The notes: a model not told the origin generated them from the letters alone. A stretch of 63,834 bases of DNA, filler included, from an uncultured Gemmatimonadota bacterium (GCA_964576115.1; 4 parts of 4 records of this genome joined end to end with filler, not necessarily neighbours in it); one strand, 5' to 3'; positions 1-63,834 are shown, counted from the whole stretch's first letter. Numbers and translations: made by a program.

Positions 1-112
1 GAATAAAGAAATCACCGATCTGAAAATCCGGACATATATTTGAGTTCATCATCATGCCTGCTTCGGTCCGGGCATAGGTAACCCGGGGAAACCAGCATCT
101 CGGAGGACAACC

Positions 113-577
113 ATGCGCTTTTTCCCAACCATCCCCATGATCACGGTAGCCGCGATTCTTGCTGCAGGTTGCAGCGAATCGACATCACCGGATGAGATAA
201 CGATTGGAGACCTCGCGGGCACGTGGGTAGCCGAGTCGTTTGAATACACCGCGGTCGGGAACTCTGCGCTGTATATCGACCTCATCGCCGATGGCGGCAG
301 CTTCACTATGATCATCTCGGCTACCGGCACCTTTTCGGGTACCACCACCTACGCCACTATCGGGACGGTAACATACACCGGCACATTCTCTGTCTCGAAC
401 GACATTCTGACGCAGGATTTCGACGAGGACGGTATCCCCACCCTGACATGGACGATCACGTCATTCGAAGATGGCTCGATGACGATTGAGGGTGCAGAGG
501 GACCATGGGACTTCTCGGATGACGAAGTGAATAACCCGGTTACTGCCTCGATCAAGGCCGTAGTGGTCCGCCAGTAA
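113..577 (+). CDS. Predicted lipoprotein, beta-rich lipocalin-like fold
   Basis: GGAGGA RBS; signal peptide with lipobox LAAGC; 'LAGTW' motif typical of lipocalin-like domains. Confidence 0.75.
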   Translation: MRFFPTIPMITVAAILAAGCSESTSPDEITIGDLAGTWVAESFEYTAVGNSALYIDLIADGGSFTMIISATGTFSGTTTYATIGTVTYTGTFSVSNDILTQDFDEDGIPTLTWTITSFEDGSMTIEGAEGPWDFSDDEVNNPVTASIKAVVVRQ

Positions 578-664
578 TCCGACTCCGGCATGTAGCAGTT
601 CAGGCGGAAGATTGACACGTACGTTGCGGGATTCACCATCCTGCCCCTCGGGTGGCGGATGGAG

Positions 665-743
665 ATGTGCGCTAGATATGTGCCAGACTCAGAATATTCT
701 TACACGCAGGAGGTCACTGGTTCGAATCCAGTATCGCCCACCA
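665..743 (+). repeat. Junction J1: arm motif + 3' half of tRNA-Val(TAC) from anticodon loop to CCA (699-743)
   Basis: GTGCGCTAGATATGTGCCAGA then CTTACACGCAGGAGGTCACTGGTTCGAATCCAGTATCGCCCACCA; T-loop TTCGAAT with stem ACTGG/CCAGT; 5' half of tRNA absent. Confidence 0.9.
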
Positions 744-754
744 GTAACAACTCA

Positions 755-2041
755 CTACTCGTGTTTGATGGCGGCAAGGTCTTTGGGATGCAACCGGTAG
801 CGTATGATGTTGCCTTCGTGCAGGCTGTAGAATTCATCTCGAATATAGTTGATGACCTGCTCGCGATCATCGTCGGGAATACCGGCCTCGACGGCCATGG
901 CCATGATGCGTTCGGGCCGGAACGCTTTCCACTCCAGCACACAACGGCGCACGGCTTTGCGAACGAATTCACGGTAGGCCAGAGTGGCCTTCTCAGGTGA
1001 ATCAACTTCGGCACGTATCACCCTGTAGTTCTCGGCCGAGGTTATGTAGGCATCGATGAACACGTCACGAAGAAGGGAAACGTTGTTCAGCTCATATATC
1101 CCGATCAGGCCATCGACATAATCACTGTCGTCCATCGTGAGAAACGACATGGGGGCGAGGTCGGCTTTCAGGAGCGGGATGTTGGATGCGATGCGTGAGG
1201 TTCGCTTGTTGATATCCTCGAAAGCCTGCAGATACGGGATCTGGACGAGAAGAAAAAAAGACTGCTCGAACGGGTCCGAGATGGCTGCTGCTTTTTGAAT
1301 CAGGATGTCGAACTCCTCCTCGATCATCAATTGATTGTCGAGAGGTCTGTAACTTGAATGGGTAATGCCTACAGGCATGCGACGCAGCCGACCTGCCATG
1401 GCGGGATCGGTAAGAAGACCGTCTGCAAGCAAGGCATGAAGATTGAATATATCCGACCGACTGATTGAAATATCAGTGATGTTATCAACAACATACTGAA
1501 TCGATTCCTTGTGATTGAGGATCATTACTGCTTCCTTGCGATCCTTGCCGGATGCCTCTTCCCCGAATCTGATCAACCGTTCAGTATCAAGGATACTGTA
1601 TGTGTTCCCTTCCAGGTGTGATGATGCCCAGGACAGATCCACCAGAAGTCTTTCAAGGATACGGCGCGCATAGGTATTCGCTGGAAGGGAAGGATGTACG
1701 GGCTGGCCGGCTGCATGCAGGCGCTGTCGATCCTCTTCACCCAGGTAGAAGCTTTTGTCCGGTATATAATGGTCCAGGAATTCCCTGTTGTAGATCGCCG
1801 GTCTTCGACGGTTATAGGGTATCTGCAGATGGGCGCGGACAACGGCGGTACCCGCAAGGCTGTAGCCGGTAGCGCGGGCTTTCCCGGTCACTTCAAGCCG
1901 GCCTTCATCAACAAGTCTCTTGAGGGCACGCCAGACTGTCGGCCCGCTTACATCCGGTGCCACATGGCGCCGGATATCCTCCCGGCCTGCTGCAGGATGG
2001 TCGGCAAGGTAGTCGAGGATTGCTTGATCAGTGAGCAGCAT
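755..2041 (-). CDS. Fic/Doc family protein with N-terminal winged HTH
   Basis: Variant Fic motif YLQAFEDINKRTSR; inhibitory-helix motif SSHLEGN; N-terminal HTH-like segment (VSGPTVWRALKRLVDEG). Confidence 0.9.
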   Translation of the reverse strand: MLLTDQAILDYLADHPAAGREDIRRHVAPDVSGPTVWRALKRLVDEGRLEVTGKARATGYSLAGTAVVRAHLQIPYNRRRPAIYNREFLDHYIPDKSFYLGEEDRQRLHAAGQPVHPSLPANTYARRILERLLVDLSWASSHLEGNTYSILDTERLIRFGEEASGKDRKEAVMILNHKESIQYVVDNITDISISRSDIFNLHALLADGLLTDPAMAGRLRRMPVGITHSSYRPLDNQLMIEEEFDILIQKAAAISDPFEQSFFLLVQIPYLQAFEDINKRTSRIASNIPLLKADLAPMSFLTMDDSDYVDGLIGIYELNNVSLLRDVFIDAYITSAENYRVIRAEVDSPEKATLAYREFVRKAVRRCVLEWKAFRPERIMAMAVEAGIPDDDREQVINYIRDEFYSLHEGNIIRYRLHPKDLAAIKHE

Positions 2042-2136
2042 GAATCGATCCCGTTATTCGATGAAACGATTATCTACATAAATAAAGCGAATTTAGCACG
2101 TTGTCAAGGTATCGTATCATTGATATTGAAACGATA
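2041..2136 (-). promoter_or_regulatory. Putative Fic promoter/operator region
   Basis: TTGACA on minus strand (2102-2107); inverted repeat TATCGTATCA-N7-TGAAACGATA (2110-2136); extra half sites TGAAACGAT (2062) and TGAATCGAT (2041). Confidence 0.5.
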
Positions 2137-2217
2137 GTATTAAAGCCAATCGCCTCCAGCTCGACGGCATCCTACAACTATCAGAAAAACGAATCCATTG
2201 GATAGCGGGCGAACCAT

Positions 2218-2239
2218 CCGTGCGCCGGATATGCGCCAG
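2218..2239 (+). repeat. Junction J2: arm motif only
   Basis: CCGTGCGCCGGATATGCGCCAG, nearly identical to the 5' end of J3/J5/J6; no tRNA fragment follows. Confidence 0.85.
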
Positions 2240-2241
2240 GT

Positions 2242-2748
2242 TCATTCCCATATCATCCTGCACCAGCTGATGGAAAGCGGGTTTGTCGCGCGGGAGATCC
2301 TGGTTCTGCCAGCTCCAATCCGGTTCGCCCGTTCATCGATGACGACCTGCGAAGGGATCCGGAATTCGCCGGGTCCTTCTCCCGGTCCACCGATGTTCCG
2401 GATGAACTGACCGTCAAGGTCATAGACCCGCAAGGTCGATGCCCTGCCATCAAGGACATAGATGTGTTCGGAGTCGGCTTCGATATCGGTGATCATCTCG
2501 AACAGGTATGGACCCTCCTCGTTCGAACCGATGGAAATCTCCTCCTCCAGCCGGGCGTTGCCTGACCAGACCTGCCCCTGGATGGTTCGGACGGTGAGCA
2601 CCTCCCCTTCCTCCGTCCGTTCGCCAGCCCATGATCCGTCAGATGTACTGCCCGATGTGCAGGAGATGATGACAAGTGTCACACACGCAATGATGGTGTC
2701 ACGCGCTTTCGCCCTCGCAGATACATGTGAAACGAAGTGCTCCTGCAT
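2242..2748 (-). pseudogene. Truncated, internally deleted 6-bladed beta-propeller (NHL-like) lipoprotein
   Basis: Signal peptide + Cys; motif YVLD..LRVYDLDGQFIRNIGGPGEGPGEF; only 168 aa versus >400 aa for the paralog at 18543-19777; a C-terminal-like segment lies in a different frame. Confidence 0.75.
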
Positions 2749-2831
2749 ATACGACGCTCCCCGACAGGGTGATAGCTGGTGAGGTTCCGTCGGGCTGTTG
2801 ATTAGACGATTATATCCTGGAGGTGTTGTGC

Positions 2832-2928
2832 CCGTGTACCGGATATGTGCCAGAATCTGTTCCGGTGATGACCGGCCAGGTCCGGTCGGGAGGTGAGGTC
2901 ACTGGTTCGAATCCGGTATCGCCCACCA
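2832..2928 (+). repeat. Junction J3: full 97-bp unit (arm motif + spacer + tRNA-Val 3' fragment)
   Basis: 87/97 identical to J6 by manual alignment; ends AGGTCACTGGTTCGAATCCGGTATCGCCCACCA. Confidence 0.92.
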
Positions 2929-3136
2929 GCAGGTTCTATTTTCACTATTACAGAGAATATTCAGGACACCGGTCATTGCACCGGCAACAGTGATGAGACG
3001 GAGCAATACGAAACAGATCCCGATGTGAAAACACAGGGGACCGCATCCCCGTTGATTGCAGTGGCAGCAGGGGGGGGCTGGCAGAGGGAATCCTCGGCTG
3101 ATAGACTGTTATCATGACACGAAAGGTTAAGATCCC

Positions 3137-5086
3137 ATGAACACGTTCCGGTTCCCGGTTCCGATTCTCTTCTTCCTCTGTCTTGGCGGTGCTGCGGTTT
3201 CGCCGGGAGGGCACTCCCTCGTTGCACAGGAGTCCGCCACAAGCGGCGCGACCGCCCCGCAGTCCCGAACCGGGCCGATCGCCCGGTTTGCATTCGACGG
3301 GACGGTCGAGAACGCTTCTGACTCATCCCTCAGAGGGGTGATCGGCGGGGAACCATCGTTTGTGGCGGGTCTTGAGGGACAGGCCTTGAGCGTCGGGGCT
3401 GATGTATCACCGGTGTATCTGACCTTCGATGCCGGCGACCTGCCGTTCGGGTGCACCCGGGATTTTTCCGTTCAGTTCTGGATGAGAACGAAGGTCGAAT
3501 CCGACAGACAGTTCGTGATCGTGTCACAGAAGGACTTTCCCGACAACAGTCTCGAGTCCCAGAAACATGGCGGCTGGGTTTTCTATGCCTCGGGAGGTAC
3601 CTGGGCCTGGAACATGGGCTCAGGTTCACGGCGGATCACCTATGAACGCGACAACGGAAAACACATGCCCCTGAATGACGGCAGGTGGCATCAGTTGACC
3701 ATGACGTACAGCAGCGAGCGGTCGGAGATCCGGCTCTTCTACGATGGTGTGAACTGGGTGTCGTATCATGTGAGCGACTCGAACGGGTTCGACTTCACCA
3801 ACAGCAGTCCGATGGTGGTGGGGTGGGCCGGCCGGAGCTCGGACGAAGCACCGGCAATCCTGCCGGCCATTCGAGCGGGAGAAGCGCAGCTGCAGGAACT
3901 GGTCGACGCCTTCAACAGCTTTGGATTGAGTGCAGTCGAACCTGATGAGTTCGTTCATCTGATCTGCGACCCGCGCCGTCTGTTCACAGAAAAGGTGGAC
4001 GAGGCAGCGGCACTCAAAGGCGCCGACGGCCCGGCGTTCCGTGAAGCCATGGAAGCGGTGGATTGGGAGCCGGTGGAAGCGGCGGAGTCAGCCCTGATGT
4101 CCAATCCCTTCACGATACATCAGGTCGTGAATTTCATGGAGACGGCACCCCTGCTGAAAATCTATGCCCTGGTCGATGGCAGAGTCACCATTCGGCGCGA
4201 CGCGGCCGAAGGTTTTGCTGAGCATGAAAGGCTGTACCCACCTGAATTCGACATGGACAACCTGACGGTGTGGGACCGTGTGCTGTCATCCGGGGAGGTT
4301 CTCTCTTCATATGCCGACTTCTTCGCGTCGGCCGGTCCTGCTCTCGAGGCGCATCTCTCGTCGATGACGGCCGCTTCATGGAACATCTGGCATGGCGGCA
4401 AACACTGGACGGTGAGTGAACACGGGTGGGATTCGAGGGTTGCTATCGCCGAGATGCTGCGGGACGAAGACGTCGACGTGATCATGATGCAGGAAACGTA
4501 TTCCTCGGGTGATTTCATCGCGGCGGAACTGGGCTATTACTTCGCGACCACCGTTGATTGGGATTACCTGAACCAGGGCGCCAACATCTCGGTGCTCAGT
4601 CGCTATCCCATCAAGGAGGTGCATGTTCAGGCGGACTCGCCCTTCATGAATGTCGGCGTGAAGATCGCCCTGAGCAGAACTCAGGATCTGTACGTGATGT
4701 CGAACTGGTACGGCATGGACCAATTTCCCGCGGTGTTCGATTTTCACGCAGCCCGGTTCAATGAATCCGATACCATTCCCACGTTGTTCGCCGGCGACTT
4801 CAATGCTGTGCCGCACACCGACGGGGGGAACAGTCCCGCTTCGCGGGTATTGCTCGAGGCCGGGTTCACCGATGCCTTCAGGAGCCTCCATCCTGATGTC
4901 GAGGAGTATCCCGGAGCGTCTCATCGAAGTGGGCGGAGAATCGATCAGCTCTACTACAGGGGCAGGGGGCTCACGAACACATCAACCAGGATCGTTTCAA
5001 CCCGGCCGGGAGGGTTCCCGTCCGACCACTTCCTGATCCTGGCGACCTTTGATCTGCATTACGTCACGACCCGGGGGGGCCGATAA
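3137..5086 (+). CDS. Secreted LamG-like jellyroll + endonuclease/exonuclease/phosphatase (EEP) domain protein
   Basis: Signal peptide; LamG features (FSVQFW, LNDGRWHQL); EEP motifs SWNIW, MQE, GDFN, RIDQLY, SDH. Confidence 0.88.
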   Translation: MNTFRFPVPILFFLCLGGAAVSPGGHSLVAQESATSGATAPQSRTGPIARFAFDGTVENASDSSLRGVIGGEPSFVAGLEGQALSVGADVSPVYLTFDAGDLPFGCTRDFSVQFWMRTKVESDRQFVIVSQKDFPDNSLESQKHGGWVFYASGGTWAWNMGSGSRRITYERDNGKHMPLNDGRWHQLTMTYSSERSEIRLFYDGVNWVSYHVSDSNGFDFTNSSPMVVGWAGRSSDEAPAILPAIRAGEAQLQELVDAFNSFGLSAVEPDEFVHLICDPRRLFTEKVDEAAALKGADGPAFREAMEAVDWEPVEAAESALMSNPFTIHQVVNFMETAPLLKIYALVDGRVTIRRDAAEGFAEHERLYPPEFDMDNLTVWDRVLSSGEVLSSYADFFASAGPALEAHLSSMTAASWNIWHGGKHWTVSEHGWDSRVAIAEMLRDEDVDVIMMQETYSSGDFIAAELGYYFATTVDWDYLNQGANISVLSRYPIKEVHVQADSPFMNVGVKIALSRTQDLYVMSNWYGMDQFPAVFDFHAARFNESDTIPTLFAGDFNAVPHTDGGNSPASRVLLEAGFTDAFRSLHPDVEEYPGASHRSGRRIDQLYYRGRGLTNTSTRIVSTRPGGFPSDHFLILATFDLHYVTTRGGR

Positions 5087-5130
5087 ACGAGTCCGGGCCG
5101 GTGAGTCATCACTGTCGGAGGACTAACACC

Positions 5131-7497
5131 ATGCTGCGAATATCTGCTGCATCGAAGTGCCTCATGCAATTTCCCTGGCGCTCTTTGTTGAGTCTGCTGG
5201 TGCTGTTGGGCCTGGCTGCCGTGCCCGTGTTGGCTCAGGAGCCCGAGAAACTGGGTGACATCGAATATTTCACGGAAACCAACAATCAATATGCATTCAT
5301 TACGGCTGACGGCGCCGTCGTCAAAGTGGCTTTCTACCGGGATGATATCTTCCGGATCTGGATGGGACCGGAGGTGGAACTGAGCGATCCGGCCGGCATG
5401 GAGGATACGCCCATCGTCGTGTACGACGGCGAGCCGATCGCAGTGAGCCACAGCGAGGAGCGTGATTACCATCTCATCGCCAGTGAAACCTGCGTGTTAC
5501 GGGTCTATAAATCGCCCTGCACCTTCGCCCTGTACCAGGCAGACAACGCCACGGTGGTGTTCGAAGAAGCCGAGCCCATCACCTACGGCGAGACAATCGT
5601 TCTCGAACCCCCGCCGGTCGATCCAGAGAACGAACGCAGGAGGCGCCGCAGAGGGCCCACCGAAAAAACGGTGACCTACCAGACGCTCAAGCGCGACAGG
5701 AGCGATTATTTCTATGGCTGTGGGATGCAGAACGGTCACTTCAATCACAACGATCGGGATGTGATCATCTCCTCCACCGGCAGCTGGAGAGAGGAGGGAC
5801 ACCCCAACGCGGTTCCGTTCTACATGTCACTGAAAGGATATGGCGCCTTCCGCAACACCTATGCCCGGGGCGTCTATTCCTTCAAGGATCCGGTACGGGT
5901 GGAGCACGAAGAAACCAGGTTCGACTGTTATTATTTCTTCGGCCCTTCCCTGAAGCAGATTCTCGACGGGTACACCCTGATCACCGGCCGACCGTTCATG
6001 ACGCCCATCTGGGCGATGGAATTCGGAGATGCCGATCGCTACGAAGACGGCACCTTCGAATGTGTCTCCTACGCCGACATGTATATCGACAACGATATTC
6101 CCGTCGGCTGGTTTCTTCCCAATGACGGCTACAGGATGAATTTCGAGCGCTTTCCGGAGGTGAGCCGGGAACTCACCGAACGCAATATCTATACGGGCAT
6201 GTGGACCGACGAAGGTCGTGATTTCGAGATGATCGTCAAGGAGTGGGGTGTTCGCCTGTTCAAACTCGATATCGCCTGGGTGGGGCGGGGTTACAAGTTC
6301 TCACTCGATGCCTGCCGCCAGGTCTTCCATCACATCGAAAACAACTCCGACGCCCGCGGTGTGCTGTGGGTGACACTGGGTTGGGCCGGTTCGCAGCGGT
6401 ACACCATCATGTGGACGGGCGACAATGCGGGCAGTCTGGACTGGATCAGGTGGCATATCCCCACCGTGACCGGCTCGGGGCTGTCCGCGCAGAACGGCGG
6501 CACCGGCGATGTCGAGGGTATTTACGGCGGGGACGCGATCACCTATGTCCGGGATCTGCAATGGAAGTGCTTCACCCCCTTCATGATGATCATCGATAAC
6601 TGGTCGGATCACGAGAAGAAGCCGTTCAGCTATGGCGATCCCTGGACCATCCACAATCGCAAGGCGCTGAAACTCAAATCCCGGCTGATGCCCTACCTGT
6701 ACACCTGTGCGTACGAGAGCCACATGACCGGCGTACCGGTGCAGCGCGCGCTGGTGTTGGAATTCCCCGACGATCCCAACACCTGGACCGAAGCCGGTGA
6801 GAACGCGAGAACGAAGTATGAATTCATGTCGGGCGAGTCCTTTCTGGTAGCTCCGGTCTTCGAGGATACCACTGCCTGGAGCTTCTATCTTCCACCCGGC
6901 AGGTGGACCGATTTTGCCAGTGGCGAGGTATACGGCGGCGGACAGACGATTACGGGATATGACGTTTCCAATTTCACGTTGCCCGTGCTGGTGAGAGAGG
7001 GCGCCATAATCCCCATGTATCCCGAGGCGTACTACGAAAACAGGGTCCAGCAGCGGCCCCGTGATCCGCTGCAGGTGGACATCTACCCCCATACCACCGA
7101 GACGACCGCCTTCACCCTGTTCGAAGATGACGGCCTGACCTATCAGTTCAGAGAGAACCGGTTCAATAAAACGCAATTCAGCTGTGATGCCGTAACGGAG
7201 CCGGGCACGATCAGTGTTGCCGTCGCGGGTTGTATGGAAGGCGATGGCTATGAGGGAATGCCACAGGAGAGAAACTACTATTTCACCGTGCATTGCGATC
7301 GGAAGCCGACGACCGTGTTCTGGACGAGTGTTCCCGGCGCCGTGAGCCAACTGCGTGAAAGAGCCGATAGTGATGAACTGCAGGGAAACGCCGAGGGCTG
7401 GTGCTATGATCCGGAGCAGGGAGGAGTGATACACATCAAGCTCAAGCCCCTCGCATATGATGCCGTGATACAGATTGAAATTCCGGTCGGGATGTGA
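5131..7497 (+). CDS. Glycoside hydrolase family 31 (CPE1046/Nag31-like, possible alpha-N-acetylgalactosaminidase)
   Basis: GGAGG RBS before ATG 5131; motifs GWFLPNDGY, KLDIAWVG (nucleophile), WTGDN (acid/base), LMPYLY; C-terminal beta-sandwich domains. Confidence 0.85.
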   Translation: MLRISAASKCLMQFPWRSLLSLLVLLGLAAVPVLAQEPEKLGDIEYFTETNNQYAFITADGAVVKVAFYRDDIFRIWMGPEVELSDPAGMEDTPIVVYDGEPIAVSHSEERDYHLIASETCVLRVYKSPCTFALYQADNATVVFEEAEPITYGETIVLEPPPVDPENERRRRRRGPTEKTVTYQTLKRDRSDYFYGCGMQNGHFNHNDRDVIISSTGSWREEGHPNAVPFYMSLKGYGAFRNTYARGVYSFKDPVRVEHEETRFDCYYFFGPSLKQILDGYTLITGRPFMTPIWAMEFGDADRYEDGTFECVSYADMYIDNDIPVGWFLPNDGYRMNFERFPEVSRELTERNIYTGMWTDEGRDFEMIVKEWGVRLFKLDIAWVGRGYKFSLDACRQVFHHIENNSDARGVLWVTLGWAGSQRYTIMWTGDNAGSLDWIRWHIPTVTGSGLSAQNGGTGDVEGIYGGDAITYVRDLQWKCFTPFMMIIDNWSDHEKKPFSYGDPWTIHNRKALKLKSRLMPYLYTCAYESHMTGVPVQRALVLEFPDDPNTWTEAGENARTKYEFMSGESFLVAPVFEDTTAWSFYLPPGRWTDFASGEVYGGGQTITGYDVSNFTLPVLVREGAIIPMYPEAYYENRVQQRPRDPLQVDIYPHTTETTAFTLFEDDGLTYQFRENRFNKTQFSCDAVTEPGTISVAVAGCMEGDGYEGMPQERNYYFTVHCDRKPTTVFWTSVPGAVSQLRERADSDELQGNAEGWCYDPEQGGVIHIKLKPLAYDAVIQIEIPVGM

Positions 7498-7529
7498 GGT
7501 CACTGGTTCGAATCCAGTATCGCCTGCCA
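7482..7529 (+). repeat. Junction J4: 5'-truncated unit (spacer end + tRNA-Val 3' fragment), overlapping the GH31 stop codon
   Basis: TCCGGTCGGGATGTGAGGTCACTGGTTCGAATCCAGTATCGCCTGCCA matches the last 48 nt of J3/J6. Confidence 0.9.
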
Positions 7530-7745
7530 GTTTCATTATCACACTCAACCACATGATTCCGGCTCCGACTCCTCCGGTCACGCGGGATTCGTCATTGCCT
7601 GTGAAACTCTGAACAGAAGGGACCGTATTACTGGATACATAAGGTTCTCATATATAAGAAGATACTGTGTGTGAACCTTTCAGGCACCAGCCAGGCCGCG
7701 TGCCGCAGTGATTCCCGAACGTTCTGAAACCTGGGGAGCAGCATC

Positions 7746-8072
7746 ATGCAGGGGGCAGCTGGAGAACATCACGAAGAAGAGATCGCGCAGCTCAGCGCCG
7801 GGATTGAACGGCAGAGACGATTGCAGATCGCCGGTCTTGTTGTCGTTGTGGTATTCGCCCTTCTCGCTTGTCTGGCGAGGATCATCAGAGGTGATCTGCT
7901 GGGCATACCGTTTCCCATCTGGGTATCACTTGCTGCGATACTGCTGGTAATGAAGCTGGTCTATCTGTTCGCTGCCTGGCGCTGTCCCCGATGCGGTGGT
8001 TTTCTGGGGTCCGGCTATCACCCCCGTTTCTGCTCCCGTTGCGGTCTGGAGTTCGCATCCGCCCGCAAATGA
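7746..8072 (+). CDS. Small two-TM membrane protein with C-terminal zinc ribbon
   Basis: GGGGAG RBS; two hydrophobic stretches; CPRC-x11-CSRC. Confidence 0.7.
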   Translation: MQGAAGEHHEEEIAQLSAGIERQRRLQIAGLVVVVVFALLACLARIIRGDLLGIPFPIWVSLAAILLVMKLVYLFAAWRCPRCGGFLGSGYHPRFCSRCGLEFASARK

Positions 8073-8200
8073 TGAGAAAGATACGGCACCCTGTTGAGGC
8101 AGTGTCGTACGCGTAGTCTCCTCTTCATAATCAATACGGAGTGTGAGTTGAATCGACAGGCAGCGTTCAGAATGGCATGTTGCCTCCGGTATCATCCGAC

Positions 8201-8359
8201 ATGCTGTTCGCCATCGGAAGCATCGGTGCCGTCGCGTATATGCTCTATCTCCCGGAGTATGGAGTCAGCATTGCGGCCATGATGAACAGTTTTGAAGGGA
8301 AATCCCTCTCTGTGAAAGGTCTTGCCCGGGTGACCGTGAATTATCTGCGCGATCGCTGA
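8201..8359 (+). pseudogene. Possible 3' remnant of a serine hydrolase (beta-lactamase-like) gene
   Basis: GSIGAVAYMLYLPEYGVSIAAMMN resembles the C-terminal strands of class C beta-lactamase-like hydrolases; upstream part missing. Confidence 0.4.
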
Positions 8360-8375
8360 TCGCTGAAATACATTT

Positions 8376-8472
8376 CCGTGTGCCGGATATGTGCCAAGAT
8401 GTATGACGGTGTTGCGTAGTCAGGACCAGTTGAGGCAGGAGGTCATTGGTTCACGTCCGGTATCGCCCAGCA
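8376..8472 (+). repeat. Junction J5: full-length but diverged 97-bp unit
   Basis: CCGTGTGCCGGATATGTGCCAA, same 64-nt offset to AGGTCA; tRNA part GCAGGAGGTCATTGGTTCACGTCCGGTATCGCCCAGCA has about 6 mismatches. Confidence 0.88.
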
Positions 8473-8637
8473 GCAACTATTTAATATTCAATAAGTTGTA
8501 AGAGTTGCCGGGATATTGTACCCCTCTACACAACCCTGATTATTGAGCGATATAGAAAGATAATAACCTTGATAAATGAGCGTATGATATTAATAATAGC
8601 CCAGTATATATGAATATTATCGTCTGCAGGGGGAGGA

Positions 8638-9957
8638 ATGACCATGAAACGGATGATTGACCAATCATTGATCGAGTGGAAGAATTCGCTCCACCGGAAA
8701 CCTCTTCTGATCAGAGGAGCGAGACAGGTTGGGAAAACCTGGTCGATCGAGACCTTCGGGCGCGAGCATTTCACCTACCCGGTCAAGATCGATTTCGAAA
8801 GAAACCGTGACTGGCACAAGGTCTTTGATGGAGATCTGGATGCCGGAAGAATCTGTACTGAACTCGAGGTGCTCACCGATCAATCGATCCTTCCCGGGGA
8901 ATCGCTCCTCTTTCTTGATGAGATTCAGAGCTGTCCGAGGGCGATCATGGCTCTTCGCTATTTCCATGAGGAATTGCCGGATCTTCATGTGATAGCGGCT
9001 GGTTCGCTGCTCGAGTTCGCGGTTGCCGACATGCCGTTTCCGGTCGGGCGTATTCAGATCCTCGACATGCATCCGATGATCTTTGCGGAATTCCTCCGGG
9101 CCACCGGTCGGGACATGTTGGCCGACATCGTGCTGGGGGAGCCGGCGGTTGTACCTGACTCCGTGCATCGTCTCCTCATGAGCGAATTGAAGAAATATTG
9201 CCTCATCGGAGGCATGCCCGAGGTTGTCGCCAGATACCTCGAAACGGAATCCATTCAGCAAGCTTCACGGGTTGTCGGTGACCTCTGTGAGACCTACAGG
9301 CTTGATTTTCCACGATATTCCAGACGGTCTGATCCCGATTGCATCGACACGGTGTTCCATGGCCTGGCGAGAAATCTCGGCCATCAGGTGAAATACTCAC
9401 GTCTGACCGACGCCTGGGCGCACACGACTGTCAAGCGGGCGGTGAATCTGCTCGATATGGCACGGATCATCAAGCGGGTTCCCTCGGCCTCACCGTCCGG
9501 GCTCCCCCTGGGAGCATCGATCTCTGATCGGAAGTTCAAAGCGATAATGGTGGACGTGGGTATCTGGCAGTATCTGAGCGGGATGAGGATCGATTCCGCT
9601 ATTGCAGAAGATGATCTGCTGGACATCCACCGTGGTGCAATGGCCGAGCAGTATGTCGGCCAGGAAATGATGGTATCACAGAGCTCGGATCTCTATTACT
9701 GGGCCAGAGAAGCCAGGGGAAGTTCGGCAGAGGTTGATTACCTGGCGGTGATACAGGATTCCATCTTCGGTGTTGAGGTCAAGAGTGGTCCCGCAGGACG
9801 ACTCCGCAGTATGCACCTGCTCCTGGAATCCTATCCGAATTGTGCCGGCGGTCTGGTTTTCTCCACGGCTCCCTATACGGAACTCCCTGAGAAGCGGCTG
9901 ACATTCATTCCACTCTATCATACCTATGCCGCGACGCGCTCTGTGCACCAGGCTTGA
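8638..9957 (+). CDS. AAA+ ATPase (AAA_14) with DUF4143 / PD-(D/E)xK-like C-terminus
   Basis: Walker A GARQVGKT, Walker B LFLDEIQ, GGMPE, C-terminal EVDY..GVEVKSG; GGGGAGG RBS. Confidence 0.92.
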   Translation: MTMKRMIDQSLIEWKNSLHRKPLLIRGARQVGKTWSIETFGREHFTYPVKIDFERNRDWHKVFDGDLDAGRICTELEVLTDQSILPGESLLFLDEIQSCPRAIMALRYFHEELPDLHVIAAGSLLEFAVADMPFPVGRIQILDMHPMIFAEFLRATGRDMLADIVLGEPAVVPDSVHRLLMSELKKYCLIGGMPEVVARYLETESIQQASRVVGDLCETYRLDFPRYSRRSDPDCIDTVFHGLARNLGHQVKYSRLTDAWAHTTVKRAVNLLDMARIIKRVPSASPSGLPLGASISDRKFKAIMVDVGIWQYLSGMRIDSAIAEDDLLDIHRGAMAEQYVGQEMMVSQSSDLYYWAREARGSSAEVDYLAVIQDSIFGVEVKSGPAGRLRSMHLLLESYPNCAGGLVFSTAPYTELPEKRLTFIPLYHTYAATRSVHQA

Positions 9958-9987
9958 CTGGGCGTTGTCCAATAAACAGACGCAATC

Positions 9988-10084
9988 CCGTGCGCCGGAT
10001 ATGTGCCAGACTATGTTTCGGTGGTTACCGGTCAGGTCCGGTCGGGAGGTAAGGTCACTGGTTCGAATCCAGTATCGCCCACCA
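9988..10084 (+). repeat. Junction J6: full 97-bp unit
   Basis: CCGTGCGCCGGATATGTGCCAGA...AGGTCACTGGTTCGAATCCAGTATCGCCCACCA (last 33 nt identical to J1). Confidence 0.92.
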
Positions 10085-10202
10085 GCAACTCTTTGTTACT
10101 CAGTGAATTACGATACCTCCACTTTTGAGGTGAATATTCTGTTGGGCATGTTGTCTAATTGATAGACATCAGCAATGCAGCAGGATTCTCCAGGAGGAAC
10201 GC

Positions 10203-11510
10203 ATGTTCACAAAGCGGGCAGCTCTTGTGTGTTCGGCGGCTCTGTTGGTTGTGTGTGCCGCATGTTCGACGGCCGTCGACATCAGCACCATGACGGACGA
10301 GGAATTCATGGCGTATGCGCAGAAAGTCCACGACAGAGCTATCACCCTCGATACGCATGTCGATATCCCCGGCGGCCGGTATGCAACACCGGAAATGGAC
10401 CCCGGCAGCGAGGACTTCAGAAACAAATGTTCGCTGCCGAAGATGGAGCAGGGTGGACTGGACGGGACCTTTCTTGCGGTCTATGTGGGGCAGCGGGGCG
10501 GGCTCGACGAAGAGGGGTACCGGAACGTCTACAATCAGGCGATGGAGAAATTCACGGCGATCCACCGGTTGACCGAAGAAATGCACCCCGACCGGTGTGA
10601 ACTTGCCGTTTCGCCGGACGACGTCGAACGCATCGTCAAGACCGGGAAACGGATCATCATGATCGGTATCGAGAACGGCTATCCCATCGGGGACGATATC
10701 GCCCGTCTGCAGGAATTCTACGACCTCGGCACACGGTATATCACCCTCTGCCACAGCTCGAACAATCAGATCTGCGATTCGTCCACAGACCGTGAACCGC
10801 TGTATGACGGGCTGAGCGAGTTCGGCCGACAGGTCGTTGCGGAAATGAACCGCCTCGGCATCATGATCGATATGTCACACGCTGCCGATGAAACGTTCTG
10901 GGACGTCATCGAGGCCTCAGAGGCGCCGATCATCCTGTCGCACTCCAACTGTGACGGCGTGTATGAGCAGGCACGGAATATCGATGACGACATGCTCAGA
11001 GCGCTGGCGGAGAACGGGGGGGTGATCCAGGCCGTCACCATGTACGTGGGGACCGACTCTCAGGAACGGCGTGATGCGATACAGGCGCTGCGGGATGAGC
11101 TCGGCATTGTCGGAAGGGGTGGAAGAGGCGGCAGACCGTTCGGAAGACAGCGGCCGGCAGCGCCGGAAATGACCGAGGAGCAGCGGGCTGAATATCAAAG
11201 GAATATGCAGATCTATAGCGAGCGGATGGCAGAGATCGACCAGCAGTACCCGCCGGTGAATGTGTCCAACTACGTCGATCACATCGATCATGCTGTACAG
11301 GTTGCCGGTATCGACCATGTGGGCATCGGCACCGATTTCGACGGCGGCGGCGGCGTGTCGGGATTCAACGACCACTCGGAATGCCTGAACGTTACCATCG
11401 AACTTCTCAGGCGGGGGTACACGGAAAAAGAAATCCAGAAGATATGGGGCGGTAATCTGCTCCGCGTCTGGAGAGAGGTCGAAAGAGTAGCGAGAGAACT
11501 GCAGAGATAG
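10203..11510 (+). CDS. Membrane dipeptidase (peptidase M19), probable lipoprotein
   Basis: AGGAGG RBS; motifs DTHVD, IENG, IDMSH, SHS, HVGIGTDFDG, GGNLLRV. Confidence 0.93.
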   Translation: MFTKRAALVCSAALLVVCAACSTAVDISTMTDEEFMAYAQKVHDRAITLDTHVDIPGGRYATPEMDPGSEDFRNKCSLPKMEQGGLDGTFLAVYVGQRGGLDEEGYRNVYNQAMEKFTAIHRLTEEMHPDRCELAVSPDDVERIVKTGKRIIMIGIENGYPIGDDIARLQEFYDLGTRYITLCHSSNNQICDSSTDREPLYDGLSEFGRQVVAEMNRLGIMIDMSHAADETFWDVIEASEAPIILSHSNCDGVYEQARNIDDDMLRALAENGGVIQAVTMYVGTDSQERRDAIQALRDELGIVGRGGRGGRPFGRQRPAAPEMTEEQRAEYQRNMQIYSERMAEIDQQYPPVNVSNYVDHIDHAVQVAGIDHVGIGTDFDGGGGVSGFNDHSECLNVTIELLRRGYTEKEIQKIWGGNLLRVWREVERVARELQR

Positions 11511-11518
11511 GGTGTGTT

Positions 11519-11540
11519 CTCCGTGCCGGATATGTGCCGG
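11519..11540 (+). repeat. Junction J7: arm motif only, distal end of the array
   Basis: CCGTGCCGGATATGTGCCGG between the convergent stop codons of the dipeptidase and M23 genes. Confidence 0.8.
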
Positions 11541-11552
11541 GCTCTATCCCCC

Positions 11553-12830
11553 TCAGTTACTGATGACGAAGATAAACTCGGAGAAGATGAAGGAGTTCCT
11601 GCCTCCGAAATACGGGGAGTCGAGAGCGCCGGCCAGGTTGAGATTGGAAAAAGTGATCGGCAGGCAGTTGGCGGACAGGTAGTCGGGTGAATCGAGCAGC
11701 TCCAGATGCAGGTGCGGCTCGGTCGATTGACCTGAATTGCCGACATAGCCGATGATGTCGCCCTGGCTCACCCGATCCCCCACCCGTACCGGAATCTCTT
11801 CGCGCAAATGTACGTACCGGGCGTATTCCCCGTTTCCATGGTCGATGAATACATAATTGGCCCCGGGCATATCCGTCGGACTCACGCCCTGCTGCCCCAG
11901 GATTTCCCGCAGGCGCTCATTGCGCTGGGGGAACGGTACTCGCGGATTGGCGGCGATCTCGTCGGGATACCGGTTCTCGATCCCGATCACGGTCCCCGGA
12001 GCCATCGCCCGGACCGGTCGGTTGTATATGTAATAGTCGGCGGCGTTTTCAGAGCCCATGATGACCATCGGACTCCGCACCCGGGACGTCGAGAAAGTAC
12101 CATCGGGGAATCGCCGGAGGTCGAGAATGTCGATGGCAAACTCCTGAGAGTTCCCGAACCGGTGGCCGGGGCCGATCGGCAGGCTCCCGGCGGTAGCCGT
12201 CCCGGCCAGGGGAAAGTGGTAGTCGTTTCGACACTCATACGCTTCGAAGGGCAGTACAACCGACCCGGTCACGGTCCGCCCGCGTTCATCACGAGCTTTG
12301 ATGATGACCTCGAACTCCTCTATGACCGCCGTACCCTGGTAGAGGAAATACATCAGGGCATCGAGTCCGAGTCGGGCATATGATGAGGCCGGCAGTTGGT
12401 GTCCCTCATAGTATTCGGGCCGGGTGATAACCGGCTCGCCGTAGATGCGGCGCAGGCGATAGGCTGCCTCGGGATCATCGGGATCGGCCAGGTATCCGTT
12501 GAGTGACTCGTTCTGTTCCGGCATGAGGCTGCTGATCTGGTCGGAACCGACCTGAACCAGGGCGACGTCGCGCCCCTGTGACCGGGCGACAAGACGCGCA
12601 CCGGTTACCGTAAGAGTGCCTCTGTCCTGGTTCCGGATCAGCAATTCGGGGGGCTTGAGGTGCAGGCAGTGGTACTCGCCCTGATCCCAGGCCAGGGGGA
12701 TGACCCGCTCATTTCGGACCAGCATCTCCACTATCAGTCGATCTGTGTCTTCCCTGGTGCCGGCAGCACCTATCATTACCAGACAGGCTGTGAGACCGAG
12801 AAATGCGATTGCCAATGATATCTTTTTCAC
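11553..12830 (-). CDS. Secreted M23 family metallopeptidase
   Basis: AAGGAG RBS before GTG 12830; signal peptide; NYVFIDHGNG, YVHL, GNSGQSTEPHLH. Confidence 0.88.
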   Translation of the reverse strand: MKKISLAIAFLGLTACLVMIGAAGTREDTDRLIVEMLVRNERVIPLAWDQGEYHCLHLKPPELLIRNQDRGTLTVTGARLVARSQGRDVALVQVGSDQISSLMPEQNESLNGYLADPDDPEAAYRLRRIYGEPVITRPEYYEGHQLPASSYARLGLDALMYFLYQGTAVIEEFEVIIKARDERGRTVTGSVVLPFEAYECRNDYHFPLAGTATAGSLPIGPGHRFGNSQEFAIDILDLRRFPDGTFSTSRVRSPMVIMGSENAADYYIYNRPVRAMAPGTVIGIENRYPDEIAANPRVPFPQRNERLREILGQQGVSPTDMPGANYVFIDHGNGEYARYVHLREEIPVRVGDRVSQGDIIGYVGNSGQSTEPHLHLELLDSPDYLSANCLPITFSNLNLAGALDSPYFGGRNSFIFSEFIFVISN

Positions 12831-12909
12831 CGGGGTACTCCTTTTCACGAAACCAACCACGAGACCGGGTGCGTCTCATAGCAGAATGGGGAAGCAGGAA
12901 AAGTCCCAC

Positions 12910-12954
12910 AATTCCCCGAAAGTGGCAGAGGTGAGAAATTCCACTACAGTGGAA
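12910..12954. promoter_or_regulatory. Putative LuxR/NarL-type operator pair
   Basis: AATTCCCCGAAAGTGG and AATTCCACTACAGTGGAA; the second is a perfect 7-2-7 palindrome (TTCCACT-AC-AGTGGAA) between divergent M23 and LuxR genes. Confidence 0.5.
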
Positions 12955-13007
12955 GCCCGGTGCCGACCTGGATTATCCTGTGCGGACCAGGGGAGTGAAG
13001 GAAAGCC

Positions 13008-13952
13008 ATGATCCCTTTTGCAACAGCCCTGATAATCGATCTGGCGATCAGCATCTTTCTGATCACAGACGTCATCAGACAGTTGCGTCGACATGGGTCG
13101 GCAACGCTCCTCTCCTTCCTCTTCTACCTGATCGGCTGGAACATCCTGGTCCTGTACCTGCTCGTTTTCCTCGCAACCCCGCAGATCATGCCGGAGAGCG
13201 CCTGGCACGGGTACCTGCTGTTCAACAGCATCTTCATCATCCCGCTGAATGCGCTGATCGCATATTTCTTCAGTGATTTCATTTGCGGCTGGCTGGAGCA
13301 ACCTATGCCGCGCTGGCTCCGATGGAGCCTGCCGGCATCCTTCGGGGTCATTCTGATCATTCACGCCCGGGCGATGATCGGGCGACTCGCGACCGAGCAG
13401 ACCTCGCCCGATTTCTTCCTCTCGGCGCCCGTTTCCATGCATCTGATGTTCGCCTGTCTCCTGCTTGCTCTGCTCTATGCCTTTATCACGGGACCGAATC
13501 TGCAGGATCAGGCCCGAGGCAGGCCGGTGCGCCGTTATGTCCTGGTGACCGGTGGAAGTCTGGCGGTCGGAGTGCTCGCGGTGGTCGGAGCCGGGGCGTT
13601 CCTGGGCTCAAGGTGGCAGAACGAGATCACCTCGATCATCCTGGCCGGGGTGAACATCGGGGGCTGGATTATCGCCCGGAATTTCTTCGCCCGCGAAGCC
13701 CGGGCGGTAGCGGTGGAGCTGGCCGAGGCCGATCTTTCACTGCTGACCGAACGTTTCTCGGTCACTCCGCGCGAGCGCGAGGTCATTGCCCTGGTCATTA
13801 CCGGCAGGAGCAATCGGGAGATCACCGAGGAGCTCTTCATCTCGCCTGATACGGTGAAAAAGCACCTCTACAACGCCTATCGGAAGCTCGGCGTGAGTAA
13901 CCGCGTGCAACTGGTCAACGTGGTGATCGGGCTCAACCGCGAGAGCGGATAG
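13008..13952 (+). CDS. Membrane-anchored LuxR-family transcriptional regulator (about 7 TM + HTH)
   Basis: Multiple TM helices; C-terminal TPREREVIALVITGRSNREITEELFISPDTVKKH. Confidence 0.9.
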   Translation: MIPFATALIIDLAISIFLITDVIRQLRRHGSATLLSFLFYLIGWNILVLYLLVFLATPQIMPESAWHGYLLFNSIFIIPLNALIAYFFSDFICGWLEQPMPRWLRWSLPASFGVILIIHARAMIGRLATEQTSPDFFLSAPVSMHLMFACLLLALLYAFITGPNLQDQARGRPVRRYVLVTGGSLAVGVLAVVGAGAFLGSRWQNEITSIILAGVNIGGWIIARNFFAREARAVAVELAEADLSLLTERFSVTPREREVIALVITGRSNREITEELFISPDTVKKHLYNAYRKLGVSNRVQLVNVVIGLNRESG

Positions 13953-14258
13953 AGAGCCACTCCGGTCCTGGCCGGCACAAAAAGAACACGGTGACTCTCG
14001 TGGCAATCGGGCGGTTACGTCGTTCAACCGGTTCCTTGAAAATTCAACCGTGTCCATCGAATATTCAATGTTACTATTTGGAACCCATGTTCGACTTTAC
14101 ATGTTTTTGAAGGCTTAATCAGGTTCTCACAGACATTCCCTGGCCCGCGGGCGGTATCCCGGCTTGCACCGGGTGTTCAGCCGGATTAGGCTCATCCGAT
14201 TATCGAGCCGGGTGAGGATTGAGAGCACCGATCGATCTCCCGCATCAGGGGAGGAAAC

Positions 14259-15446
14259 GTGTTCTGGAACGTGATACAGGCGGCGGTTTTCGTCCTCGCT
14301 CCGGCTCTGATGCTGGCCGGAGAAAACCGCTTCCGGTTCATTCGTCGCATCTCGGCGGTCGTTCTCTGCTACGTGCTCGGCATCCTGCTGGGCAACCTGC
14401 CGATCATTCCCCTCGCCCCCGAACTGACCACGACCACGACCCAGCTGGCGGTGGTGCTGGCCGTACCCCTGCTGCTCTTCTCGATGGATATCCCCCGGTG
14501 GATGCGCCTGGCCCGCCGGACGATCCTCTCTTTCGGACTGGGAGTCGTGGCGGTGCTGGCCGTTTCGACCATCGCCGGCCTGATCTTCGCCGGTCGGGTC
14601 GACGCGCCCTGGCAGGTCTCGGGGATGCTGGTCGGGGTCTACACCGGCGGCACGCCGAACATGAGCGCCATCGCCATCGGTCTGGGTGTGCCGGCCGACA
14701 CCTTCGTACTCCTGAATGCCATCGATCTGAGCATGGGCAGTCTCTACCTGCTCTTCCTGGTCACCATCGGCCGGCGGGTTCTGCTGCGCTTCCTGCCGCC
14801 CTTCAGAGCCGGCAACAGTGCCGCGGAGAAGTCCGCCCCCGTACCGGCTGTCGAAGAACCGCCGCAGACCGCGACCGTACCCGAAGGCGGCGCGATCTCA
14901 TTCAGCGGGCTGAGAGCGGGGGATGTCGTTCGCGGTCTCGGGAGTACACTGGCCGTGGCCGGAGTGGCGATCGGTTTTTCCTTTCTGCTCACTGGCGGTC
15001 TCTCGGCTCCCCTGGTGATCGTCGCCATAACAACCTTCGGGATCGCGGGCTCCTTCACCGGACCCGCCCGGCGTCTGAAGGGCACCTACGAGATGGGGCA
15101 GTACCTGCTGCTGGTGTTCTGTGTGGCGATCGGCACCGAGGCTCATGTGATGACCCTGATCCGGTCGCTCGGAACCCTCTTTGCCTTTACCGCACTGGTC
15201 ATGTGGGGGTCGATCGTGCTTCACCTGGCCCTGGCCGCGCTGTTCCGCATCGACGCCGACACCGTCATCATCACATCGACCGCGGCGGTGATGTCGCCGG
15301 CCTTTGTCGGACCGGTCGCCAATGCCCTGGGTAACCGCGAGATCGTGGTCTCGGGTCTGACGACGGGGGTGGTCGGGTATGCCGTAGGTAACTACCTCGG
15401 CCTGGGTCTGGCCGGGGTGCTGCGGGCGGTGATGGGAGGCGGGTAG
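14259..15446 (+). CDS. DUF819 family integral membrane protein
   Basis: GGGGAGG RBS; about 10 TM helices; YTGGTPN motif; GYAVGNYLG C-terminus. Confidence 0.85.
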   Translation: MFWNVIQAAVFVLAPALMLAGENRFRFIRRISAVVLCYVLGILLGNLPIIPLAPELTTTTTQLAVVLAVPLLLFSMDIPRWMRLARRTILSFGLGVVAVLAVSTIAGLIFAGRVDAPWQVSGMLVGVYTGGTPNMSAIAIGLGVPADTFVLLNAIDLSMGSLYLLFLVTIGRRVLLRFLPPFRAGNSAAEKSAPVPAVEEPPQTATVPEGGAISFSGLRAGDVVRGLGSTLAVAGVAIGFSFLLTGGLSAPLVIVAITTFGIAGSFTGPARRLKGTYEMGQYLLLVFCVAIGTEAHVMTLIRSLGTLFAFTALVMWGSIVLHLALAALFRIDADTVIITSTAAVMSPAFVGPVANALGNREIVVSGLTTGVVGYAVGNYLGLGLAGVLRAVMGGG

Positions 15447-15521
15447 GGCCGGGTTATCAGTCTCGTCCCGTCAGACGGCGCCGGCCCGAACCTCACGATC
15501 GCCGGTGACTCAGACAGGCTC

Positions 15522-16961
15522 CTAACGAAAATGGCGGATGATCTTCTGACTCATTTCGCCGGCGATGATCCGGACAGCGTCATTGGTCAGCATGTCGGCC
15601 GATTTCGGTTCGCCGGTGGCATCGAGCAGGGGCCGCTTCGATTCGGGCAGATCGTAGATACTGCCCTGATAGCGGATCCACTTCGCCTCATCGGTGACGG
15701 TCCGGGTGACGTCGTCCCCCGAGATGATCCGTCCGTTCTCCACGTCGACGATCTGGTATGAGGCCGCGACCTCGACCGTCCGGCGGGCGGTGTACTCGCG
15801 GTAGAAGATCTCGGTCGGGACCTTGACCTCCTTGCCCGTCGAGTCGCGCACGGTTCTCTGAATGGTGTGAGAGCGTTCCTGGAATGTGGGGCTGGAGGTC
15901 TGTTCGGAGATCTGGGTCACCGCTCCGGTGATGAAATAATCGATGCCTTCGAGCTGACCGATCCGGGCGGCGGTCTCGGGATCGATCGCACCCGAAGCGG
16001 CCAGTTCGTGTTCGCGCAGGACCTCTTCGAGATGGGCCCGGGTGGCGAAAACGGCGAATTCCAGGTCGGCCTGAACGCAGGCGTTGGTGAGGTGTTCCGT
16101 CAGGGCCGAGGCATACTGGAAACCGTAGGATGAAGCATTGCGGAAGGGAAGGACGGCCACCCGGCTCACGGCGGCCTCATAAGCGGCGTTGCGGCGGGCC
16201 TCGGCGTCGCGGTACTCGGGCACGGTCTCCAGGGCCAGACCGTATTTTTCGTACGCCCCCCGGCTGTCACCGGCCGTTTCGAGCTGTACCGCCCAGCGGT
16301 AGTAGGACTCGGCGATGAAATTGCGGGTGGCGTTTTCCTCCACGGTGGCTTCGGCATAGCGCAAAGCCGGACGGTAATAGCTGGCGATGGCGCGCTCAAA
16401 ATACCCCTCGTCGCGGGCACTGTCGCCGAGGTGGATGTGGGCTTCCCAGAGCCGGGTTTTGGTGTTCTCGAAGTACCCGACCAGTTCGACCACCTTCAGG
16501 TACTCGGCGATGGCGCTCTCCCAGTCCCCCTCGGTGAAGAATCGCTCCCCTCGTCCGTAATGGTACTGCCGGCCGTTGGTGCGGGCCCGCTCACGCAGGG
16601 TGGGCACGTCGCCGACCGTGATCGAAACGCCGTGGCGGGTCAGCCGGGCCAGGAACCGTTCGGCGTTCTCGTATGTTCCGACCGCCTCGCTCCAGCGGTT
16701 CTCGGCCTCCTGCGAGGCAGCGGTGGACATCAGTTCTTCCCAGGCCGCCGGGGCGATACTGCTCAGGTGGGCTTTGGCATCCTCGTATTCGGGTTTGCGG
16801 TCCAGGGCCGCCAGATCCTCCTCGGCCGCCTGCAGGTACTGGCCCGAGCCCTCGAACCGGAGAGCCCGCTTGTAGGCGCGCTTGTGCGCGCAACCGGTTG
16901 TAAGCGCCGGCACGAGCAGCGCCGCGACCAGGATCGTTCGGAGAATTCGGGAACCTGTCAT
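15522..16961 (-). CDS. TPR-containing lipoprotein with C-terminal CsgG/TolB-N-like domain
   Basis: Lipobox TTGC; TPR-like helices; VAVLPF, LEEVLREHEL, IGQLEGIDYFITG, YQIVDVENG. Confidence 0.78.
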   Translation of the reverse strand: MTGSRILRTILVAALLVPALTTGCAHKRAYKRALRFEGSGQYLQAAEEDLAALDRKPEYEDAKAHLSSIAPAAWEELMSTAASQEAENRWSEAVGTYENAERFLARLTRHGVSITVGDVPTLRERARTNGRQYHYGRGERFFTEGDWESAIAEYLKVVELVGYFENTKTRLWEAHIHLGDSARDEGYFERAIASYYRPALRYAEATVEENATRNFIAESYYRWAVQLETAGDSRGAYEKYGLALETVPEYRDAEARRNAAYEAAVSRVAVLPFRNASSYGFQYASALTEHLTNACVQADLEFAVFATRAHLEEVLREHELAASGAIDPETAARIGQLEGIDYFITGAVTQISEQTSSPTFQERSHTIQRTVRDSTGKEVKVPTEIFYREYTARRTVEVAASYQIVDVENGRIISGDDVTRTVTDEAKWIRYQGSIYDLPESKRPLLDATGEPKSADMLTNDAVRIIAGEMSQKIIRHFR

Positions 16962-17006
16962 GACTTCACCCTATCCACCACCGGACCGTGGTGTCAATAT
17001 GTGGAC

Positions 17007-17963
17007 ATGAGCGAAACGGAGAAGATCCGCCTCGGCATCAGCACCTGCCTGCTGGGCGAAAAGGTGCGCTATGACGGCGGCCACAAACTGGACCGGTGGC
17101 TGCGCGACGTGCTCGGTTCCTACGTCGAATACGTCCCGGTCTGTCCCGAGGCCGAGTGCGGTCTCGGTACCCCGCGCGAGGCCATGCGCCTGGTCGGCGA
17201 TCCGCAGCGCCCCCGTCTGGTCACGATCACAACCGGTATCGACCATACCGAGCGCATGGAGACCTACTCCCGTCGACGGGTCCGGGAACTGGAGGCCGAA
17301 AACCTCGACGGCTATGTCTTCAAATCGAAATCGCCTTCGAGCGGCATGGAGCGGGTCAAGGTTTATGACGCCAACAACGTCCCGGCCAAGGTCGGCCGGG
17401 GTGTCTTCGCCCGCATTTTCATGGAGCACTTCCCCCTGCTGCCCGTCGAGGACGAGGGCCGGCTGAACGATCCCCGCCTGCGCGAAAACTTCATCGAACG
17501 CCTTTTCGTCAGGAACCGCTGGCGGAACATGGAGCAGGCGGGTCTGAGCCGCAGCGCCCTGGTCGATTTCCATAGCGACCACAAGTTGCTGGTCATGGCC
17601 CACAACCAGGCTGCCATGCGACGGTTGGGTCGGATCACGGCCAACCTGAAGGGACGCCCGATCGGTGAGGCGGCCGGGGAGTATGAGACCGAACTGATGA
17701 CTGCCCTGGCGCGCCCGGCCACGGTGAAGAAAAACACCAACGTGCTGCAGCATATCATGGGTCATTTCAAGAACGATCTCGAAGCCGACGAAAAGCGGGA
17801 ACTGCTCGAAATCATCGAGCGCTACCACGCCGGCCTCTACCCGCTCATCGTACCGATCACGATGCTCAACCACTACGTGCGCCGGTTCGACACCGGCTAC
17901 CTGCGGCGGCAGCACTATCTCGATCCCCACCCGGTCGAGCTGCGGTTGCGCACCTGGCTCTGA
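17007..17963 (+). CDS. DUF523 + DUF1722 fusion (YbbK/YbgA; TudS-like Fe-S domain)
   Basis: GISTCLLGEKVRYDG, VCPE, KSPSSG, FHSDHK, HIMGHFK; true start at MSETEKI. Confidence 0.9.
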   Translation: MSETEKIRLGISTCLLGEKVRYDGGHKLDRWLRDVLGSYVEYVPVCPEAECGLGTPREAMRLVGDPQRPRLVTITTGIDHTERMETYSRRRVRELEAENLDGYVFKSKSPSSGMERVKVYDANNVPAKVGRGVFARIFMEHFPLLPVEDEGRLNDPRLRENFIERLFVRNRWRNMEQAGLSRSALVDFHSDHKLLVMAHNQAAMRRLGRITANLKGRPIGEAAGEYETELMTALARPATVKKNTNVLQHIMGHFKNDLEADEKRELLEIIERYHAGLYPLIVPITMLNHYVRRFDTGYLRRQHYLDPHPVELRLRTWL

Positions 17964-18030
17964 TGAGCCCTGCCGGCGGTTCCCTTTGCCGTTGACGGAG
18001 GCGATCTGAAAACGTTTCGTATACTGGCTC

Positions 18031-18107
<77 letters not shown>

Positions 18108-18114
18108 TTTCATC

Positions 18115-18151
18115 AACCGCGGACGGCTCGACCGTTCGCGGTTGTTCTTTT
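18115..18151 (+). terminator. Rho-independent terminator of tRNA-Asp
   Basis: AACCGCGGACGG-CTCGA-CCGTTCGCGGTT followed by GTTCTTTT. Confidence 0.75.
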
Positions 18152-18165
18152 ACACTCAGGATACG

Positions 18166-18327
18166 AGTGTCCTGTCAGGTGACAAACGTCTGCACCGAGA
18201 GTGACACCGGGCCAGACCGGCCAGGCGCGGCGACGAGGCATAGCGGTGGCTATGGCGAGGAGGCGCAACGCAGCCGGTCGGGATGCGGAGTCGCTCGAAT
18301 GCGACGTTTGTTGCGTGACAGGGCACT
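18166..18327. mobile_element. MITE-like ~160-bp element with 25-bp imperfect terminal inverted repeats
   Basis: Left AGTGTCCTGTCAGGTGACAAACGTC versus right reverse complement AGTGCCCTGTCACGCAACAAACGTC; internal hairpin CATAGC-GGTG-GCTATG; no ORF. Confidence 0.6.
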
Positions 18328-18442
18328 AGCTTCCTGACCCGATACAACAGGAGTGGAACGTGGATTTGTGCGGTTACATGACCCCGAAAGGGATCGAGGC
18401 CCGTTTCGCGGAGGTCGAGGTCCTGCGGGAGGCGGGGGAGAG

Positions 18443-18542
18443 NNNNNNNNNNNNNNNNNNNNNNNNNNNNNNNNNNNNNNNNNNNNTTAATTAATTAANN
18501 NNNNNNNNNNNNNNNNNNNNNNNNNNNNNNNNNNNNNNNNNN
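18443..18542. other. Artificial contig linker
   Basis: N44-TTAATTAATTAA-N44 (stops in all frames). Confidence 0.98.
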
Positions 18543-19777
18543 GGGCGGATCCGCCAGACGGTGTAGTCCTCCCGCCCGGAGTCGGGATCGCTCACGATAC
18601 CGAGCATGTGCCCCTGCATGAGGCGCCCGACGACCGGAGCCCGGGTCGTGCCCAGGTACTCCCCCTCGGGACTCAGCACGTAGCAGTACCATCCCGGCCC
18701 GGCGCCGTCGGAGCCGGCGTCCCACTCGAGGATCCGGAGCCGGAAGAAACCCGCCTCATCGACCGCCACCGACATCCAGCAGCTCTTCTGCTCCGGCCAG
18801 GTGATGTTCTCCCTGCGACTCAGGAGGATGATGCGCTCGTCGCCGACAGCGGTCTCGAGCTGACGGTCGATCTCAGCCAGTTCAGCTCGCTCGTCGCGGC
18901 GCGTGACCTGCACCCGGGGCAGGCGCACTTCGATGGTGCGGACCAGGGTGCCGTCGGGCCGGTAGAGCCAGAGGACCGGCTGCAGGCCATTGGTCAGGAC
19001 GATCTCCCCGGCCGGGGTCCAGGCCATTGCCGGTGAACAGGAAAAGCGCATCGTCGCGTGCCCCACCCCTCCCTTGTGCCCCTCCCAGTAGTAGGGGTAA
19101 GAGCGGGCCACCAGGGGAGTGGCGGCCGATCCGGCCGGCTCGCCGGCCGGAGTGCGGCTCTCGAAACCCGCCCCGACGTACTCGATCTCCTCGATCATCT
19201 CGAAGGCAAACTCGCGTGAGACGATGAGTCCGTCACCGGCGTCATACCAGATTCGCTCGCCGCCGATCGGGCTGGGCAGGTTTCGCTCCAGAGCGCCGTC
19301 GGGGGCGAACCAGCTCAGCCGATGCCGGGCGCTGTCCCAGATCTCGAGCCGGCCGTCGGCGAAGCCGTTCAGATAGATGAAGCCGAACTCGCCGGGTCCG
19401 TCGCCGGGGCGGCCGATGCTGTGGGAGAAGCGGCCTGCGGCGTCGAAGACCGCGATCCGGCCGTTGCCGCGGTCCTGCACGTAGAAACGGCCGTCGGCGT
19501 CCATCAGGAAACCCGGTTCGTCCCAGTGGCGGTGCGGACCGTAGTAGAGCAGCGACTCGGTCCGGTCGGGATCCTGTTCGAGAACGAGTACTCGTTCATA
19601 ATCGAACAGTTCCCCCTCGTAGACCGGAGTGCCGGGACTCACCGCCCGGACCACGCCCCCCTCTGTCGTGACCGAGAAGGTTCCGGACTCGCCGCTGTCT
19701 CCCGAGCAGCCGAGACTCAGGCAGAACAGGACGACCGTCAGAAGGAGCGGGATTCGCGGCAGCGTCAGCGATGGCAT
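18543..19777 (-). CDS. 6-bladed beta-propeller (NHL-like) lipoprotein, 3' end cut by the contig edge
   Basis: Lipobox SLGC; FYVQDRGNGRIAVFD..IGRPGDGPGEF; VLSPEGEYLG. Confidence 0.85.
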
Positions 19778-19825
19778 CGGACGGTCCTCAGCGGGAGACG
19801 GCTTTGCGGCAGCAGTATCACCTGC

Positions 19826-22800
19826 CTATCCGACCGCCGAACCCGCTTCCGGTTCAGCGTTTTCGGACAGCGTACAGACCGGCTCCATGATCCGCTGGTA
19901 CATGAGCGGCAGCACGATCAGGGTGACCAGGGTCGAGGTAAGCAGACCCCCCACTACGACCGTAGCCAGCGGTTTGTAGATTTCGGCACCCGGCCCCACC
20001 GCCAGCAGGAGCGGCAGGATTCCGAAGATGGTCGTGAAGGTCGTCATCAGGACCGGGCGCAGTTTGACCGAGACCCCCTCGAGAATGGCTTCGTCCAGCT
20101 CAACTCCGTCGCAGACCCGCTTGCGGATGGCGGCCAGCAGGACCAGCCCGTCCTCCAAGGCGATCCCGAAGATGGCGATGAAGCCGATCGAGGCGGGCAC
20201 ACTCAGGTAGAGACCGGTGAGTTTGAGCGCCGCGACTCCCCCGATCAGGGCCAGGGGGATGTTGACGAGGATGATCAGGACCTCGCGCAGCGAGTTGAAG
20301 AGAGTGAAAAGCAGCAGGGCCACCAGCAGCAGCGTCAGGGGGGTCACGACGGCCAGTGTGCGGTAGGCCTTGATCTGCAGCTCGAACTGCCCCCCCCAGG
20401 TCAGGATGTACTCGGGGGGGATCTCGACCCCGGCTTCGATCCGGTCTCGTGCCTCGGCCACGAACCGGCCCAGGTCACGGCCCCGCACGTTGCATTCGAT
20501 GGTGATATAGCGCTTGTTTTGCTCCCGGCTGATCAGCCGGGGGCCTTCGACCGTTTCGATATCGGCCAGCGAACCGAGGGGGATGCGCCCGCCCGAGGGC
20601 AGGCCGACGAGCAGGGCCGCGATCTCATCGACGCTTTCCCTCGCCGCGGGCTCGAAGCGCAGGAAGATGTCGAAACGCCGCTGTTCCTCGTAGACCTTGC
20701 CGATCGTCACCCCCCCGATGGCGGCCTCGATCGTTTCCTGTACCCCACCCACGCTCAATCCGTAGCGGGCCAGGGCATCGCGCCGCAGCACGATCTGCAG
20801 ATGGTTCTGCCCCGCGACCTGCTCGACCTGTACGTCGGCCGACCCCCTGACGAGCCGCAGTTCGGTTTCGATCAGATGGGCCGTAGCGGTCAGAACGTCG
20901 TAATCCTCGCCGTAGAGTTTGACGGCCAGCTGGGCCCGGGCGCCGGTGATGAGGTGATCGAGGTTGTGCGCGATCGGCTGGGTCATGGTCAGGCTCAGTC
21001 CGGGCAGGTGAGCGAGACGGTCTTCGATCTCACCGATCAGCTCGTTGGTGTTCCGGAACGCCCGCCACTGCCGTTCCGGTTTGAGCTGGATCAGGATTTC
21101 GGCATCGTTGACGAAGTGGGCGTGACTGCCCACCTCCCCCCGCCCGATCCGGCTCAGGATCCCCGTCACCTCGGGGACGTCCCGGATGATCCGTTCGATC
21201 TCGGTAGCGGTTTCGACGGTTTCTTCCAGACCGGTATTGGGGTTGAGCAGAACCCGCAGTTGCAGCGTTCCCTCCTGCAGCGGCGGCAGGTATTCCCGCC
21301 CCAGGGTCGGGATCAAAGCCAGGCCGATCGCCAGGGCCGCTCCGGTGATCCAGAAGACCCGCCGGCGGCAGTTACCGCAGGTCGTGAAGAAGGGAATGAA
21401 GCGCGCCCGGATCCGGCGGATGAGCCACGGTTCGCGCGCCGCCGCCCCCGATGAACCGATCAGGTAATAGCCCAGGGCCGGGATGACGACGAGGGTGAAG
21501 AGAATCGAACCGGCCAGGGCCAGCGAGATCGTGAATCCCATGGGGCGGAACATGACCCCCTCCACCCCGGTCAGGGTGAAGATCGGCAGGAAGACCAGGA
21601 TGATGATCACGATCGCGGTGAAAAGCGGCCGGGCGACTTCGGAACCGGCCGTGCGGATGGCGGATGACCTGTCCACTCCGCCCGACTGTACGTGCCGGAA
21701 GGCGTTCTCGACGAAAATGATGGCGGCATCGGCGATCAGACCGATGGCGATGGCCAGCCCCCCCAGCGACATCAGATCGGCGGCCAGGCCGGTCTGCCGC
21801 ATGACGATGAAGGTCAGAAGAACGGCGAAGGGCAGGGTCAGAACCGCGATCAGCGCACTGCGCACATCGCCCATGAAGAGGAAGAGCACCCCGATGACCA
21901 GCAGGATCCCCAGGGCCAGGTTGTTGACGACCGTACCGAAGCAGGCCCGCACGAAGGCGGCCTGGTTGTAGAAGGGCACGATTTCTACCCCGTCGGGAAG
22001 GCTGGTGTTGATGACCTCGATCCGCTCCTCGATGTCGCTGATCACCCGGGCGGTATTCGACCCGAAGAGTTTCAGGACCATCCCGACAACCCGCTCCCCC
22101 TCACCGTTGACCAGGGCCGCACCGCGCCGGATCGCGGGCAGGATCTCGACCGTGGCCAGGCTCGAGAGGTAGATTGGTGTGCCCTCGACGCTGGTTACGA
22201 CCGTGCGGCGCAGATCGTCGAGAGTCTGCACCAGCCCGATGCTGCGAACGATGTATTCCTCCTCGGCCCGGGTAATGAAACCCGCCCCGGTATTCCGGTT
22301 ACCGGCCCGGATCCGTTCGATCAGATCGGACAGCGTCAGGTCGTAGGCCAGCAGGGCGTCGGGATCGACCAGAATCCGGTACTGCTTCACATCCCCGCCG
22401 ATGCTCAGCACCTGGGAGACTTCGGGAACCGACTTCAGTTCGTATTTAACCAGCCAGTCCTGCAGGGTCCGCAGCTCCATGGTGGTGTAGCCGTCACCCT
22501 CCAGATAGTAGAGGTAGACCATGCCGAGACCGGTGGCGATGGGACCCAGGACCGGTTCGTGGGCCTGGTCGGGAAGGTCCTCGACCACTTCGTGCAGGCG
22601 GGGCACCACCAGCTGGCGGGCCCAGTAGATATCGGTCCCCTCCTCGAAGTAGACGCTCACGGTGGAAAGCCCGAAGGTCGAGTTCGAACGGATGTTGGTG
22701 ACCTTCGGCAGACCGAACATGGCCGCCTCGATCGGATAGGAGATGAACCTCTCCACCTCTTCGGGGGCCATACCGTGGGCCTCGGTGAAGATCTGGACCA

Positions 22801-22936
22801 GGGCCGGTGAGGGATCGGGGTACACATCGATCGGCAGCTGCCGGAAACTGATCATCCCGAAGCCGGCGACGCATATCGCGGCAATGATGACGAAGAGACG
22901 CTGCCGGAGGGAGAAATCGAGGACGCGCGAAATCAT
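19826..22936 (-). CDS. czcA: CusA/CzcA family heavy-metal RND efflux pump
   Basis: 1036 aa; LPIDVYPD, GLIADAAIIFVEN, LRPVLMT, GAEIYKPLA. Confidence 0.93.
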   Translation of the reverse strand: MISRVLDFSLRQRLFVIIAAICVAGFGMISFRQLPIDVYPDPSPALVQIFTEAHGMAPEEVERFISYPIEAAMFGLPKVTNIRSNSTFGLSTVSVYFEEGTDIYWARQLVVPRLHEVVEDLPDQAHEPVLGPIATGLGMVYLYYLEGDGYTTMELRTLQDWLVKYELKSVPEVSQVLSIGGDVKQYRILVDPDALLAYDLTLSDLIERIRAGNRNTGAGFITRAEEEYIVRSIGLVQTLDDLRRTVVTSVEGTPIYLSSLATVEILPAIRRGAALVNGEGERVVGMVLKLFGSNTARVISDIEERIEVINTSLPDGVEIVPFYNQAAFVRACFGTVVNNLALGILLVIGVLFLFMGDVRSALIAVLTLPFAVLLTFIVMRQTGLAADLMSLGGLAIAIGLIADAAIIFVENAFRHVQSGGVDRSSAIRTAGSEVARPLFTAIVIIILVFLPIFTLTGVEGVMFRPMGFTISLALAGSILFTLVVIPALGYYLIGSSGAAAREPWLIRRIRARFIPFFTTCGNCRRRVFWITGAALAIGLALIPTLGREYLPPLQEGTLQLRVLLNPNTGLEETVETATEIERIIRDVPEVTGILSRIGRGEVGSHAHFVNDAEILIQLKPERQWRAFRNTNELIGEIEDRLAHLPGLSLTMTQPIAHNLDHLITGARAQLAVKLYGEDYDVLTATAHLIETELRLVRGSADVQVEQVAGQNHLQIVLRRDALARYGLSVGGVQETIEAAIGGVTIGKVYEEQRRFDIFLRFEPAARESVDEIAALLVGLPSGGRIPLGSLADIETVEGPRLISREQNKRYITIECNVRGRDLGRFVAEARDRIEAGVEIPPEYILTWGGQFELQIKAYRTLAVVTPLTLLLVALLLFTLFNSLREVLIILVNIPLALIGGVAALKLTGLYLSVPASIGFIAIFGIALEDGLVLLAAIRKRVCDGVELDEAILEGVSVKLRPVLMTTFTTIFGILPLLLAVGPGAEIYKPLATVVVGGLLTSTLVTLIVLPLMYQRIMEPVCTLSENAEPEAGSAVG

Positions 22937-22985
22937 GGGTGCGGTCCGTTCATCGGAGCTGTTGTTGTCGGATCAGGGCTATTCA

Positions 22986-24260
22986 TCAGTGCACGTGACC
23001 ATGCCCCGCCGATCCCTTCTGTAACTCGGCTTTCAGGGTAAAGGCGCCGGCCGTGACGATGCGTTCACCTTCTTCGAGCCCGGTGGTGACGATCCGCAGG
23101 TCCCCGACCGATTCGCCGATCTCGATATGGCGCACCGCGTAGACAACGTGATCGTGTTCTCCCTCCTGCTCTCCGGCGGCTTCGCTTCCCGCGGCGGGCA
23201 CCTCATGCTGATGGGCATCGATGAGCACGAAGACCGATTTCTCGCCGTGCAGGTCCACGATGGCGTTTTCGGGTACGGCCAGCCGGTCGGCCCCGGGCTC
23301 GCGTTTGACGATCACCCCGCTCACGAACAGGTTCGGACGCAGCAGCCGATCGGAATTGGCGACCTCGACCCGCACCGTGACGGTGCGCAGGGCCTCGTCG
23401 AGGACGTCACTGATCCAGATGATGCGGGCCGGGAACTCCCGGCCGGGGTAGAGATCGGTCGTGATCGTCACCTCGCTGCGGGGATCGAGAAAGGGCAGGT
23501 GCTGTTCGTAGGCATCGAGTTCGGCCCACAGGACCGAGAGATCGGCGATGGTGAAGAGGATGCGCTCCGGCCCGACCTGTTCGCCGCGGACCGCATCGCG
23601 GTCGATGACCCGGCCGGCCCGGGGGGCGAGAATCGGCAGCATCGGATCGGCCACCGGCTCGCTCCTCTCCCCTGTGCGCAGGAGGGTATCGTAACGCTCC
23701 CGCAGGGCCTCGATCCCGCCCCGGTCGATCCCGCAGGCCAGCAGTACCGCTTCGGCGGCGCCGAGGGCGACAGCCTGCTGTTCGGCGTCTGCCTCGCGCC
23801 GCAACAGTTCGCGCTCTTCGATGGCCCGGTCGGCAAAGAGGCTGCGGGCCCGATCGGCTTCGGTCCGACTCAACCGGAAGCGGGCCAGGGCCTCGAGCCA
23901 GTCGGCCTGAGCCCGGGCAAATTGCGGCGAGGTCAAGGTCAGCAGGACCTGACCGGGCCGGACCCGATCGCCGGGATCGGCTCCGATCCGAGCCACCTGA
24001 CCGCCGATGAGCGGCGAGACCAGGGCGGTCCGGCTCTGATCGAGTTCGATCGTGCCGGGCAGAGTGATGACGGCGGCTATATCGGTCGTCCGGACCTCTT
24101 CGCTCCTGATTCCCCAGGCTTCGACCTGCGCGGGTGCGAGGTGCAGCTCGTGCTCCGCTCCGGTCCCGCCGGCTGCGGCGGCAGCCGGATCGATCCGGTT
24201 CCGGCTTCCCCCGCAGGCGGTGAGCAGGAGGCAGAGTAAGGCGGGGCCGTAGCGCTTCAT
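22986..24260 (-). CDS. czcB: RND periplasmic adaptor (CzcB/CusB family)
   Basis: Lipobox LTAC; biotinyl-like and coiled-coil segments; LRPNLFV; His-rich loop and GHGHVH tail. Confidence 0.9.
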   Translation of the reverse strand: MKRYGPALLCLLLTACGGSRNRIDPAAAAAGGTGAEHELHLAPAQVEAWGIRSEEVRTTDIAAVITLPGTIELDQSRTALVSPLIGGQVARIGADPGDRVRPGQVLLTLTSPQFARAQADWLEALARFRLSRTEADRARSLFADRAIEERELLRREADAEQQAVALGAAEAVLLACGIDRGGIEALRERYDTLLRTGERSEPVADPMLPILAPRAGRVIDRDAVRGEQVGPERILFTIADLSVLWAELDAYEQHLPFLDPRSEVTITTDLYPGREFPARIIWISDVLDEALRTVTVRVEVANSDRLLRPNLFVSGVIVKREPGADRLAVPENAIVDLHGEKSVFVLIDAHQHEVPAAGSEAAGEQEGEHDHVVYAVRHIEIGESVGDLRIVTTGLEEGERIVTAGAFTLKAELQKGSAGHGHVH

Positions 24261-25486
24261 CTGATCTCTCCCCCGACAGCCCGTTCCAGAGCCGCCCGAT
24301 TCTGGTGCCAGGTATAGAGCGCATCGTGATAGTCGGTGAGAATGCTGGAATAGGTCCGCTGCGCGTCGAGCCAGTCGAGCAGGGAGATTTCACCCCCGTG
24401 GTAGCTGCTCTCCGCTATCCGCAGACTCTCCTCGGCCTGATGCAGCAAACCATCCCGGAAGAACCCGATCGTTTCGGCAGCCAGCTCGAGTCGGCCATAG
24501 AGGATGGAAATCTCCGCGGCCAGTTCGAGTTCGAGCGCTTCGAGAGCGTACTCCCGGCCCTCGGCCAGGCTCCTGGCCTCGGCGACCCGGTGGGCGCCGA
24601 GGTCGAAGAGAGGCAGCGCGAAAGTAACCCCGAGACCCTGGATCCGTCCGTGCAGTTCTTCGCGCAGGAAACCGGTCAGGGCCGGATCGGGGATCCTGGC
24701 GGCCCGGGCGGCCCGCAGGCGGTCGCGGGCCCGGGTCAGTTCGAACTGCGACCGGCCGATCAGGGGGTGGCCTTCCAGAGCCCGCGCGATGAGTTCGTCT
24801 TCCATCGCCACGATCGGTGCGAACTCTTCAACCGGTACGGGAACGAAAGCCTCCGGCAGGGTGTCCCCGACCAGGGCGTCGAGATGCCGCCGAGTGAGCC
24901 GTTGTTCGGCCTCGATCCGGCTGAGATCGGTCCGGGCCCGCATGACTTCGACCTCGAGTTTGATTGCCTCGAGCTCACGGGCCTCGCCGAGTTCGAGCCG
25001 CCGGATGACGAGCCGGTGCGCCCGCTCGAAGGACTCGAGGGTGGACCGGGCCAGTTCGCCCCATTCGGCAAGCAGGAGAATCCGCAGGTAGTGCTCGGTG
25101 ATGTCGTAACGAATATCGAGGGCCAGGCTGTGTTGAGCGGACTCGGCCGCCCGCCATTCGTTTTCGGCCATGCTGATACGGGCCCGACGGCTGAAAGGAT
25201 ACTCCAGCGGCTGGCTGAGCGAGATCCCCCGCGTGGTACGCCGAATCGAGCCGTCGTACGATTCGCCCGATCCTGTCTCGAAACCCACCGAAGGATTGAA
25301 GAACAGGCGAGCGGCCCGCCAGGCCGCTTCGAGCGAAGCGACTTCTTCAGCCCCGGCTCTGAGCTGCAGGTTGTGTTCCAGGCCGAGGGTGAGGACCTCG
25401 TCCAGGGTCAGAGGCTCCGGCTGGGCGGGGACGGCCTGCAGGGGCAGGAGCAGGACGAGCAGGACGGGTGGAAGAGAACGGCGCAT
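24257..25486 (-). CDS. czcC: TolC-family outer membrane efflux protein (CzcC-like)
   Basis: Signal peptide; two OEP repeats; YHGGEISLLDWLDAQR; 4-nt overlap with the adaptor gene. Confidence 0.9.
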   Translation of the reverse strand: MRRSLPPVLLVLLLPLQAVPAQPEPLTLDEVLTLGLEHNLQLRAGAEEVASLEAAWRAARLFFNPSVGFETGSGESYDGSIRRTTRGISLSQPLEYPFSRRARISMAENEWRAAESAQHSLALDIRYDITEHYLRILLLAEWGELARSTLESFERAHRLVIRRLELGEARELEAIKLEVEVMRARTDLSRIEAEQRLTRRHLDALVGDTLPEAFVPVPVEEFAPIVAMEDELIARALEGHPLIGRSQFELTRARDRLRAARAARIPDPALTGFLREELHGRIQGLGVTFALPLFDLGAHRVAEARSLAEGREYALEALELELAAEISILYGRLELAAETIGFFRDGLLHQAEESLRIAESSYHGGEISLLDWLDAQRTYSSILTDYHDALYTWHQNRAALERAVGGEIR

Positions 25487-25665
25487 CGGACCTCACAGGA
25501 ATCGGGCGGCGGGCAGCTGCATCCTGCTGCACGAACGGTGTATGTATACTCCACCCCCGCCCCCAAGGCAAACTTCAGACTCCTAACGACCAATCCCCCG
25601 CTCTCCCGTCGCCGGCATTCGGCAGTGCCCGTCCCGTCACTGAGTCTGCGGTTCTCTGTCGGGGC

Positions 25666-27249
25666 TCACCGGTCCCGGAAATCGAGGCCCGTTTCATCGG
25701 CGTAGGCATCGCGCAGACGGCCGAGTTCGGCGGTGAGTTCGACCACCGTTCCGGCATAGGCGGGATCGTCATACACACTGGTGAGCTGGTGCGGATCGGT
25801 TTCGAGATCGAAGAGTTCCCATTCGTCGGTCTCGTAGAAATAGGCCAGGGTATACCGTTCGGTGCGCACGCCGTAATGCCTGGCCACCATGTGTACGGCG
25901 GGGAACTCGTAGTAGTGGTAGTAGATGCTCCGCCGCCAGTCGCGGGGATGGCGGCCCCGCATCAGCCCCAGCAGCGGAACGCCGTGGATATCAGCCGGCA
26001 CATCGAGGCCGGCGGCGGTCAGGAAGGTCGGGGCGTAGTCGATGTTCTGAATCATCTCCTCCACCCGGGTACCGGGACGGATCACGCCGGGCCAGCGGGC
26101 CAGGAAGGGCATCCGCAGCGATTCCTCGTAGATCCAGCGCTTGTCGAACCAGCCGTGATCGCCCAGGTAGAAGCCCTGATCGGAGCTGTAGATCACCAGG
26201 GTATCGTCGGCCAGGCCGCTCTCGTCCAGAAAGGCCAGCAGGCGTCCGACGTTGTCGTCGACCGAGGCGATACAGCGCAGGTAGTCCTTGATGTAGCGCT
26301 GGTAGTAGTAGGAGGTGAGTTCCCTGCCTTCGAGCCCGGCGCGGTGGAAAGCGGCGTTACGCGGTTCATACACCGCATCCCAGGCCGCCCGTTGTTCGGC
26401 GGTCATCCGGCCGTACCAGGAATTCGGCCGCGGCTCGCTCTCCCAGGGGGTGATCTTCAGATCATAAAAGGGCATCATGTGACGGGCGACCGTCATCTCC
26501 TGGGCTGCGGCGGGCGAAGCATGCCCGCTCCAGTCGTCGAAAAGCGTCGCCGGCTCGGGGATCGTTTCGCCTTCGTACAGGTTCATGTAGTCGGGGCCGG
26601 GAACCCAGTTGCGGTGCGGGGCCTTGTGCTGGCACATGCAGAGAAAGGGCCGGTCGGCACTGCGCCCGTGCTGCAGCCAGTCGAGAGTGAGATCGGTGAT
26701 GATATCGGTTACGTACCCTTCGTGCCGCACCCGGCCGTCGGGGGTATCGAAATCGGGGTTGTAGTAGTTCCCCTGTCCGGGCAGAACCTGCCAGAAATCG
26801 AACCCTTCGGGTTCGGCTTGCAGGTGCCACTTGCCGATCATGGCCGTCTCGTACCCGGCCCCCTGCAGGTACTTGTTCACGGTCGGCTGCGACATGTCGA
26901 AGACATTGCGGTTGTCGATCTTACCGTTGGCATGGCTGTGCTTGCCGGTCAGCACCACCGCCCGGCTCGGAGCGCAGATCGAGTTGGTACAGAAACTGTT
27001 GGCGAACAGGGCCCCCTCCCGGGCGATCCGGTCGATGTGGGGGGTGGTGTTGATCCGCGAGCCGTAGGCGCTGATGGCGTGCGGGGCGTGATCGTCACTG
27101 AAGATGAAGAGGATATTGGCGGGTCGGCGTCCGGTGGTGCCCGCACACCCTTCGAGCAGGGGCAGAGATCCGAAAAGCCCCAGGCCCGCTCCCGCTCCGG
27201 CCGCCAGACGCAGGGCTTCGCGCCGGTTGATTATCCGTCCGCTCGACAT
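25666..27249 (-). CDS. Cys-type sulfatase with Tat signal
   Basis: AGGAG RBS; NRREAL twin-arginine leader; FSDDH, CAPSRAVVLTG, GKWH, SDQG. Confidence 0.95.
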   Translation of the reverse strand: MSSGRIINRREALRLAAGAGAGLGLFGSLPLLEGCAGTTGRRPANILFIFSDDHAPHAISAYGSRINTTPHIDRIAREGALFANSFCTNSICAPSRAVVLTGKHSHANGKIDNRNVFDMSQPTVNKYLQGAGYETAMIGKWHLQAEPEGFDFWQVLPGQGNYYNPDFDTPDGRVRHEGYVTDIITDLTLDWLQHGRSADRPFLCMCQHKAPHRNWVPGPDYMNLYEGETIPEPATLFDDWSGHASPAAAQEMTVARHMMPFYDLKITPWESEPRPNSWYGRMTAEQRAAWDAVYEPRNAAFHRAGLEGRELTSYYYQRYIKDYLRCIASVDDNVGRLLAFLDESGLADDTLVIYSSDQGFYLGDHGWFDKRWIYEESLRMPFLARWPGVIRPGTRVEEMIQNIDYAPTFLTAAGLDVPADIHGVPLLGLMRGRHPRDWRRSIYYHYYEFPAVHMVARHYGVRTERYTLAYFYETDEWELFDLETDPHQLTSVYDDPAYAGTVVELTAELGRLRDAYADETGLDFRDR

Positions 27250-27365
27250 GATCAGCACTCCTGTTCGGGTTCGGAACAGACCGTTGGAGTGTACACCACT
27301 CTCCAATTCGGCTCATCCCCCGAAAGACGGAGTACTCAACAGCTGCGACCTGCTACTCCGCGGAA

Positions 27366-27458
27366 TCAGTCCTCTGCCGGGGTCGGAGTATGATCGAGAG
27401 CAGTGACGATCAGCCAGACGATGGCGGCGGTGACGAGAGCCGTGATGAGGGTACGCAC
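27366..27458 (-). CDS. Putative 30-aa single-TM small protein (MRTLITALVTAAIVWLIVTALDHTPTPAED)
   Basis: GTG start with AAGGGAAG upstream; GC3-rich codons; hydrophobic helix plus acidic tail; below the ORF-track cutoff. Confidence 0.5.
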   Translation of the reverse strand: MRTLITALVTAAIVWLIVTALDHTPTPAED

Positions 27459-27503
27459 GTCTGCACTTCCCTTCTGATCCGTACCTCTACGACCGCCCGG
27501 ACC

Positions 27504-28715
27504 TCAGAAGTTCGCGCCGGGCAGCTGGTACATGATGTTGGCCGGTGGACGCCCGGCCCGCAACTCCCCCGCCATGAACCGCATGGCGGGCTCGATGTGG
27601 GTAAAGAAGGCCCGGTACCCCTCACAGAGCCAGTTCAGACCCGGCTCTCCCTCGGGAGTGGTGAGAACCCGGTTCTTCGGGCACCCCCCGTGACAGACGA
27701 AATATACCGCACACTCCCGGCAGGTGGGAGGCAGGGCATCGCGTTTGGCCGCTCCGAAAGACCGCTGACGCTCCGAGCGGGCCATGTCCGCCAGCGGAGT
27801 ATCGGCGATGTTGCCCAGATGGTGAGCGGGTTCGACGAAGTGGTCGCAGGAGTAGAGATCGCCCGAGTGCTCCAGCACCAGGGCGGTGCCACAGGTTTCC
27901 TCGAAGACACACAAACCCGGGCGCCGGCCGAAGAAGGCGGCCAGGGCCACATCGAAGATCTGCACGAAGATCCGGCCCACATCGCGCCGAACCCAGTCGT
28001 CGAACACAGCGATCAGGAACTCGCCGTACTGCTTCCCCGTCACCGAGCGGTCGGTGATCGTCTCGCCCTCCTGGTACCCCGTCTCGTTCTCGCGCTCCAC
28101 GATCGGGATGAACTGGACAAACTCCACTTCAGCCTCGTCGCGCAGGAAGGAGTAGACCTCGAGGGGATGCGGAGCGTTGGCGGCGTGCACACAGGTCAGA
28201 GCGTTGTGCTCGACCCCGTATTCCTGCAGCCATGCGAGTCCGGCCATGACCCGGTCGAAGGATCCCTGCCCCGCCCGGTCGCGACGGTATTCATCGTGCA
28301 ACTCGCGCGGACCGTCGATACTGATCCCGATCAGGAAATCGTGCTCGGCGAAGAAGCGGCACCACTCGGCGTCGAGCAGGGTGCCGTTGGTCTGCAGGGC
28401 GTTGACGACCCGCACTCCCGCGGGAGCGTACTCCCGCTGTAACTCGAGCGCCCGGCGGAAGAAGTCGAGCCCCATCAGCAACGGCTCGCCCCCCTGCCAG
28501 GCGAACGTGACCTCGGGCAGGCCCGCCTGCGATTCCAGGTACTGCCGGGTGTACTCGGCGAGCAGCTCGTCACTCATACGGAAGTCGCTATCGGAGTAGA
28601 GGCGCTCCTTGGAAAGGTAGTAACAGTAGGCGCAGTCGAGGTTGCAGACCGGCCCGCGCGGCTTGGCCATGATCTGGAAGGGTTGGGGTTGCTGTCCGGT
28701 TGCCTCGCCGTTCAA
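27504..28715 (-). CDS. Anaerobic sulfatase-maturating radical SAM enzyme (anSME, SPASM)
   Basis: CNLDCAYC; WQGGEP; QTNG; YSCDH; CxxCxxxxxCxGGCPK; probable TTG start at 28715 after GAGGGAG. Confidence 0.95.
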   Translation of the reverse strand: MNGEATGQQPQPFQIMAKPRGPVCNLDCAYCYYLSKERLYSDSDFRMSDELLAEYTRQYLESQAGLPEVTFAWQGGEPLLMGLDFFRRALELQREYAPAGVRVVNALQTNGTLLDAEWCRFFAEHDFLIGISIDGPRELHDEYRRDRAGQGSFDRVMAGLAWLQEYGVEHNALTCVHAANAPHPLEVYSFLRDEAEVEFVQFIPIVERENETGYQEGETITDRSVTGKQYGEFLIAVFDDWVRRDVGRIFVQIFDVALAAFFGRRPGLCVFEETCGTALVLEHSGDLYSCDHFVEPAHHLGNIADTPLADMARSERQRSFGAAKRDALPPTCRECAVYFVCHGGCPKNRVLTTPEGEPGLNWLCEGYRAFFTHIEPAMRFMAGELRAGRPPANIMYQLPGANF

Positions 28716-28815
28716 CGTGTTCTCCCTCTCCCGGTTACCGGCCGCCGCCGGTGTCCCTGAGGATGAGAACCGGCGGTCGGCGGCCGAGAACGGCATCCGC
28801 CGGGCCCGCAGAGAC

Positions 28816-28846
28816 GAACAGGCGCCGGGTGACCCGGCGCCTGTTC
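28816..28846. terminator. Perfect 14-bp stem-loop downstream of the M14 pair
   Basis: GAACAGGCGCCGGG-TGA-CCCGGCGCCTGTTC; no clear U-tract. Confidence 0.5.
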
Positions 28847-28892
28847 AGTGTACGACCCCTCTCCCGGGCGGGAAACTGCGAACGGTGTACTG

Positions 28893-30812
28893 TCAGCCTC
28901 CCGTACGGATGTTGAGCCGCTTCGTGTGCGTTCCGCCGTGGAAGGAGGTGACCGTGAACTCCACCCAGCCGGAGTTCCCGGTCAGCTTCACCAGATAGCG
29001 GAAGGTCTGCGAGCCGTTCCCCTCGAGCCGGAAGGTGGGATTCTCCGACTCGGGCACCCGGCCGCCGGTCGTCCGGTTGTTCGGATCGAGGGTGACCATC
29101 CCCTCGGGGACCGGCACGCGCTCGATCGAACTCGAGCTGGCGAAGGTGAGCACGTCCTCGTCCACCCACCCCCGTTCCAGATCACGATCGGAGATGGTCG
29201 GGTAGGTCCGGTCGTTGGTGACCGTGACATCGACCCAGATCAGGTCGTTGGTGGCCGGGATCAGTTCGATCGACTCCACTTCGACTTTCGGGAACTGGCT
29301 CGCACAGTATAGCACGAAGTGACAGTTGCGCAACGCTTCGGACTCGATGTAGCGGGCCGGTGGGGTGCGACCGATGTGTTTGCGCATCGATCCGCCGATC
29401 CACACCTCACCCAGATCGGGATGGTCGACCTTGTGCGGCATGATCCACCCTTCACCGGTGAGTTCGATGTCGATCCAATCCATCCGTTCTTCCTGGCTCA
29501 CCCGGCCGTCGCCGTTGGCATCGGCGTCCATATGGGTACCCCAGAGTTCAATCAGGTAGCCGTAGGCGCCGGTCGACATGTAGGTGTTCGACTGGGCCTG
29601 CCCCGATCCCGGAGGACCGGCCATGGTTGGCCGGTAGTTCTTCAGGATCCGCGCCCCCATGGTTACGATTTCAGTCTGGACCGCCATGTCGTGCCGGTAC
29701 TCCGGCGCCACGGTACGATCGAAGTACTGCGCGTACTGGTTCTCCTCGCGCATCTGGGCCAGACGCTCTTCCGGAGTCAGACGCTGGTAGCCCCGCCCCG
29801 TACCGTAGGGACCGGTCCTCGCCGCTCCAGCTGCTCCAGCTGCACTTTCAACCGCCCACGGCACGCTGAACATGATCAGCCGGCCGGTATTGTGGTAATG
29901 GAAGCCGGCGAAGATGTTCTCGTGGGTGCGCTGGAACTCGAAGGCATTATGGGTTTCCGGTTCCGACATCGGGTAGGGCCAGCCTGCCTGCAGGTTCCAC
30001 CCGTACGGGTAGTTCCGGTTGGGGTCGGGACCGCCGATGTCGTCCTCGTTGATTCGGCCGTCACCATCGTTGTCGTAGCCCTCGCTGCCGATCCGGCGGA
30101 ACCGCTGGACCTGCTCGCGCGGGTCGGTAACCTGGATGAACTGGCGGCCGTCCTCGGAGAGCTTGTACTGCCCCTCGGGATCCTCGACGTACATCGACGA
30201 GAGCTCGCCGTCACCGTCCACATCCTCGGTCTGATCCTCGTCATAGAGACCGTCGCCGTCGTTGTCCTCGGGCCGGTAGGGCTCTCGAGGATTATTCTCG
30301 GTGTTCGGCCACATGACATAGGAATCGTTGGCATCCACGTTGAGGCCGGGGAGGATGTAGAAGGTGGTGGTGTTGAGCATGTTGAAGATGTAGGGATCGT
30401 AGTCATACCGGGTCAGCAGGTACCATGCCAGGTAGAGGGAACAGGTGATCCCGTTGACCTCGTTGCCGTGCACGGCCCCATCGACCCACATCGCGGTCTT
30501 GGTGTCGTGGGCTCCGGTCGACTTGGCCGTGATGGTCAGCAGGAACTGGTCCCGCCCCATCCGACTCTTTCCGATACTCTCGATATCAGCCAGCTGGGGG
30601 TAGGCCTCCTGCAGATCGTGCATGATCTGCGTCCACTCATCATAGCCATAGTAACGCTTCCAGCTGATCGGGAAGTCGAGTTCACCGTGGTACCGGCCGG
30701 GATTGAGCTGCAGGTTTTCCTGGGCAGATGCCGGCCCGCTCACACTCGCCGTCAGGAGCACAGCGAGAAGCAGGACCGGTACGATCGTTCCGATTCTGAT
30801 CATTCTTCTCAT
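28893..30812 (-). CDS. Secreted M14 zinc carboxypeptidase with DxDxDG repeats
   Basis: HGNE, DPNRNY, HYH, LIELW; repeats DNDGDG, DVDGDG, DANGDG. Confidence 0.9.
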   Translation of the reverse strand: MRRMIRIGTIVPVLLLAVLLTASVSGPASAQENLQLNPGRYHGELDFPISWKRYYGYDEWTQIMHDLQEAYPQLADIESIGKSRMGRDQFLLTITAKSTGAHDTKTAMWVDGAVHGNEVNGITCSLYLAWYLLTRYDYDPYIFNMLNTTTFYILPGLNVDANDSYVMWPNTENNPREPYRPEDNDGDGLYDEDQTEDVDGDGELSSMYVEDPEGQYKLSEDGRQFIQVTDPREQVQRFRRIGSEGYDNDGDGRINEDDIGGPDPNRNYPYGWNLQAGWPYPMSEPETHNAFEFQRTHENIFAGFHYHNTGRLIMFSVPWAVESAAGAAGAARTGPYGTGRGYQRLTPEERLAQMREENQYAQYFDRTVAPEYRHDMAVQTEIVTMGARILKNYRPTMAGPPGSGQAQSNTYMSTGAYGYLIELWGTHMDADANGDGRVSQEERMDWIDIELTGEGWIMPHKVDHPDLGEVWIGGSMRKHIGRTPPARYIESEALRNCHFVLYCASQFPKVEVESIELIPATNDLIWVDVTVTNDRTYPTISDRDLERGWVDEDVLTFASSSSIERVPVPEGMVTLDPNNRTTGGRVPESENPTFRLEGNGSQTFRYLVKLTGNSGWVEFTVTSFHGGTHTKRLNIRTGG

Positions 30813-30829
30813 GATCGTCTCCTTTCAGC

Positions 30830-33085
30830 TTAGCGGATCGGGACGTCCCGGACCTGGGTTCCGCCCTTCTGCGAGGTCACGATGACCTTCAGGGGCACGT
30901 TTCCTTCGATCGCAACGAGCCACTCGACCTCGCGCACGTTCCCCGCTGCAGCAGGTTCGTCGGACATACCCATCGACTGCATGAACTGCTGCAGCATTTC
31001 CGGCGGAATACCGGGCGGCAGGTTGGCCATCATCTGGGCCCGCTCCGCACCTCCAGCGCCGGCACCGCCCGCCGAGGGGAATCCGGGTATGGCCAGGGCA
31101 CCGTCGATCGTCCCCAGCCGTTGCCAGACGCCACCCTGCAGGTAGGTCGTCCGATCGCGGTCGCCCAGCAACCAGACGGCATCCTGACGATTCCCGGCCA
31201 GGCGGGCGCCCTCGGCGATGTGGGTGGCCAGCTGACCCTGGTTCTCGATGGTGGCCTTGACCAGGACCACCTTGACGCCGCCCATCCGCTCGCCGCGACG
31301 GATCGTAGCGGTGTCACCCGAGTAGGTGACTTCACCGGCCGAGGCACTACCGGTCTCGTAGAGGACTTCGGCCGAGACATCGGTGATGACCACCCGGGGC
31401 AGCAGGGTCGCCTTCCACAACTCGAACTGCCAGTGCACGTCGCACACATGACGCAGAGCCTCGCCGGGGAAGGCGTTGTTCGAGGCGCTGTAGGGTGCGA
31501 TCCAACCGCCCAGTTCACCCTGCCCGAGGTCAGGGTGGCGGTAGCGCGTCCATGGCATGAAGAAACGGCCGCCGAAGTTATCATCCTGGTACTGCAGTAT
31601 CCACCGCTCCTGGTCGATTCGGGCATCGGCGGTGTTGAACTCGGGCATTCCGGGGAAGTCGACCGAGCGGTTCCACAGTTCGGTCGTCATCGAGTAGGCC
31701 CCATACTGGCCGTAGGCCCAGTCGATGAAGATCCCGTAACCATAGGGCCGGTCGGAGCTGTCGTTGTAGGGGTGCCGCCACTGCCGCGGCATCTCGTAGG
31801 CACTGCTGCCCACGCTCACGCCCCGCGCTCCCGCCTGGCGCGCACCGGCCTGTTGCCGGGCCGGAAACTGACCCGTCGGCCGGGTTGGAACCTGGCCGGT
31901 CGGTCGAGCCGGTGCCTGACCGGTCGTGCGGCGGGCTCCGACGGCTCGCTGTCCCGCACCTGCCCCGGCCCCGCCCGCGGCCTCGACATCCCACTCCTCG
32001 GGGTATTCAACGCCGAGCAGCTGGCAGTATTTCTTGCCCATGATCAGATCGTAGACAGCCAGATCCTTGTTCGCGATCCGGCTGTCTGGCCAGCGTGCGA
32101 AGGGGCGGTAGGTAAAACCGCCCGAGGTGTGGAAGGACTGGGCGTGCAGGATGTTGGTGTGGTTGGTGAAGAACTCGAGGATCGCCCGCGACTCCGGCGC
32201 CGAGGCGGCGTAGTAACCGCTGCCTCTCTGCTCGTTGTCGTCGCCATACCAGCCCTCGGGGAAGTTGCGGTTCACATCGATGCCGCGCTCGCCATCCTCG
32301 CCCCGCCGGCCGTCGCCGTCATTGTCGCGGTCCTCGCGGATCACGCTGTAGCGCTGTTTCGTCGTTTCCTCATTCCGACCCAGCCGGACCATGAGCCGCG
32401 GGTCTTCATCGTCGATGACGTACTGGCCTTCGGGATCGGGGTAGCGGAAGCTGGTCAGCTTCCCGTCGCCGTTCAGGTCGTCGGGGCCGTCTTCGTTGAT
32501 CGCTCCGTCGTCATCATCGTCGATCATCATCGAATTCTGCCGCTGCGGGATCCCTACCTCGACCGAATTGTAAACCCCGTCGGGGTTGACGATCGGACAG
32601 ATGTAGAACACACAGTTGTCGATCAGATCGGTGATCTGGGAATCGGAGCCGTAGCCGGTCACGAGCTTGTCGATGATGTAGAGGCACACTTCGGTGCCGG
32701 TGTACTCGTTACCGTGGGTGCCGCCGTCGATCCACTGACCCGGCTTGCCCTGGTACGGCTTCATCGGCGTGACGTTCTGTACGTTCTCACGCCGCATGTT
32801 GCGCAACTCGACATGGGCATCGATGGTCGTGCCGGTCTCCATGTTCGATATCACGAGCACGGAGATCTTCCGCCCCATGTTGCTCTCACCGATCTCGATC
32901 AGTTCGGTGATACCCCGGTAGGCGCGGGCTATCTGCTGCAGATACTCCTGCGTACCCGTGTACCCATGGTAGTCGTCGAAGGAGATCGGCACGCGCTGCG
33001 CACCGGCATCGGGTGCGATCCCCCCCGAGAGGAGGAACGCGAGCAGGATCGCGCCCCATCCTCTCCTGACAGGTCTGCTCATCAT
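30830..33085 (-). CDS. Secreted M14 zinc carboxypeptidase, paralog of the downstream gene
   Basis: HGNE, NPDG, RQN, DVNRNF, SFHT, TTELW; DxDxDG repeats. Confidence 0.9.
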   Translation of the reverse strand: MMSRPVRRGWGAILLAFLLSGGIAPDAGAQRVPISFDDYHGYTGTQEYLQQIARAYRGITELIEIGESNMGRKISVLVISNMETGTTIDAHVELRNMRRENVQNVTPMKPYQGKPGQWIDGGTHGNEYTGTEVCLYIIDKLVTGYGSDSQITDLIDNCVFYICPIVNPDGVYNSVEVGIPQRQNSMMIDDDDDGAINEDGPDDLNGDGKLTSFRYPDPEGQYVIDDEDPRLMVRLGRNEETTKQRYSVIREDRDNDGDGRRGEDGERGIDVNRNFPEGWYGDDNEQRGSGYYAASAPESRAILEFFTNHTNILHAQSFHTSGGFTYRPFARWPDSRIANKDLAVYDLIMGKKYCQLLGVEYPEEWDVEAAGGAGAGAGQRAVGARRTTGQAPARPTGQVPTRPTGQFPARQQAGARQAGARGVSVGSSAYEMPRQWRHPYNDSSDRPYGYGIFIDWAYGQYGAYSMTTELWNRSVDFPGMPEFNTADARIDQERWILQYQDDNFGGRFFMPWTRYRHPDLGQGELGGWIAPYSASNNAFPGEALRHVCDVHWQFELWKATLLPRVVITDVSAEVLYETGSASAGEVTYSGDTATIRRGERMGGVKVVLVKATIENQGQLATHIAEGARLAGNRQDAVWLLGDRDRTTYLQGGVWQRLGTIDGALAIPGFPSAGGAGAGGAERAQMMANLPPGIPPEMLQQFMQSMGMSDEPAAAGNVREVEWLVAIEGNVPLKVIVTSQKGGTQVRDVPIR

Positions 33086-33231
33086 CGTTCCGTCCTTTGT
33101 TCAGTGGGTGTGCGTGTGGGATGTTCTTTTTACAACCAACCTTCGTTTTACATCAAAGGAATCGTTGTGTCACCGGCCGGATTCCAAAACAGACAGTCGG
33201 CGCCCATGACATGACTCAGGACCAGAACCGG

Positions 33232-34173
33232 TTAACGGAGGATCCGCACCCTGTCTCTGATGATCTCGAGGGCTCGAACCGATCCCCCGTAATGGCGAGA
33301 CATCCCCGTGTCGATGCACCAGACCCGGGCATCGCAGTAGGCAGCGATGCCCCCCTCCTGGACGGTGTGCCCCACAATCATCCGTTTGACGTCGAGCCGG
33401 TTCAGAACCTCGTCGAGAAGGGCGGCATCTTCTGCATTCGGTTCTGAAGAGTAATGCCGGGACCACACCGGGCTGCTATCTCCCCGGATCCACTCGGGAT
33501 AGGGTCCATCTCCCCGAAGCCAGGACCGGATCGCTTCGTTCATCCTCTCCAGACCCCGGTCGACCTGCGCGGGGAGGATCCCCCCGTGCACGAACAGGTT
33601 CTCTCCGATGATCACAGCCGTATTGCGCCGGGCCAGCCTCAAAGCGACCGGTCCGCCCGGGCGGAAAGCGGCGACCCGGGACCGCTCCGAGGGCTCGAAG
33701 GTCAGCAGAAGAGAGTCGGGTTCGGTGACGGGAAAAGCTTCCTGGAAGTCGGCGAAGCCCTCCTCGGTGACATAGCGCAGGTCGAGATATGCGTTCATCA
33801 GTTCATGGTTGCCGTTGAGCACATGGACTGCGCCGCCGACCTGTTCGGCCTCAGCTACCAACCGTTCCAGCAAATCCAGTATCTCCAGCTCGTCCCCGCC
33901 CCGGTCGAGCTGATCGCCGGTCTGCACTACGACGAGCTTCCCGCCGATCCAGTGATCCTCCTCATCGATGGCACCGGCCAGCTGCAGCACCCGTCGGGTG
34001 GCCTCCAGATCGCCGTGCAGGTCGCCGATGGCCACAATTCGATCAGCGGCCGGGAACCGGGTGGGTAGAGGTTCCACCTCTTCCCGGCCCGGGCCGGTAC
34101 AGGCTGCCCACAGCAGGCAGAGACAGAGAGCGGGAAGGAGCCTTCGCACCACACTGGATCCCGGAGAGTCCAT
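33232..34173 (-). CDS. Shewanella-like PPP-family metallophosphatase, probable lipoprotein
   Basis: GDLHG, GDQLDRG, GNHE, FVHGG, VGHT, IDTGMS. Confidence 0.9.
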   Translation of the reverse strand: MDSPGSSVVRRLLPALCLCLLWAACTGPGREEVEPLPTRFPAADRIVAIGDLHGDLEATRRVLQLAGAIDEEDHWIGGKLVVVQTGDQLDRGGDELEILDLLERLVAEAEQVGGAVHVLNGNHELMNAYLDLRYVTEEGFADFQEAFPVTEPDSLLLTFEPSERSRVAAFRPGGPVALRLARRNTAVIIGENLFVHGGILPAQVDRGLERMNEAIRSWLRGDGPYPEWIRGDSSPVWSRHYSSEPNAEDAALLDEVLNRLDVKRMIVGHTVQEGGIAAYCDARVWCIDTGMSRHYGGSVRALEIIRDRVRILR

Positions 34174-34365
34174 GATGACACCTTTGCCGTGCGGGATGAC
34201 CTGTCCGCGGCCCGGCGACCGTCGGGGGTCTCCCGGTGTACTCCCATCGTACCAGAGGTATTCTCATCATATCACACCTTCTGTGACTTTTTTGCATCAT
34301 CGCTTGACCTCATCACTCCTACCCCTCTTCGAACAGGCTCCGGGGAATTCTCGTAATCCATTTAT

Positions 34366-34442
34366 TAACAATACATTAGGAGATTTTAGGGGTTGGAATC
34401 TCCATGAGAATCTCCATCAGATCCTGATGGCACGTATTCTGC
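34366..34442 (+). promoter_or_regulatory. Putative sigma54 promoter with upstream IHF site
   Basis: TGGCAC-GTATT-CTGC (GG-N10-GC, 34428-34442); TAACAATACATTA (34366-34378) is one mismatch from WATCAANNNNTTR. Confidence 0.55.
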
Positions 34443-34583
34443 GTCGATCTTCGAACACGAGGTAACGATCATATCGAAATCATCTGGTGTGGGGTTCGGG
34501 ATTGCGGATAACCTGATCTGACCTGTTTCCACGTCCGATCCGGTCCCGAGAAGGGATGATCACGACGTAAAAGGGAGATTCAG

Positions 34584-36497
34584 ATGGCCGGGAAAACTCT
34601 TGTCGATCTGCTGGAGAGAAGCGCCGACACCTTCGCCGAGAACATCTATCTCCTCGAAAAGACAGGTGATGAGTACGAAGGCACCACCTACCGGGAGACA
34701 CGGGAGGCGGTGCACCGATTTGCGGCCGGGCTCCTGAGCCTGGGGCTGGCCAAGGGGGATCGGGTCGGTCTGATCTCCGAAGGGCGCAACCTATGGGTGA
34801 TCGCCGAGATGGGTATCCTCTACTGCGGGGCGATCAACGTTCCCATCTCGGTCAAGATCAACGAACTCTCCGATCTGACCTTCCGTCTGGCCCACTCGGG
34901 GTGCCGGATGGTCGTGGTCTCGGGCGGCCAGGCCCACAAGGTCCGCACCATCCGCAACGACCTGCCCGACCTGGAACTCATCATCCATCTCGACGAGCAG
35001 GAAACCTGCGCCGAGGACGAGATCTTCGCCGGCGACCTGATGGCGCGCGGCGAGGCCTGGCTGGCCTCCAACGCCGACGAATTCGAGCGGATCTACACCA
35101 GTGTGGAGGAAAACGACCCGGCCAACATCTGCTACACCTCCGGAACCACCGCCGATCCCAAGGGCATCATCCTGACCCACCGCAACTACACCGCCAATGT
35201 CGAGCAGGGAGCGACCGTGCTCAAGGTGACCCCCGACTGGTCCTCGCTGATCATCCTGCCCTGGGACCACAGCTTCGGCCATACCGTGGGGATCTACATC
35301 CTGATGCACTTCGGGGCCAGACTGGCCTCGATCCAGACCGGCAAAACCCCCATGGAAACACTCAAGAACATTCCCGAGAACATCAAGGAGGTCCGGCCAA
35401 CCTTCCTGCTGAGTGTGCCCGCCCTGGCGGCCAATTTCCGCAAGAACATCGAGAAGGGGGTGCGCGCCTCCGGCCCCGTGGCCGAACGGCTCTTCTCGAT
35501 GGCGATGAAAAACGCCTATGCGCTGAACGCCGAAGGCTTCAACCGCGGCCGGGGGCTGCGCACACTGCGCTACCCCCTGCACTGGCTCTTCGACAAGCTT
35601 CTCTTTGCCAAGATCAGGACCCAGTTCGGGGGCCGGCTGCAGATGCTCTTCGGCGGCGGGGCCCTGCTCGACATCGAGATGCAGCGATTCTTTTACGCCC
35701 TGGGGATGCCGATGTACCAGGGCTACGGTCTGACCGAATCGGCTCCGATCATCTCGTGCAACATGCCGCGCCGGCACAAGCTCGGCTCTTCCGGCCCTAT
35801 TCTGGAAGGGGTCGAGTGCCGGATCTGCGATGAAGAGGGCAACGAGGTGCCGACCGGCGAGAAGGGCGAGATCGTGGCCCGGGGCGAAAACATCATGGCC
35901 GGCTACTGGCGCAATGAGGAAGCCACCCGGCAGACCCTGCGCGACGGCTGGCTGCACACCGGCGACATCGGCTACTTCGATGAAGAGGGCTTCCTCTACG
36001 TCCTGGGCCGCGAGAAGAGCCTGCTGATCGCCAACGACGGCGAGAAATACAGCCCCGAAGGCATCGAAGAGGCCTTCTGTTCGGGTTCCGAGTACATCGA
36101 CCAGGTCATGCTGCACAACAGCCAGGATCCCTACACCGTGGCCCTGATCGTGCCGGCCTGCGAGCGGCTCGGGGCCTGGCTGAAGGCTGAAGGTCACTCG
36201 CCTTCATCTGACCAGGGACAGCAGGCGGCGATCGATCTGATCCGGGACGAGATCGATGCTTACCGTGAGGGGGGCGAGCACGCCGGTATCTTTCCGCCGC
36301 AGTGGCTTCCCGCTACCTTCGCGCTGCTCGACGAGCCCTTCACCGAAGAGAATGGTCTGCTGAACTCGACCATGAAGATGGTGCGCGGCAAGGTCAACGA
36401 GTATCATGGCGACCGGCTCGCTGAGCTGTACACCACTGCGGGCAAGGACATACACAACGAGCGCAACCGGGCCGTTGTCGCCGGCCTGGGTGTTTGA
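34584..36497 (+). CDS. Long-chain acyl-CoA synthetase (AMP-binding, FadD15/Aas-like)
   Basis: YTSGTTADPKG, YQGYGLTE, TGDIG, GREK, MKMVR. Confidence 0.93.
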   Translation: MAGKTLVDLLERSADTFAENIYLLEKTGDEYEGTTYRETREAVHRFAAGLLSLGLAKGDRVGLISEGRNLWVIAEMGILYCGAINVPISVKINELSDLTFRLAHSGCRMVVVSGGQAHKVRTIRNDLPDLELIIHLDEQETCAEDEIFAGDLMARGEAWLASNADEFERIYTSVEENDPANICYTSGTTADPKGIILTHRNYTANVEQGATVLKVTPDWSSLIILPWDHSFGHTVGIYILMHFGARLASIQTGKTPMETLKNIPENIKEVRPTFLLSVPALAANFRKNIEKGVRASGPVAERLFSMAMKNAYALNAEGFNRGRGLRTLRYPLHWLFDKLLFAKIRTQFGGRLQMLFGGGALLDIEMQRFFYALGMPMYQGYGLTESAPIISCNMPRRHKLGSSGPILEGVECRICDEEGNEVPTGEKGEIVARGENIMAGYWRNEEATRQTLRDGWLHTGDIGYFDEEGFLYVLGREKSLLIANDGEKYSPEGIEEAFCSGSEYIDQVMLHNSQDPYTVALIVPACERLGAWLKAEGHSPSSDQGQQAAIDLIRDEIDAYREGGEHAGIFPPQWLPATFALLDEPFTEENGLLNSTMKMVRGKVNEYHGDRLAELYTTAGKDIHNERNRAVVAGLGV

Positions 36498-36512
36498 CGG
36501 AAAGGTAAAGAT

Positions 36513-36911
36513 GTGATTTGCCCCGAGTGCGGCACCGAATACCGGGAAGGCTTCACGGTCTGCATCGACTGCCAGGTACCGCTCGTGACCGACGAGGAGT
36601 ACGCCCGCCTCAAGGGAGCCCGCGACGCCGAACGGGAACGCAACCGCACCATGAAGATGGTCAGCGTCTACAAGGCCCAGGGTTCGATGGAGGCCGACCT
36701 GATCCGCTCCATGCTCACCGCCCGCGGCATCGAGAGCTTCACCGCCGGCTGGGCCGCATCAAGCGTGCATCCCTTCACCATGGACGGCATGGGCGAGATC
36801 CGGATCATGGTGCGCGAAGACGATTCGGAAGAGGCCCGCCGCCTGATCGCCGAGGACGAGACCGCCGAGAACGCTCGTCTGATCGAAGAAGATGGCCCGG
36901 GCGAGCCGTAA
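36513..36911 (+). CDS. Zn-ribbon + DUF2007-like putative signal transducing protein
   Basis: CPECGTEYREGFTVCIDC; EADLIRSMLTARGIES; IRIMV. Confidence 0.8.
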   Translation: MICPECGTEYREGFTVCIDCQVPLVTDEEYARLKGARDAERERNRTMKMVSVYKAQGSMEADLIRSMLTARGIESFTAGWAASSVHPFTMDGMGEIRIMVREDDSEEARRLIAEDETAENARLIEEDGPGEP

Positions 36912-36926
36912 GGGACCGGAACATGA

Positions 36927-37026
36927 NNNNNNNNNNNNNNNNNNNNNNNNNNNNNNNNNNNNNNNNNNNNTTAATTAATTAANNNNNNNNNNNNNNNNNN
37001 NNNNNNNNNNNNNNNNNNNNNNNNNN
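36927..37026. other. Artificial contig linker
   Basis: N44-TTAATTAATTAA-N44. Confidence 0.98.
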
Positions 37027-37779
37027 ACCTTCCGGTTCTTCATCGACTACTACATTTTCTGGGTCATCGTGGCCGTGGCCCACACCTTCGAGTATTACCG
37101 TCTCTACGTGGAGAAGGAGCGCACCGCCCGGCGTCTGGAGTCGCGCCACGAAGCCCTGCAGCGCCAGCTGGCTGAATCGCGTCTGCAGTTCCTGCGGGCC
37201 CAGATCAATCCCCATTTCCTCTTCAACACCCTCAACGCCGTGACGACTCAAATCCGCAAGCAGGAGAACGAGGCCGCCATCGCCCTGCTCACCGGTTTGA
37301 GCGATCTGCTCCGCTACGCCCTCGATTCTGAAGGACGGGCCCTGATTCCCCTGGGGGAGGAACTGGAGTTCATCGAGAAGTTCCTGCACATCCAGACCAC
37401 CCGCTTCCCGCGCACCCTCGAGTACGAGATCGATGTGTCCGAGGCGGCCCGGGAGGTGCCGGTCCCCGGTCTCATCCTGCAGCCCCTGGTCGAGAACGCC
37501 CTGGAGTACGGTGCAGCCGGCGGGCGCACCCCCTGCCGGATCACCATCAGAGGCCGGATCAGGGGGGGCTCGCTCGGCCTGGATATCGACAACACCATCC
37601 CTCCCGAAAGCTCCGGGAAAGAGGGCCGGGGGATCGGGCTGACCAATACGCGCGCCCGGCTCGAACTCGTCTACGGCGACGATTTCCGGTTCCGGGCCGA
37701 ACGTCTGTCGGGCGATCTCTTCCGGGCCCGTCTGCTGCTGCCCCGCACGGCTCCTGAGAACGGAGGCGGGGATGATTGA
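37027..37779 (+). CDS. LytS/YehU-type sensor histidine kinase (5' partial)
   Basis: LRAQINPHFLFNTLN, LQPLVENA, GIGLTN; frame open from the contig edge. Confidence 0.92.
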   Translation, partial: TFRFFIDYYIFWVIVAVAHTFEYYRLYVEKERTARRLESRHEALQRQLAESRLQFLRAQINPHFLFNTLNAVTTQIRKQENEAAIALLTGLSDLLRYALDSEGRALIPLGEELEFIEKFLHIQTTRFPRTLEYEIDVSEAAREVPVPGLILQPLVENALEYGAAGGRTPCRITIRGRIRGGSLGLDIDNTIPPESSGKEGRGIGLTNTRARLELVYGDDFRFRAERLSGDLFRARLLLPRTAPENGGGDD

Positions 37780-38620
37780 GCCGATCCGGGTCATGATCGT
37801 CGATGACGAACCTCTGGCGTGTGAGAATATCCGGTTGCTGCTGGCCGGCCATGACGGGCTCGAGGTCATCGGGGAATGCGAGAGCGGGGCCGAGGCGATC
37901 GCGGCTGTCACCCGAATGCGTCCCGATCTCCTCTTCCTGGATATTGAACTCGGCGACATGAACGGTTTCGATGTGCTGGAGAGGCTCGAGTCTCCCCCCC
38001 CACCGGTTGTGATCTTCATCACCGCTTATGACGAGTACGCCATTCGGGCCTTCGAGGTCAGCGCGGTCGACTATCTGCTCAAGCCCTGTGACGACGAGCG
38101 CTTTCGAACCGCTGTGGATCGGGCAGTGGCGCGGATCAGGGAGAACCGGCTGGGTGAATACAGCGACCGGCTGCTGGCCCTGTTGCAGGCTCTGGGGCGC
38201 GGGGGGACGGGGCAGGGAGAGGGGGCTGGTGCGGAGGAGGCCGCCGGGCGGACACCGGGTGCTGACGGAACGGGAGCATCGCAGCGGAGCTGGCCCGAGA
38301 AACTGGCGGTGCGCTCCACCGGCCGGGTGGAATTCGTACCCTGTGTCGAGATCGACTGGATCGGTGCAGCCGGCTCCTACGTCGAACTCCACACTCCGAC
38401 CCGGACCTACCTGATGCGCGAGACCATGACCGCGCTGGCCGAACGGCTCGATCCCGCATGCTTTGCCCGAATCCACCGCTCGGCGATCGTCAACATCAGC
38501 CGTATCCGCGAACTCAAGCCTCACCGCCGGGGCGAGTACCACGTCATTCTGCGCGACGGCACCGGCCTGAAACTCTCCCGCACCTACCGCGACCGGCTCG
38601 ACACTTTGCTGGGCCAGTAG
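37772..38620 (+). CDS. LytTR family response regulator
   Basis: VDDEP, FLDI, TAYDEYA, YLLKP; FARIHRSAIVN. Confidence 0.95.
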   Translation: MIEPIRVMIVDDEPLACENIRLLLAGHDGLEVIGECESGAEAIAAVTRMRPDLLFLDIELGDMNGFDVLERLESPPPPVVIFITAYDEYAIRAFEVSAVDYLLKPCDDERFRTAVDRAVARIRENRLGEYSDRLLALLQALGRGGTGQGEGAGAEEAAGRTPGADGTGASQRSWPEKLAVRSTGRVEFVPCVEIDWIGAAGSYVELHTPTRTYLMRETMTALAERLDPACFARIHRSAIVNISRIRELKPHRRGEYHVILRDGTGLKLSRTYRDRLDTLLGQ

Positions 38621-38713
38621 CATCCGCTACGGGAAAGACGTCTGGCCCCCGGACTCGGGCCGCTGATATCCTCGCCTGTGTCACCTTTGAGTTCTTCGCC
38701 TGCAGGAGGTCGT

Positions 38714-41700
38714 ATGATGAGGCTGCGGGGTCTGCTCCCACTGCTCTTCGGTAGTGCTCTGCTCATGCTCGGTTTGGGTTCAGCCGGTGATTGTCTCGGA
38801 AGTGCCGGAGCGTCTGCGGCCGACAGCACAGGCCCGGGAGATATCGCCGATCTCTTCCGGTCCGGCTGGGTCCTCGAAGATGTCAACCACGATGAGATCA
38901 TCGATCGGCTCGACCTGCGGCTGCTGCTTCCCGACCGAGCAGGTCAGGCCGGTACGGCGGCAGCCGCCAACCTGGCGGCGCGTTTCGCCTTCGAGACCAG
39001 TGCGCTGGATCCCGGGCTCGTCGCCCGGTTCTCGGCACCGGGCCGCCCTCTCGCACACCCGGTGATCGCGATCGGCACGCGCGACGAGTTGCGGGGCCTG
39101 CTGCCCTCCGACCTCCTCGACCGGGCCGGACGGTTGCGTCCGGGGCAGGGCGTCGTGCTGCATCTCGAACCCGATGAAACCTGGCTCGAGGGTGGAGCAG
39201 TGGTCATGGGCGAGGACGCCACCGGACTGCTGGCCGCTGCCGACTGGCTCGCCGGACGCGCCCCCGCGCTCTGGAAAACGGACGGGCCGGAACTGGCGGC
39301 TGTACGGGAAAAGCTCTCCGAATTCCTCTCCAGCCGGGAGATCGCGGCGGGTTCGATCACCGTGAGCGGTCTGGTGGTCGATGCAGCCGAATCGGGTCTG
39401 AGCCGTCTGACGGTGCGTCTCTCGGTTCGGGCCGCCGATGACTTCGCCCGCGCGGTGGCGGCCTTCGAGGGCCGGGAGGCCGGACCGCAGGATACCGCCG
39501 ATGTACCGCAGGCGGGCGGTACCGGGGGCGCACGTTCGGAGCGCGAACGCAACCTCGATCTGACCGCACTGGAATTCCGCGACCTGCACCGGCTCGAGGT
39601 CGTCATCGAAGGTCCCCGGGCTCCGCACACGGTTCAACTGCGCCCCCGCCGCCCGTGGGAGACCGCCCCGGGGCGTGGGGCTCCGCGCGGGGCTTCGCCC
39701 GACTTCACCCTCTCGCGGTTCTATTCCATCGAGGGGCTCTTCCGGGATGCCGACGGCGATTTCCTACCCGACGACACACCCGCCTGGATCGCCCTGGATG
39801 GAACGGCTCCGGCGGCAGCGGTGGTCGATCTGGCCACCCGGATCGGTCTGGAAACCACCGGCCTTCGGCTCCCCCTGGTCCGACCGGCCGGCGAGGACGA
39901 CGATCCGCAGCGTCTGGGCCTGCCCCTGCTCGTCGGACTCGACGGCTACCAGCTCGAGCGCCTGGAGTCCGAAAGCCGACTCCATCTGCCGACCGGGGCC
40001 GCCGGCGAGGGGTTCCTCGAGTTCGTTCCCGAGGCCTTCGGCGAATCGAACGGTCTGGTCCTCTCGGGCACCGACGGGGCCGGTCTGGAAACGATCGCGG
40101 ACTATATCGCCCGTCGCCTGCCCTGGCTGTGGGAGTACGGTCGAGGCAACTACGCCCTGAGCGATGTGGAAAACGAGGTGCGCCGCTTCTTCCAGGCCGC
40201 CGACGGCGCCGGCCAGACAGCGGTCGGGATCGAGAAACTCGAGACCTGGCTCGGGCGGCTCGAGGGCGCCGATCTGGAGCGGATCGAGGTCGAACTGGCA
40301 GTTGATGGCTCACCTGACGGTCTCGATCGTTTCATCGAGAACAGGATCTGTGCCCGGTACCCCGAGACCGAGGTCGCGGTCGCCACGTTCGGGACCGATT
40401 ATGGAGTCGGCCGGACGATTTTCGACGAGGCCCTGGAGGTGCCCTGGGAGGTCGATACCTTCCGTACCCGCTTTGCCGCAGAGGTCCTTCCCGCGGTCGG
40501 GGCCCGTAGCGGGGGGCGAATCACGGTCCTGGTCAGCGAACCCCCCGCAGTGCGGGCCGACCTCGAGGCCGAGATCGCCGCCGCTCTTCAGGCGCGCGGC
40601 GCTGACCCCGGGGCCTTCGAGATCACCGTTCTCTGCGCCTACAAGCAGGGCTTCAGCTGGCTCAACGACAGCGTGCTGCCCCGCCTGCACGGCGAGGAGA
40701 TCGGGGGGATCGAGATCACATATCACACCCTGCAGGATTCCGAGGAAATCCGCTGGCAGACCATCCACGCCAACACCCGCTGGCTGCAGGAGATCTTTCC
40801 CATCGACGCCGTCATGGCCCGTGAGCTGGGGATTCCCGACTCACTCGTCACCTTCCGGGCCACTCAGCAGAGCGAGCCGACCTATACCGTGACCGTCACC
40901 GATCCCGCCGGACACCGGATCCTGCGCGACAGCTTCAGCGCCCGCTATATCGTGCGGCCCTTCTTCGATCTCTTTCCCGAATATGAATCGCTGCGGGTTA
41001 CGACCGGCTGGGTCACAGCCGACGTGGACGGCCGGACCGTGCTCGACGAACGCATCCCGACCGACCTGGATGGCGTCTGGGATCACCTGCAGCAGGTGAC
41101 CTACCGGCAACTCGTCGATTACGTGATGGATCTGCAGGAGGGTCGCCCCGCGGCCCGCAACGCGCCCTATTTCGACCGCCTGGATATCGAGGTGGCCCTG
41201 AGCGAGCCCGACGACCGGCTCGGTATCGACGAGGAGGTGATCTCCAGCCTCGAAGCTCTGCACGAGGATATCTTCTTCGAAACCCTGACTCTCTTCAGCC
41301 TCCTCGGCTCCCGCTATGGCGTCGGCGGTCTGAACTACCCGGGGCGCATTCTGCCCTGGATGCACGCTCTCGACGGGGGCGGCCCCGGCCGGATGACGGT
41401 CACCCTGACCGGCCGTGAACGGGCTTTTCCCGAACTGGTGCTCACAACCACTGCAGCGGGTGTTGAACCGGAGCGGCGTGACTACACTCTGACCGGAACC
41501 GGCGTCGAACCCCCCGTTCTGCGGGGGATCGCGGTCAGAGCCGGCGACGAGGAACTCTCCCGCCTGCTCTTCGACGTGACCGCGACCGACACCCTCGACC
41601 GTTATGCCGAGTACCGATGGCGGGGAGATGAAGAAGCGATCGATGCCGAGTTCCTCGACGCCGGGCGGCTCCTGCGGCTCATCGGCATCCTGCGCGACCT

Positions 41701-43006
41701 GCACGGCGCCGGTCTCTATGAAGATGAACTCGGCTTCGACCGGGTGGGGGAGCTCGTCTTTCGCGTCACCCTCGAAGACTCGATCCGGTACTCCCGTACA
41801 GCGGTCCTGCCGCGCCCGCGTCACCCCCGGGACACGCACCGCGCCGACCTGCGCGATCGGCGCTTTTCCTGGACCGGGGAGCGGATCGTGCCGTGGGAGA
41901 CCCCGATCCCGCCGGGCGAGTGCGCCGAACTCCTGGCCCGGCTCAACACCTTCCCCGAGGTCAATGTCTCCTGGGCCGCCACCTCGACCCTGGGACACGA
42001 TCTCTATTCCGTCGAGCTCTATCCCCCGGTCGGGGGTTCGCTGGTGTCCCGGGCCAAGCTGAACGCCTCCAAACCGACTCTGTTCTGTTTCGGGCGGGTG
42101 CACGGCAACGAGGTCTCGAGCACCAGCCACATCCTGCGCCTGATCGAACTCTGCGCCACCGATTCGACCTGGCGGGCCTACCTCGACCGGGTCAACGTGG
42201 TGCTCTACCCGATCACCAATCCCGACGGGGCCCAGATCGCGTACGACATGTGGCAGGACAACCCCGATTTCATGCTTCATGTCGGCCGCCCCGGCGCTTT
42301 CGGCACCGATGTCAGCTCGCGGGTGCGCCCGGGCGAAGATCCGGTTTACCCCGAGTCGGGGGTGGTCTACGAACTGCGCGAACTGGCCCTGCCCGACATC
42401 GTGATCGACATGCACGGGGTGCCCTCGCACGAGTGGGTTCAGCACTTCGCCGGGTACAGTGCCTGGGTGCGCAGCCGTTACGGCGGAGCGCGCAGTTACT
42501 GGCTGCCCCGCGGCTGGTATATCCCCGGATTCTCCTGGATCGAGGACGAACGCTACCCCGAGATCGAAACCGCCCAGCAGGCCATCACCGATTCGATCGT
42601 GATCGCGGTGACCTCCGTGCCCGAGGTGGAAGAGATGAACCGCCGCATCTATGGCCGCTATATCAAGTACGGCCGTCAGGATGCTGAAACGTACCGGGAG
42701 TACTTTTACCGCGGTATCCAGCTCGAAGCCCGGCTGGGCACGAACCGGGTGTCGGGATCGGGGCTGACCGGACCAAAGGTGACCTACTACTCGATCACGA
42801 CCGAGGCGGCCGACGAGACCGCGTACGGGCAGTGGCTCGAGCTGGTCTGCCGGGCGGGGCTGGCGCATTCGACCGCCCTGCTCAGGTATCTGGCCGACGG
42901 CGACCCCCGCCGCGAGCGCGAGGCGGCGGAATCGGCGGCGTACATCACCCGCACCATCTCACGCACCAAACCGGTTCTGCCCCGCGCAGCAGAGCCGCCG
43001 GAGTGA
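38714..43006 (+). CDS. Very large secreted protein with C-terminal M14-like zinc peptidase domain
   Basis: AGGAGG RBS before ATG 38714; signal peptide; C-terminal HGNE, NPDG, DMHG, TTEAADE. Confidence 0.82.
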   Translation: MMRLRGLLPLLFGSALLMLGLGSAGDCLGSAGASAADSTGPGDIADLFRSGWVLEDVNHDEIIDRLDLRLLLPDRAGQAGTAAAANLAARFAFETSALDPGLVARFSAPGRPLAHPVIAIGTRDELRGLLPSDLLDRAGRLRPGQGVVLHLEPDETWLEGGAVVMGEDATGLLAAADWLAGRAPALWKTDGPELAAVREKLSEFLSSREIAAGSITVSGLVVDAAESGLSRLTVRLSVRAADDFARAVAAFEGREAGPQDTADVPQAGGTGGARSERERNLDLTALEFRDLHRLEVVIEGPRAPHTVQLRPRRPWETAPGRGAPRGASPDFTLSRFYSIEGLFRDADGDFLPDDTPAWIALDGTAPAAAVVDLATRIGLETTGLRLPLVRPAGEDDDPQRLGLPLLVGLDGYQLERLESESRLHLPTGAAGEGFLEFVPEAFGESNGLVLSGTDGAGLETIADYIARRLPWLWEYGRGNYALSDVENEVRRFFQAADGAGQTAVGIEKLETWLGRLEGADLERIEVELAVDGSPDGLDRFIENRICARYPETEVAVATFGTDYGVGRTIFDEALEVPWEVDTFRTRFAAEVLPAVGARSGGRITVLVSEPPAVRADLEAEIAAALQARGADPGAFEITVLCAYKQGFSWLNDSVLPRLHGEEIGGIEITYHTLQDSEEIRWQTIHANTRWLQEIFPIDAVMARELGIPDSLVTFRATQQSEPTYTVTVTDPAGHRILRDSFSARYIVRPFFDLFPEYESLRVTTGWVTADVDGRTVLDERIPTDLDGVWDHLQQVTYRQLVDYVMDLQEGRPAARNAPYFDRLDIEVALSEPDDRLGIDEEVISSLEALHEDIFFETLTLFSLLGSRYGVGGLNYPGRILPWMHALDGGGPGRMTVTLTGRERAFPELVLTTTAAGVEPERRDYTLTGTGVEPPVLRGIAVRAGDEELSRLLFDVTATDTLDRYAEYRWRGDEEAIDAEFLDAGRLLRLIGILRDLHGAGLYEDELGFDRVGELVFRVTLEDSIRYSRTAVLPRPRHPRDTHRADLRDRRFSWTGERIVPWETPIPPGECAELLARLNTFPEVNVSWAATSTLGHDLYSVELYPPVGGSLVSRAKLNASKPTLFCFGRVHGNEVSSTSHILRLIELCATDSTWRAYLDRVNVVLYPITNPDGAQIAYDMWQDNPDFMLHVGRPGAFGTDVSSRVRPGEDPVYPESGVVYELRELALPDIVIDMHGVPSHEWVQHFAGYSAWVRSRYGGARSYWLPRGWYIPGFSWIEDERYPEIETAQQAITDSIVIAVTSVPEVEEMNRRIYGRYIKYGRQDAETYREYFYRGIQLEARLGTNRVSGSGLTGPKVTYYSITTEAADETAYGQWLELVCRAGLAHSTALLRYLADGDPRREREAAESAAYITRTISRTKPVLPRAAEPPE

Positions 43007-43941
43007 TGAGGGTGATGTCGGCGCCTCGCAGCAGCCTCCTCTGTCTTCTCTGTCTCTGGGTCGGAGCGCCGGTCGCTTCGAGCCGGGGTCAGACAGCCGG
43101 GGAGGTGGCCATGGCGATCTACGGCGATCCGAAAGGGCATCACATAACCCACGAACGGGTTCTGCGGCAGATCGCCGGTTTCGAACCGCAGGTCATCCTG
43201 AATACCGGCGATCTGGTGCCACTCGGAACCTGGCAGCCCTCCTGGAACCGGTTCCGGAGGATCTTGGAGGGAGTCTTTCCCACTCCCCGGACTTCGCCCC
43301 TCTACCTGGCCGTGCCGGGCAATCACGACATTGCCGGAGATGAGCGGAATTACGAACACTGGCACCGGAACCTGCCCTGGCTACCGGGCAACGGCACCTT
43401 CTATGTTTCCGATCACGGTCCCCTGCGCCTGATCGTGCTTGATGCCAATCCGGTGGCGCTGGGCTCGGTCCAGACCGATTCGCTGCGGGCCTGGCTGGAA
43501 CACAACACCCGGCCCTGGGTGATCGTCGCCTGGCACCAGGTGAGCTTTCCCTTCGGATCGAAGCCGATGCACACCTTCAGCCGCGACGAGTGGTGGCCGG
43601 TGCTCTACGATTACGGAGTCGATCTGGTCGTCAACGGCCATGCCCACTACTACGCCCGCTCCCGGCCGCTTCGTCCGCACCCCGAGCCTCCCTATGCCAC
43701 GCCGGACGAGGCCGGTCCGGTACAGATCATCTCGGCCGCCGGAGGAGCCGGACGTTACCGGGTCGGCAAGGATGACTACAACTCTCTCTACTTTGATGAA
43801 CTGCTCGTCACGGCGGTGGATTCTCTCTGGTCGTGGTGCGCGGTGACCGTCACCGATTCGACTCTCAGCGTGCAGGCCCGGGCTCTCACCGGGAATACGT
43901 TCGACTTCTTCGTGCTGAAACGTCGCGGTCCGCTCCGCTGA
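43006..43941 (+). CDS. Secreted metallophosphoesterase (purple acid phosphatase-like)
   Basis: TGATG coupling to the upstream gene; YGD, TGDL, GNHD, NGHAHYYAR. Confidence 0.85.
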   Translation: MRVMSAPRSSLLCLLCLWVGAPVASSRGQTAGEVAMAIYGDPKGHHITHERVLRQIAGFEPQVILNTGDLVPLGTWQPSWNRFRRILEGVFPTPRTSPLYLAVPGNHDIAGDERNYEHWHRNLPWLPGNGTFYVSDHGPLRLIVLDANPVALGSVQTDSLRAWLEHNTRPWVIVAWHQVSFPFGSKPMHTFSRDEWWPVLYDYGVDLVVNGHAHYYARSRPLRPHPEPPYATPDEAGPVQIISAAGGAGRYRVGKDDYNSLYFDELLVTAVDSLWSWCAVTVTDSTLSVQARALTGNTFDFFVLKRRGPLR

Positions 43942-43988
43942 AGTCGGCCCGAATCAGATCCGATGTTGTTGCAACCTCCCGGTACGGC

Positions 43989-44025
43989 TTGCGTACATAT
44001 ATGAGACTCTTATATATGAGAGTCT
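43989..44025 (+). promoter_or_regulatory. Putative PadR promoter/operator
   Basis: TTGCGT then TATATA; palindrome AGACTCT-TATATATG-AGAGTCT (44004-44025). Confidence 0.55.
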
Positions 44026-44067
44026 GAAAGCACCGGTCTTCATTGAACCTTTACCGGGAGATATCCG

Positions 44068-44406
44068 GTGGGCAAGGAATCCCTGACACTGCTCAAAGGC
44101 ACCCTCGACCTGCTCATCCTCAAGACCCTGAGTCTCGGGCCCCTGCACGGCTACGAGATCGCCAAGTGGGTCAAACAGCAGACGCACGAAGCCATCGACA
44201 TCGAATACGGCGCTCTCTACCAGGCCCTGCTGCGCCTGGAGAGCCGGGGCTGGCTCGAAGCGGAGTGGCGTGAGTCGCCGACTGGACGTGAGGTCCGCTT
44301 CTACGACCTCACCTCCGAGGGACGACGCCAGTTCGCCGAACAGTCCGAGAGCTGGGACCGCTACGTGGCGGCGATGGCCAGTGTTCTCAAAGCGGCGGAG
44401 GCCTGA
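44068..44406 (+). CDS. PadR family transcriptional regulator
   Basis: LLKGTLDLLIL, HGYEI, GALYQALLRLE, FYDLT. Confidence 0.93.
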   Translation: MGKESLTLLKGTLDLLILKTLSLGPLHGYEIAKWVKQQTHEAIDIEYGALYQALLRLESRGWLEAEWRESPTGREVRFYDLTSEGRRQFAEQSESWDRYVAAMASVLKAAEA

Positions 44407-44408
44407 TC

Positions 44409-47165
44409 ATGACGGAGCGCGAAGGCTGGAAACGGAGCGGGTACATCAACGGCCGGCGCCCCGAGAGCCGGAGTCTGCCGGTCGACGAAGAAGTCGGCAA
44501 GGAGATCGAGACCACGATCGAGATGATGGTCGAGGATCTGATCTCCGAGGGCTGGGATCCCGGGGATGCCCGGGCCGAAGCCCGACGCCGGTTCGGCGAT
44601 CCCGATCAAATCGGCCGCGAGTCGCGCCGGATCGTGTCGGCCGGCGACCGCCGGCGTCATCGGGTCAACTTCTTCGATACCCTGAAGCAGGATACGGTCT
44701 ACGCCCTGCGCACCCTGCGTGCCTCGCCCGGTTTCACCACCGTGGCGGTCCTGATCCTGGCCATCGGCATCGGCGCCAACGTGGCCATCTTCAGCATGCT
44801 CAAGGGACTGTCACTGCGCCCGCTCCCCTTCCCCGATCCCGACCGGGTCGTGGCCATCTGGGAGACCGAGACCGGCGGCCGGGGCTACCAGCCCTTCACC
44901 GGCCCCGATTATTTCGAGATGAGGGACAACAATTCCAGCTTCGAGGAGTTCGGAATCTACGGCTTCCGCTGGTTCAATACCCTGCTCGACGATCAACCGC
45001 AGCGCATCCGGGCCGTGGTGACCACCGCCAGCATGCTGCGCGCCCTCGACCTGCCTCCCCTGCACGGGCGGCTCTTCACCGACGACGATGAATTCCCCGA
45101 CCGCAACAAGGTCGCGATTCTCGGACATGAATACTGGCAGGAGGCCTATGGCGGCGATCCCGAACTGATCGGTTCCTGGATCACTCTGAACCGGGCGAGC
45201 TATCAGGTGGTGGGTATCCTGGGACCCGAATTCGAGGTCCCCAGCCCGTGGGGGCGGTCCGAACCGGTCAAACTCTTCATCCCGATCGAGGTATCGCGGA
45301 CCGAGCGGCGCGGCTGGCACACCTGGGCCGCCCTCGGCCGGCTCAAGCCCGGTGTGTCGCCGATGCAGGCCGAGGCCGATCTGCGCGTGATCGCCGCCCG
45401 CCTGCAGGAGGAATACCCCGATACCAACGGCCAGACCGATGTCTGGATCGACCCTCTCATGCGCCGGGCCCTGGGTAGTATCACCGGTAATCTCATCGCT
45501 CTGCTTATCGTGGTGGGCTTCGTCCTCTTCGTGGCCGCGGCCAATGTGGCCAGCATGCTCCTGGCCCGCGGGGTGTCCCGGCAGACCGAGATCGCCATCA
45601 GATCGTCCTTCGGAGCCGGGGCGCGGCGGATCATGCGGCAGTTGCTCACCGAGAGCATGATCCTCTCGATCATGGGCGGGATCGTGGGAATAATCTTCGC
45701 CTTCTGGAGCCTCGGGGCCCTCAAGGGGCTCTTCCCGCCGACCGTACCGCGGGTCGAGGGTATCCAGATCGACGGCTGGGTGCTCTTCTTCGCCTTCGCC
45801 ATCATGACCCTGACCGGTCTGCTCTTCGGGCTGGTGCCGGCGCTGTTCGCCGCCCGCACCAATCTGGTGGCGGCCCTGACCGGTAGCGGGGGCGGCCGGA
45901 GCGGGGGCGGGCGCCGGCGCAACCGCTTTCTCTCGGGTCTGGTCATCGGACAGCTGGCCGTCGCCCTGCTGCTGGTCAACCTGTCGGTGTTGATCCTGAT
46001 CAGTTTCGTGAACATCACCCGGTTACAGCAGGGATACGACACCGAGGAAGTGCTCGTCGCCAGCCTCGTCCTCGACGGTCCGGCCTATGAGACCAGCTCC
46101 GGGCGCATGGCCTTCTGGAATGAACTGCTGCCCCGGCTCGAGAGCGTGCCCGGGGTCGAAGCGGTAGGGGTGACCACCAAACTGCCCGCCAACGGCGGCA
46201 CCAACGGTAGTCTCCTGATCGAGGGGGAGGCCTACGACAACCAGGAACGCCGCCCCCTGGTGGAGGTTTCCTACGTCACCCCCGGGTACTTTGCCGCCAT
46301 GGGTATCGAGATCCGCCAGGGGAGGGGTTTCGAGGATACCGATGTCGCGACGGGAATTGCGATTGCGGATAACACCGGTGACAGAGCGGAATTTCCCTCC
46401 TACGACACCGATCAGGGAGTGGAGTTCCCCGCCATCGTCAACGAGACCTTTGTCCGTCGGTACTGGCCCGAGGAAGAGATCGCACTCGGCCGCCGGTTCC
46501 GGGCCAACTCGGCCGAACCGCAGTGGTCCTCGACCATCGTCGGTGTGGTCGAGGATGTGCGGCAGTGGGGGCTCACCTACCCGGCCCTGCGCGAGCGCTA
46601 CCATCCCCTGAGCCTGTCCAGCAACACCAGCCTGGCGCTGGTACTGAGGGCCGAACGCGACCCTGCCGGCTTTGCCGCGATCGTGCGGGAGACGGTGAAA
46701 GACATCGATCCGCTGCTGCCGGTCGACAACTTCCGGACCATGGCCGATGTGGTTCACGGTCAGCAGATGGGGGTGCGGATCATGGCCCTGCTGATCGGTC
46801 TCTTCGCCCTGATCGCGGTCGCTCTGGCGGCGGCGGGCACCTATGGGGTCATGTCTTTCAGGATGTCACAGCGCACCCACGAGATCGGCGTGCGGATCGC
46901 CCTGGGGGCCGATCGTTCGGCGGTCGTGCGTCATTTCATCCTGCGGGGACTCAAACTGACCGGTATCGGCGGGATCGTCGGGGTCGGGTTGATACTGGCC
47001 GCCACGGCGGCTCTTTCGAGCACTCTGTTCGGTATCCAGGCGGTGCAGGTCCTCTATGTCATCCTGGGGATCGTCGCCCTGGGGATCGTCGTCTTTCTGG
47101 CCACAGCCCTGCCGGCGATACGGGCGACCCGCGTCGATCCGGTCGACGCCCTGCGGGTGGAATAG
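44409..47165 (+). CDS. ADOP-type duplicated ABC permease (MacB_PCD/FtsX x2)
   Basis: ARRRFG prefix; QDTVYALRTL; LAIGIGANVAIFS; EIGVRIALGA; VDPVDALRVE. Confidence 0.92.
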   Translation: MTEREGWKRSGYINGRRPESRSLPVDEEVGKEIETTIEMMVEDLISEGWDPGDARAEARRRFGDPDQIGRESRRIVSAGDRRRHRVNFFDTLKQDTVYALRTLRASPGFTTVAVLILAIGIGANVAIFSMLKGLSLRPLPFPDPDRVVAIWETETGGRGYQPFTGPDYFEMRDNNSSFEEFGIYGFRWFNTLLDDQPQRIRAVVTTASMLRALDLPPLHGRLFTDDDEFPDRNKVAILGHEYWQEAYGGDPELIGSWITLNRASYQVVGILGPEFEVPSPWGRSEPVKLFIPIEVSRTERRGWHTWAALGRLKPGVSPMQAEADLRVIAARLQEEYPDTNGQTDVWIDPLMRRALGSITGNLIALLIVVGFVLFVAAANVASMLLARGVSRQTEIAIRSSFGAGARRIMRQLLTESMILSIMGGIVGIIFAFWSLGALKGLFPPTVPRVEGIQIDGWVLFFAFAIMTLTGLLFGLVPALFAARTNLVAALTGSGGGRSGGGRRRNRFLSGLVIGQLAVALLLVNLSVLILISFVNITRLQQGYDTEEVLVASLVLDGPAYETSSGRMAFWNELLPRLESVPGVEAVGVTTKLPANGGTNGSLLIEGEAYDNQERRPLVEVSYVTPGYFAAMGIEIRQGRGFEDTDVATGIAIADNTGDRAEFPSYDTDQGVEFPAIVNETFVRRYWPEEEIALGRRFRANSAEPQWSSTIVGVVEDVRQWGLTYPALRERYHPLSLSSNTSLALVLRAERDPAGFAAIVRETVKDIDPLLPVDNFRTMADVVHGQQMGVRIMALLIGLFALIAVALAAAGTYGVMSFRMSQRTHEIGVRIALGADRSAVVRHFILRGLKLTGIGGIVGVGLILAATAALSSTLFGIQAVQVLYVILGIVALGIVVFLATALPAIRATRVDPVDALRVE

Positions 47166-47204
47166 GCGAGCGGAGCTAACCGTCACCGGAATCGGAGAAA
47201 TACG

Positions 47205-47238
47205 TTGACATAGTTGCGGATTTACAGGATAATCCGCA
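47205..47238 (+). promoter_or_regulatory. sigma70 promoter with overlapping palindromic operator
   Basis: TTGACA-N17-GATAAT; TGCGGATT-N8-AATCCGCA (47215-47238). Confidence 0.7.
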
Positions 47239-47243
47239 TCACT

Positions 47244-48416
47244 ATGCCTGAATATCAAGAGTTTCCGCGTGCACTCCGGTTGACCTGGAACCCGAATCCC
47301 CGGACCGGAGCCGCCGCCCTCTTCCTCTGGGGGGCGCGCCAGACCGGCAAGACCACCTACCTGCACCGGACATTCCCCTCGGCCCTTTACTACGATCTGC
47401 TCGATACCGCCCTGTGCGCCGAGTTGAGTGTCCGCCCGCATCGCCTGCGGGAGGATGTGCTGGGCGATTCCCCCGGACTCGTGGTCATTGACGAGGTGCA
47501 GCATGTTCCGCTCCTGCTGCCGGAAGTCCACTGGTTGCTCGAGAATACCGCCACCCGATTTGTGCTCTGCGGCTCGAGCGCCCGGAAACTGCGGCACCGG
47601 GCTCGAAACCTGCTCGGCGGTCGAGCCACCGAGTTCTCCCTGCTGCCCTTGACCTCCCAAGAGATAGGCGATGTCGACCTCGCGCGCGTGCTGCGATTCG
47701 GCAGCCTGCCCGTGCACTATCTGGCGGACGATCCCGCTTCCCTGCTGCGGGCGTATGTAAACACGTATCTCAAGGCCGAGATCATCGACGAGTCGGTTAC
47801 CCGCAACATCCCGGCCTTCTCGCGTTTCCTGCAGGTGGTCGGTTTGAATCACGGACAGCAGGTCAACTACACGGCCGTCGCCCGGGAGACGGGGGTATCG
47901 GCCAACACCGTGCGCAGCTACTTCCAGATCCTCGAGGATACTCTGCTCGGCTTCACCCTGGAGCCGTGGCGCAGGCGCCAGAAGCGGCGCCTCGTGGAGA
48001 CGGCCAAATTCTACCTTTTCGATATCGGGGTGGCCAATTACCTGCACCCCGAAGGGGCCGCGATCGCCGAGGGATCAAACCGGTACGGACGGGCATTCGA
48101 GCACTTTGTCCTGAACGAGGTCCGCGCCTACCTGGCCTATACGAATACCGACCTGCCGCTCACCTTCTGGCGTACCAGTTCCGGCTTCGAGGTCGACCTC
48201 GTCATCGGCTCCATGGACCTCGTCATCGAGTGCAAGTCGACGCGTGAGGTGCGGGCCGCCGATCTGAAGGGGTTGAGGGCGTTGCGGGAGGAACACACAC
48301 CGAAGTGCTCGCAGGTCGTCTGCAGGGTACAGAACCGGCGCCGGACCGAGGACGGGATCGATATCGTCCCCTGGCGGGAGTTCTGCCGTGAACTCTGGGC
48401 GGGGGAACTGGTCTGA
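47244..48416 (+). CDS. AAA+ ATPase (AAA_14) with DUF4143, second copy
   Basis: GARQTGKT, VIDEVQ, GSSARKL, KFYLFDIG, EVDL..IECK. Confidence 0.92.
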   Translation: MPEYQEFPRALRLTWNPNPRTGAAALFLWGARQTGKTTYLHRTFPSALYYDLLDTALCAELSVRPHRLREDVLGDSPGLVVIDEVQHVPLLLPEVHWLLENTATRFVLCGSSARKLRHRARNLLGGRATEFSLLPLTSQEIGDVDLARVLRFGSLPVHYLADDPASLLRAYVNTYLKAEIIDESVTRNIPAFSRFLQVVGLNHGQQVNYTAVARETGVSANTVRSYFQILEDTLLGFTLEPWRRRQKRRLVETAKFYLFDIGVANYLHPEGAAIAEGSNRYGRAFEHFVLNEVRAYLAYTNTDLPLTFWRTSSGFEVDLVIGSMDLVIECKSTREVRAADLKGLRALREEHTPKCSQVVCRVQNRRRTEDGIDIVPWREFCRELWAGELV

Positions 48417-48482
48417 CGGATTTCGCGCAGACATCGCTCGCGCTGACCGATACCCTGATGCGAAGTGGAGTGAGTTCTGGTT

Positions 48483-51113
48483 CTACTCGTTCCGCAGTGA
48501 TATCAGAGGATCGACGCGCGAGGCCTTCCAGGCGGGGATCAGGATTGCCGCCAGGGACGCCAGCACGACGAGTCCGGTGACCGGCAGAAGCGCTCCCGGA
48601 TCTGCTGGCGTGACCTGATAGAGAAGGGTTCGGAGAGCCTGGAGTGCCCAGAGCGAGAGTACCAGTCCCACTCCCAGCCCGGCGAAGGTGATCACGCAAC
48701 CCTCCCACAAAAGGCTCCGCAGCACCTCCCCCCGTTGCGCCCCCAGAGCCAGGCGCAGACCGATCTCGCCTCGTCGCTGGACCGTCAGATTGGCCAGCAC
48801 TCCATAGAGTCCCACCAGGGACAGGAGAAGAGCAATACCGGCGAAGATGCCACCGACAAACATGAGAAAGCGGGTGGGGGCGATTTCGTTCTCGATGACT
48901 TCGGCCACCGTTGCAACGCTCCGCAGGGGTAGATCGGGATCGATGGCGCTGACTTCGGCCCGGATCGCGGGCAGGAGGGCGGCCGGATCCAGGGCGGCTT
49001 TCACGGTTACCGTCATGCTGCCGGGACCGAAGTGCCCGTGAGGAACGTAGATCTCGGCAAGGGGTTCTTCATCCAGCGCCTCCGATCGAATGTCCCCGAC
49101 CGTGCCGACAATGGTCCATACCGGACTGCCGTAACTCCGGTTTATCAGGATCTGAATCTGCTCGCCGATCGGATCCCGGCCCGGAAAATTCTGTTCGCCG
49201 AAGGTCTGATTGACGACCGCCACCGGTATCTCGCCCGTATCGTCACTCGCCGACAATCCCCGTCCCGAGAGAACGGGAATCTCCATCATCTCGAGGTACC
49301 CCGGACTGATGGCCCGGATTCCCGCCAGGGGTTCTTCTCCCGGTTGGATATCCTCGCGGCCTTTCAATGAGATTTTTGCGGTCGTGTGCGGTGTTTCCAG
49401 CGGTGCCCCCCAGATCGATCCCACCCGCTGAACGCCGGGTAGAGCGGCGAGTCTCTCCTCCAGGGTGCGATAGAATATTCGTACTTCATCCAGATTCCCT
49501 CCTGTCGCGAGGGTGAATCGGACGATCCGCTCTGGCGTGAAGCCCAGGTCGACAGTGGAGAGCTCCCTGACGCTTCGCACCAGCAATCCGGTACCGCTGA
49601 GAAGAATGACCGACAGGGCGACCTGCAGGGCGATCAATCCCTTGCGCAGACGCTGACTGAGGACGGGCGTGCCGGTTCCGCGGCTCCGCCGGGCCAGGTT
49701 CTCGGCCGGAGACAGCCGGTTCAGAAAGAGTATCGGGCTCCAGCTCGCCAGCGCGGTCACGGCAATGACGATCCCGAACGTACCGACCAGGACCGGGCCG
49801 TCGACACCGACCTCGGTCAGGCGCGGCACCATGCCCGCTGAGATCCGGCGAAAGATATCAACTCCTCCTGAAGCGATGAGAATCCCGAGACCACCGCCGA
49901 GAAGAGTCAGCAGACCGGTTTCCGTCTGGATGAGCCGGGCCAGTCGTCTTCGATCTCCTCCCAGGGAAAGACGCGTTGCGAACTCATGTTGTCGGGAGAA
50001 GGTCCTCATGAGCAGGAGATTCGCCACATTGGCACAGGCGATGAACAGCAGCAGGCTCACGGCCGCCATGAGGATCCAGAGCCGGGTTTGAACGGCTCCG
50101 GTTTCAAAGCCTTTCAGACTCTCCACCACAAAACGCTTCCTCGCATTGGTGGCGGGGTAGTCGGACGCCAGAGTTTCTCCGATGAGCCGGACCTCGTCCC
50201 GCACGGTCGACAGCCTGCTGCCCGCTCGTCGGCGCCCCACGGTCAGCCAGGTATGCGAGGCTCGATTGAGACCGTCCGGAGAAGAAAAGAGATGCGGAAT
50301 CCAGACCTCGGTCCCGTGCGGGAACGCGAAACCCTCGGGAGTGACGCCGACGACTTCGAAGTCGGTGCCGGCCATCTGGATCGTCGATCCCACCGCCTCG
50401 GGATCCGAGCCCATCCGGTCGCGCCAGAAACGGGCCGAGATCACGGCAATGCGGCGGCCGCCATAGCCGGTCTCGTCGGGCCGGATGTCCCGGCCGTGCA
50501 GGAGGGGCAGGCGGAAGGTCTCCATCAGACCTCGAGAGACCCTGGTCACCTGGATGATTTCGGCCTGGCCGAAACCGGTCAGGGTCGCCGAGAGTACCTG
50601 ATATCCCACCAGAGATTCAATTGAGGGGGAGAGGGTCTCGATATCCGCCACATCCGGCGGAGCCATGAAATCCTTGTCTTCCCGTCTCTGCCAGACGGTC
50701 GATACGGCCACCAGGTCCCCGGCCTCGGGATAGGGGAGGGGTTCGAGGATGATGCCGTGGACGACGCTGAAAACCGCGGTGGTTGCACCGATTCCCAGGG
50801 CAACGGTCAGGATGGCGACACAGGCCAGCCGGGGGTGTCTCCACAGAGCCCGCATCCCGTAGCGCATGTCCTGGCCGAGGTCGTCAACAAAACGCCCCCC
50901 GCGCTCACTCCGGGCTCGTTCCTTGAATCGCTCGAGGCCGCCGAAACTGATCGCGGCCGCCCGCCGTGCCTGCTCCTCGCTCATACCCCGGCGCAGGTTC
51001 TCTTCCCTTTCCGACTCGAGATGGAAGCGCATTTCGCGTTCCATCTCCTCTTCAAGGGCCTCTTTGGCAATCAGGATCCGGAAGCGGCGGATGAGCCTGG
51101 TCAGCCAGCACAC
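48483..51113 (-). CDS. ADOP-type duplicated ABC permease
   Basis: GGAGGT RBS; QDMRYGMRAL; ALGIGATTAVFS; IACANVANL; VDPLISLRNE. Confidence 0.92.
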   Translation of the reverse strand: MCWLTRLIRRFRILIAKEALEEEMEREMRFHLESEREENLRRGMSEEQARRAAAISFGGLERFKERARSERGGRFVDDLGQDMRYGMRALWRHPRLACVAILTVALGIGATTAVFSVVHGIILEPLPYPEAGDLVAVSTVWQRREDKDFMAPPDVADIETLSPSIESLVGYQVLSATLTGFGQAEIIQVTRVSRGLMETFRLPLLHGRDIRPDETGYGGRRIAVISARFWRDRMGSDPEAVGSTIQMAGTDFEVVGVTPEGFAFPHGTEVWIPHLFSSPDGLNRASHTWLTVGRRRAGSRLSTVRDEVRLIGETLASDYPATNARKRFVVESLKGFETGAVQTRLWILMAAVSLLLFIACANVANLLLMRTFSRQHEFATRLSLGGDRRRLARLIQTETGLLTLLGGGLGILIASGGVDIFRRISAGMVPRLTEVGVDGPVLVGTFGIVIAVTALASWSPILFLNRLSPAENLARRSRGTGTPVLSQRLRKGLIALQVALSVILLSGTGLLVRSVRELSTVDLGFTPERIVRFTLATGGNLDEVRIFYRTLEERLAALPGVQRVGSIWGAPLETPHTTAKISLKGREDIQPGEEPLAGIRAISPGYLEMMEIPVLSGRGLSASDDTGEIPVAVVNQTFGEQNFPGRDPIGEQIQILINRSYGSPVWTIVGTVGDIRSEALDEEPLAEIYVPHGHFGPGSMTVTVKAALDPAALLPAIRAEVSAIDPDLPLRSVATVAEVIENEIAPTRFLMFVGGIFAGIALLLSLVGLYGVLANLTVQRRGEIGLRLALGAQRGEVLRSLLWEGCVITFAGLGVGLVLSLWALQALRTLLYQVTPADPGALLPVTGLVVLASLAAILIPAWKASRVDPLISLRNE

Positions 51114-51198
51114 GATCGGTACCTCCGTCGTCTTTTTCCGAAAGACGTCATTCTGCTTCCGGTTGCCCCCATACTCTTCAGGAGCCTCTGCGTGATGA

Positions 51199-51531
51199 TC
51201 AGCGGTACCCCAGAACCCGATCGACGGCAGCCGAGAACTCCCGCCATTCCTGATTCTCTTCTTCGAGACGCCGTCTCCCGGCTCTGGTCAGCAGATAGAA
51301 CTTGGCTTTCCGGCCCGATTCGGCCGTCCCCCATCGGGCTGATATCCAGCCCCGGTCCTCGAGACGGTACAGAGCCGGATAGAGAGATCCCTGACCGATC
51401 CGGAGGGCCTCGTCCGAGATCTGCCCGATATGCTTGGCGATGGCCCAGCCATGCATCGAACCGTGAGAGAGAGTGCGGAGAATCAGCAGGTCGAGGGTGC
51501 CGTGCAGCAGGTCGGCTCTCGATTTGGTCAT
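51199..51531 (-). CDS. PadR family transcriptional regulator
   Basis: LLHGTLDLLIL, HGWAI, GSLYPALYRLE; start at MTKSRAD. Confidence 0.92.
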   Translation of the reverse strand: MTKSRADLLHGTLDLLILRTLSHGSMHGWAIAKHIGQISDEALRIGQGSLYPALYRLEDRGWISARWGTAESGRKAKFYLLTRAGRRRLEEENQEWREFSAAVDRVLGYR

Positions 51532-51746
51532 TTGCACCCACCTGTGTGTTTTTTGTGTCGATTTACATAGTATTGAACGGTATCCTCTCCGAGTTAGTTG
51601 CATTGCATGGCTCCATTCTTCCTCAATACAGTACTCACTGAAGCCATACATGTGGGTTGGGGATGCCCCCGGTTCCGGCTCGGCCGGGGATCTGGATCGG
51701 CCCGGATTCGGTGCGATCCTGTGGTCGAGGTGAGAGGAGCAGGCGA

Positions 51747-52607
51747 ATGCGTACCTTTCTGGCAGTGGGCATACTACTTGCGCTTGCAGCGTGCCAGCGG
51801 GGAAGGGAAGTCGACCGGACCGACGTGCCGACCGCGGAGCAGCCGGTCGAGGTCATGGTCCTGGGCACCTTCCATTTCACCTACCCCAACCTCGATGCCC
51901 ACCAGACCGGGCAGTCCCGGCAGGTGGATATCATGTCGGGGGCCCGGCAGGCCGAACTGCAGACCGTGATCGACCGCCTGCTCGGATTCCGGCCCGACCG
52001 GATCGCGATCGAGGTCGGGGTCGAGGAACAGGCCCGTATCGATTCACTCTACGGGCTGTACCGGGCTGACCGGTTTGAACTCCCGGTCGGGGAGCAGTTC
52101 CAGATCGCCTTCCGGATGGCCCGGGAACTGGGCCACGAGCGGGTGTACTGCATCGACACCTGGGGCGATTACGAACGGTTCCTGGATCGCGACGCTTTCT
52201 GGGACGGCTATGTGAAGTTTCTTGAATCCGGGCCCGACACCGCCCTGCAGCGGGCCTATAGCGCCTATCACGCCGGCACCGACGCCTTTCTGGCGGATCA
52301 TTCCCTGATCGAGGGCTTCCGCGCCCTCAATCGCCCCGAACACCTGCAGATCCTGCAGGGCGCCTATTTCCTTAATGGTTTTTCTTTCGAGCTGGAGCCG
52401 TACGACTACGGTGGGGCCGACTGGGAAGCGAGCCGCTGGTACGATCGGAATCTGCGGATATTCCGGAACATCAAGCGGCTGGCCGATGTACCCGGCGAGC
52501 GCGTTTTCGTCCTCTTCGGCGCCGGGCACCACGCCCTGCTGCGCGACTATATCGAGTACTCTCCCCGGCACCGGTATGTCCCGGTGCTCGATTACCTGCG
52601 GGAGTGA
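51747..52607 (+). CDS. DUF5694-like lipoprotein (TraB/PrgY-like fold)
   Basis: AGGAG RBS; lipobox LAAC; VLGTFHF, FRPDRIAIE, WYDRNLRIF, FGAGH. Confidence 0.78.
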   Translation: MRTFLAVGILLALAACQRGREVDRTDVPTAEQPVEVMVLGTFHFTYPNLDAHQTGQSRQVDIMSGARQAELQTVIDRLLGFRPDRIAIEVGVEEQARIDSLYGLYRADRFELPVGEQFQIAFRMARELGHERVYCIDTWGDYERFLDRDAFWDGYVKFLESGPDTALQRAYSAYHAGTDAFLADHSLIEGFRALNRPEHLQILQGAYFLNGFSFELEPYDYGGADWEASRWYDRNLRIFRNIKRLADVPGERVFVLFGAGHHALLRDYIEYSPRHRYVPVLDYLRE

Positions 52608-52653
52608 ACGGAAGCGCGTCTCAACAGGCGGCAGTCGCCCGATCCCTGTCCCG

Positions 52654-53874
52654 CTAGCGATTGATGGTGAAGGCTTCGAGGACCGTGCCGCCGGTATCGG
52701 TAACCGTGACCCGAAGCCCGTCGGGAGTGACATCCACCCGGGTCACCGCGTGGGTCGGCTCGATCAGCAGGTGATAGTCGTTCTCTCCCGGCGTCGGGTC
52801 GATCCGCTGCAGGCGATGGGTGTGTCCGGAGAGCCAGAGGTCGATCCCTTGCCCGAGAACCGTAGCCTCGAAGTATTCCCTCACCCGCCGGGCCCAGTAG
52901 GCGTCCGACCCGCGGGGGGGGATATGGGAGATGAGGATACGGAAGCGGGCTTTCCGCGCCGTCGGGCTCTGCAGGTCTGCAGCCAGCCAGCGCGCCTCCT
53001 CTTCCAGGTAACGGTCGAAGTCCACCAGTCCGTTGTAGTACTCGTGCCCGTCCACTTTATCCTCACCCGAATCGAGCACGATGAAGTGGACCGGACCGTG
53101 GTCGAAGGAATAGTAAGCCTGTCCGTCCACCAGCGGGATGTAATCCCAGACGCTCCTCGCGTACCGTCCCCGGGTCTCGTGATTCCCCCGGGCGAAGACG
53201 AACGGAATCGCGGTGGCGAATCCCTCCACCGCGACGTCAAGGAATCCGGTGAACACCTGGTCGGGCGCCATGAAGTCGTTGATCATGTCGCCGTTGAAGA
53301 CGGCGAGGTCGATATCCCGCCAGGCCGCACTGCGGATCATCTGAGCCAGTTCGTCGGCCCGCTCGTGGAGGTCGGCGATCACGACGAACGAGAAACGGTC
53401 CGTCTCCGGATCGAGGGTCGTGAACGTGAACGGCTCGCTGATGACCGAGTCGCCCCAGGCCACGATGTGCTGGCGCTCATAGCCCAGGAAGGTCTTCGAA
53501 ACCACCCGGTAGTGGTAGGTCGTGCCCGGCTCGAGATCGGTCAGGTGGACGATGTGGCTGGTCCGGTCGTTGTCGATCAGACCGTGCCGGCTGCGGACCG
53601 CCACCTGGTCGAACCGGCCCTCCCGCCCGTACTCGACCCGGGATACGGCCACCCGGTCGGTGTGCCAGACGACCGTCATCGAGGTCGCCGAGGGGAGCTG
53701 CAGATACGGACCGTGGGTGATGACCGGCGCCGTGGTGTCGGCCCGTGCGGCGACGGGCCGATGTGCCCCGGACGCGACCGCCAGCGGTCCGGATTCCACC
53801 GACGCACCCGCAGTGCCGGCCCCGATGATCATCACTCCCGCCAGCCCGAGTCCGAACAGACACGTTCCTCTCAT
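52654..53874 (-). CDS. FN3 + metallophosphoesterase (purple acid phosphatase-like)
   Basis: GPYLQ, LEPGTTYHYRV, DLH, NGD, RGNHE, SGHTH. Confidence 0.88.
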   Translation of the reverse strand: MRGTCLFGLGLAGVMIIGAGTAGASVESGPLAVASGAHRPVAARADTTAPVITHGPYLQLPSATSMTVVWHTDRVAVSRVEYGREGRFDQVAVRSRHGLIDNDRTSHIVHLTDLEPGTTYHYRVVSKTFLGYERQHIVAWGDSVISEPFTFTTLDPETDRFSFVVIADLHERADELAQMIRSAAWRDIDLAVFNGDMINDFMAPDQVFTGFLDVAVEGFATAIPFVFARGNHETRGRYARSVWDYIPLVDGQAYYSFDHGPVHFIVLDSGEDKVDGHEYYNGLVDFDRYLEEEARWLAADLQSPTARKARFRILISHIPPRGSDAYWARRVREYFEATVLGQGIDLWLSGHTHRLQRIDPTPGENDYHLLIEPTHAVTRVDVTPDGLRVTVTDTGGTVLEAFTINR

Positions 53875-53887
53875 CCGATGGATCCTT

Positions 53888-54790
53888 TCACGAGCAGGGT
53901 GGTACGTCCGGCCCGGTCCACCTTTCGAGGATGCCTCTCAGGTGACGGTGAAGTCTGTCGCGGTATCCGGCCCGAGCCAGGGCGAGGTCGAGGGTGGCGC
54001 GCACGTAATCGATTTTGGAGCCGGTATCGTAACGCCGGCCCGTGAGCGGGCAGGCGGTGATGCCTTCGACGCCGATCAGGGCGGCCAGGGCGTCGGTGAG
54101 TCCGATCTCGCCGTCGCGGCCGGGTTCGAGATCGGCCAGGGTGTCGAAGACGGTCGGAGTCAGGACATACCGGCCGGCGATGGCCCATCGCGAGGGAGCC
54201 CGGCCCGGCGGGGGTTTCTCGACGATTTCGGAGACCGCGATCAACCCGTCCTCTGCCGGCGTGCCACCGACGACACCGTAGCGCTCCAGAACCTCTTCAG
54301 CCGCTTCTTCAACCGCGACGACACTGTGTCCGATCCGTTCCTGAACGGCGGCCAGTTGCCCGATTGCGGGCCCGGGGCCGGTTACGACCGTATCGCCGAG
54401 CAGTACGGCGAAAGGCCCGGAACCGACCGCGGAGCGGGCCCGGAGAACGGCTTCACCCAGACCCCGCAGTTCGGGCTGGGTCACGAACCGGATGTCGGCC
54501 AGATCGGCCAGTTCAGTCAGACGCCGGAGCCGGTCCCGGATCTCGATATCCCCCCGGGCCTCGAGCCGGCGCTCCAGGTCGGGATCGGGGCGGAAATGCT
54601 CCTGTATGGCTTCCTGTCCCGGGCCGGTCACGATCACGATATCGGTGATTCCCGCCGCCACCGCTTCCTCGACAACGATCTGGATCACGGGAGTGTCCAC
54701 GAGGGGGAGCATGACCTTCGGTACGGCCCTGGTGGCCGGCAGCAGGCGGGTACCGAGCCCGGCGGCGGGGATGATTGCGCTTTCGACCAC
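53888..54790 (-). CDS. galU: UTP-glucose-1-phosphate uridylyltransferase family
   Basis: PAAGLGTRLLPAT..PKVMLP, GLGEAV, LLGD, VEKP, GRYVL, RYDTG; GGAGG RBS. Confidence 0.88.
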   Translation of the reverse strand: MVESAIIPAAGLGTRLLPATRAVPKVMLPLVDTPVIQIVVEEAVAAGITDIVIVTGPGQEAIQEHFRPDPDLERRLEARGDIEIRDRLRRLTELADLADIRFVTQPELRGLGEAVLRARSAVGSGPFAVLLGDTVVTGPGPAIGQLAAVQERIGHSVVAVEEAAEEVLERYGVVGGTPAEDGLIAVSEIVEKPPPGRAPSRWAIAGRYVLTPTVFDTLADLEPGRDGEIGLTDALAALIGVEGITACPLTGRRYDTGSKIDYVRATLDLALARAGYRDRLHRHLRGILERWTGPDVPPCS

Positions 54791-54800
54791 GCGGGCCTCC

Positions 54801-54965
54801 TCAAGTGACGGTGGGTCTGATGACTTCAGCTCCGAGTTCGCCTAGGGCGGCGGCGAGGTCGGTAAACGACTCCTCGTCGGGGCAGATACCGATCACGGCT
54901 CCCCCCGAACCGGTGAGTTTGGCGCACGAACCGAGACTGCGGGCCCGCTCGATCAGGCGCAGGTC
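54801..54965 (-). CDS. C-terminus of a GHMP kinase (glucuronokinase-like), 5' part lost at the contig edge
   Basis: Manual translation DLRLIERARSLGSCAKLTGSGGAVIGICPDEESFTDLAAALGELGAEVIRPTVT*; GHMP motif KxTGSGG. Confidence 0.7.
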   Translation of the reverse strand, partial: DLRLIERARSLGSCAKLTGSGGAVIGICPDEESFTDLAAALGELGAEVIRPTVT

Positions 54966-55065
54966 NNNNNNNNNNNNNNNNNNNNNNNNNNNNNNNNNNN
55001 NNNNNNNNNTTAATTAATTAANNNNNNNNNNNNNNNNNNNNNNNNNNNNNNNNNNNNNNNNNNNN
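54966..55065. other. Artificial contig linker
   Basis: N44-TTAATTAATTAA-N44. Confidence 0.98.
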
Positions 55066-55067
55066 AT

Positions 55068-57461
55068 CTCGGCAATGATTTGCGGCACTCGATCCGCTCC
55101 CTGGCCCGGCGTCCCGGATTTGCGATCGTCAGTACCCTGATTCTGGCTATCGGGATCGGCGCCGTGGCGACGGTGTACAGCACCTTTCACGGCGTCGTCC
55201 TGCAACCGATGCCCTTCAACGAACCCGATCGCCTGCACTGGATCTGGGAGGTTACCTCGGCGGGACAGTTCAATTCCCTCTCGGCCCTCGATTTCTTCGA
55301 CTTCCAGGCACGGACCCAGGCCTATGAATCGGTCGCCGTGCGGTATGTGTTCCAGCCCTCGGTCATCGTCACCGGCGCTTCCGGCGCCGACCGAGTCAGC
55401 GCCATGCCCGTCTCGGCCGGCTTCTTCACCACCCTGGGTATCCCCCCCACCCACGGCCGGAGCTTCCTGCCCGCGGAAATGGAGGCGGGCGCAGCTCCGG
55501 TCTGCATCGTCAGTCACACCTTCTGGCAGGACCGCCTCGAAGGCGATCCCGGTGCCATCGGCCGGTCGGTGACCCTCGACAGCCAACCGGTCGAACTGGT
55601 TGGGATCATGCCGGCCGGCTTCAGTTTCCCCTCCGGAGTGGACATCTGGATGCCGCTGGACCGAGGCGCCGGGTACGCCCAGAATCGGGGGAACAACAAC
55701 TTCTTCATGATCGGTCGCCTGGCCGACGGGATCCCGATCGAACGGGCGATTGAAGAAACGGCCGCCATCATGGCTGGCATCGCCGAAGAGAATCCCGCTC
55801 AGAAGGAGGGCTGGAGCATGCTCCCCCAGCCCCTGCATGAAGTCTTTTACGGCGGGCTCCGACCGATGATGCTGGCTTTCCTGGCGGCGGTGATCTTCGT
55901 CCTGCTGATCGCTTGCGCCAACATCTCCTCGCTCTTCCTGGCGCACGCGACTTCGCGCCAACAGGAGGTGGCGGTCCGCTTCGCGCTGGGTGCCACCCGC
56001 TGGCGGGTGATCCGGCTCCTGTTGACCGAGAGCATGCTCGTCGCCCTGGGCGGGGGTCTACTCGGACTGGGCGTCGCCCTGGGCGGCATCACGGCCATCA
56101 AAGCGCTGGGGCCGGCCGGCCTGCCCCGTCTCAATGAAGTCACCCTCAATACAAATGTGATTCTCATAACCGCGGTTGTGACGATCCTCTCAGGGCTCAT
56201 CTTCGGCCTCGTGCCGGCTCTGCGCGGCACCCGCTTCGCCCTGGCCCGCACCATCAAGGAAGGCCGGGTCGTGACCGAAAGCAGGGGCGGACTGCGCCTG
56301 CGCAGTCTGCTGGTGATCGGGCAGGTGGGTCTGAGTCTTGTCCTGCTGACCGGTGCCGGCCTGCTCCTACGCAGCCTGATCAACCTGCAGCACGAGGATC
56401 CCGGCTTCGAGCTCTCATCTCTGCTGAACCTGCAGTTGCAGATCCCGTCGGCCACCTACGACACCCCGGATAAGATCATCCTCTTCTACAGCGATCTCCT
56501 TGAACGGCTCGAAGCTCGATCCGAAATCTCCGCCGCGGCCTGCTCCGACCTGCTTCCCTTCGGGGGTGACGGCCCCTGGAACGGTCTATCCCGTCCCGAA
56601 TATCCACCTGAACGACCGGAGGATCTGCTGCGGGCGAATCGGCGGATCGTCACCGCCGGCTACTTCGGCACGGTTGGCATCCCGCTCCTGGCCGGGCGTG
56701 AATTCACCGCCGACGACGGCCAGAACGCACCGCCGGTGGTGATCGTCAACCGTACTCTGGCCGAAAGCTGGTTCGCAGGCGAACAGGCCCTGGGCAAGAC
56801 CCTCGCATGGGGTGATAACTACCTCATGGAGATCGTCGGTATCGTCGGTGACGTGCCCGTTTCCGGACCGGGATCCGAAATCGGGGCGATGTTCTACCTG
56901 CCCTTCCGGCAATTCCCCGGTCAAACGCTGCAACTTACGGCCCGGGGGATGGGGGCCCCTGAGCTGTTGACCGCCACGGTGCGCGACGTGATCGGTGAAA
57001 CCGACCGGAACGTGCCGATCTGGAACGTGCACACCATGCAGTCCCGCTATGACGCCACTCTGGCCGGCAATCGCTTTCAGACCCTGTTGCTCGGCATCTT
57101 CGCCGCCGTGGCCCTGATCATGGCTGTAATGGGACTCTTCGGAGTGCTGACCTACTTCGTCAACCAGCGCATCCACGAGATGGGGATCCGCATCGCCCTG
57201 GGAGCCGCGCGTCCCCAGGTGGTGGGGCTGGTCCTGCGCCGGGGTCTGGTTCTGGCCCTGAGCGGCATCGTGGTCGGGCTCGCCGGCGGGGCGCTCTTCA
57301 CCGCCCTGCTCGAAAACATGCTCTTCGGCATCCCGGCCATCGAACCGGTGACCTTCGCGACGACCGCAGCCCTCATGGCCCTGGTCGCCACTGTTGCCTG
57401 CCTGCTCCCCGCCAGCCGGGCGGTGCGGGTCGACCCCCTGCAGGTGATGCGCAACGAGTGA
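55068..57461 (+). CDS. ADOP-type duplicated ABC permease (5' partial)
   Basis: DLRHSIRSLARRPGF; IACANISSL; EMGIRIALGA; VDPLQVMRNE. Confidence 0.92.
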   Translation, partial: LGNDLRHSIRSLARRPGFAIVSTLILAIGIGAVATVYSTFHGVVLQPMPFNEPDRLHWIWEVTSAGQFNSLSALDFFDFQARTQAYESVAVRYVFQPSVIVTGASGADRVSAMPVSAGFFTTLGIPPTHGRSFLPAEMEAGAAPVCIVSHTFWQDRLEGDPGAIGRSVTLDSQPVELVGIMPAGFSFPSGVDIWMPLDRGAGYAQNRGNNNFFMIGRLADGIPIERAIEETAAIMAGIAEENPAQKEGWSMLPQPLHEVFYGGLRPMMLAFLAAVIFVLLIACANISSLFLAHATSRQQEVAVRFALGATRWRVIRLLLTESMLVALGGGLLGLGVALGGITAIKALGPAGLPRLNEVTLNTNVILITAVVTILSGLIFGLVPALRGTRFALARTIKEGRVVTESRGGLRLRSLLVIGQVGLSLVLLTGAGLLLRSLINLQHEDPGFELSSLLNLQLQIPSATYDTPDKIILFYSDLLERLEARSEISAAACSDLLPFGGDGPWNGLSRPEYPPERPEDLLRANRRIVTAGYFGTVGIPLLAGREFTADDGQNAPPVVIVNRTLAESWFAGEQALGKTLAWGDNYLMEIVGIVGDVPVSGPGSEIGAMFYLPFRQFPGQTLQLTARGMGAPELLTATVRDVIGETDRNVPIWNVHTMQSRYDATLAGNRFQTLLLGIFAAVALIMAVMGLFGVLTYFVNQRIHEMGIRIALGAARPQVVGLVLRRGLVLALSGIVVGLAGGALFTALLENMLFGIPAIEPVTFATTAALMALVATVACLLPASRAVRVDPLQVMRNE

Positions 57462-57478
57462 GACCGCGCTGACCGGAA

Positions 57479-58177
57479 TCAGATATAGTACCAGGTAAAA
57501 TGGCTTGTGAAGTCCTCCAGGTGCTGGGCAATCGACTGGGGAACTTCGCTGGTAAAGAGATCGAGCCGGGTCAGGCTCTCCACCGCCGCATCGCGGGCGC
57601 CGGCCTTGGCCAGCCGTTTCGAGATCCCCACGTTGACCTCGTGGATGTTCCGGTAAAGCTCACTCAAGCCAGCCATGTCGAGATCGGGCGTCCCCCCCCG
57701 CTGGTTCACGAAGTACTGGGCCAGCATGTACATACTGGCCGAGCGGTAGATCGTTTCGGCCACTGAGCCGATCGGCAGGTGAAAGCGAGCCATGGGACGG
57801 AAGGGCGCCAGGTGAGGACAGCCGCTGAGCGGCATGAGCACTCCGACCAGCGAGCGCAGGGCATCCTGCAGGGTCGTGTGAGCCAGATAGGTCCGCTCCA
57901 TCGTCTGGACCTTCAGATCCACATCTTCCTGAGCCAGATGCCGGCCGAAAGCATGCAGCAGCTGGAGCATCCGCAAAGCCAGCGGGCAGTACTGGCTCTC
58001 GCCGGGCTTCAGGGGACAGTTACTGCACTGTTCGAAGGTCAGATCGGCCCAGGCGGGGGCAGACACGGTCTGCCAGACCTTGCTTTCGAGGGTGACGGGA
58101 TCGAGGTGGAGATCGATCTCGATCGGTTTCCCCTTCTCGAAGCTGAAGGTGTATCCGATACGGATGTCATCACTCAT
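57479..58177 (-). CDS. Conserved Cys-rich hypothetical protein (DUF6901-like)
   Basis: WADL..QCSNCPL..YCPLA; SGCPHL..RPMARFHLP. Confidence 0.65.
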   Translation of the reverse strand: MSDDIRIGYTFSFEKGKPIEIDLHLDPVTLESKVWQTVSAPAWADLTFEQCSNCPLKPGESQYCPLALRMLQLLHAFGRHLAQEDVDLKVQTMERTYLAHTTLQDALRSLVGVLMPLSGCPHLAPFRPMARFHLPIGSVAETIYRSASMYMLAQYFVNQRGGTPDLDMAGLSELYRNIHEVNVGISKRLAKAGARDAAVESLTRLDLFTSEVPQSIAQHLEDFTSHFTWYYI

Positions 58178-58402
58178 GAGACCAGTTTCCCTGTGGCGTA
58201 TGTACAGGCATCTGCGAGCATCGGATTCCAGAACACGAGACATCGTATCCGGTTTGCCGGACTCCCCGCCAGCCCAATCGACGCCGCTGACAGACTCCCT
58301 CCGGCTTTGCAGGTTGCATCGCTCCCAGGTCGAGTTACAATTTCAGGTCGAGTTGCAATCGCCTGTAATCGGCTCTTTTTCTCCCCTGGAGGATCCGCCA
58401 CG

Positions 58403-58861
58403 ATGGATACGGTCAAGATCGAGTTTCTCAAGGAGTGTCCCCTCTTCATCGGCTTTCACGAAGGTCAGTACTCGTCGCTCAGCGACCTGGCCTGCACGCA
58501 TGAATTCAAGACCGGCGATACGATCATCGCCGAGGGTTCTGCCGGGGATACCTTTTTCATCCTGATGGAGGGGGAGATCAGTATCGAGAAGGCCGCCCCC
58601 GAAGGCGGCCGTCATCAACTCACCACTCTCATCCAGCCCGGTGATTTCTTCGGCGAGATGGCGGTTGTGGATGTACGTCCCCGTTCGGCTTCAGCTGTGG
58701 CTCAGTCCAGGGCACGCATCCTCAGCGTGTCGAAAGAGGATCTGCTGAAACTCTTTGAGGAATACGAAGAGCTGATGATGCTCATCCCCTACAATATCGC
58801 CCGGGTACTCTCCGAGAGGCTCCGCAACGCCGACGAGACGATGGCCGCCGTCTCGGGCTGA
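58403..58861 (+). CDS. Stand-alone cyclic nucleotide-binding domain protein
   Basis: GGAGG RBS; IIAEG, GDFFGEMA, PRSASA; no HTH. Confidence 0.88.
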   Translation: MDTVKIEFLKECPLFIGFHEGQYSSLSDLACTHEFKTGDTIIAEGSAGDTFFILMEGEISIEKAAPEGGRHQLTTLIQPGDFFGEMAVVDVRPRSASAVAQSRARILSVSKEDLLKLFEEYEELMMLIPYNIARVLSERLRNADETMAAVSG

Positions 58862-58882
58862 GACGGGGGGAGCGGTCGTTCC

Positions 58883-59998
58883 GTGCCCCGCGAGAGCATG
58901 ACCCCCCTCGAGCGCTGGCAGGCCGTGCTCGAGCGTCGTGCCCCCGATCGGGTGCCGATGGACTGGTGGGGCACCGACGAGGCTGCGGCCAACCTCATCC
59001 GCCACCTCGGGTGCGCGACTCTCACCGACGCCCTGCAACAGCTCGGAGTCGATTTCGTCGTCAAGGTCCAGCCCCGGTTCGTCGGTCCCGACGGATCGGG
59101 GCGCCGCCCCCCGGCCGGCACGGCTGCCGGGGCAGACGATTCCCGGGCCCGGCACGATCCTTTCGGCCGTCTCTACCGAACCGTCACCCACAGCGGCGGC
59201 AGCTACGAGGAGTGTGTGAACGCTCCCCTGGCCGGATTCTCGTCGGTCACCGAAATCGAAGCCTCATATCGCTGGCCCGAACCCGACTGGTGGGAGTACG
59301 GCGGGCTGGCCGATCAGGTCGCCGGTCTGGAGACCCATCCGGTTCAGGGGGGCGGGAGCGAGCCGTTTCTGATTTACAAGGATCTGCGCGGGCAGGAGCA
59401 GGCCTTCATCGACCTGATCGAACATCCCGACCTGGTCCAGTACTGCATCGAGAGACTCTTCGATCTGGCCTATGAGGATACCGTGCGGGTTTTCGAAACC
59501 CTGGGCGATCGGATCCTGCTCTGCTATATCGCCGAGGATATGGGCGGACAGGAAAACCTGCTCTTCTCTCTGGCGCACATCCGGGAGTTTTTCCTGCCCG
59601 GCATGCGCCGGATGATCGACCTGGCCCATTCCGCGGGTGCCTACGTGTTTCATCACAGCGACGGGGCCATCAGGCCCGTTATCCCCGAGATGATCGCGGC
59701 CGGTATCGATATTCTGAACCCGATCCAGTGGCGCTGCCCCGGTATGGATCGGGCCGGCCTCAAGGCCGATTTCGGCGACCGGATTGTTTTTCACGGGGCG
59801 ATGGACAACCAGCACACCCTGCCCTTCGGTACCCCCGTCGAGGTCGAGCGGGAAGTGGCCGAGAACCTCGCTCAGCTGGGAACCGGAGGGGGCTACATCC
59901 CCGCCCCCTGCCACAATCTGCAGGGCAATACTCCGCCGGAAAACGTTGTCACGATGTACGAGGCCATCCGTCGGATCTCGCTCGAACAGGAGGCGTGA
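58883..59998 (+). CDS. Uroporphyrinogen decarboxylase / MtaA-CmuA methyltransferase superfamily protein
   Basis: PDRVP, EDMG, HSDG, LNPIQ, GGYIPAPCHN. Confidence 0.85.
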   Translation: MPRESMTPLERWQAVLERRAPDRVPMDWWGTDEAAANLIRHLGCATLTDALQQLGVDFVVKVQPRFVGPDGSGRRPPAGTAAGADDSRARHDPFGRLYRTVTHSGGSYEECVNAPLAGFSSVTEIEASYRWPEPDWWEYGGLADQVAGLETHPVQGGGSEPFLIYKDLRGQEQAFIDLIEHPDLVQYCIERLFDLAYEDTVRVFETLGDRILLCYIAEDMGGQENLLFSLAHIREFFLPGMRRMIDLAHSAGAYVFHHSDGAIRPVIPEMIAAGIDILNPIQWRCPGMDRAGLKADFGDRIVFHGAMDNQHTLPFGTPVEVEREVAENLAQLGTGGGYIPAPCHNLQGNTPPENVVTMYEAIRRISLEQEA

Positions 59999-60000
59999 CC

Positions 60001-61341
60001 GTGACGAGCTTCGCGGCCTGGCAGGAATCCGAAACCGGTTCACCCGAGGCGGTTCTGGCTCTCTTCCGCAGCCGGATCGAGGCGATCGATGCGAGCGAAC
60101 GAGATCGAGCCATTGCTTTCGTACCCGACACCGTCGAGGTCGACGACCTGCCCCTCGAACGCGGCACCTGGGCCGGTCGGCCGTTGGCCGGCGTGCCTTT
60201 TCTCATCAAGGATCTTTACGACGTGGCGGGCTGGCCGACCACCGCCTCCTCGAGCTTTCTGGCCGACGAGATCGGCCGGCCTAAAGCTACTTCGCCCCTG
60301 GTGCGTCGACTGCACGAACTGGGCGCAGTACCGGTCGGCAAGACCCATCTCAACGAATTCGCCTACGGTCTGAGCGGCCGTAACGTCCATACCGGCGACT
60401 GTCCCCATCCCCGCTTTCCCGACCGCATTCCGGGCGGTTCTTCGAGCGGCTCGGCATGGGCGGTGGGTCGCGGAGTGGTGCCCCTGGCGCTGGGAACCGA
60501 TACGGGAGGTTCGGTCCGGGTTCCGGCCGCCTTCTGTGGTCTATACGGCCTGCGGCTGGTGCCAAACGAATGGTCGCGGGAGGGCTGCCTGCCGCTCTCC
60601 CCATCCCTGGATACCGCCGGCTGGCTGACCGCCTCGGCGGCCGACCTGCAGACCCTCATCCGGCTCCTGCTTGCCCCGGGCCAAGACCGGAACCCGACCG
60701 ACAAAGCCGCCTCACAGCAGGACGCCCCGTCAGCCGATCCGCCCCGCGGTATCCTGCTCGACGTGCTCGAGGTAGCGACGGAACCCGCCCTGGCCGAGGC
60801 CTATGCCGAGGTCTACCGACGGCTGGGATGCGAGCTGGAGTCGGCGGTGGCGGCCGAGTTCGTCGGTGTCTGCGGCAACCTGGTCCACGCCTACGGGGTG
60901 TTGCAGAGCCGGGAGGCTTTCACCGTCCACGAGCCGTGGCTCGATCGCCATCGCGACTCTTACGGACCGGCGGTCTGGCAGCGGATCGACCGCGGACGGC
61001 ACTGGAGTGCGGCAGATATCGGTGCGGCCGAAATCGCCCGGGCCCGGGTGCAGACCTTCTTCGGACTGCTCTTCACCCTCTTCGATTACGCCGTTCTGCC
61101 GGCGGTCCCGATGCCGGCCCCCCGCGCCGCCGATCTGACCGAGGAGTACCGAACCCGGATCCTGACCCTGACAGCGCCGGCCAGCCTGGCCACCCTGCCC
61201 GTCCTGACCCTGCCGGTCTTCCTCGAGGGCGGTCTGAGCGGCGGGGTACAGGTCATTTTCCGCGATCCCACCTCCGCTATCCCCCTGCGCCTGCTCGAAG
61301 CCTGGCGCAGCTTCGGCCCACAGCCCTTTACCCCCCCCTGA
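60001..61341 (+). CDS. Amidase signature family protein
   Basis: IKDL, GKTHLNEFAYG, GGSSSGSA, LGTDTGGSVRVPA. Confidence 0.92.
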   Translation: MTSFAAWQESETGSPEAVLALFRSRIEAIDASERDRAIAFVPDTVEVDDLPLERGTWAGRPLAGVPFLIKDLYDVAGWPTTASSSFLADEIGRPKATSPLVRRLHELGAVPVGKTHLNEFAYGLSGRNVHTGDCPHPRFPDRIPGGSSSGSAWAVGRGVVPLALGTDTGGSVRVPAAFCGLYGLRLVPNEWSREGCLPLSPSLDTAGWLTASAADLQTLIRLLLAPGQDRNPTDKAASQQDAPSADPPRGILLDVLEVATEPALAEAYAEVYRRLGCELESAVAAEFVGVCGNLVHAYGVLQSREAFTVHEPWLDRHRDSYGPAVWQRIDRGRHWSAADIGAAEIARARVQTFFGLLFTLFDYAVLPAVPMPAPRAADLTEEYRTRILTLTAPASLATLPVLTLPVFLEGGLSGGVQVIFRDPTSAIPLRLLEAWRSFGPQPFTPP

Positions 61342-61509
61342 CCAGGCCCGGATCCCAACGACGATTCGGGCCCGGTCGGTATCCCATCCGACATCTCTGA
61401 TTCTCTTTCAGCATTCTCAGCCTGCCCCGAAACCAGAATGAAACATCTGCAGAGTGCCGACGTATATACTTTCACGCGATATATCACCAGAAAGCATGTG
61501 GAGGCTTGC

Positions 61510-61842
61510 GTGTTCAGTCCCGAACTGAAAAAAGGCAGCATCGAGTTCCTCATCCTGACCCTCCTGGCCGAAGGCGAGAACCACGGCTACGAGATCGGCA
61601 AGCAGATCGAGAGCCGCTCGCGGGGCAAGCTGACGTTCCGGGTCTCCTCGCTCTACCCCGTTCTCTACCGCATGGAGAACCGCGGCTGGATCACCAGCCG
61701 GTGGGTCGAGAAGGAGGGGGAACGCCGGCGCAACTTCTACCGGCTGACACAGAAGGGCGAGAAGATCCTCGTCGAGCAGCTGCAGAACTGGGCGGAGTTC
61801 ACCGAGGCCATCGGCCTCATCATCGATCCCCGCAGCGCGTGA
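61510..61842 (+). CDS. PadR family transcriptional regulator
   Basis: GGAGG RBS before GTG 61510; ELKKGSIEFLIL, HGYEI, SLYPVLYRME. Confidence 0.92.
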   Translation: MFSPELKKGSIEFLILTLLAEGENHGYEIGKQIESRSRGKLTFRVSSLYPVLYRMENRGWITSRWVEKEGERRRNFYRLTQKGEKILVEQLQNWAEFTEAIGLIIDPRSA

Positions 61843-61895
61843 AGCTTCGCTCACTGTGCAGGGATTCAGGTGACCAACCGTTGAGAGAGTGAACC

Positions 61896-63834
61896 ATGCC
61901 GGACTGGAAGGCACTCATCCGCGAGAACCTGCCTCTGCCGCCGATGAAGCAGTGGCGGGAAGAGAAGATCTTCGAGGAGCTGGCCGGTCAGCTCGAGGAT
62001 CTCTACCGCGACGCCCGCCGGCGGGGTCTGGACGACGCCGAAGCCACCCGCCACGCTCTCGAGCACATCGGCGACTGGGAGCGCTTCGCGTCCGACATCA
62101 CCGGGGCGGAGAGCCGCAACCGGCGCTCGCGGGGAGCCGAACTGATTGAAGAGACCGAGACCTCGATCCGCAGACGCCAGGGTCTCGGCACGCTCGGAGC
62201 GGATGTCATGCAGGATGTCCGATATGCAGCCCGCACCCTGCGGCGGCGGCCCGGATTCCTTGTCATCGTCACCCTCACCCTGGCCCTGGGGATCGGGGCC
62301 AACACCGCTATCTACAGTGTTCTGAACACCGTTCTCTTGCGCCCTTTCCCCTTCCCCGAACCCGACCGGTTGATGACCTTCTGGACCCCGCAGGTCGGGT
62401 ACTATGCCAATCCTCTTTCCGCTCCCGACTATCTCGATTACCGGGAATCGGCCAATACCTTCTCGGAGTGGGGAGCGTATACCACCGGAGTGGCGAACCT
62501 CTCCGGTGGTGACAATCCCGAGCGGATCGGGAGCATTTTGTGCACAGCCGGCCTGCTGCGGGCTCTCGGCGTCCAGCCGGTCGCCGGACGGCTCTTCGGC
62601 GATGAGGAGGCTGAAGATCCCGCCAGCCGGGTGGTGATCCTCAGCAATCGACTCTGGGAGAGCCGTTTCGGAGCCGATCCCGGCCTCGTCGGCTCCGAGA
62701 TCGTCGTCAACCGCCAGAGCCGAACCGTCATCGGAATCATGCCCGGGAGTTTCCGTTTCCCCACCTGGGGGAGCCTGAACGAACCGGGACTCCTGCTGCC
62801 GCTTTCAATCGCCGGGACCGCTTCTGATCGCGGCTCGTACTATCTGAACGTCATCGGCCGGCTGCGCCCGCAGATGTCACGGGAAGCCGCCGTGGCCGAC
62901 CTGCAGTCGATTGCCGCCCGACTCGAAGAGCTCTATCCCGATTCCAACCACCAGCGCATCGCCCGGCTCATACCGTTGCGCCAGATCGTGCTGGGGGACA
63001 CGGGCAGCGACCTCTGGATTCTGATGGGTGCGGTCGGGCTGGTTCTGCTGATTGCCTGCTCCAATGTGGCCGGTCTGCTGATGGCCCGGGGGGCCGGCCG
63101 GAAATCGGAGATCGCCATCCGTGCCTCCCTGGGAGCCAACCGGCGACGATTGCTGCGCCAGATGCTCACCGAAAGCAGCGTTATCGCCCTGCTGGGAGGC
63201 ACCGTCGGCATCGGGCTGGCCTGGCTGGGCATACCGGTTTTCCGCAGTTCCCTGCCCGGCAGTCTGCCGCGCCTCGGCGAGCTGCACCTCGACACGTCCG
63301 TCCTGCTCTTCTCGCTGGTGCTGGCGCTTTTGACCGGCCTCCTCTTCGGGCTCCTGCCCGCTCTGTCAAATTCCGCCGTCGATCTGGGGCGCACCCTGCG
63401 CGAAGGCGGTCGATCGGCGGGGGGCGGGCGGAGGCGTTTCCGGCTACTGGCCGGGCTGGTCACGATCCAGTTCGCCCTGGCCCTGGTGCTCACCAACGGA
63501 GCCGCCCTGATGTTCCAGAGCCTCTGGATCGTGACCGGCGAAGAGGAGATACAGAATCCCGATCAGGTACTGATCGCGGGATACGCACCCGACAGCACGG
63601 GCAAATATGAGATCATCCGCCGCGATCTCTTCGCCGAGGAACTGCTCGAGCATCTGCGTGCCCTGCCCGACGTGCAGTACGCGGGAGTATCGACCCAGCT
63701 GCCTCTTTACGGCGGCTGGACGGCCGGCGTGTTGATGGAGGGTGAGAGCTACGATCCCGAGATCGACCGCGGTATGACTTATATGATCTGTGCCTCCCCC
63801 GGGTACATCGAGGCGGCGGGTATCCCCGTGCTGC
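61896..63834 (+). CDS. ADOP-type duplicated ABC permease (runs off the window end; missing from the ORF track)
   Basis: Manual translation MPDWKALIRENL..EELAGQLED..QDVRYAARTLRRRPGF..LALGIGANTAIYS..IACSNVAGLL. Confidence 0.9.
   Translation, partial: MPDWKALIRENLPLPPMKQWREEKIFEELAGQLEDLYRDARRRGLDDAEATRHALEHIGDWERFASDITGAESRNRRSRGAELIEETETSIRRRQGLGTLGADVMQDVRYAARTLRRRPGFLVIVTLTLALGIGANTAIYSVLNTVLLRPFPFPEPDRLMTFWTPQVGYYANPLSAPDYLDYRESANTFSEWGAYTTGVANLSGGDNPERIGSILCTAGLLRALGVQPVAGRLFGDEEAEDPASRVVILSNRLWESRFGADPGLVGSEIVVNRQSRTVIGIMPGSFRFPTWGSLNEPGLLLPLSIAGTASDRGSYYLNVIGRLRPQMSREAAVADLQSIAARLEELYPDSNHQRIARLIPLRQIVLGDTGSDLWILMGAVGLVLLIACSNVAGLLMARGAGRKSEIAIRASLGANRRRLLRQMLTESSVIALLGGTVGIGLAWLGIPVFRSSLPGSLPRLGELHLDTSVLLFSLVLALLTGLLFGLLPALSNSAVDLGRTLREGGRSAGGGRRRFRLLAGLVTIQFALALVLTNGAALMFQSLWIVTGEEEIQNPDQVLIAGYAPDSTGKYEIIRRDLFAEELLEHLRALPDVQYAGVSTQLPLYGGWTAGVLMEGESYDPEIDRGMTYMICASPGYIEAAGIPVL

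Follow-up and report, generated by a model that had tools for sequence, protein, structure and literature searches.

The window analysed here, a stretch of 63,834 bases, consists of four contigs joined by runs of N, and the low-GC end of contig 1 of 4 (window 1-11.6 kb) holds an array of small gene modules separated by copies of one tRNA-derived site. The modules have a GC content of 0.52-0.58 against 0.63-0.65 in the rest of the window, the host level being reached from about 14 kb onward. As the window is made of four contigs, the earlier note was right to speak of other contigs. The seven sites that it had proposed were all located on the plus strand: four full junction units, one junction with the tRNA part only and two with the motif only, which gives the tRNA part in five sites and the motif in six. 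An eighth unit lies 60 nt to the left of the window on L028, a metagenome contig of the same organism that is 100% identical to window 1-1258 and extends it leftwards by 180 nt with the unit at L028:37-140; by this overlap, the array continues past the contig start. The features of the array are as follows.

1..743, plus strand: module c0, which begins about 60 nt left of the window (about 803 bp in total; left boundary from L028)
113-577: lipocalin-like lipoprotein gene of c0 (weak match to Pfam Lipocalin_4, E 0.0018, below the curated cut-off)
661..762, plus strand: full junction, type A (nhmmer E 1.3e-31)
755..2041, minus strand: gene of module c1, HTH and Fic/DOC protein of 428 aa (Pfam Fic 2.9e-07, HTH_24 0.0015)
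2216..2267, plus strand: motif-only junction (weak nhmmer match, E 0.025, at 2216-2242)
2242..2748, minus strand: module c2', cut-off DUF5128 beta-propeller gene (Pfam, profile positions 42-105 of 321 only)
2831..2937, plus strand: full junction, type B (nhmmer E 2.3e-12; CCA at 2928)
2929-7529, plus strand: module c3, its genes spanning 3137..7497
3137-5086, plus strand: c3 protein with Laminin_G_3 and endonuclease/exonuclease/phosphatase domains (Pfam)
5101-7497, plus strand: c3 GH31 glycosidase (Pfam), its stop codon inside the next junction
7482..7535, plus strand: partial junction, tRNA part preceded by 16 nt from the end of a type B spacer (nhmmer E 3.6e-09)
7530-8472, plus strand: module c4, two small ORFs spanning 7746..8359
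8372..8490, plus strand: full junction, diverged type B (nhmmer E 2.1e-12)
8638..9957, plus strand: AAA_14-DUF4143 ATPase of module c5 (8473-10084; Pfam; PADLOC PDC-S01, 3e-129)
9984..10095, plus strand: full junction, type B (nhmmer E 6.4e-16; CCA at 10084)
10203..11510, plus strand: membrane dipeptidase of family M19, in module c6 (10085 to about 11550; Pfam 1.4e-97)
11515..11552, plus strand: distal motif-only junction (motif search)
11553..12860, minus strand: flank, M23 peptidase gene, GC 0.596

Two of the seven modules seen in the window lie on the opposite strand. Stop codons stand close to or inside the junctions (755, 7497, 8359, 9957, 11510 and 11553), at the positions noticed before. 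Modules c0, c3, c4 and c5 have a tRNA-bearing joint on both sides, and c1, c2' and c6 are eroded on one side; for the source organism, three of the eight joints are eroded or dead. Such cargo is what defence and addiction islands typically hold: here the ATPase, PDC-S01 being a PADLOC defence candidate, and Fic, and in the sister arrays SoFic, MazF, ParE and DUF2442/DUF4160, with exported enzymes in addition. The Fic protein of c1 also matched PADLOC PDC-S04 weakly (4.2e-10) and, when compared by BLASTP with the SoFic proteins encoded in the other arrays (described below), had no match at E≤1e-3. The two ORFs of c4 (7746-8072, with two CxxC pairs, and 8177-8359) matched no family in Pfam or PADLOC, and the final codons of the DUF5128 gene of c2' extend into the junction spacer.

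Searches of the window with the parts of the site delimited the family. A 17-mer of the motif, at up to three mismatches, matched seven times in the 63,834 bases: six times in the array (671, 2224, 2838, 8382, 9994 and 11525) and once, with three mismatches, on the minus strand at 59569. By chance 0.27 matches were expected, and none of 100 shuffles reached seven. The 32-nt tRNA part, also at up to three mismatches, gave four matches (712, 2897, 7498 and 10053; expectation 0.00), and its diverged copy at 8440-8472 was caught by repeat finding and by the profile. An nhmmer profile of the unit matched 661-762, 2831-2937, 7496-7535, 8372-8490 and 9984-10095 and, weakly, 2216-2242, did not report the site at 11519-11541, and had as its sole match elsewhere in the window the T-arm of a tRNA-Asp. 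All seven sites fall within 11.5 kb, and the other ~52 kb yielded one chance-level motif match and that T-arm. The tRNA 3' fragments form direct repeats, the five copies in the window and the one in L028 all being on the plus strand.

Each unit opens with a direct-repeat motif, GYGCCRGA-TAT-GYGCCARA; a variable spacer separates this motif from the 3' half of tRNA-Val(TAC), behind which stand about 12 conserved bases. In the type A unit at 661..762 the spacer is short and AT-rich, and the tRNA 3' half runs from the anticodon loop to the CCA, which ends at 743 and is followed by the conserved CAACTCACTA. Among the copies in the window, the loop CTTACAC occurs only in 665-743, the others comprising the T-arm and acceptor end only; the TAC anticodon recurs in the arrays of other organisms. 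The type B unit at 2831..2937 has a spacer of ~45 nt with a CCGG...CCGG hairpin ahead of the T-arm and acceptor end. In its diverged relative at 8372..8490 the tRNA part begins at the 3' strand of the anticodon stem and the T-loop has decayed; at 7482..7535 the motif is missing or not recognisable beneath the GH31 3' end. Of the motif-only junctions, the one at 2216..2267 retains motif and spacer up to a degenerate anticodon loop, ATCCTGCAC, lacks the tRNA part and adjoins a truncated gene, the partner DNA being mid-gene. The distal one at 11515..11552 retains the motif and ~14 nt of spacer with no tRNA part, and the stop codon of the convergent M23 gene lies 12 nt on.

Across the window, L028 and five further loci, the motif was found at 15 distinct real sites and is as well conserved as the tRNA part, while the 28 nt on its 5' side are unrelated between sites, except where the upstream genes are homologous. 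With a spacing of 11 bp, the direct repeat presumably resembles arm-type or Xis-type binding sites. In the T-stem of 11 distinct tRNA-part copies, 55 of 55 cells pair and three of the five pairs have changed on both sides, a covariation score reached by none of 500 shuffles. With pairing kept by compensatory changes, the tRNA parts are under a constraint of tRNA type; they must therefore either derive from functional tRNA-Val genes, belonging to more than a single lineage, or have had to complete such genes. The junctions are borne out as a single homologous att-like family sharing one arm motif, and the modules as gene-sized.

The same repeats could be read as a tRNA-derived mobile element of MITE or SINE type that inserted between existing genes, the modules being nothing but the genes in between. 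The type A unit measures 77 nt from motif start to CCA, about the length of a tRNA, and the spacers contain insertions, one of them in L019 flanked by a duplicated 11-mer. We regard this as highly improbable: all copies share one orientation and lie within a single low-GC block, neither Rfam nor ARAGORN recognised a tRNA-like gene within the units, and the intervening genes are foreign by GC and differ between arrays. A true integron, with IntI and attC, would account only for the layout, in which small cassettes with toxin-antitoxin genes follow one another. Integrons have attC sites made of imperfect inverted repeats (R''-L''...L'-R') with a GTTRRRY core, an intI-attI-Pc platform and cassettes that are mostly promoterless and co-oriented. 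Inspection of the aligned junctions revealed no evident attC-type inverted repeat or GTTRRRY core, the cassettes occupy both strands and no integrase is in view; the junction anatomy of direct tRNA-derived repeats with a direct-repeat motif contradicts an integron, which is almost certainly the wrong explanation.

The unit was also sought in metagenome DNA, and the scan found 15 stretches. Three belong to the same organism (L020, L025 and L028) and have an identical module order; six from other organisms contain real units (L014, L017, L018, L019, L024 and L027) and, with L024 overlapping L014 and L017 overlapping L019, amount to about four arrays. Four of the 15 hold ordinary tRNA-Val(CAC) genes and two are chance matches. 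In the sister arrays, units separate modules encoding SoFic, PDC-S01 (AAA_14-DUF4143), DUF2442/DUF4160, MazF and ParE. The SoFic genes are 95% identical at the nucleotide level between L014 and L019 and 89-90% identical to that of L018, and the PDC-S01 modules of the window, L014 and L018 share 73.5-84% of their nucleotides, the homologues of c5 reaching 75% amino acid identity in L014 and 85.5% in L018. Upstream regions are conserved together with the cargo gene, and the modules have such regions of their own. The homology between the window and L018 extends from the AAA gene across the motif and tRNA part and ends a few bases past the CCA. In L014 the array again has a lower GC content (0.526) than its flank (0.609).

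The order of modules differs between these organisms, although not within the source population: with D for DUF2442, F for SoFic, A for the AAA ATPase and X for an unnamed piece, it is D-F-A in L014, A-D-F in L018 and F-(X)-D in L019/L017. Divergence is also unequal within one pair of arrays, L014 and L018 sharing 75% of nucleotides in the AAA module and 89% in the Fic module. Recurring junctions and modules with different neighbours and unequal divergence argue, on this comparison of sequences, for exchange at the level of the module rather than random decay.

Alternatively, the ~100-bp units may now serve only as conserved stretches of homology for RecA-type recombination that swaps, deletes and reorders modules after DNA uptake, a site-specific recombinase being no longer involved. 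Several details of the sister arrays fit. Mosaicism occurs below the level of the module; the Fic blocks that L014 and L019 share at 95% identity stop 56-106 nt short of the motif; two DUF2442 copies surround inserted genes in L014; and where L014 and L018 have a joint with both flanks in common, the T-stem differs, its types following neither flanking module clearly. This T-stem difference suggests that gene conversion or homologous recombination has also been at work. As the whole explanation such exchange is distinctly unlikely: unbroken identity between units is short, mostly the ~33-45-nt tRNA part, and neither the conservation of the arm motif nor the first arrival of tRNA halves and P' ends at every module is explained by it. 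The positions of the breaks are likewise unexplained. The anticodon loop is the usual crossover site. The truncated joint of L017 breaks after the CCTT of this 7-nt loop, the window joint at 2218 after the degenerate loop and the one at 11519 approximately at the TTAC. The three motif-only joints are broken in or beside the anticodon loop, as expected of a site-specific recombinase.

No gene for such an enzyme was found. Among 78 stop-to-stop frames of at least 70 aa in window 1-13000, none matched a recombinase or transposase family of Pfam, the 16 families matched all being cargo, in accordance with the earlier note's observation that no module encodes an integrase. No integrase was named among the 22 PHROG families matched by 83 frames of at least 200 aa in the rest of the window. 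None was seen in the six sister stretches, nor was a fragment of at least 70 aa in 13 kb. In the window ARAGORN recognised the tRNA-Asp and nothing else, hence no intact tRNA-Val(TAC), and the array loci gave no tRNA at all. The suggestion to look left of position 1 led to the further unit on L028, but to neither an intact tRNA-Val(TAC) gene nor a recombinase. One contig present in both X3 and X4, two of the runs, has the 5' half of a tRNA-Val joined to a 3' half resembling that at 665, and cannot be tied to the array. No parent ICE or IME was found, and scans of viral contigs gave 0 matches. With neither an intact tRNA-Val(TAC) nor an integrase in the window or the six sister stretches, anchor and enzyme have to be assumed.

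Alternatively, the modules could be remnants of full-size elements (islands, ICEs/IMEs or prophages) that arrived at tRNA-Val with their own integrases and lost these by deletion, leaving a classical row of decayed CIMEs in which no small unit moves and no recombinase acts now. Besides the eroded joints, the truncated cargo gene and the GH31 gene running into its joint, the identical order within the population agrees with it, as does the c2'/c3 joint, which was unchanged in two other runs; no ongoing movement was seen in the same-population contigs and these runs. Neither an excised circle nor an empty site was seen in the runs, which comprised contigs only. The available part of PMC5704250 documents decay to CIMEs followed by accretion as a route, and that of 10.1101/2020.12.28.424599 describes tycheposon islands with degenerated elements and scattered partial tRNAs. 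We nevertheless consider passive decay unlikely. Fully closed modules of the same 0.7-1.6 kb, recurring across arrays with differing neighbours and order, would not be expected from independent decay; integrase fragments of 70 aa or more are absent from the 13 kb and the sister loci; and the conservation of the arm motif across its 15 sites and the unequal divergence of modules within one array pair also speak against it.

The explanation that we favour, with a probability of roughly 0.55, is that mini-elements without an integrase, mobilised in trans, accreted at tRNA-Val by site-specific recombination. The array would be the distal part of a row anchored at a tRNA-Val(TAC) gene beyond the contig start. 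As in the standard tRNA-att model, a site-specific recombinase of the tyrosine type, encoded elsewhere and acting in trans, would have inserted small circles serially into the tRNA gene, every circle bringing one or two cargo genes and a single ~105-bp att site. At each insertion the tRNA would be restored with the 3' half of the incoming unit and the older units pushed outward. It follows from this restoration and outward push that each internal joint would be a hybrid attP-like site, presumably made up of the P arm of the left unit (motif and spacer), the tRNA 3' half and, from the right unit, the short P' end. Crossing-over would most likely take place in the anticodon loop; however, type B units lack this loop and could not recombine there unless the true crossover is further 3'. 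Recombination of a joint with non-att DNA and ordinary deletions may later have killed three of the eight joints. Contrary to the prediction for the oldest joint, the distal ends of two arrays (window 11519 and L014 past the AAA gene) have no tRNA part, for which later deletion is an ad hoc explanation.

More tentatively, the array might be a dedicated platform for gene capture and not a graveyard of islands: a single tRNA-Val-specific recombinase would serve a pool of minimal cassettes shared among sediment bacteria, each cassette being one cargo gene with a ~105-bp att site and its two-repeat arm motif. The cassettes would be stacked, reordered and lost at the tRNA, so that the platform would be the functional equivalent of an integron, relying on double-stranded recombination at tRNA-att sites. 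If small integrase-less cassettes are routinely docked at tRNA genes in trans, a good share of the flexible gene pool for defence and toxin-antitoxin systems in uncultured bacteria travels along a route discarded by current island finders, Islander being one example. The conserved arm motif and the minimal ~105-bp site offer a concrete substrate for testing, and the unit profile can list arrays in metagenomes. If the sites are only decayed scars, the locus is an ordinary, well-preserved case of tandem accretion in a poorly studied lineage.

The earlier proposal of trans-driven cassette stacking analogous to an integron is supported in part, by the shared site family, the recombinase-less modules and their reassortment, and the breakpoints at the loop; the analogy itself is loose. 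Chromosomal integrons are similarly rows of small cassettes, rich in toxin-antitoxin and unknown genes, with presumably one recombinase. In the present array, by contrast, no attC hairpins were evident on inspection, no intI platform is in view (the array head lying beyond the contig), cassettes on both strands have their own upstream regions, several joints are eroded and the presumed docking site is a tRNA gene. The dif modules of Acinetobacter plasmids are bounded by 28-bp XerC/XerD pdif sites in alternating orientation and reside on plasmids. As far as the accessible descriptions go, they are alike in principle, being gene-sized, recombinase-less and short-site-bounded, shuffled by an enzyme encoded elsewhere and often laden with toxin-antitoxin cargo; the present sites differ in being ~105 bp long, tRNA-derived, directly repeated and chromosomal.

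Islander islands, in the portion of the catalogue's description available (PMC4383910), have a co-oriented 3' tDNA fragment at each end, include tandems, and belong most commonly to the anticodon-centred attP class (2083 of 3919). According to the same portion, candidates below 2 kb or without an integrase are rejected and tandems of three or more number only 4 among the 3919 islands, which places the present array outside what Islander records. Tycheposons, in the text available of 10.1101/2020.12.28.424599, integrate at tRNA genes with a partial tRNA copy as the sole separator, newer insertions pushing older ones inward, and leave partial tRNAs and remnants around 'plug-in' cassette cargo. 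The partial tRNAs, tandem neighbours and remnants of tRNA integration are all found here. The same text defines tycheposons by their own tyrosine or serine recombinase and by replication genes, which often accompany it; recombinases of the hallmark types (deep-branching tyrosine or large serine) were not found in the 13 kb of the array. Compared with the tycheposons of Prochlorococcus, the present units are much smaller, and phylum, target tRNA and arm motif are different.

CIME arrays likewise place integrase-less att-flanked elements head to tail at one att site in a tRNA gene. Pavlovic 2004 and Bellanger 2011 are reportedly the primary papers on their tandem accretion. In the part of PMC5704250 at hand, CIMEs are att-flanked and lack integration and transfer genes, the integrase of an incoming element can act on them, and those of streptococci accrete tandemly with ICEs and IMEs at the 3' ends of tRNA genes; the modules of the window, att-flanked and without recombinase genes, answer to this description. 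That source presents CIMEs as decay products of large conjugative elements, whereas the present units measure 0.7-4.6 kb, hold one or two genes, stand at least eight in a row, share a direct-repeat arm motif and recur as the same mini-units in other hosts, with no parent ICE or IME in view. Altogether, CIME-type tandem accretion and tycheposon islands are the closest fit, and the likeness to integrons holds in the broadest sense only.

The earlier note's observation of tRNA-Val-derived repeats delimiting small gene modules was confirmed, and all seven of its sites (665, 2218, 2832, 7482, 8376, 9988 and 11519) were found on the plus strand within a low-GC block. The array lies wholly within the first (1–18442) of the four contigs of the window, which are separated by paired runs of N at 18443–18542, 36927–37026 and 54966–55065. 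The GC content is 0.52–0.58 over the first 11.6 kb versus 0.63–0.65 in the remainder of contig 1 and the three other contigs. Repeat finding returned three copies of approximately 100 nt (2831, 8375 and 9987), five of the tRNA part and five or six of the motif. With up to three mismatches, the 17-nt motif matched seven times in the window (0.27 expected; this count was reached by none of 100 shuffles), six times in the array and once at 59569 on the opposite strand with three mismatches. The 32-nt tRNA part, at the same tolerance, matched four times in the window against 0.00 expected. A unit profile built from seven units of the type called A below matched 661–762, 2831–2937, 7496–7535, 8372–8490, 9984–10095 and, weakly, 2216–2242; it did not report the site at 11519, and elsewhere in the window it matched only the T-arm of a tRNA-Asp. 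No tRNA was detected in the array by ARAGORN or Rfam. A metagenome contig of the same organism (L028) is 100% identical to positions 1–1258 and reaches 180 nt further left, where it carries one more full unit. The array thus continues beyond the contig start, and the lipoprotein gene (113–577) likewise counts as a bounded module.

Cargo modules of the array in the window, with boundaries taken at the CCA ends
c0, ~0.8 kb: lipocalin-like lipoprotein, gene 113–577 (weak Pfam match)
c1, 1.5 kb, minus strand: HTH plus Fic
c2', 0.66 kb, minus strand: DUF5128 propeller gene, first third only
c3, 4.6 kb: LamG plus EEP protein; GH31
c4, 0.94 kb: two small ORFs with no family match
c5, 1.6 kb: AAA_14–DUF4143 ATPase
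c6, 1.5 kb: M19 dipeptidase

The claim that the modules lack an integrase was borne out, as none of 78 stop-to-stop frames of at least 70 aa in window 1–13000 matched a recombinase or transposase family of Pfam; the sixteen Pfam families that these frames did match were exclusively cargo. Among the 22 PHROG families (most of them unnamed) matched at 1e-6 by 83 frames of at least 200 aa in the rest of the window, none was named integrase. The AAA protein matched the PADLOC defence candidate PDC-S01 (3e-129), and the HTH–Fic protein weakly matched PDC-S04. Promoter-like sites occurred at chance level (7 versus 7.2 expected), and the single good one (8569–8597, sigma-70-like, 10/12) lies upstream of the AAA gene. 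The region upstream of this gene (window 8533–8637, L014:4507–4616) is conserved between arrays and contains repeated TTGATnAnTGAGCG-like words, which, together with the promoter match, suggests from sequence that the AAA module has its own regulated promoter. Most of c4 is taken up by a 108-aa ORF (7746–8072) that contains a hydrophobic stretch, has two CxxC pairs close to its end and matched no Pfam or PADLOC family. Past 11.55 kb the GC content climbs to the host level, and an M23 peptidase, a LuxR-type regulator, DUF819, a CsgG-like lipoprotein, a 2-thiouracil desulfurase-like gene and tRNA-Asp follow. Just upstream of the tRNA-Asp (18031–18107), a long plus-strand frame with 2-thiouracil desulfurase and DUF1722 domains (16431–17963) is overlapped by a 319-aa minus-strand frame with no family match (16971–17930), so gene calls there need care.

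The joints between modules are units of four parts. The first is an 8-mer direct repeat at 11-bp spacing (GYGCCRGA-TAT-GYGCCARA; relaxed form CCRGATATGYGCC), followed by a semi-conserved nnTGTTyy; this two-repeat motif is best read as a predicted site at which an excisionase-like factor or the arm-binding domain of an integrase would bind. The second part is the spacer. In type A (665, the copy in L028 and the majority of sister arrays) it is AT-rich and approximately 10 bases long; in type B (2832, 8376 and 9988) it spans approximately 28–45 bases and includes a CCGG...CCGG hairpin and a GGTCCGGTCGGG box; in one sister copy, in L019, it has 125 bases. The third is the 3' part of tRNA-Val(TAC), which in type A extends from the anticodon loop to CCA and in type B starts only at the variable loop or the 3' anticodon stem. 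About 12 conserved bases past CCA (consensus nnnnCAACTCAnTAT) form the fourth. Across the window, L028 and five further loci, 15 distinct real sites have kept the motif, and the 28 nt preceding it are unrelated among sites except where the upstream gene is homologous. Within the long L019 spacer (joint at L019:2291–2489, minus strand), approximately 60 nt are bracketed by two copies of GACCGGTTGGG. This joint, which L014:289–363 resembles, retains a complete anticodon stem-loop and D-arm-like bases; possibly it represents type B in an older or fuller state.

The tRNA parts show a tRNA-like constraint. In 11 distinct copies all 55 of 55 T-stem cells were paired, and three of the five pairs were changed on both sides (stems ACTGG/CCAGT, GCAGG/CCTGC and AGAGG/CCTCT), a covariation score reached by none of 500 shuffles. 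Selection on functional tRNA-Val genes, in more lineages than one, has therefore shaped these fragments. The standard model, in which the incoming element supplies the sequence restoring the split tRNA (as outlined in part of the Islander paper, PMC4383910), predicts just this for such a restoring sequence.

Other readings of the unit fared less well. As an RNA gene, it matched nothing in Rfam at E 0.1 or better, and the folding of a type B unit exceeded that of shuffles by a modest margin (z −2.2). The motif was also considered as a degenerate tRNA 5' half or as a tRNA promoter. It shows no pairing with the acceptor 3' strand. Four intact tRNA-Val(CAC) genes of other organisms (L015:1633–1709, L026:966–1042, L016:460–533 and L021:968–1040) have GATATGTGCC directly or 2–3 nt upstream, in some cases after CCGTG or CTGTG, as seen in the array motif. 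For both readings, the simplest and most likely cause is the search pattern itself; that the array motif is linked to tRNA-Val upstream regions is conceivable.

Incomplete joints were of two kinds. The motif stands without the tRNA part in four of them: window 2218, window 11519, L017:630–590 and the site past the AAA gene in L014. Similarity ends after CCTT of the anticodon loop in L017 and after a degenerate loop, ATCCTGCAC, at 2218, where the adjoining sequence comes from mid-gene in DUF5128, on the opposite strand. At 11519 the alignment is weak; similarity is lost near TTAC, and the convergent M23 gene has its stop codon 12 nt further on. That three joints broke within or next to a single 7-nt stretch of the 105-nt unit is the outcome expected of recombination at the crossover between a joint and non-att DNA. 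The attP classes were reportedly defined by Williams in 2002. Anticodon-centred attP sites form the largest class in Islander, with 2083 of 3919 (from the consulted part of PMC4383910). In the L014 joint, the tRNA part is deleted, leaving a degenerate motif and a stretch resembling P', the bases after CCA. Conversely, the tRNA part stands without the motif at L014:316–384 and at window 7482, where the GH31 reading frame terminates within the joint.

A scan of metagenome contigs with one motif-plus-T-arm pattern yielded 15 stretches. Three (L020, L025 and L028) belong to the window's organism and have the same module order at 99.8–100% identity, four are ordinary tRNA-Val(CAC) genes with the 10-mer upstream by coincidence, and two are chance matches. 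The remaining six (L014, L017, L018, L019, L024 and L027) carry real units in other organisms; L024 overlaps L014 and L017 overlaps L019, leaving approximately four sister arrays. Their cargo comprises MazF, ParE, DUF2442 (four times), DUF4160, an alpha/beta hydrolase, a SoFic-type Fic (PADLOC SoFic, 2.4e-110) and the AAA_14–DUF4143 ATPase. Neither an integrase nor an intact tRNA was present in any of the six. L024 is part of a 40-kb metagenome contig, expected to reach the head of a sister array. In L014 the GC content is 0.526 in the array and 0.609 in the flanking peptidase gene; a low-GC array within a high-GC host thus recurs.

The units keep their anatomy across these arrays, and the modules are reassorted. 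The order is DUF2442–Fic–AAA in L014, AAA–DUF2442/DUF4160–Fic in L018 and Fic–(X)–DUF2442 in L019/L017, and the AAA module of the window is flanked by two modules found in no other array. SoFic modules are 95% identical in nucleotides between L014 and L019 and 89–90% to L018, and DUF2442 modules are 79–87% identical. AAA modules share 83.6% (window/L018), 73.5% (window/L014) and 75% (L014/L018). With 75% identity for AAA versus 89% for Fic between L014 and L018, descent of whole arrays from one ancestor is hard to reconcile. The window and L018 stay homologous across the AAA gene end, motif and tRNA part, and lose similarity a few bases past CCA. The Fic blocks of L014 and L019 stop 56–106 nt short of the motif, an additional ORF separates the joint from the Fic block in L019, and one joint with both flanks common to L014 and L018 has a different T-stem; homologous recombination or gene conversion therefore also acted on the arrays. 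Two DUF2442 genes of L014 (441–716 and 2587–2880, 85% aa identity) surround a hydrolase and a ParE-type pair in one 2.5-kb module with no joint inside, which looks like two modules fused after joint loss or an insertion between duplicated genes.

The stretch or part of it was present in 10 of 11 sequencing runs. No circle joints or joints skipping a whole module were seen in the four runs examined, all as Logan contigs, which break at units and cannot reveal rare forms. The c2'/c3 joint was unchanged in contigs of runs X6 and X10, and the small shares of the stretch in these two runs are low-depth pieces of a related strain. A joint from 2507 to 2766 (X10, depth 4, side 32) lies within a module and is not interpretable as a trace of movement. 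In X3 and X4, a contig joins a tRNA-Val 5' half to a 3' half resembling 665; an intact tRNA-Val(TAC) of this kind thus exists in those samples, although it is not tied to the window's array. Contig depth in X3 was 18–19 for c0 and c1 and 27–30 for c3 and c6, with a similar trend in X4. The idea that tRNA-proximal modules are present in fewer cells was set aside, since depth tracks GC and contig depth is unfit for ranking parts. At 8818–8907 and 12672–12718, about half of the X3/X4 contig depth has other letters; these samples thus also contain a second variant of the AAA module and of part of the M23 gene.

Searches of other collections were negative. A scan of genome contigs gave 13 stretches, all chance and mostly ordinary tRNAs; the pattern demanded GGATATG and misses the CCAGATATG form of the sister arrays, so it says little about absence. 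Viral contigs gave no match to any of four patterns (motif plus T-arm, motif plus anticodon loop, tRNA end plus P', motif alone). Two phylum-wide pattern searches had arbitrary centres, neither phylum being established as the window's own: 79 genomes gave four matches in three genomes, all in coding DNA and none profile-supported, and 401 genomes of another phylum gave just the centre's own chance match.

Altogether, serial site-specific insertion at tRNA-Val(TAC) is the best-supported reading. A unit would enter as a circle with an attP of approximately 105 bp, its tRNA half would restore the gene, and the displaced half would remain between the new and the older unit. Read from left to right, an internal joint would then be the left unit's P arm (motif and spacer), a tRNA half and the right unit's P' end. 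Since no unit encodes a recombinase, the enzyme would have to be supplied in trans; we infer this enzyme, the circle, the direction of growth and the exact crossover. Serial insertion does not account for three features: the anticodon loop is missing from type B units, the tRNA part predicted to persist is missing from the oldest joints in two arrays, and T-stem types do not track the flanking modules. The earlier note had proposed cassette stacking by one recombinase in trans, analogous to an integron. The tRNA-derived anatomy of the joints and the reassortment support this in part; the array is not an integron, and the likeness to one is loose. An attC-type inverted repeat was not evident on inspection of the aligned joints, the visible DNA, which lacks the head of the array, showed no intI, attI or Pc, and two of the seven window modules lie on the opposite strand.

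A limited literature search of main texts found no paper naming or describing such single-gene, integrase-less tRNA-fragment arrays with a shared arm motif at tRNA-Val. A functional parallel is offered by the dif modules of Acinetobacter plasmids, which, in the accounts consulted in part, carry no recombinase and are moved by an enzyme encoded elsewhere. CIMEs (cis-mobilizable elements), as described in the excerpted text of PMC5704250, retain attL and attR after loss of integration and transfer genes and accrete with incoming elements at tRNA 3' ends. Tycheposon neighbours are, in the accessible portion of the preprint (10.1101/2020.12.28.424599), separated by a partial tRNA alone, newer elements displacing older ones inward, with partial tRNAs and degenerated elements lying scattered. 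Islander, in the corresponding sections of PMC4383910, recorded tandem arrays only if every member had its own integrase, rejected candidates below 2 kb and listed four tandems of at least three among 3919 islands. The ssrA islands of Dehalococcoides (PMC3146451, in part) provide a further frame of comparison. Unusual here are the small uniform unit size, at least eight joints in a row, the common arm motif and the recurrence in other hosts.
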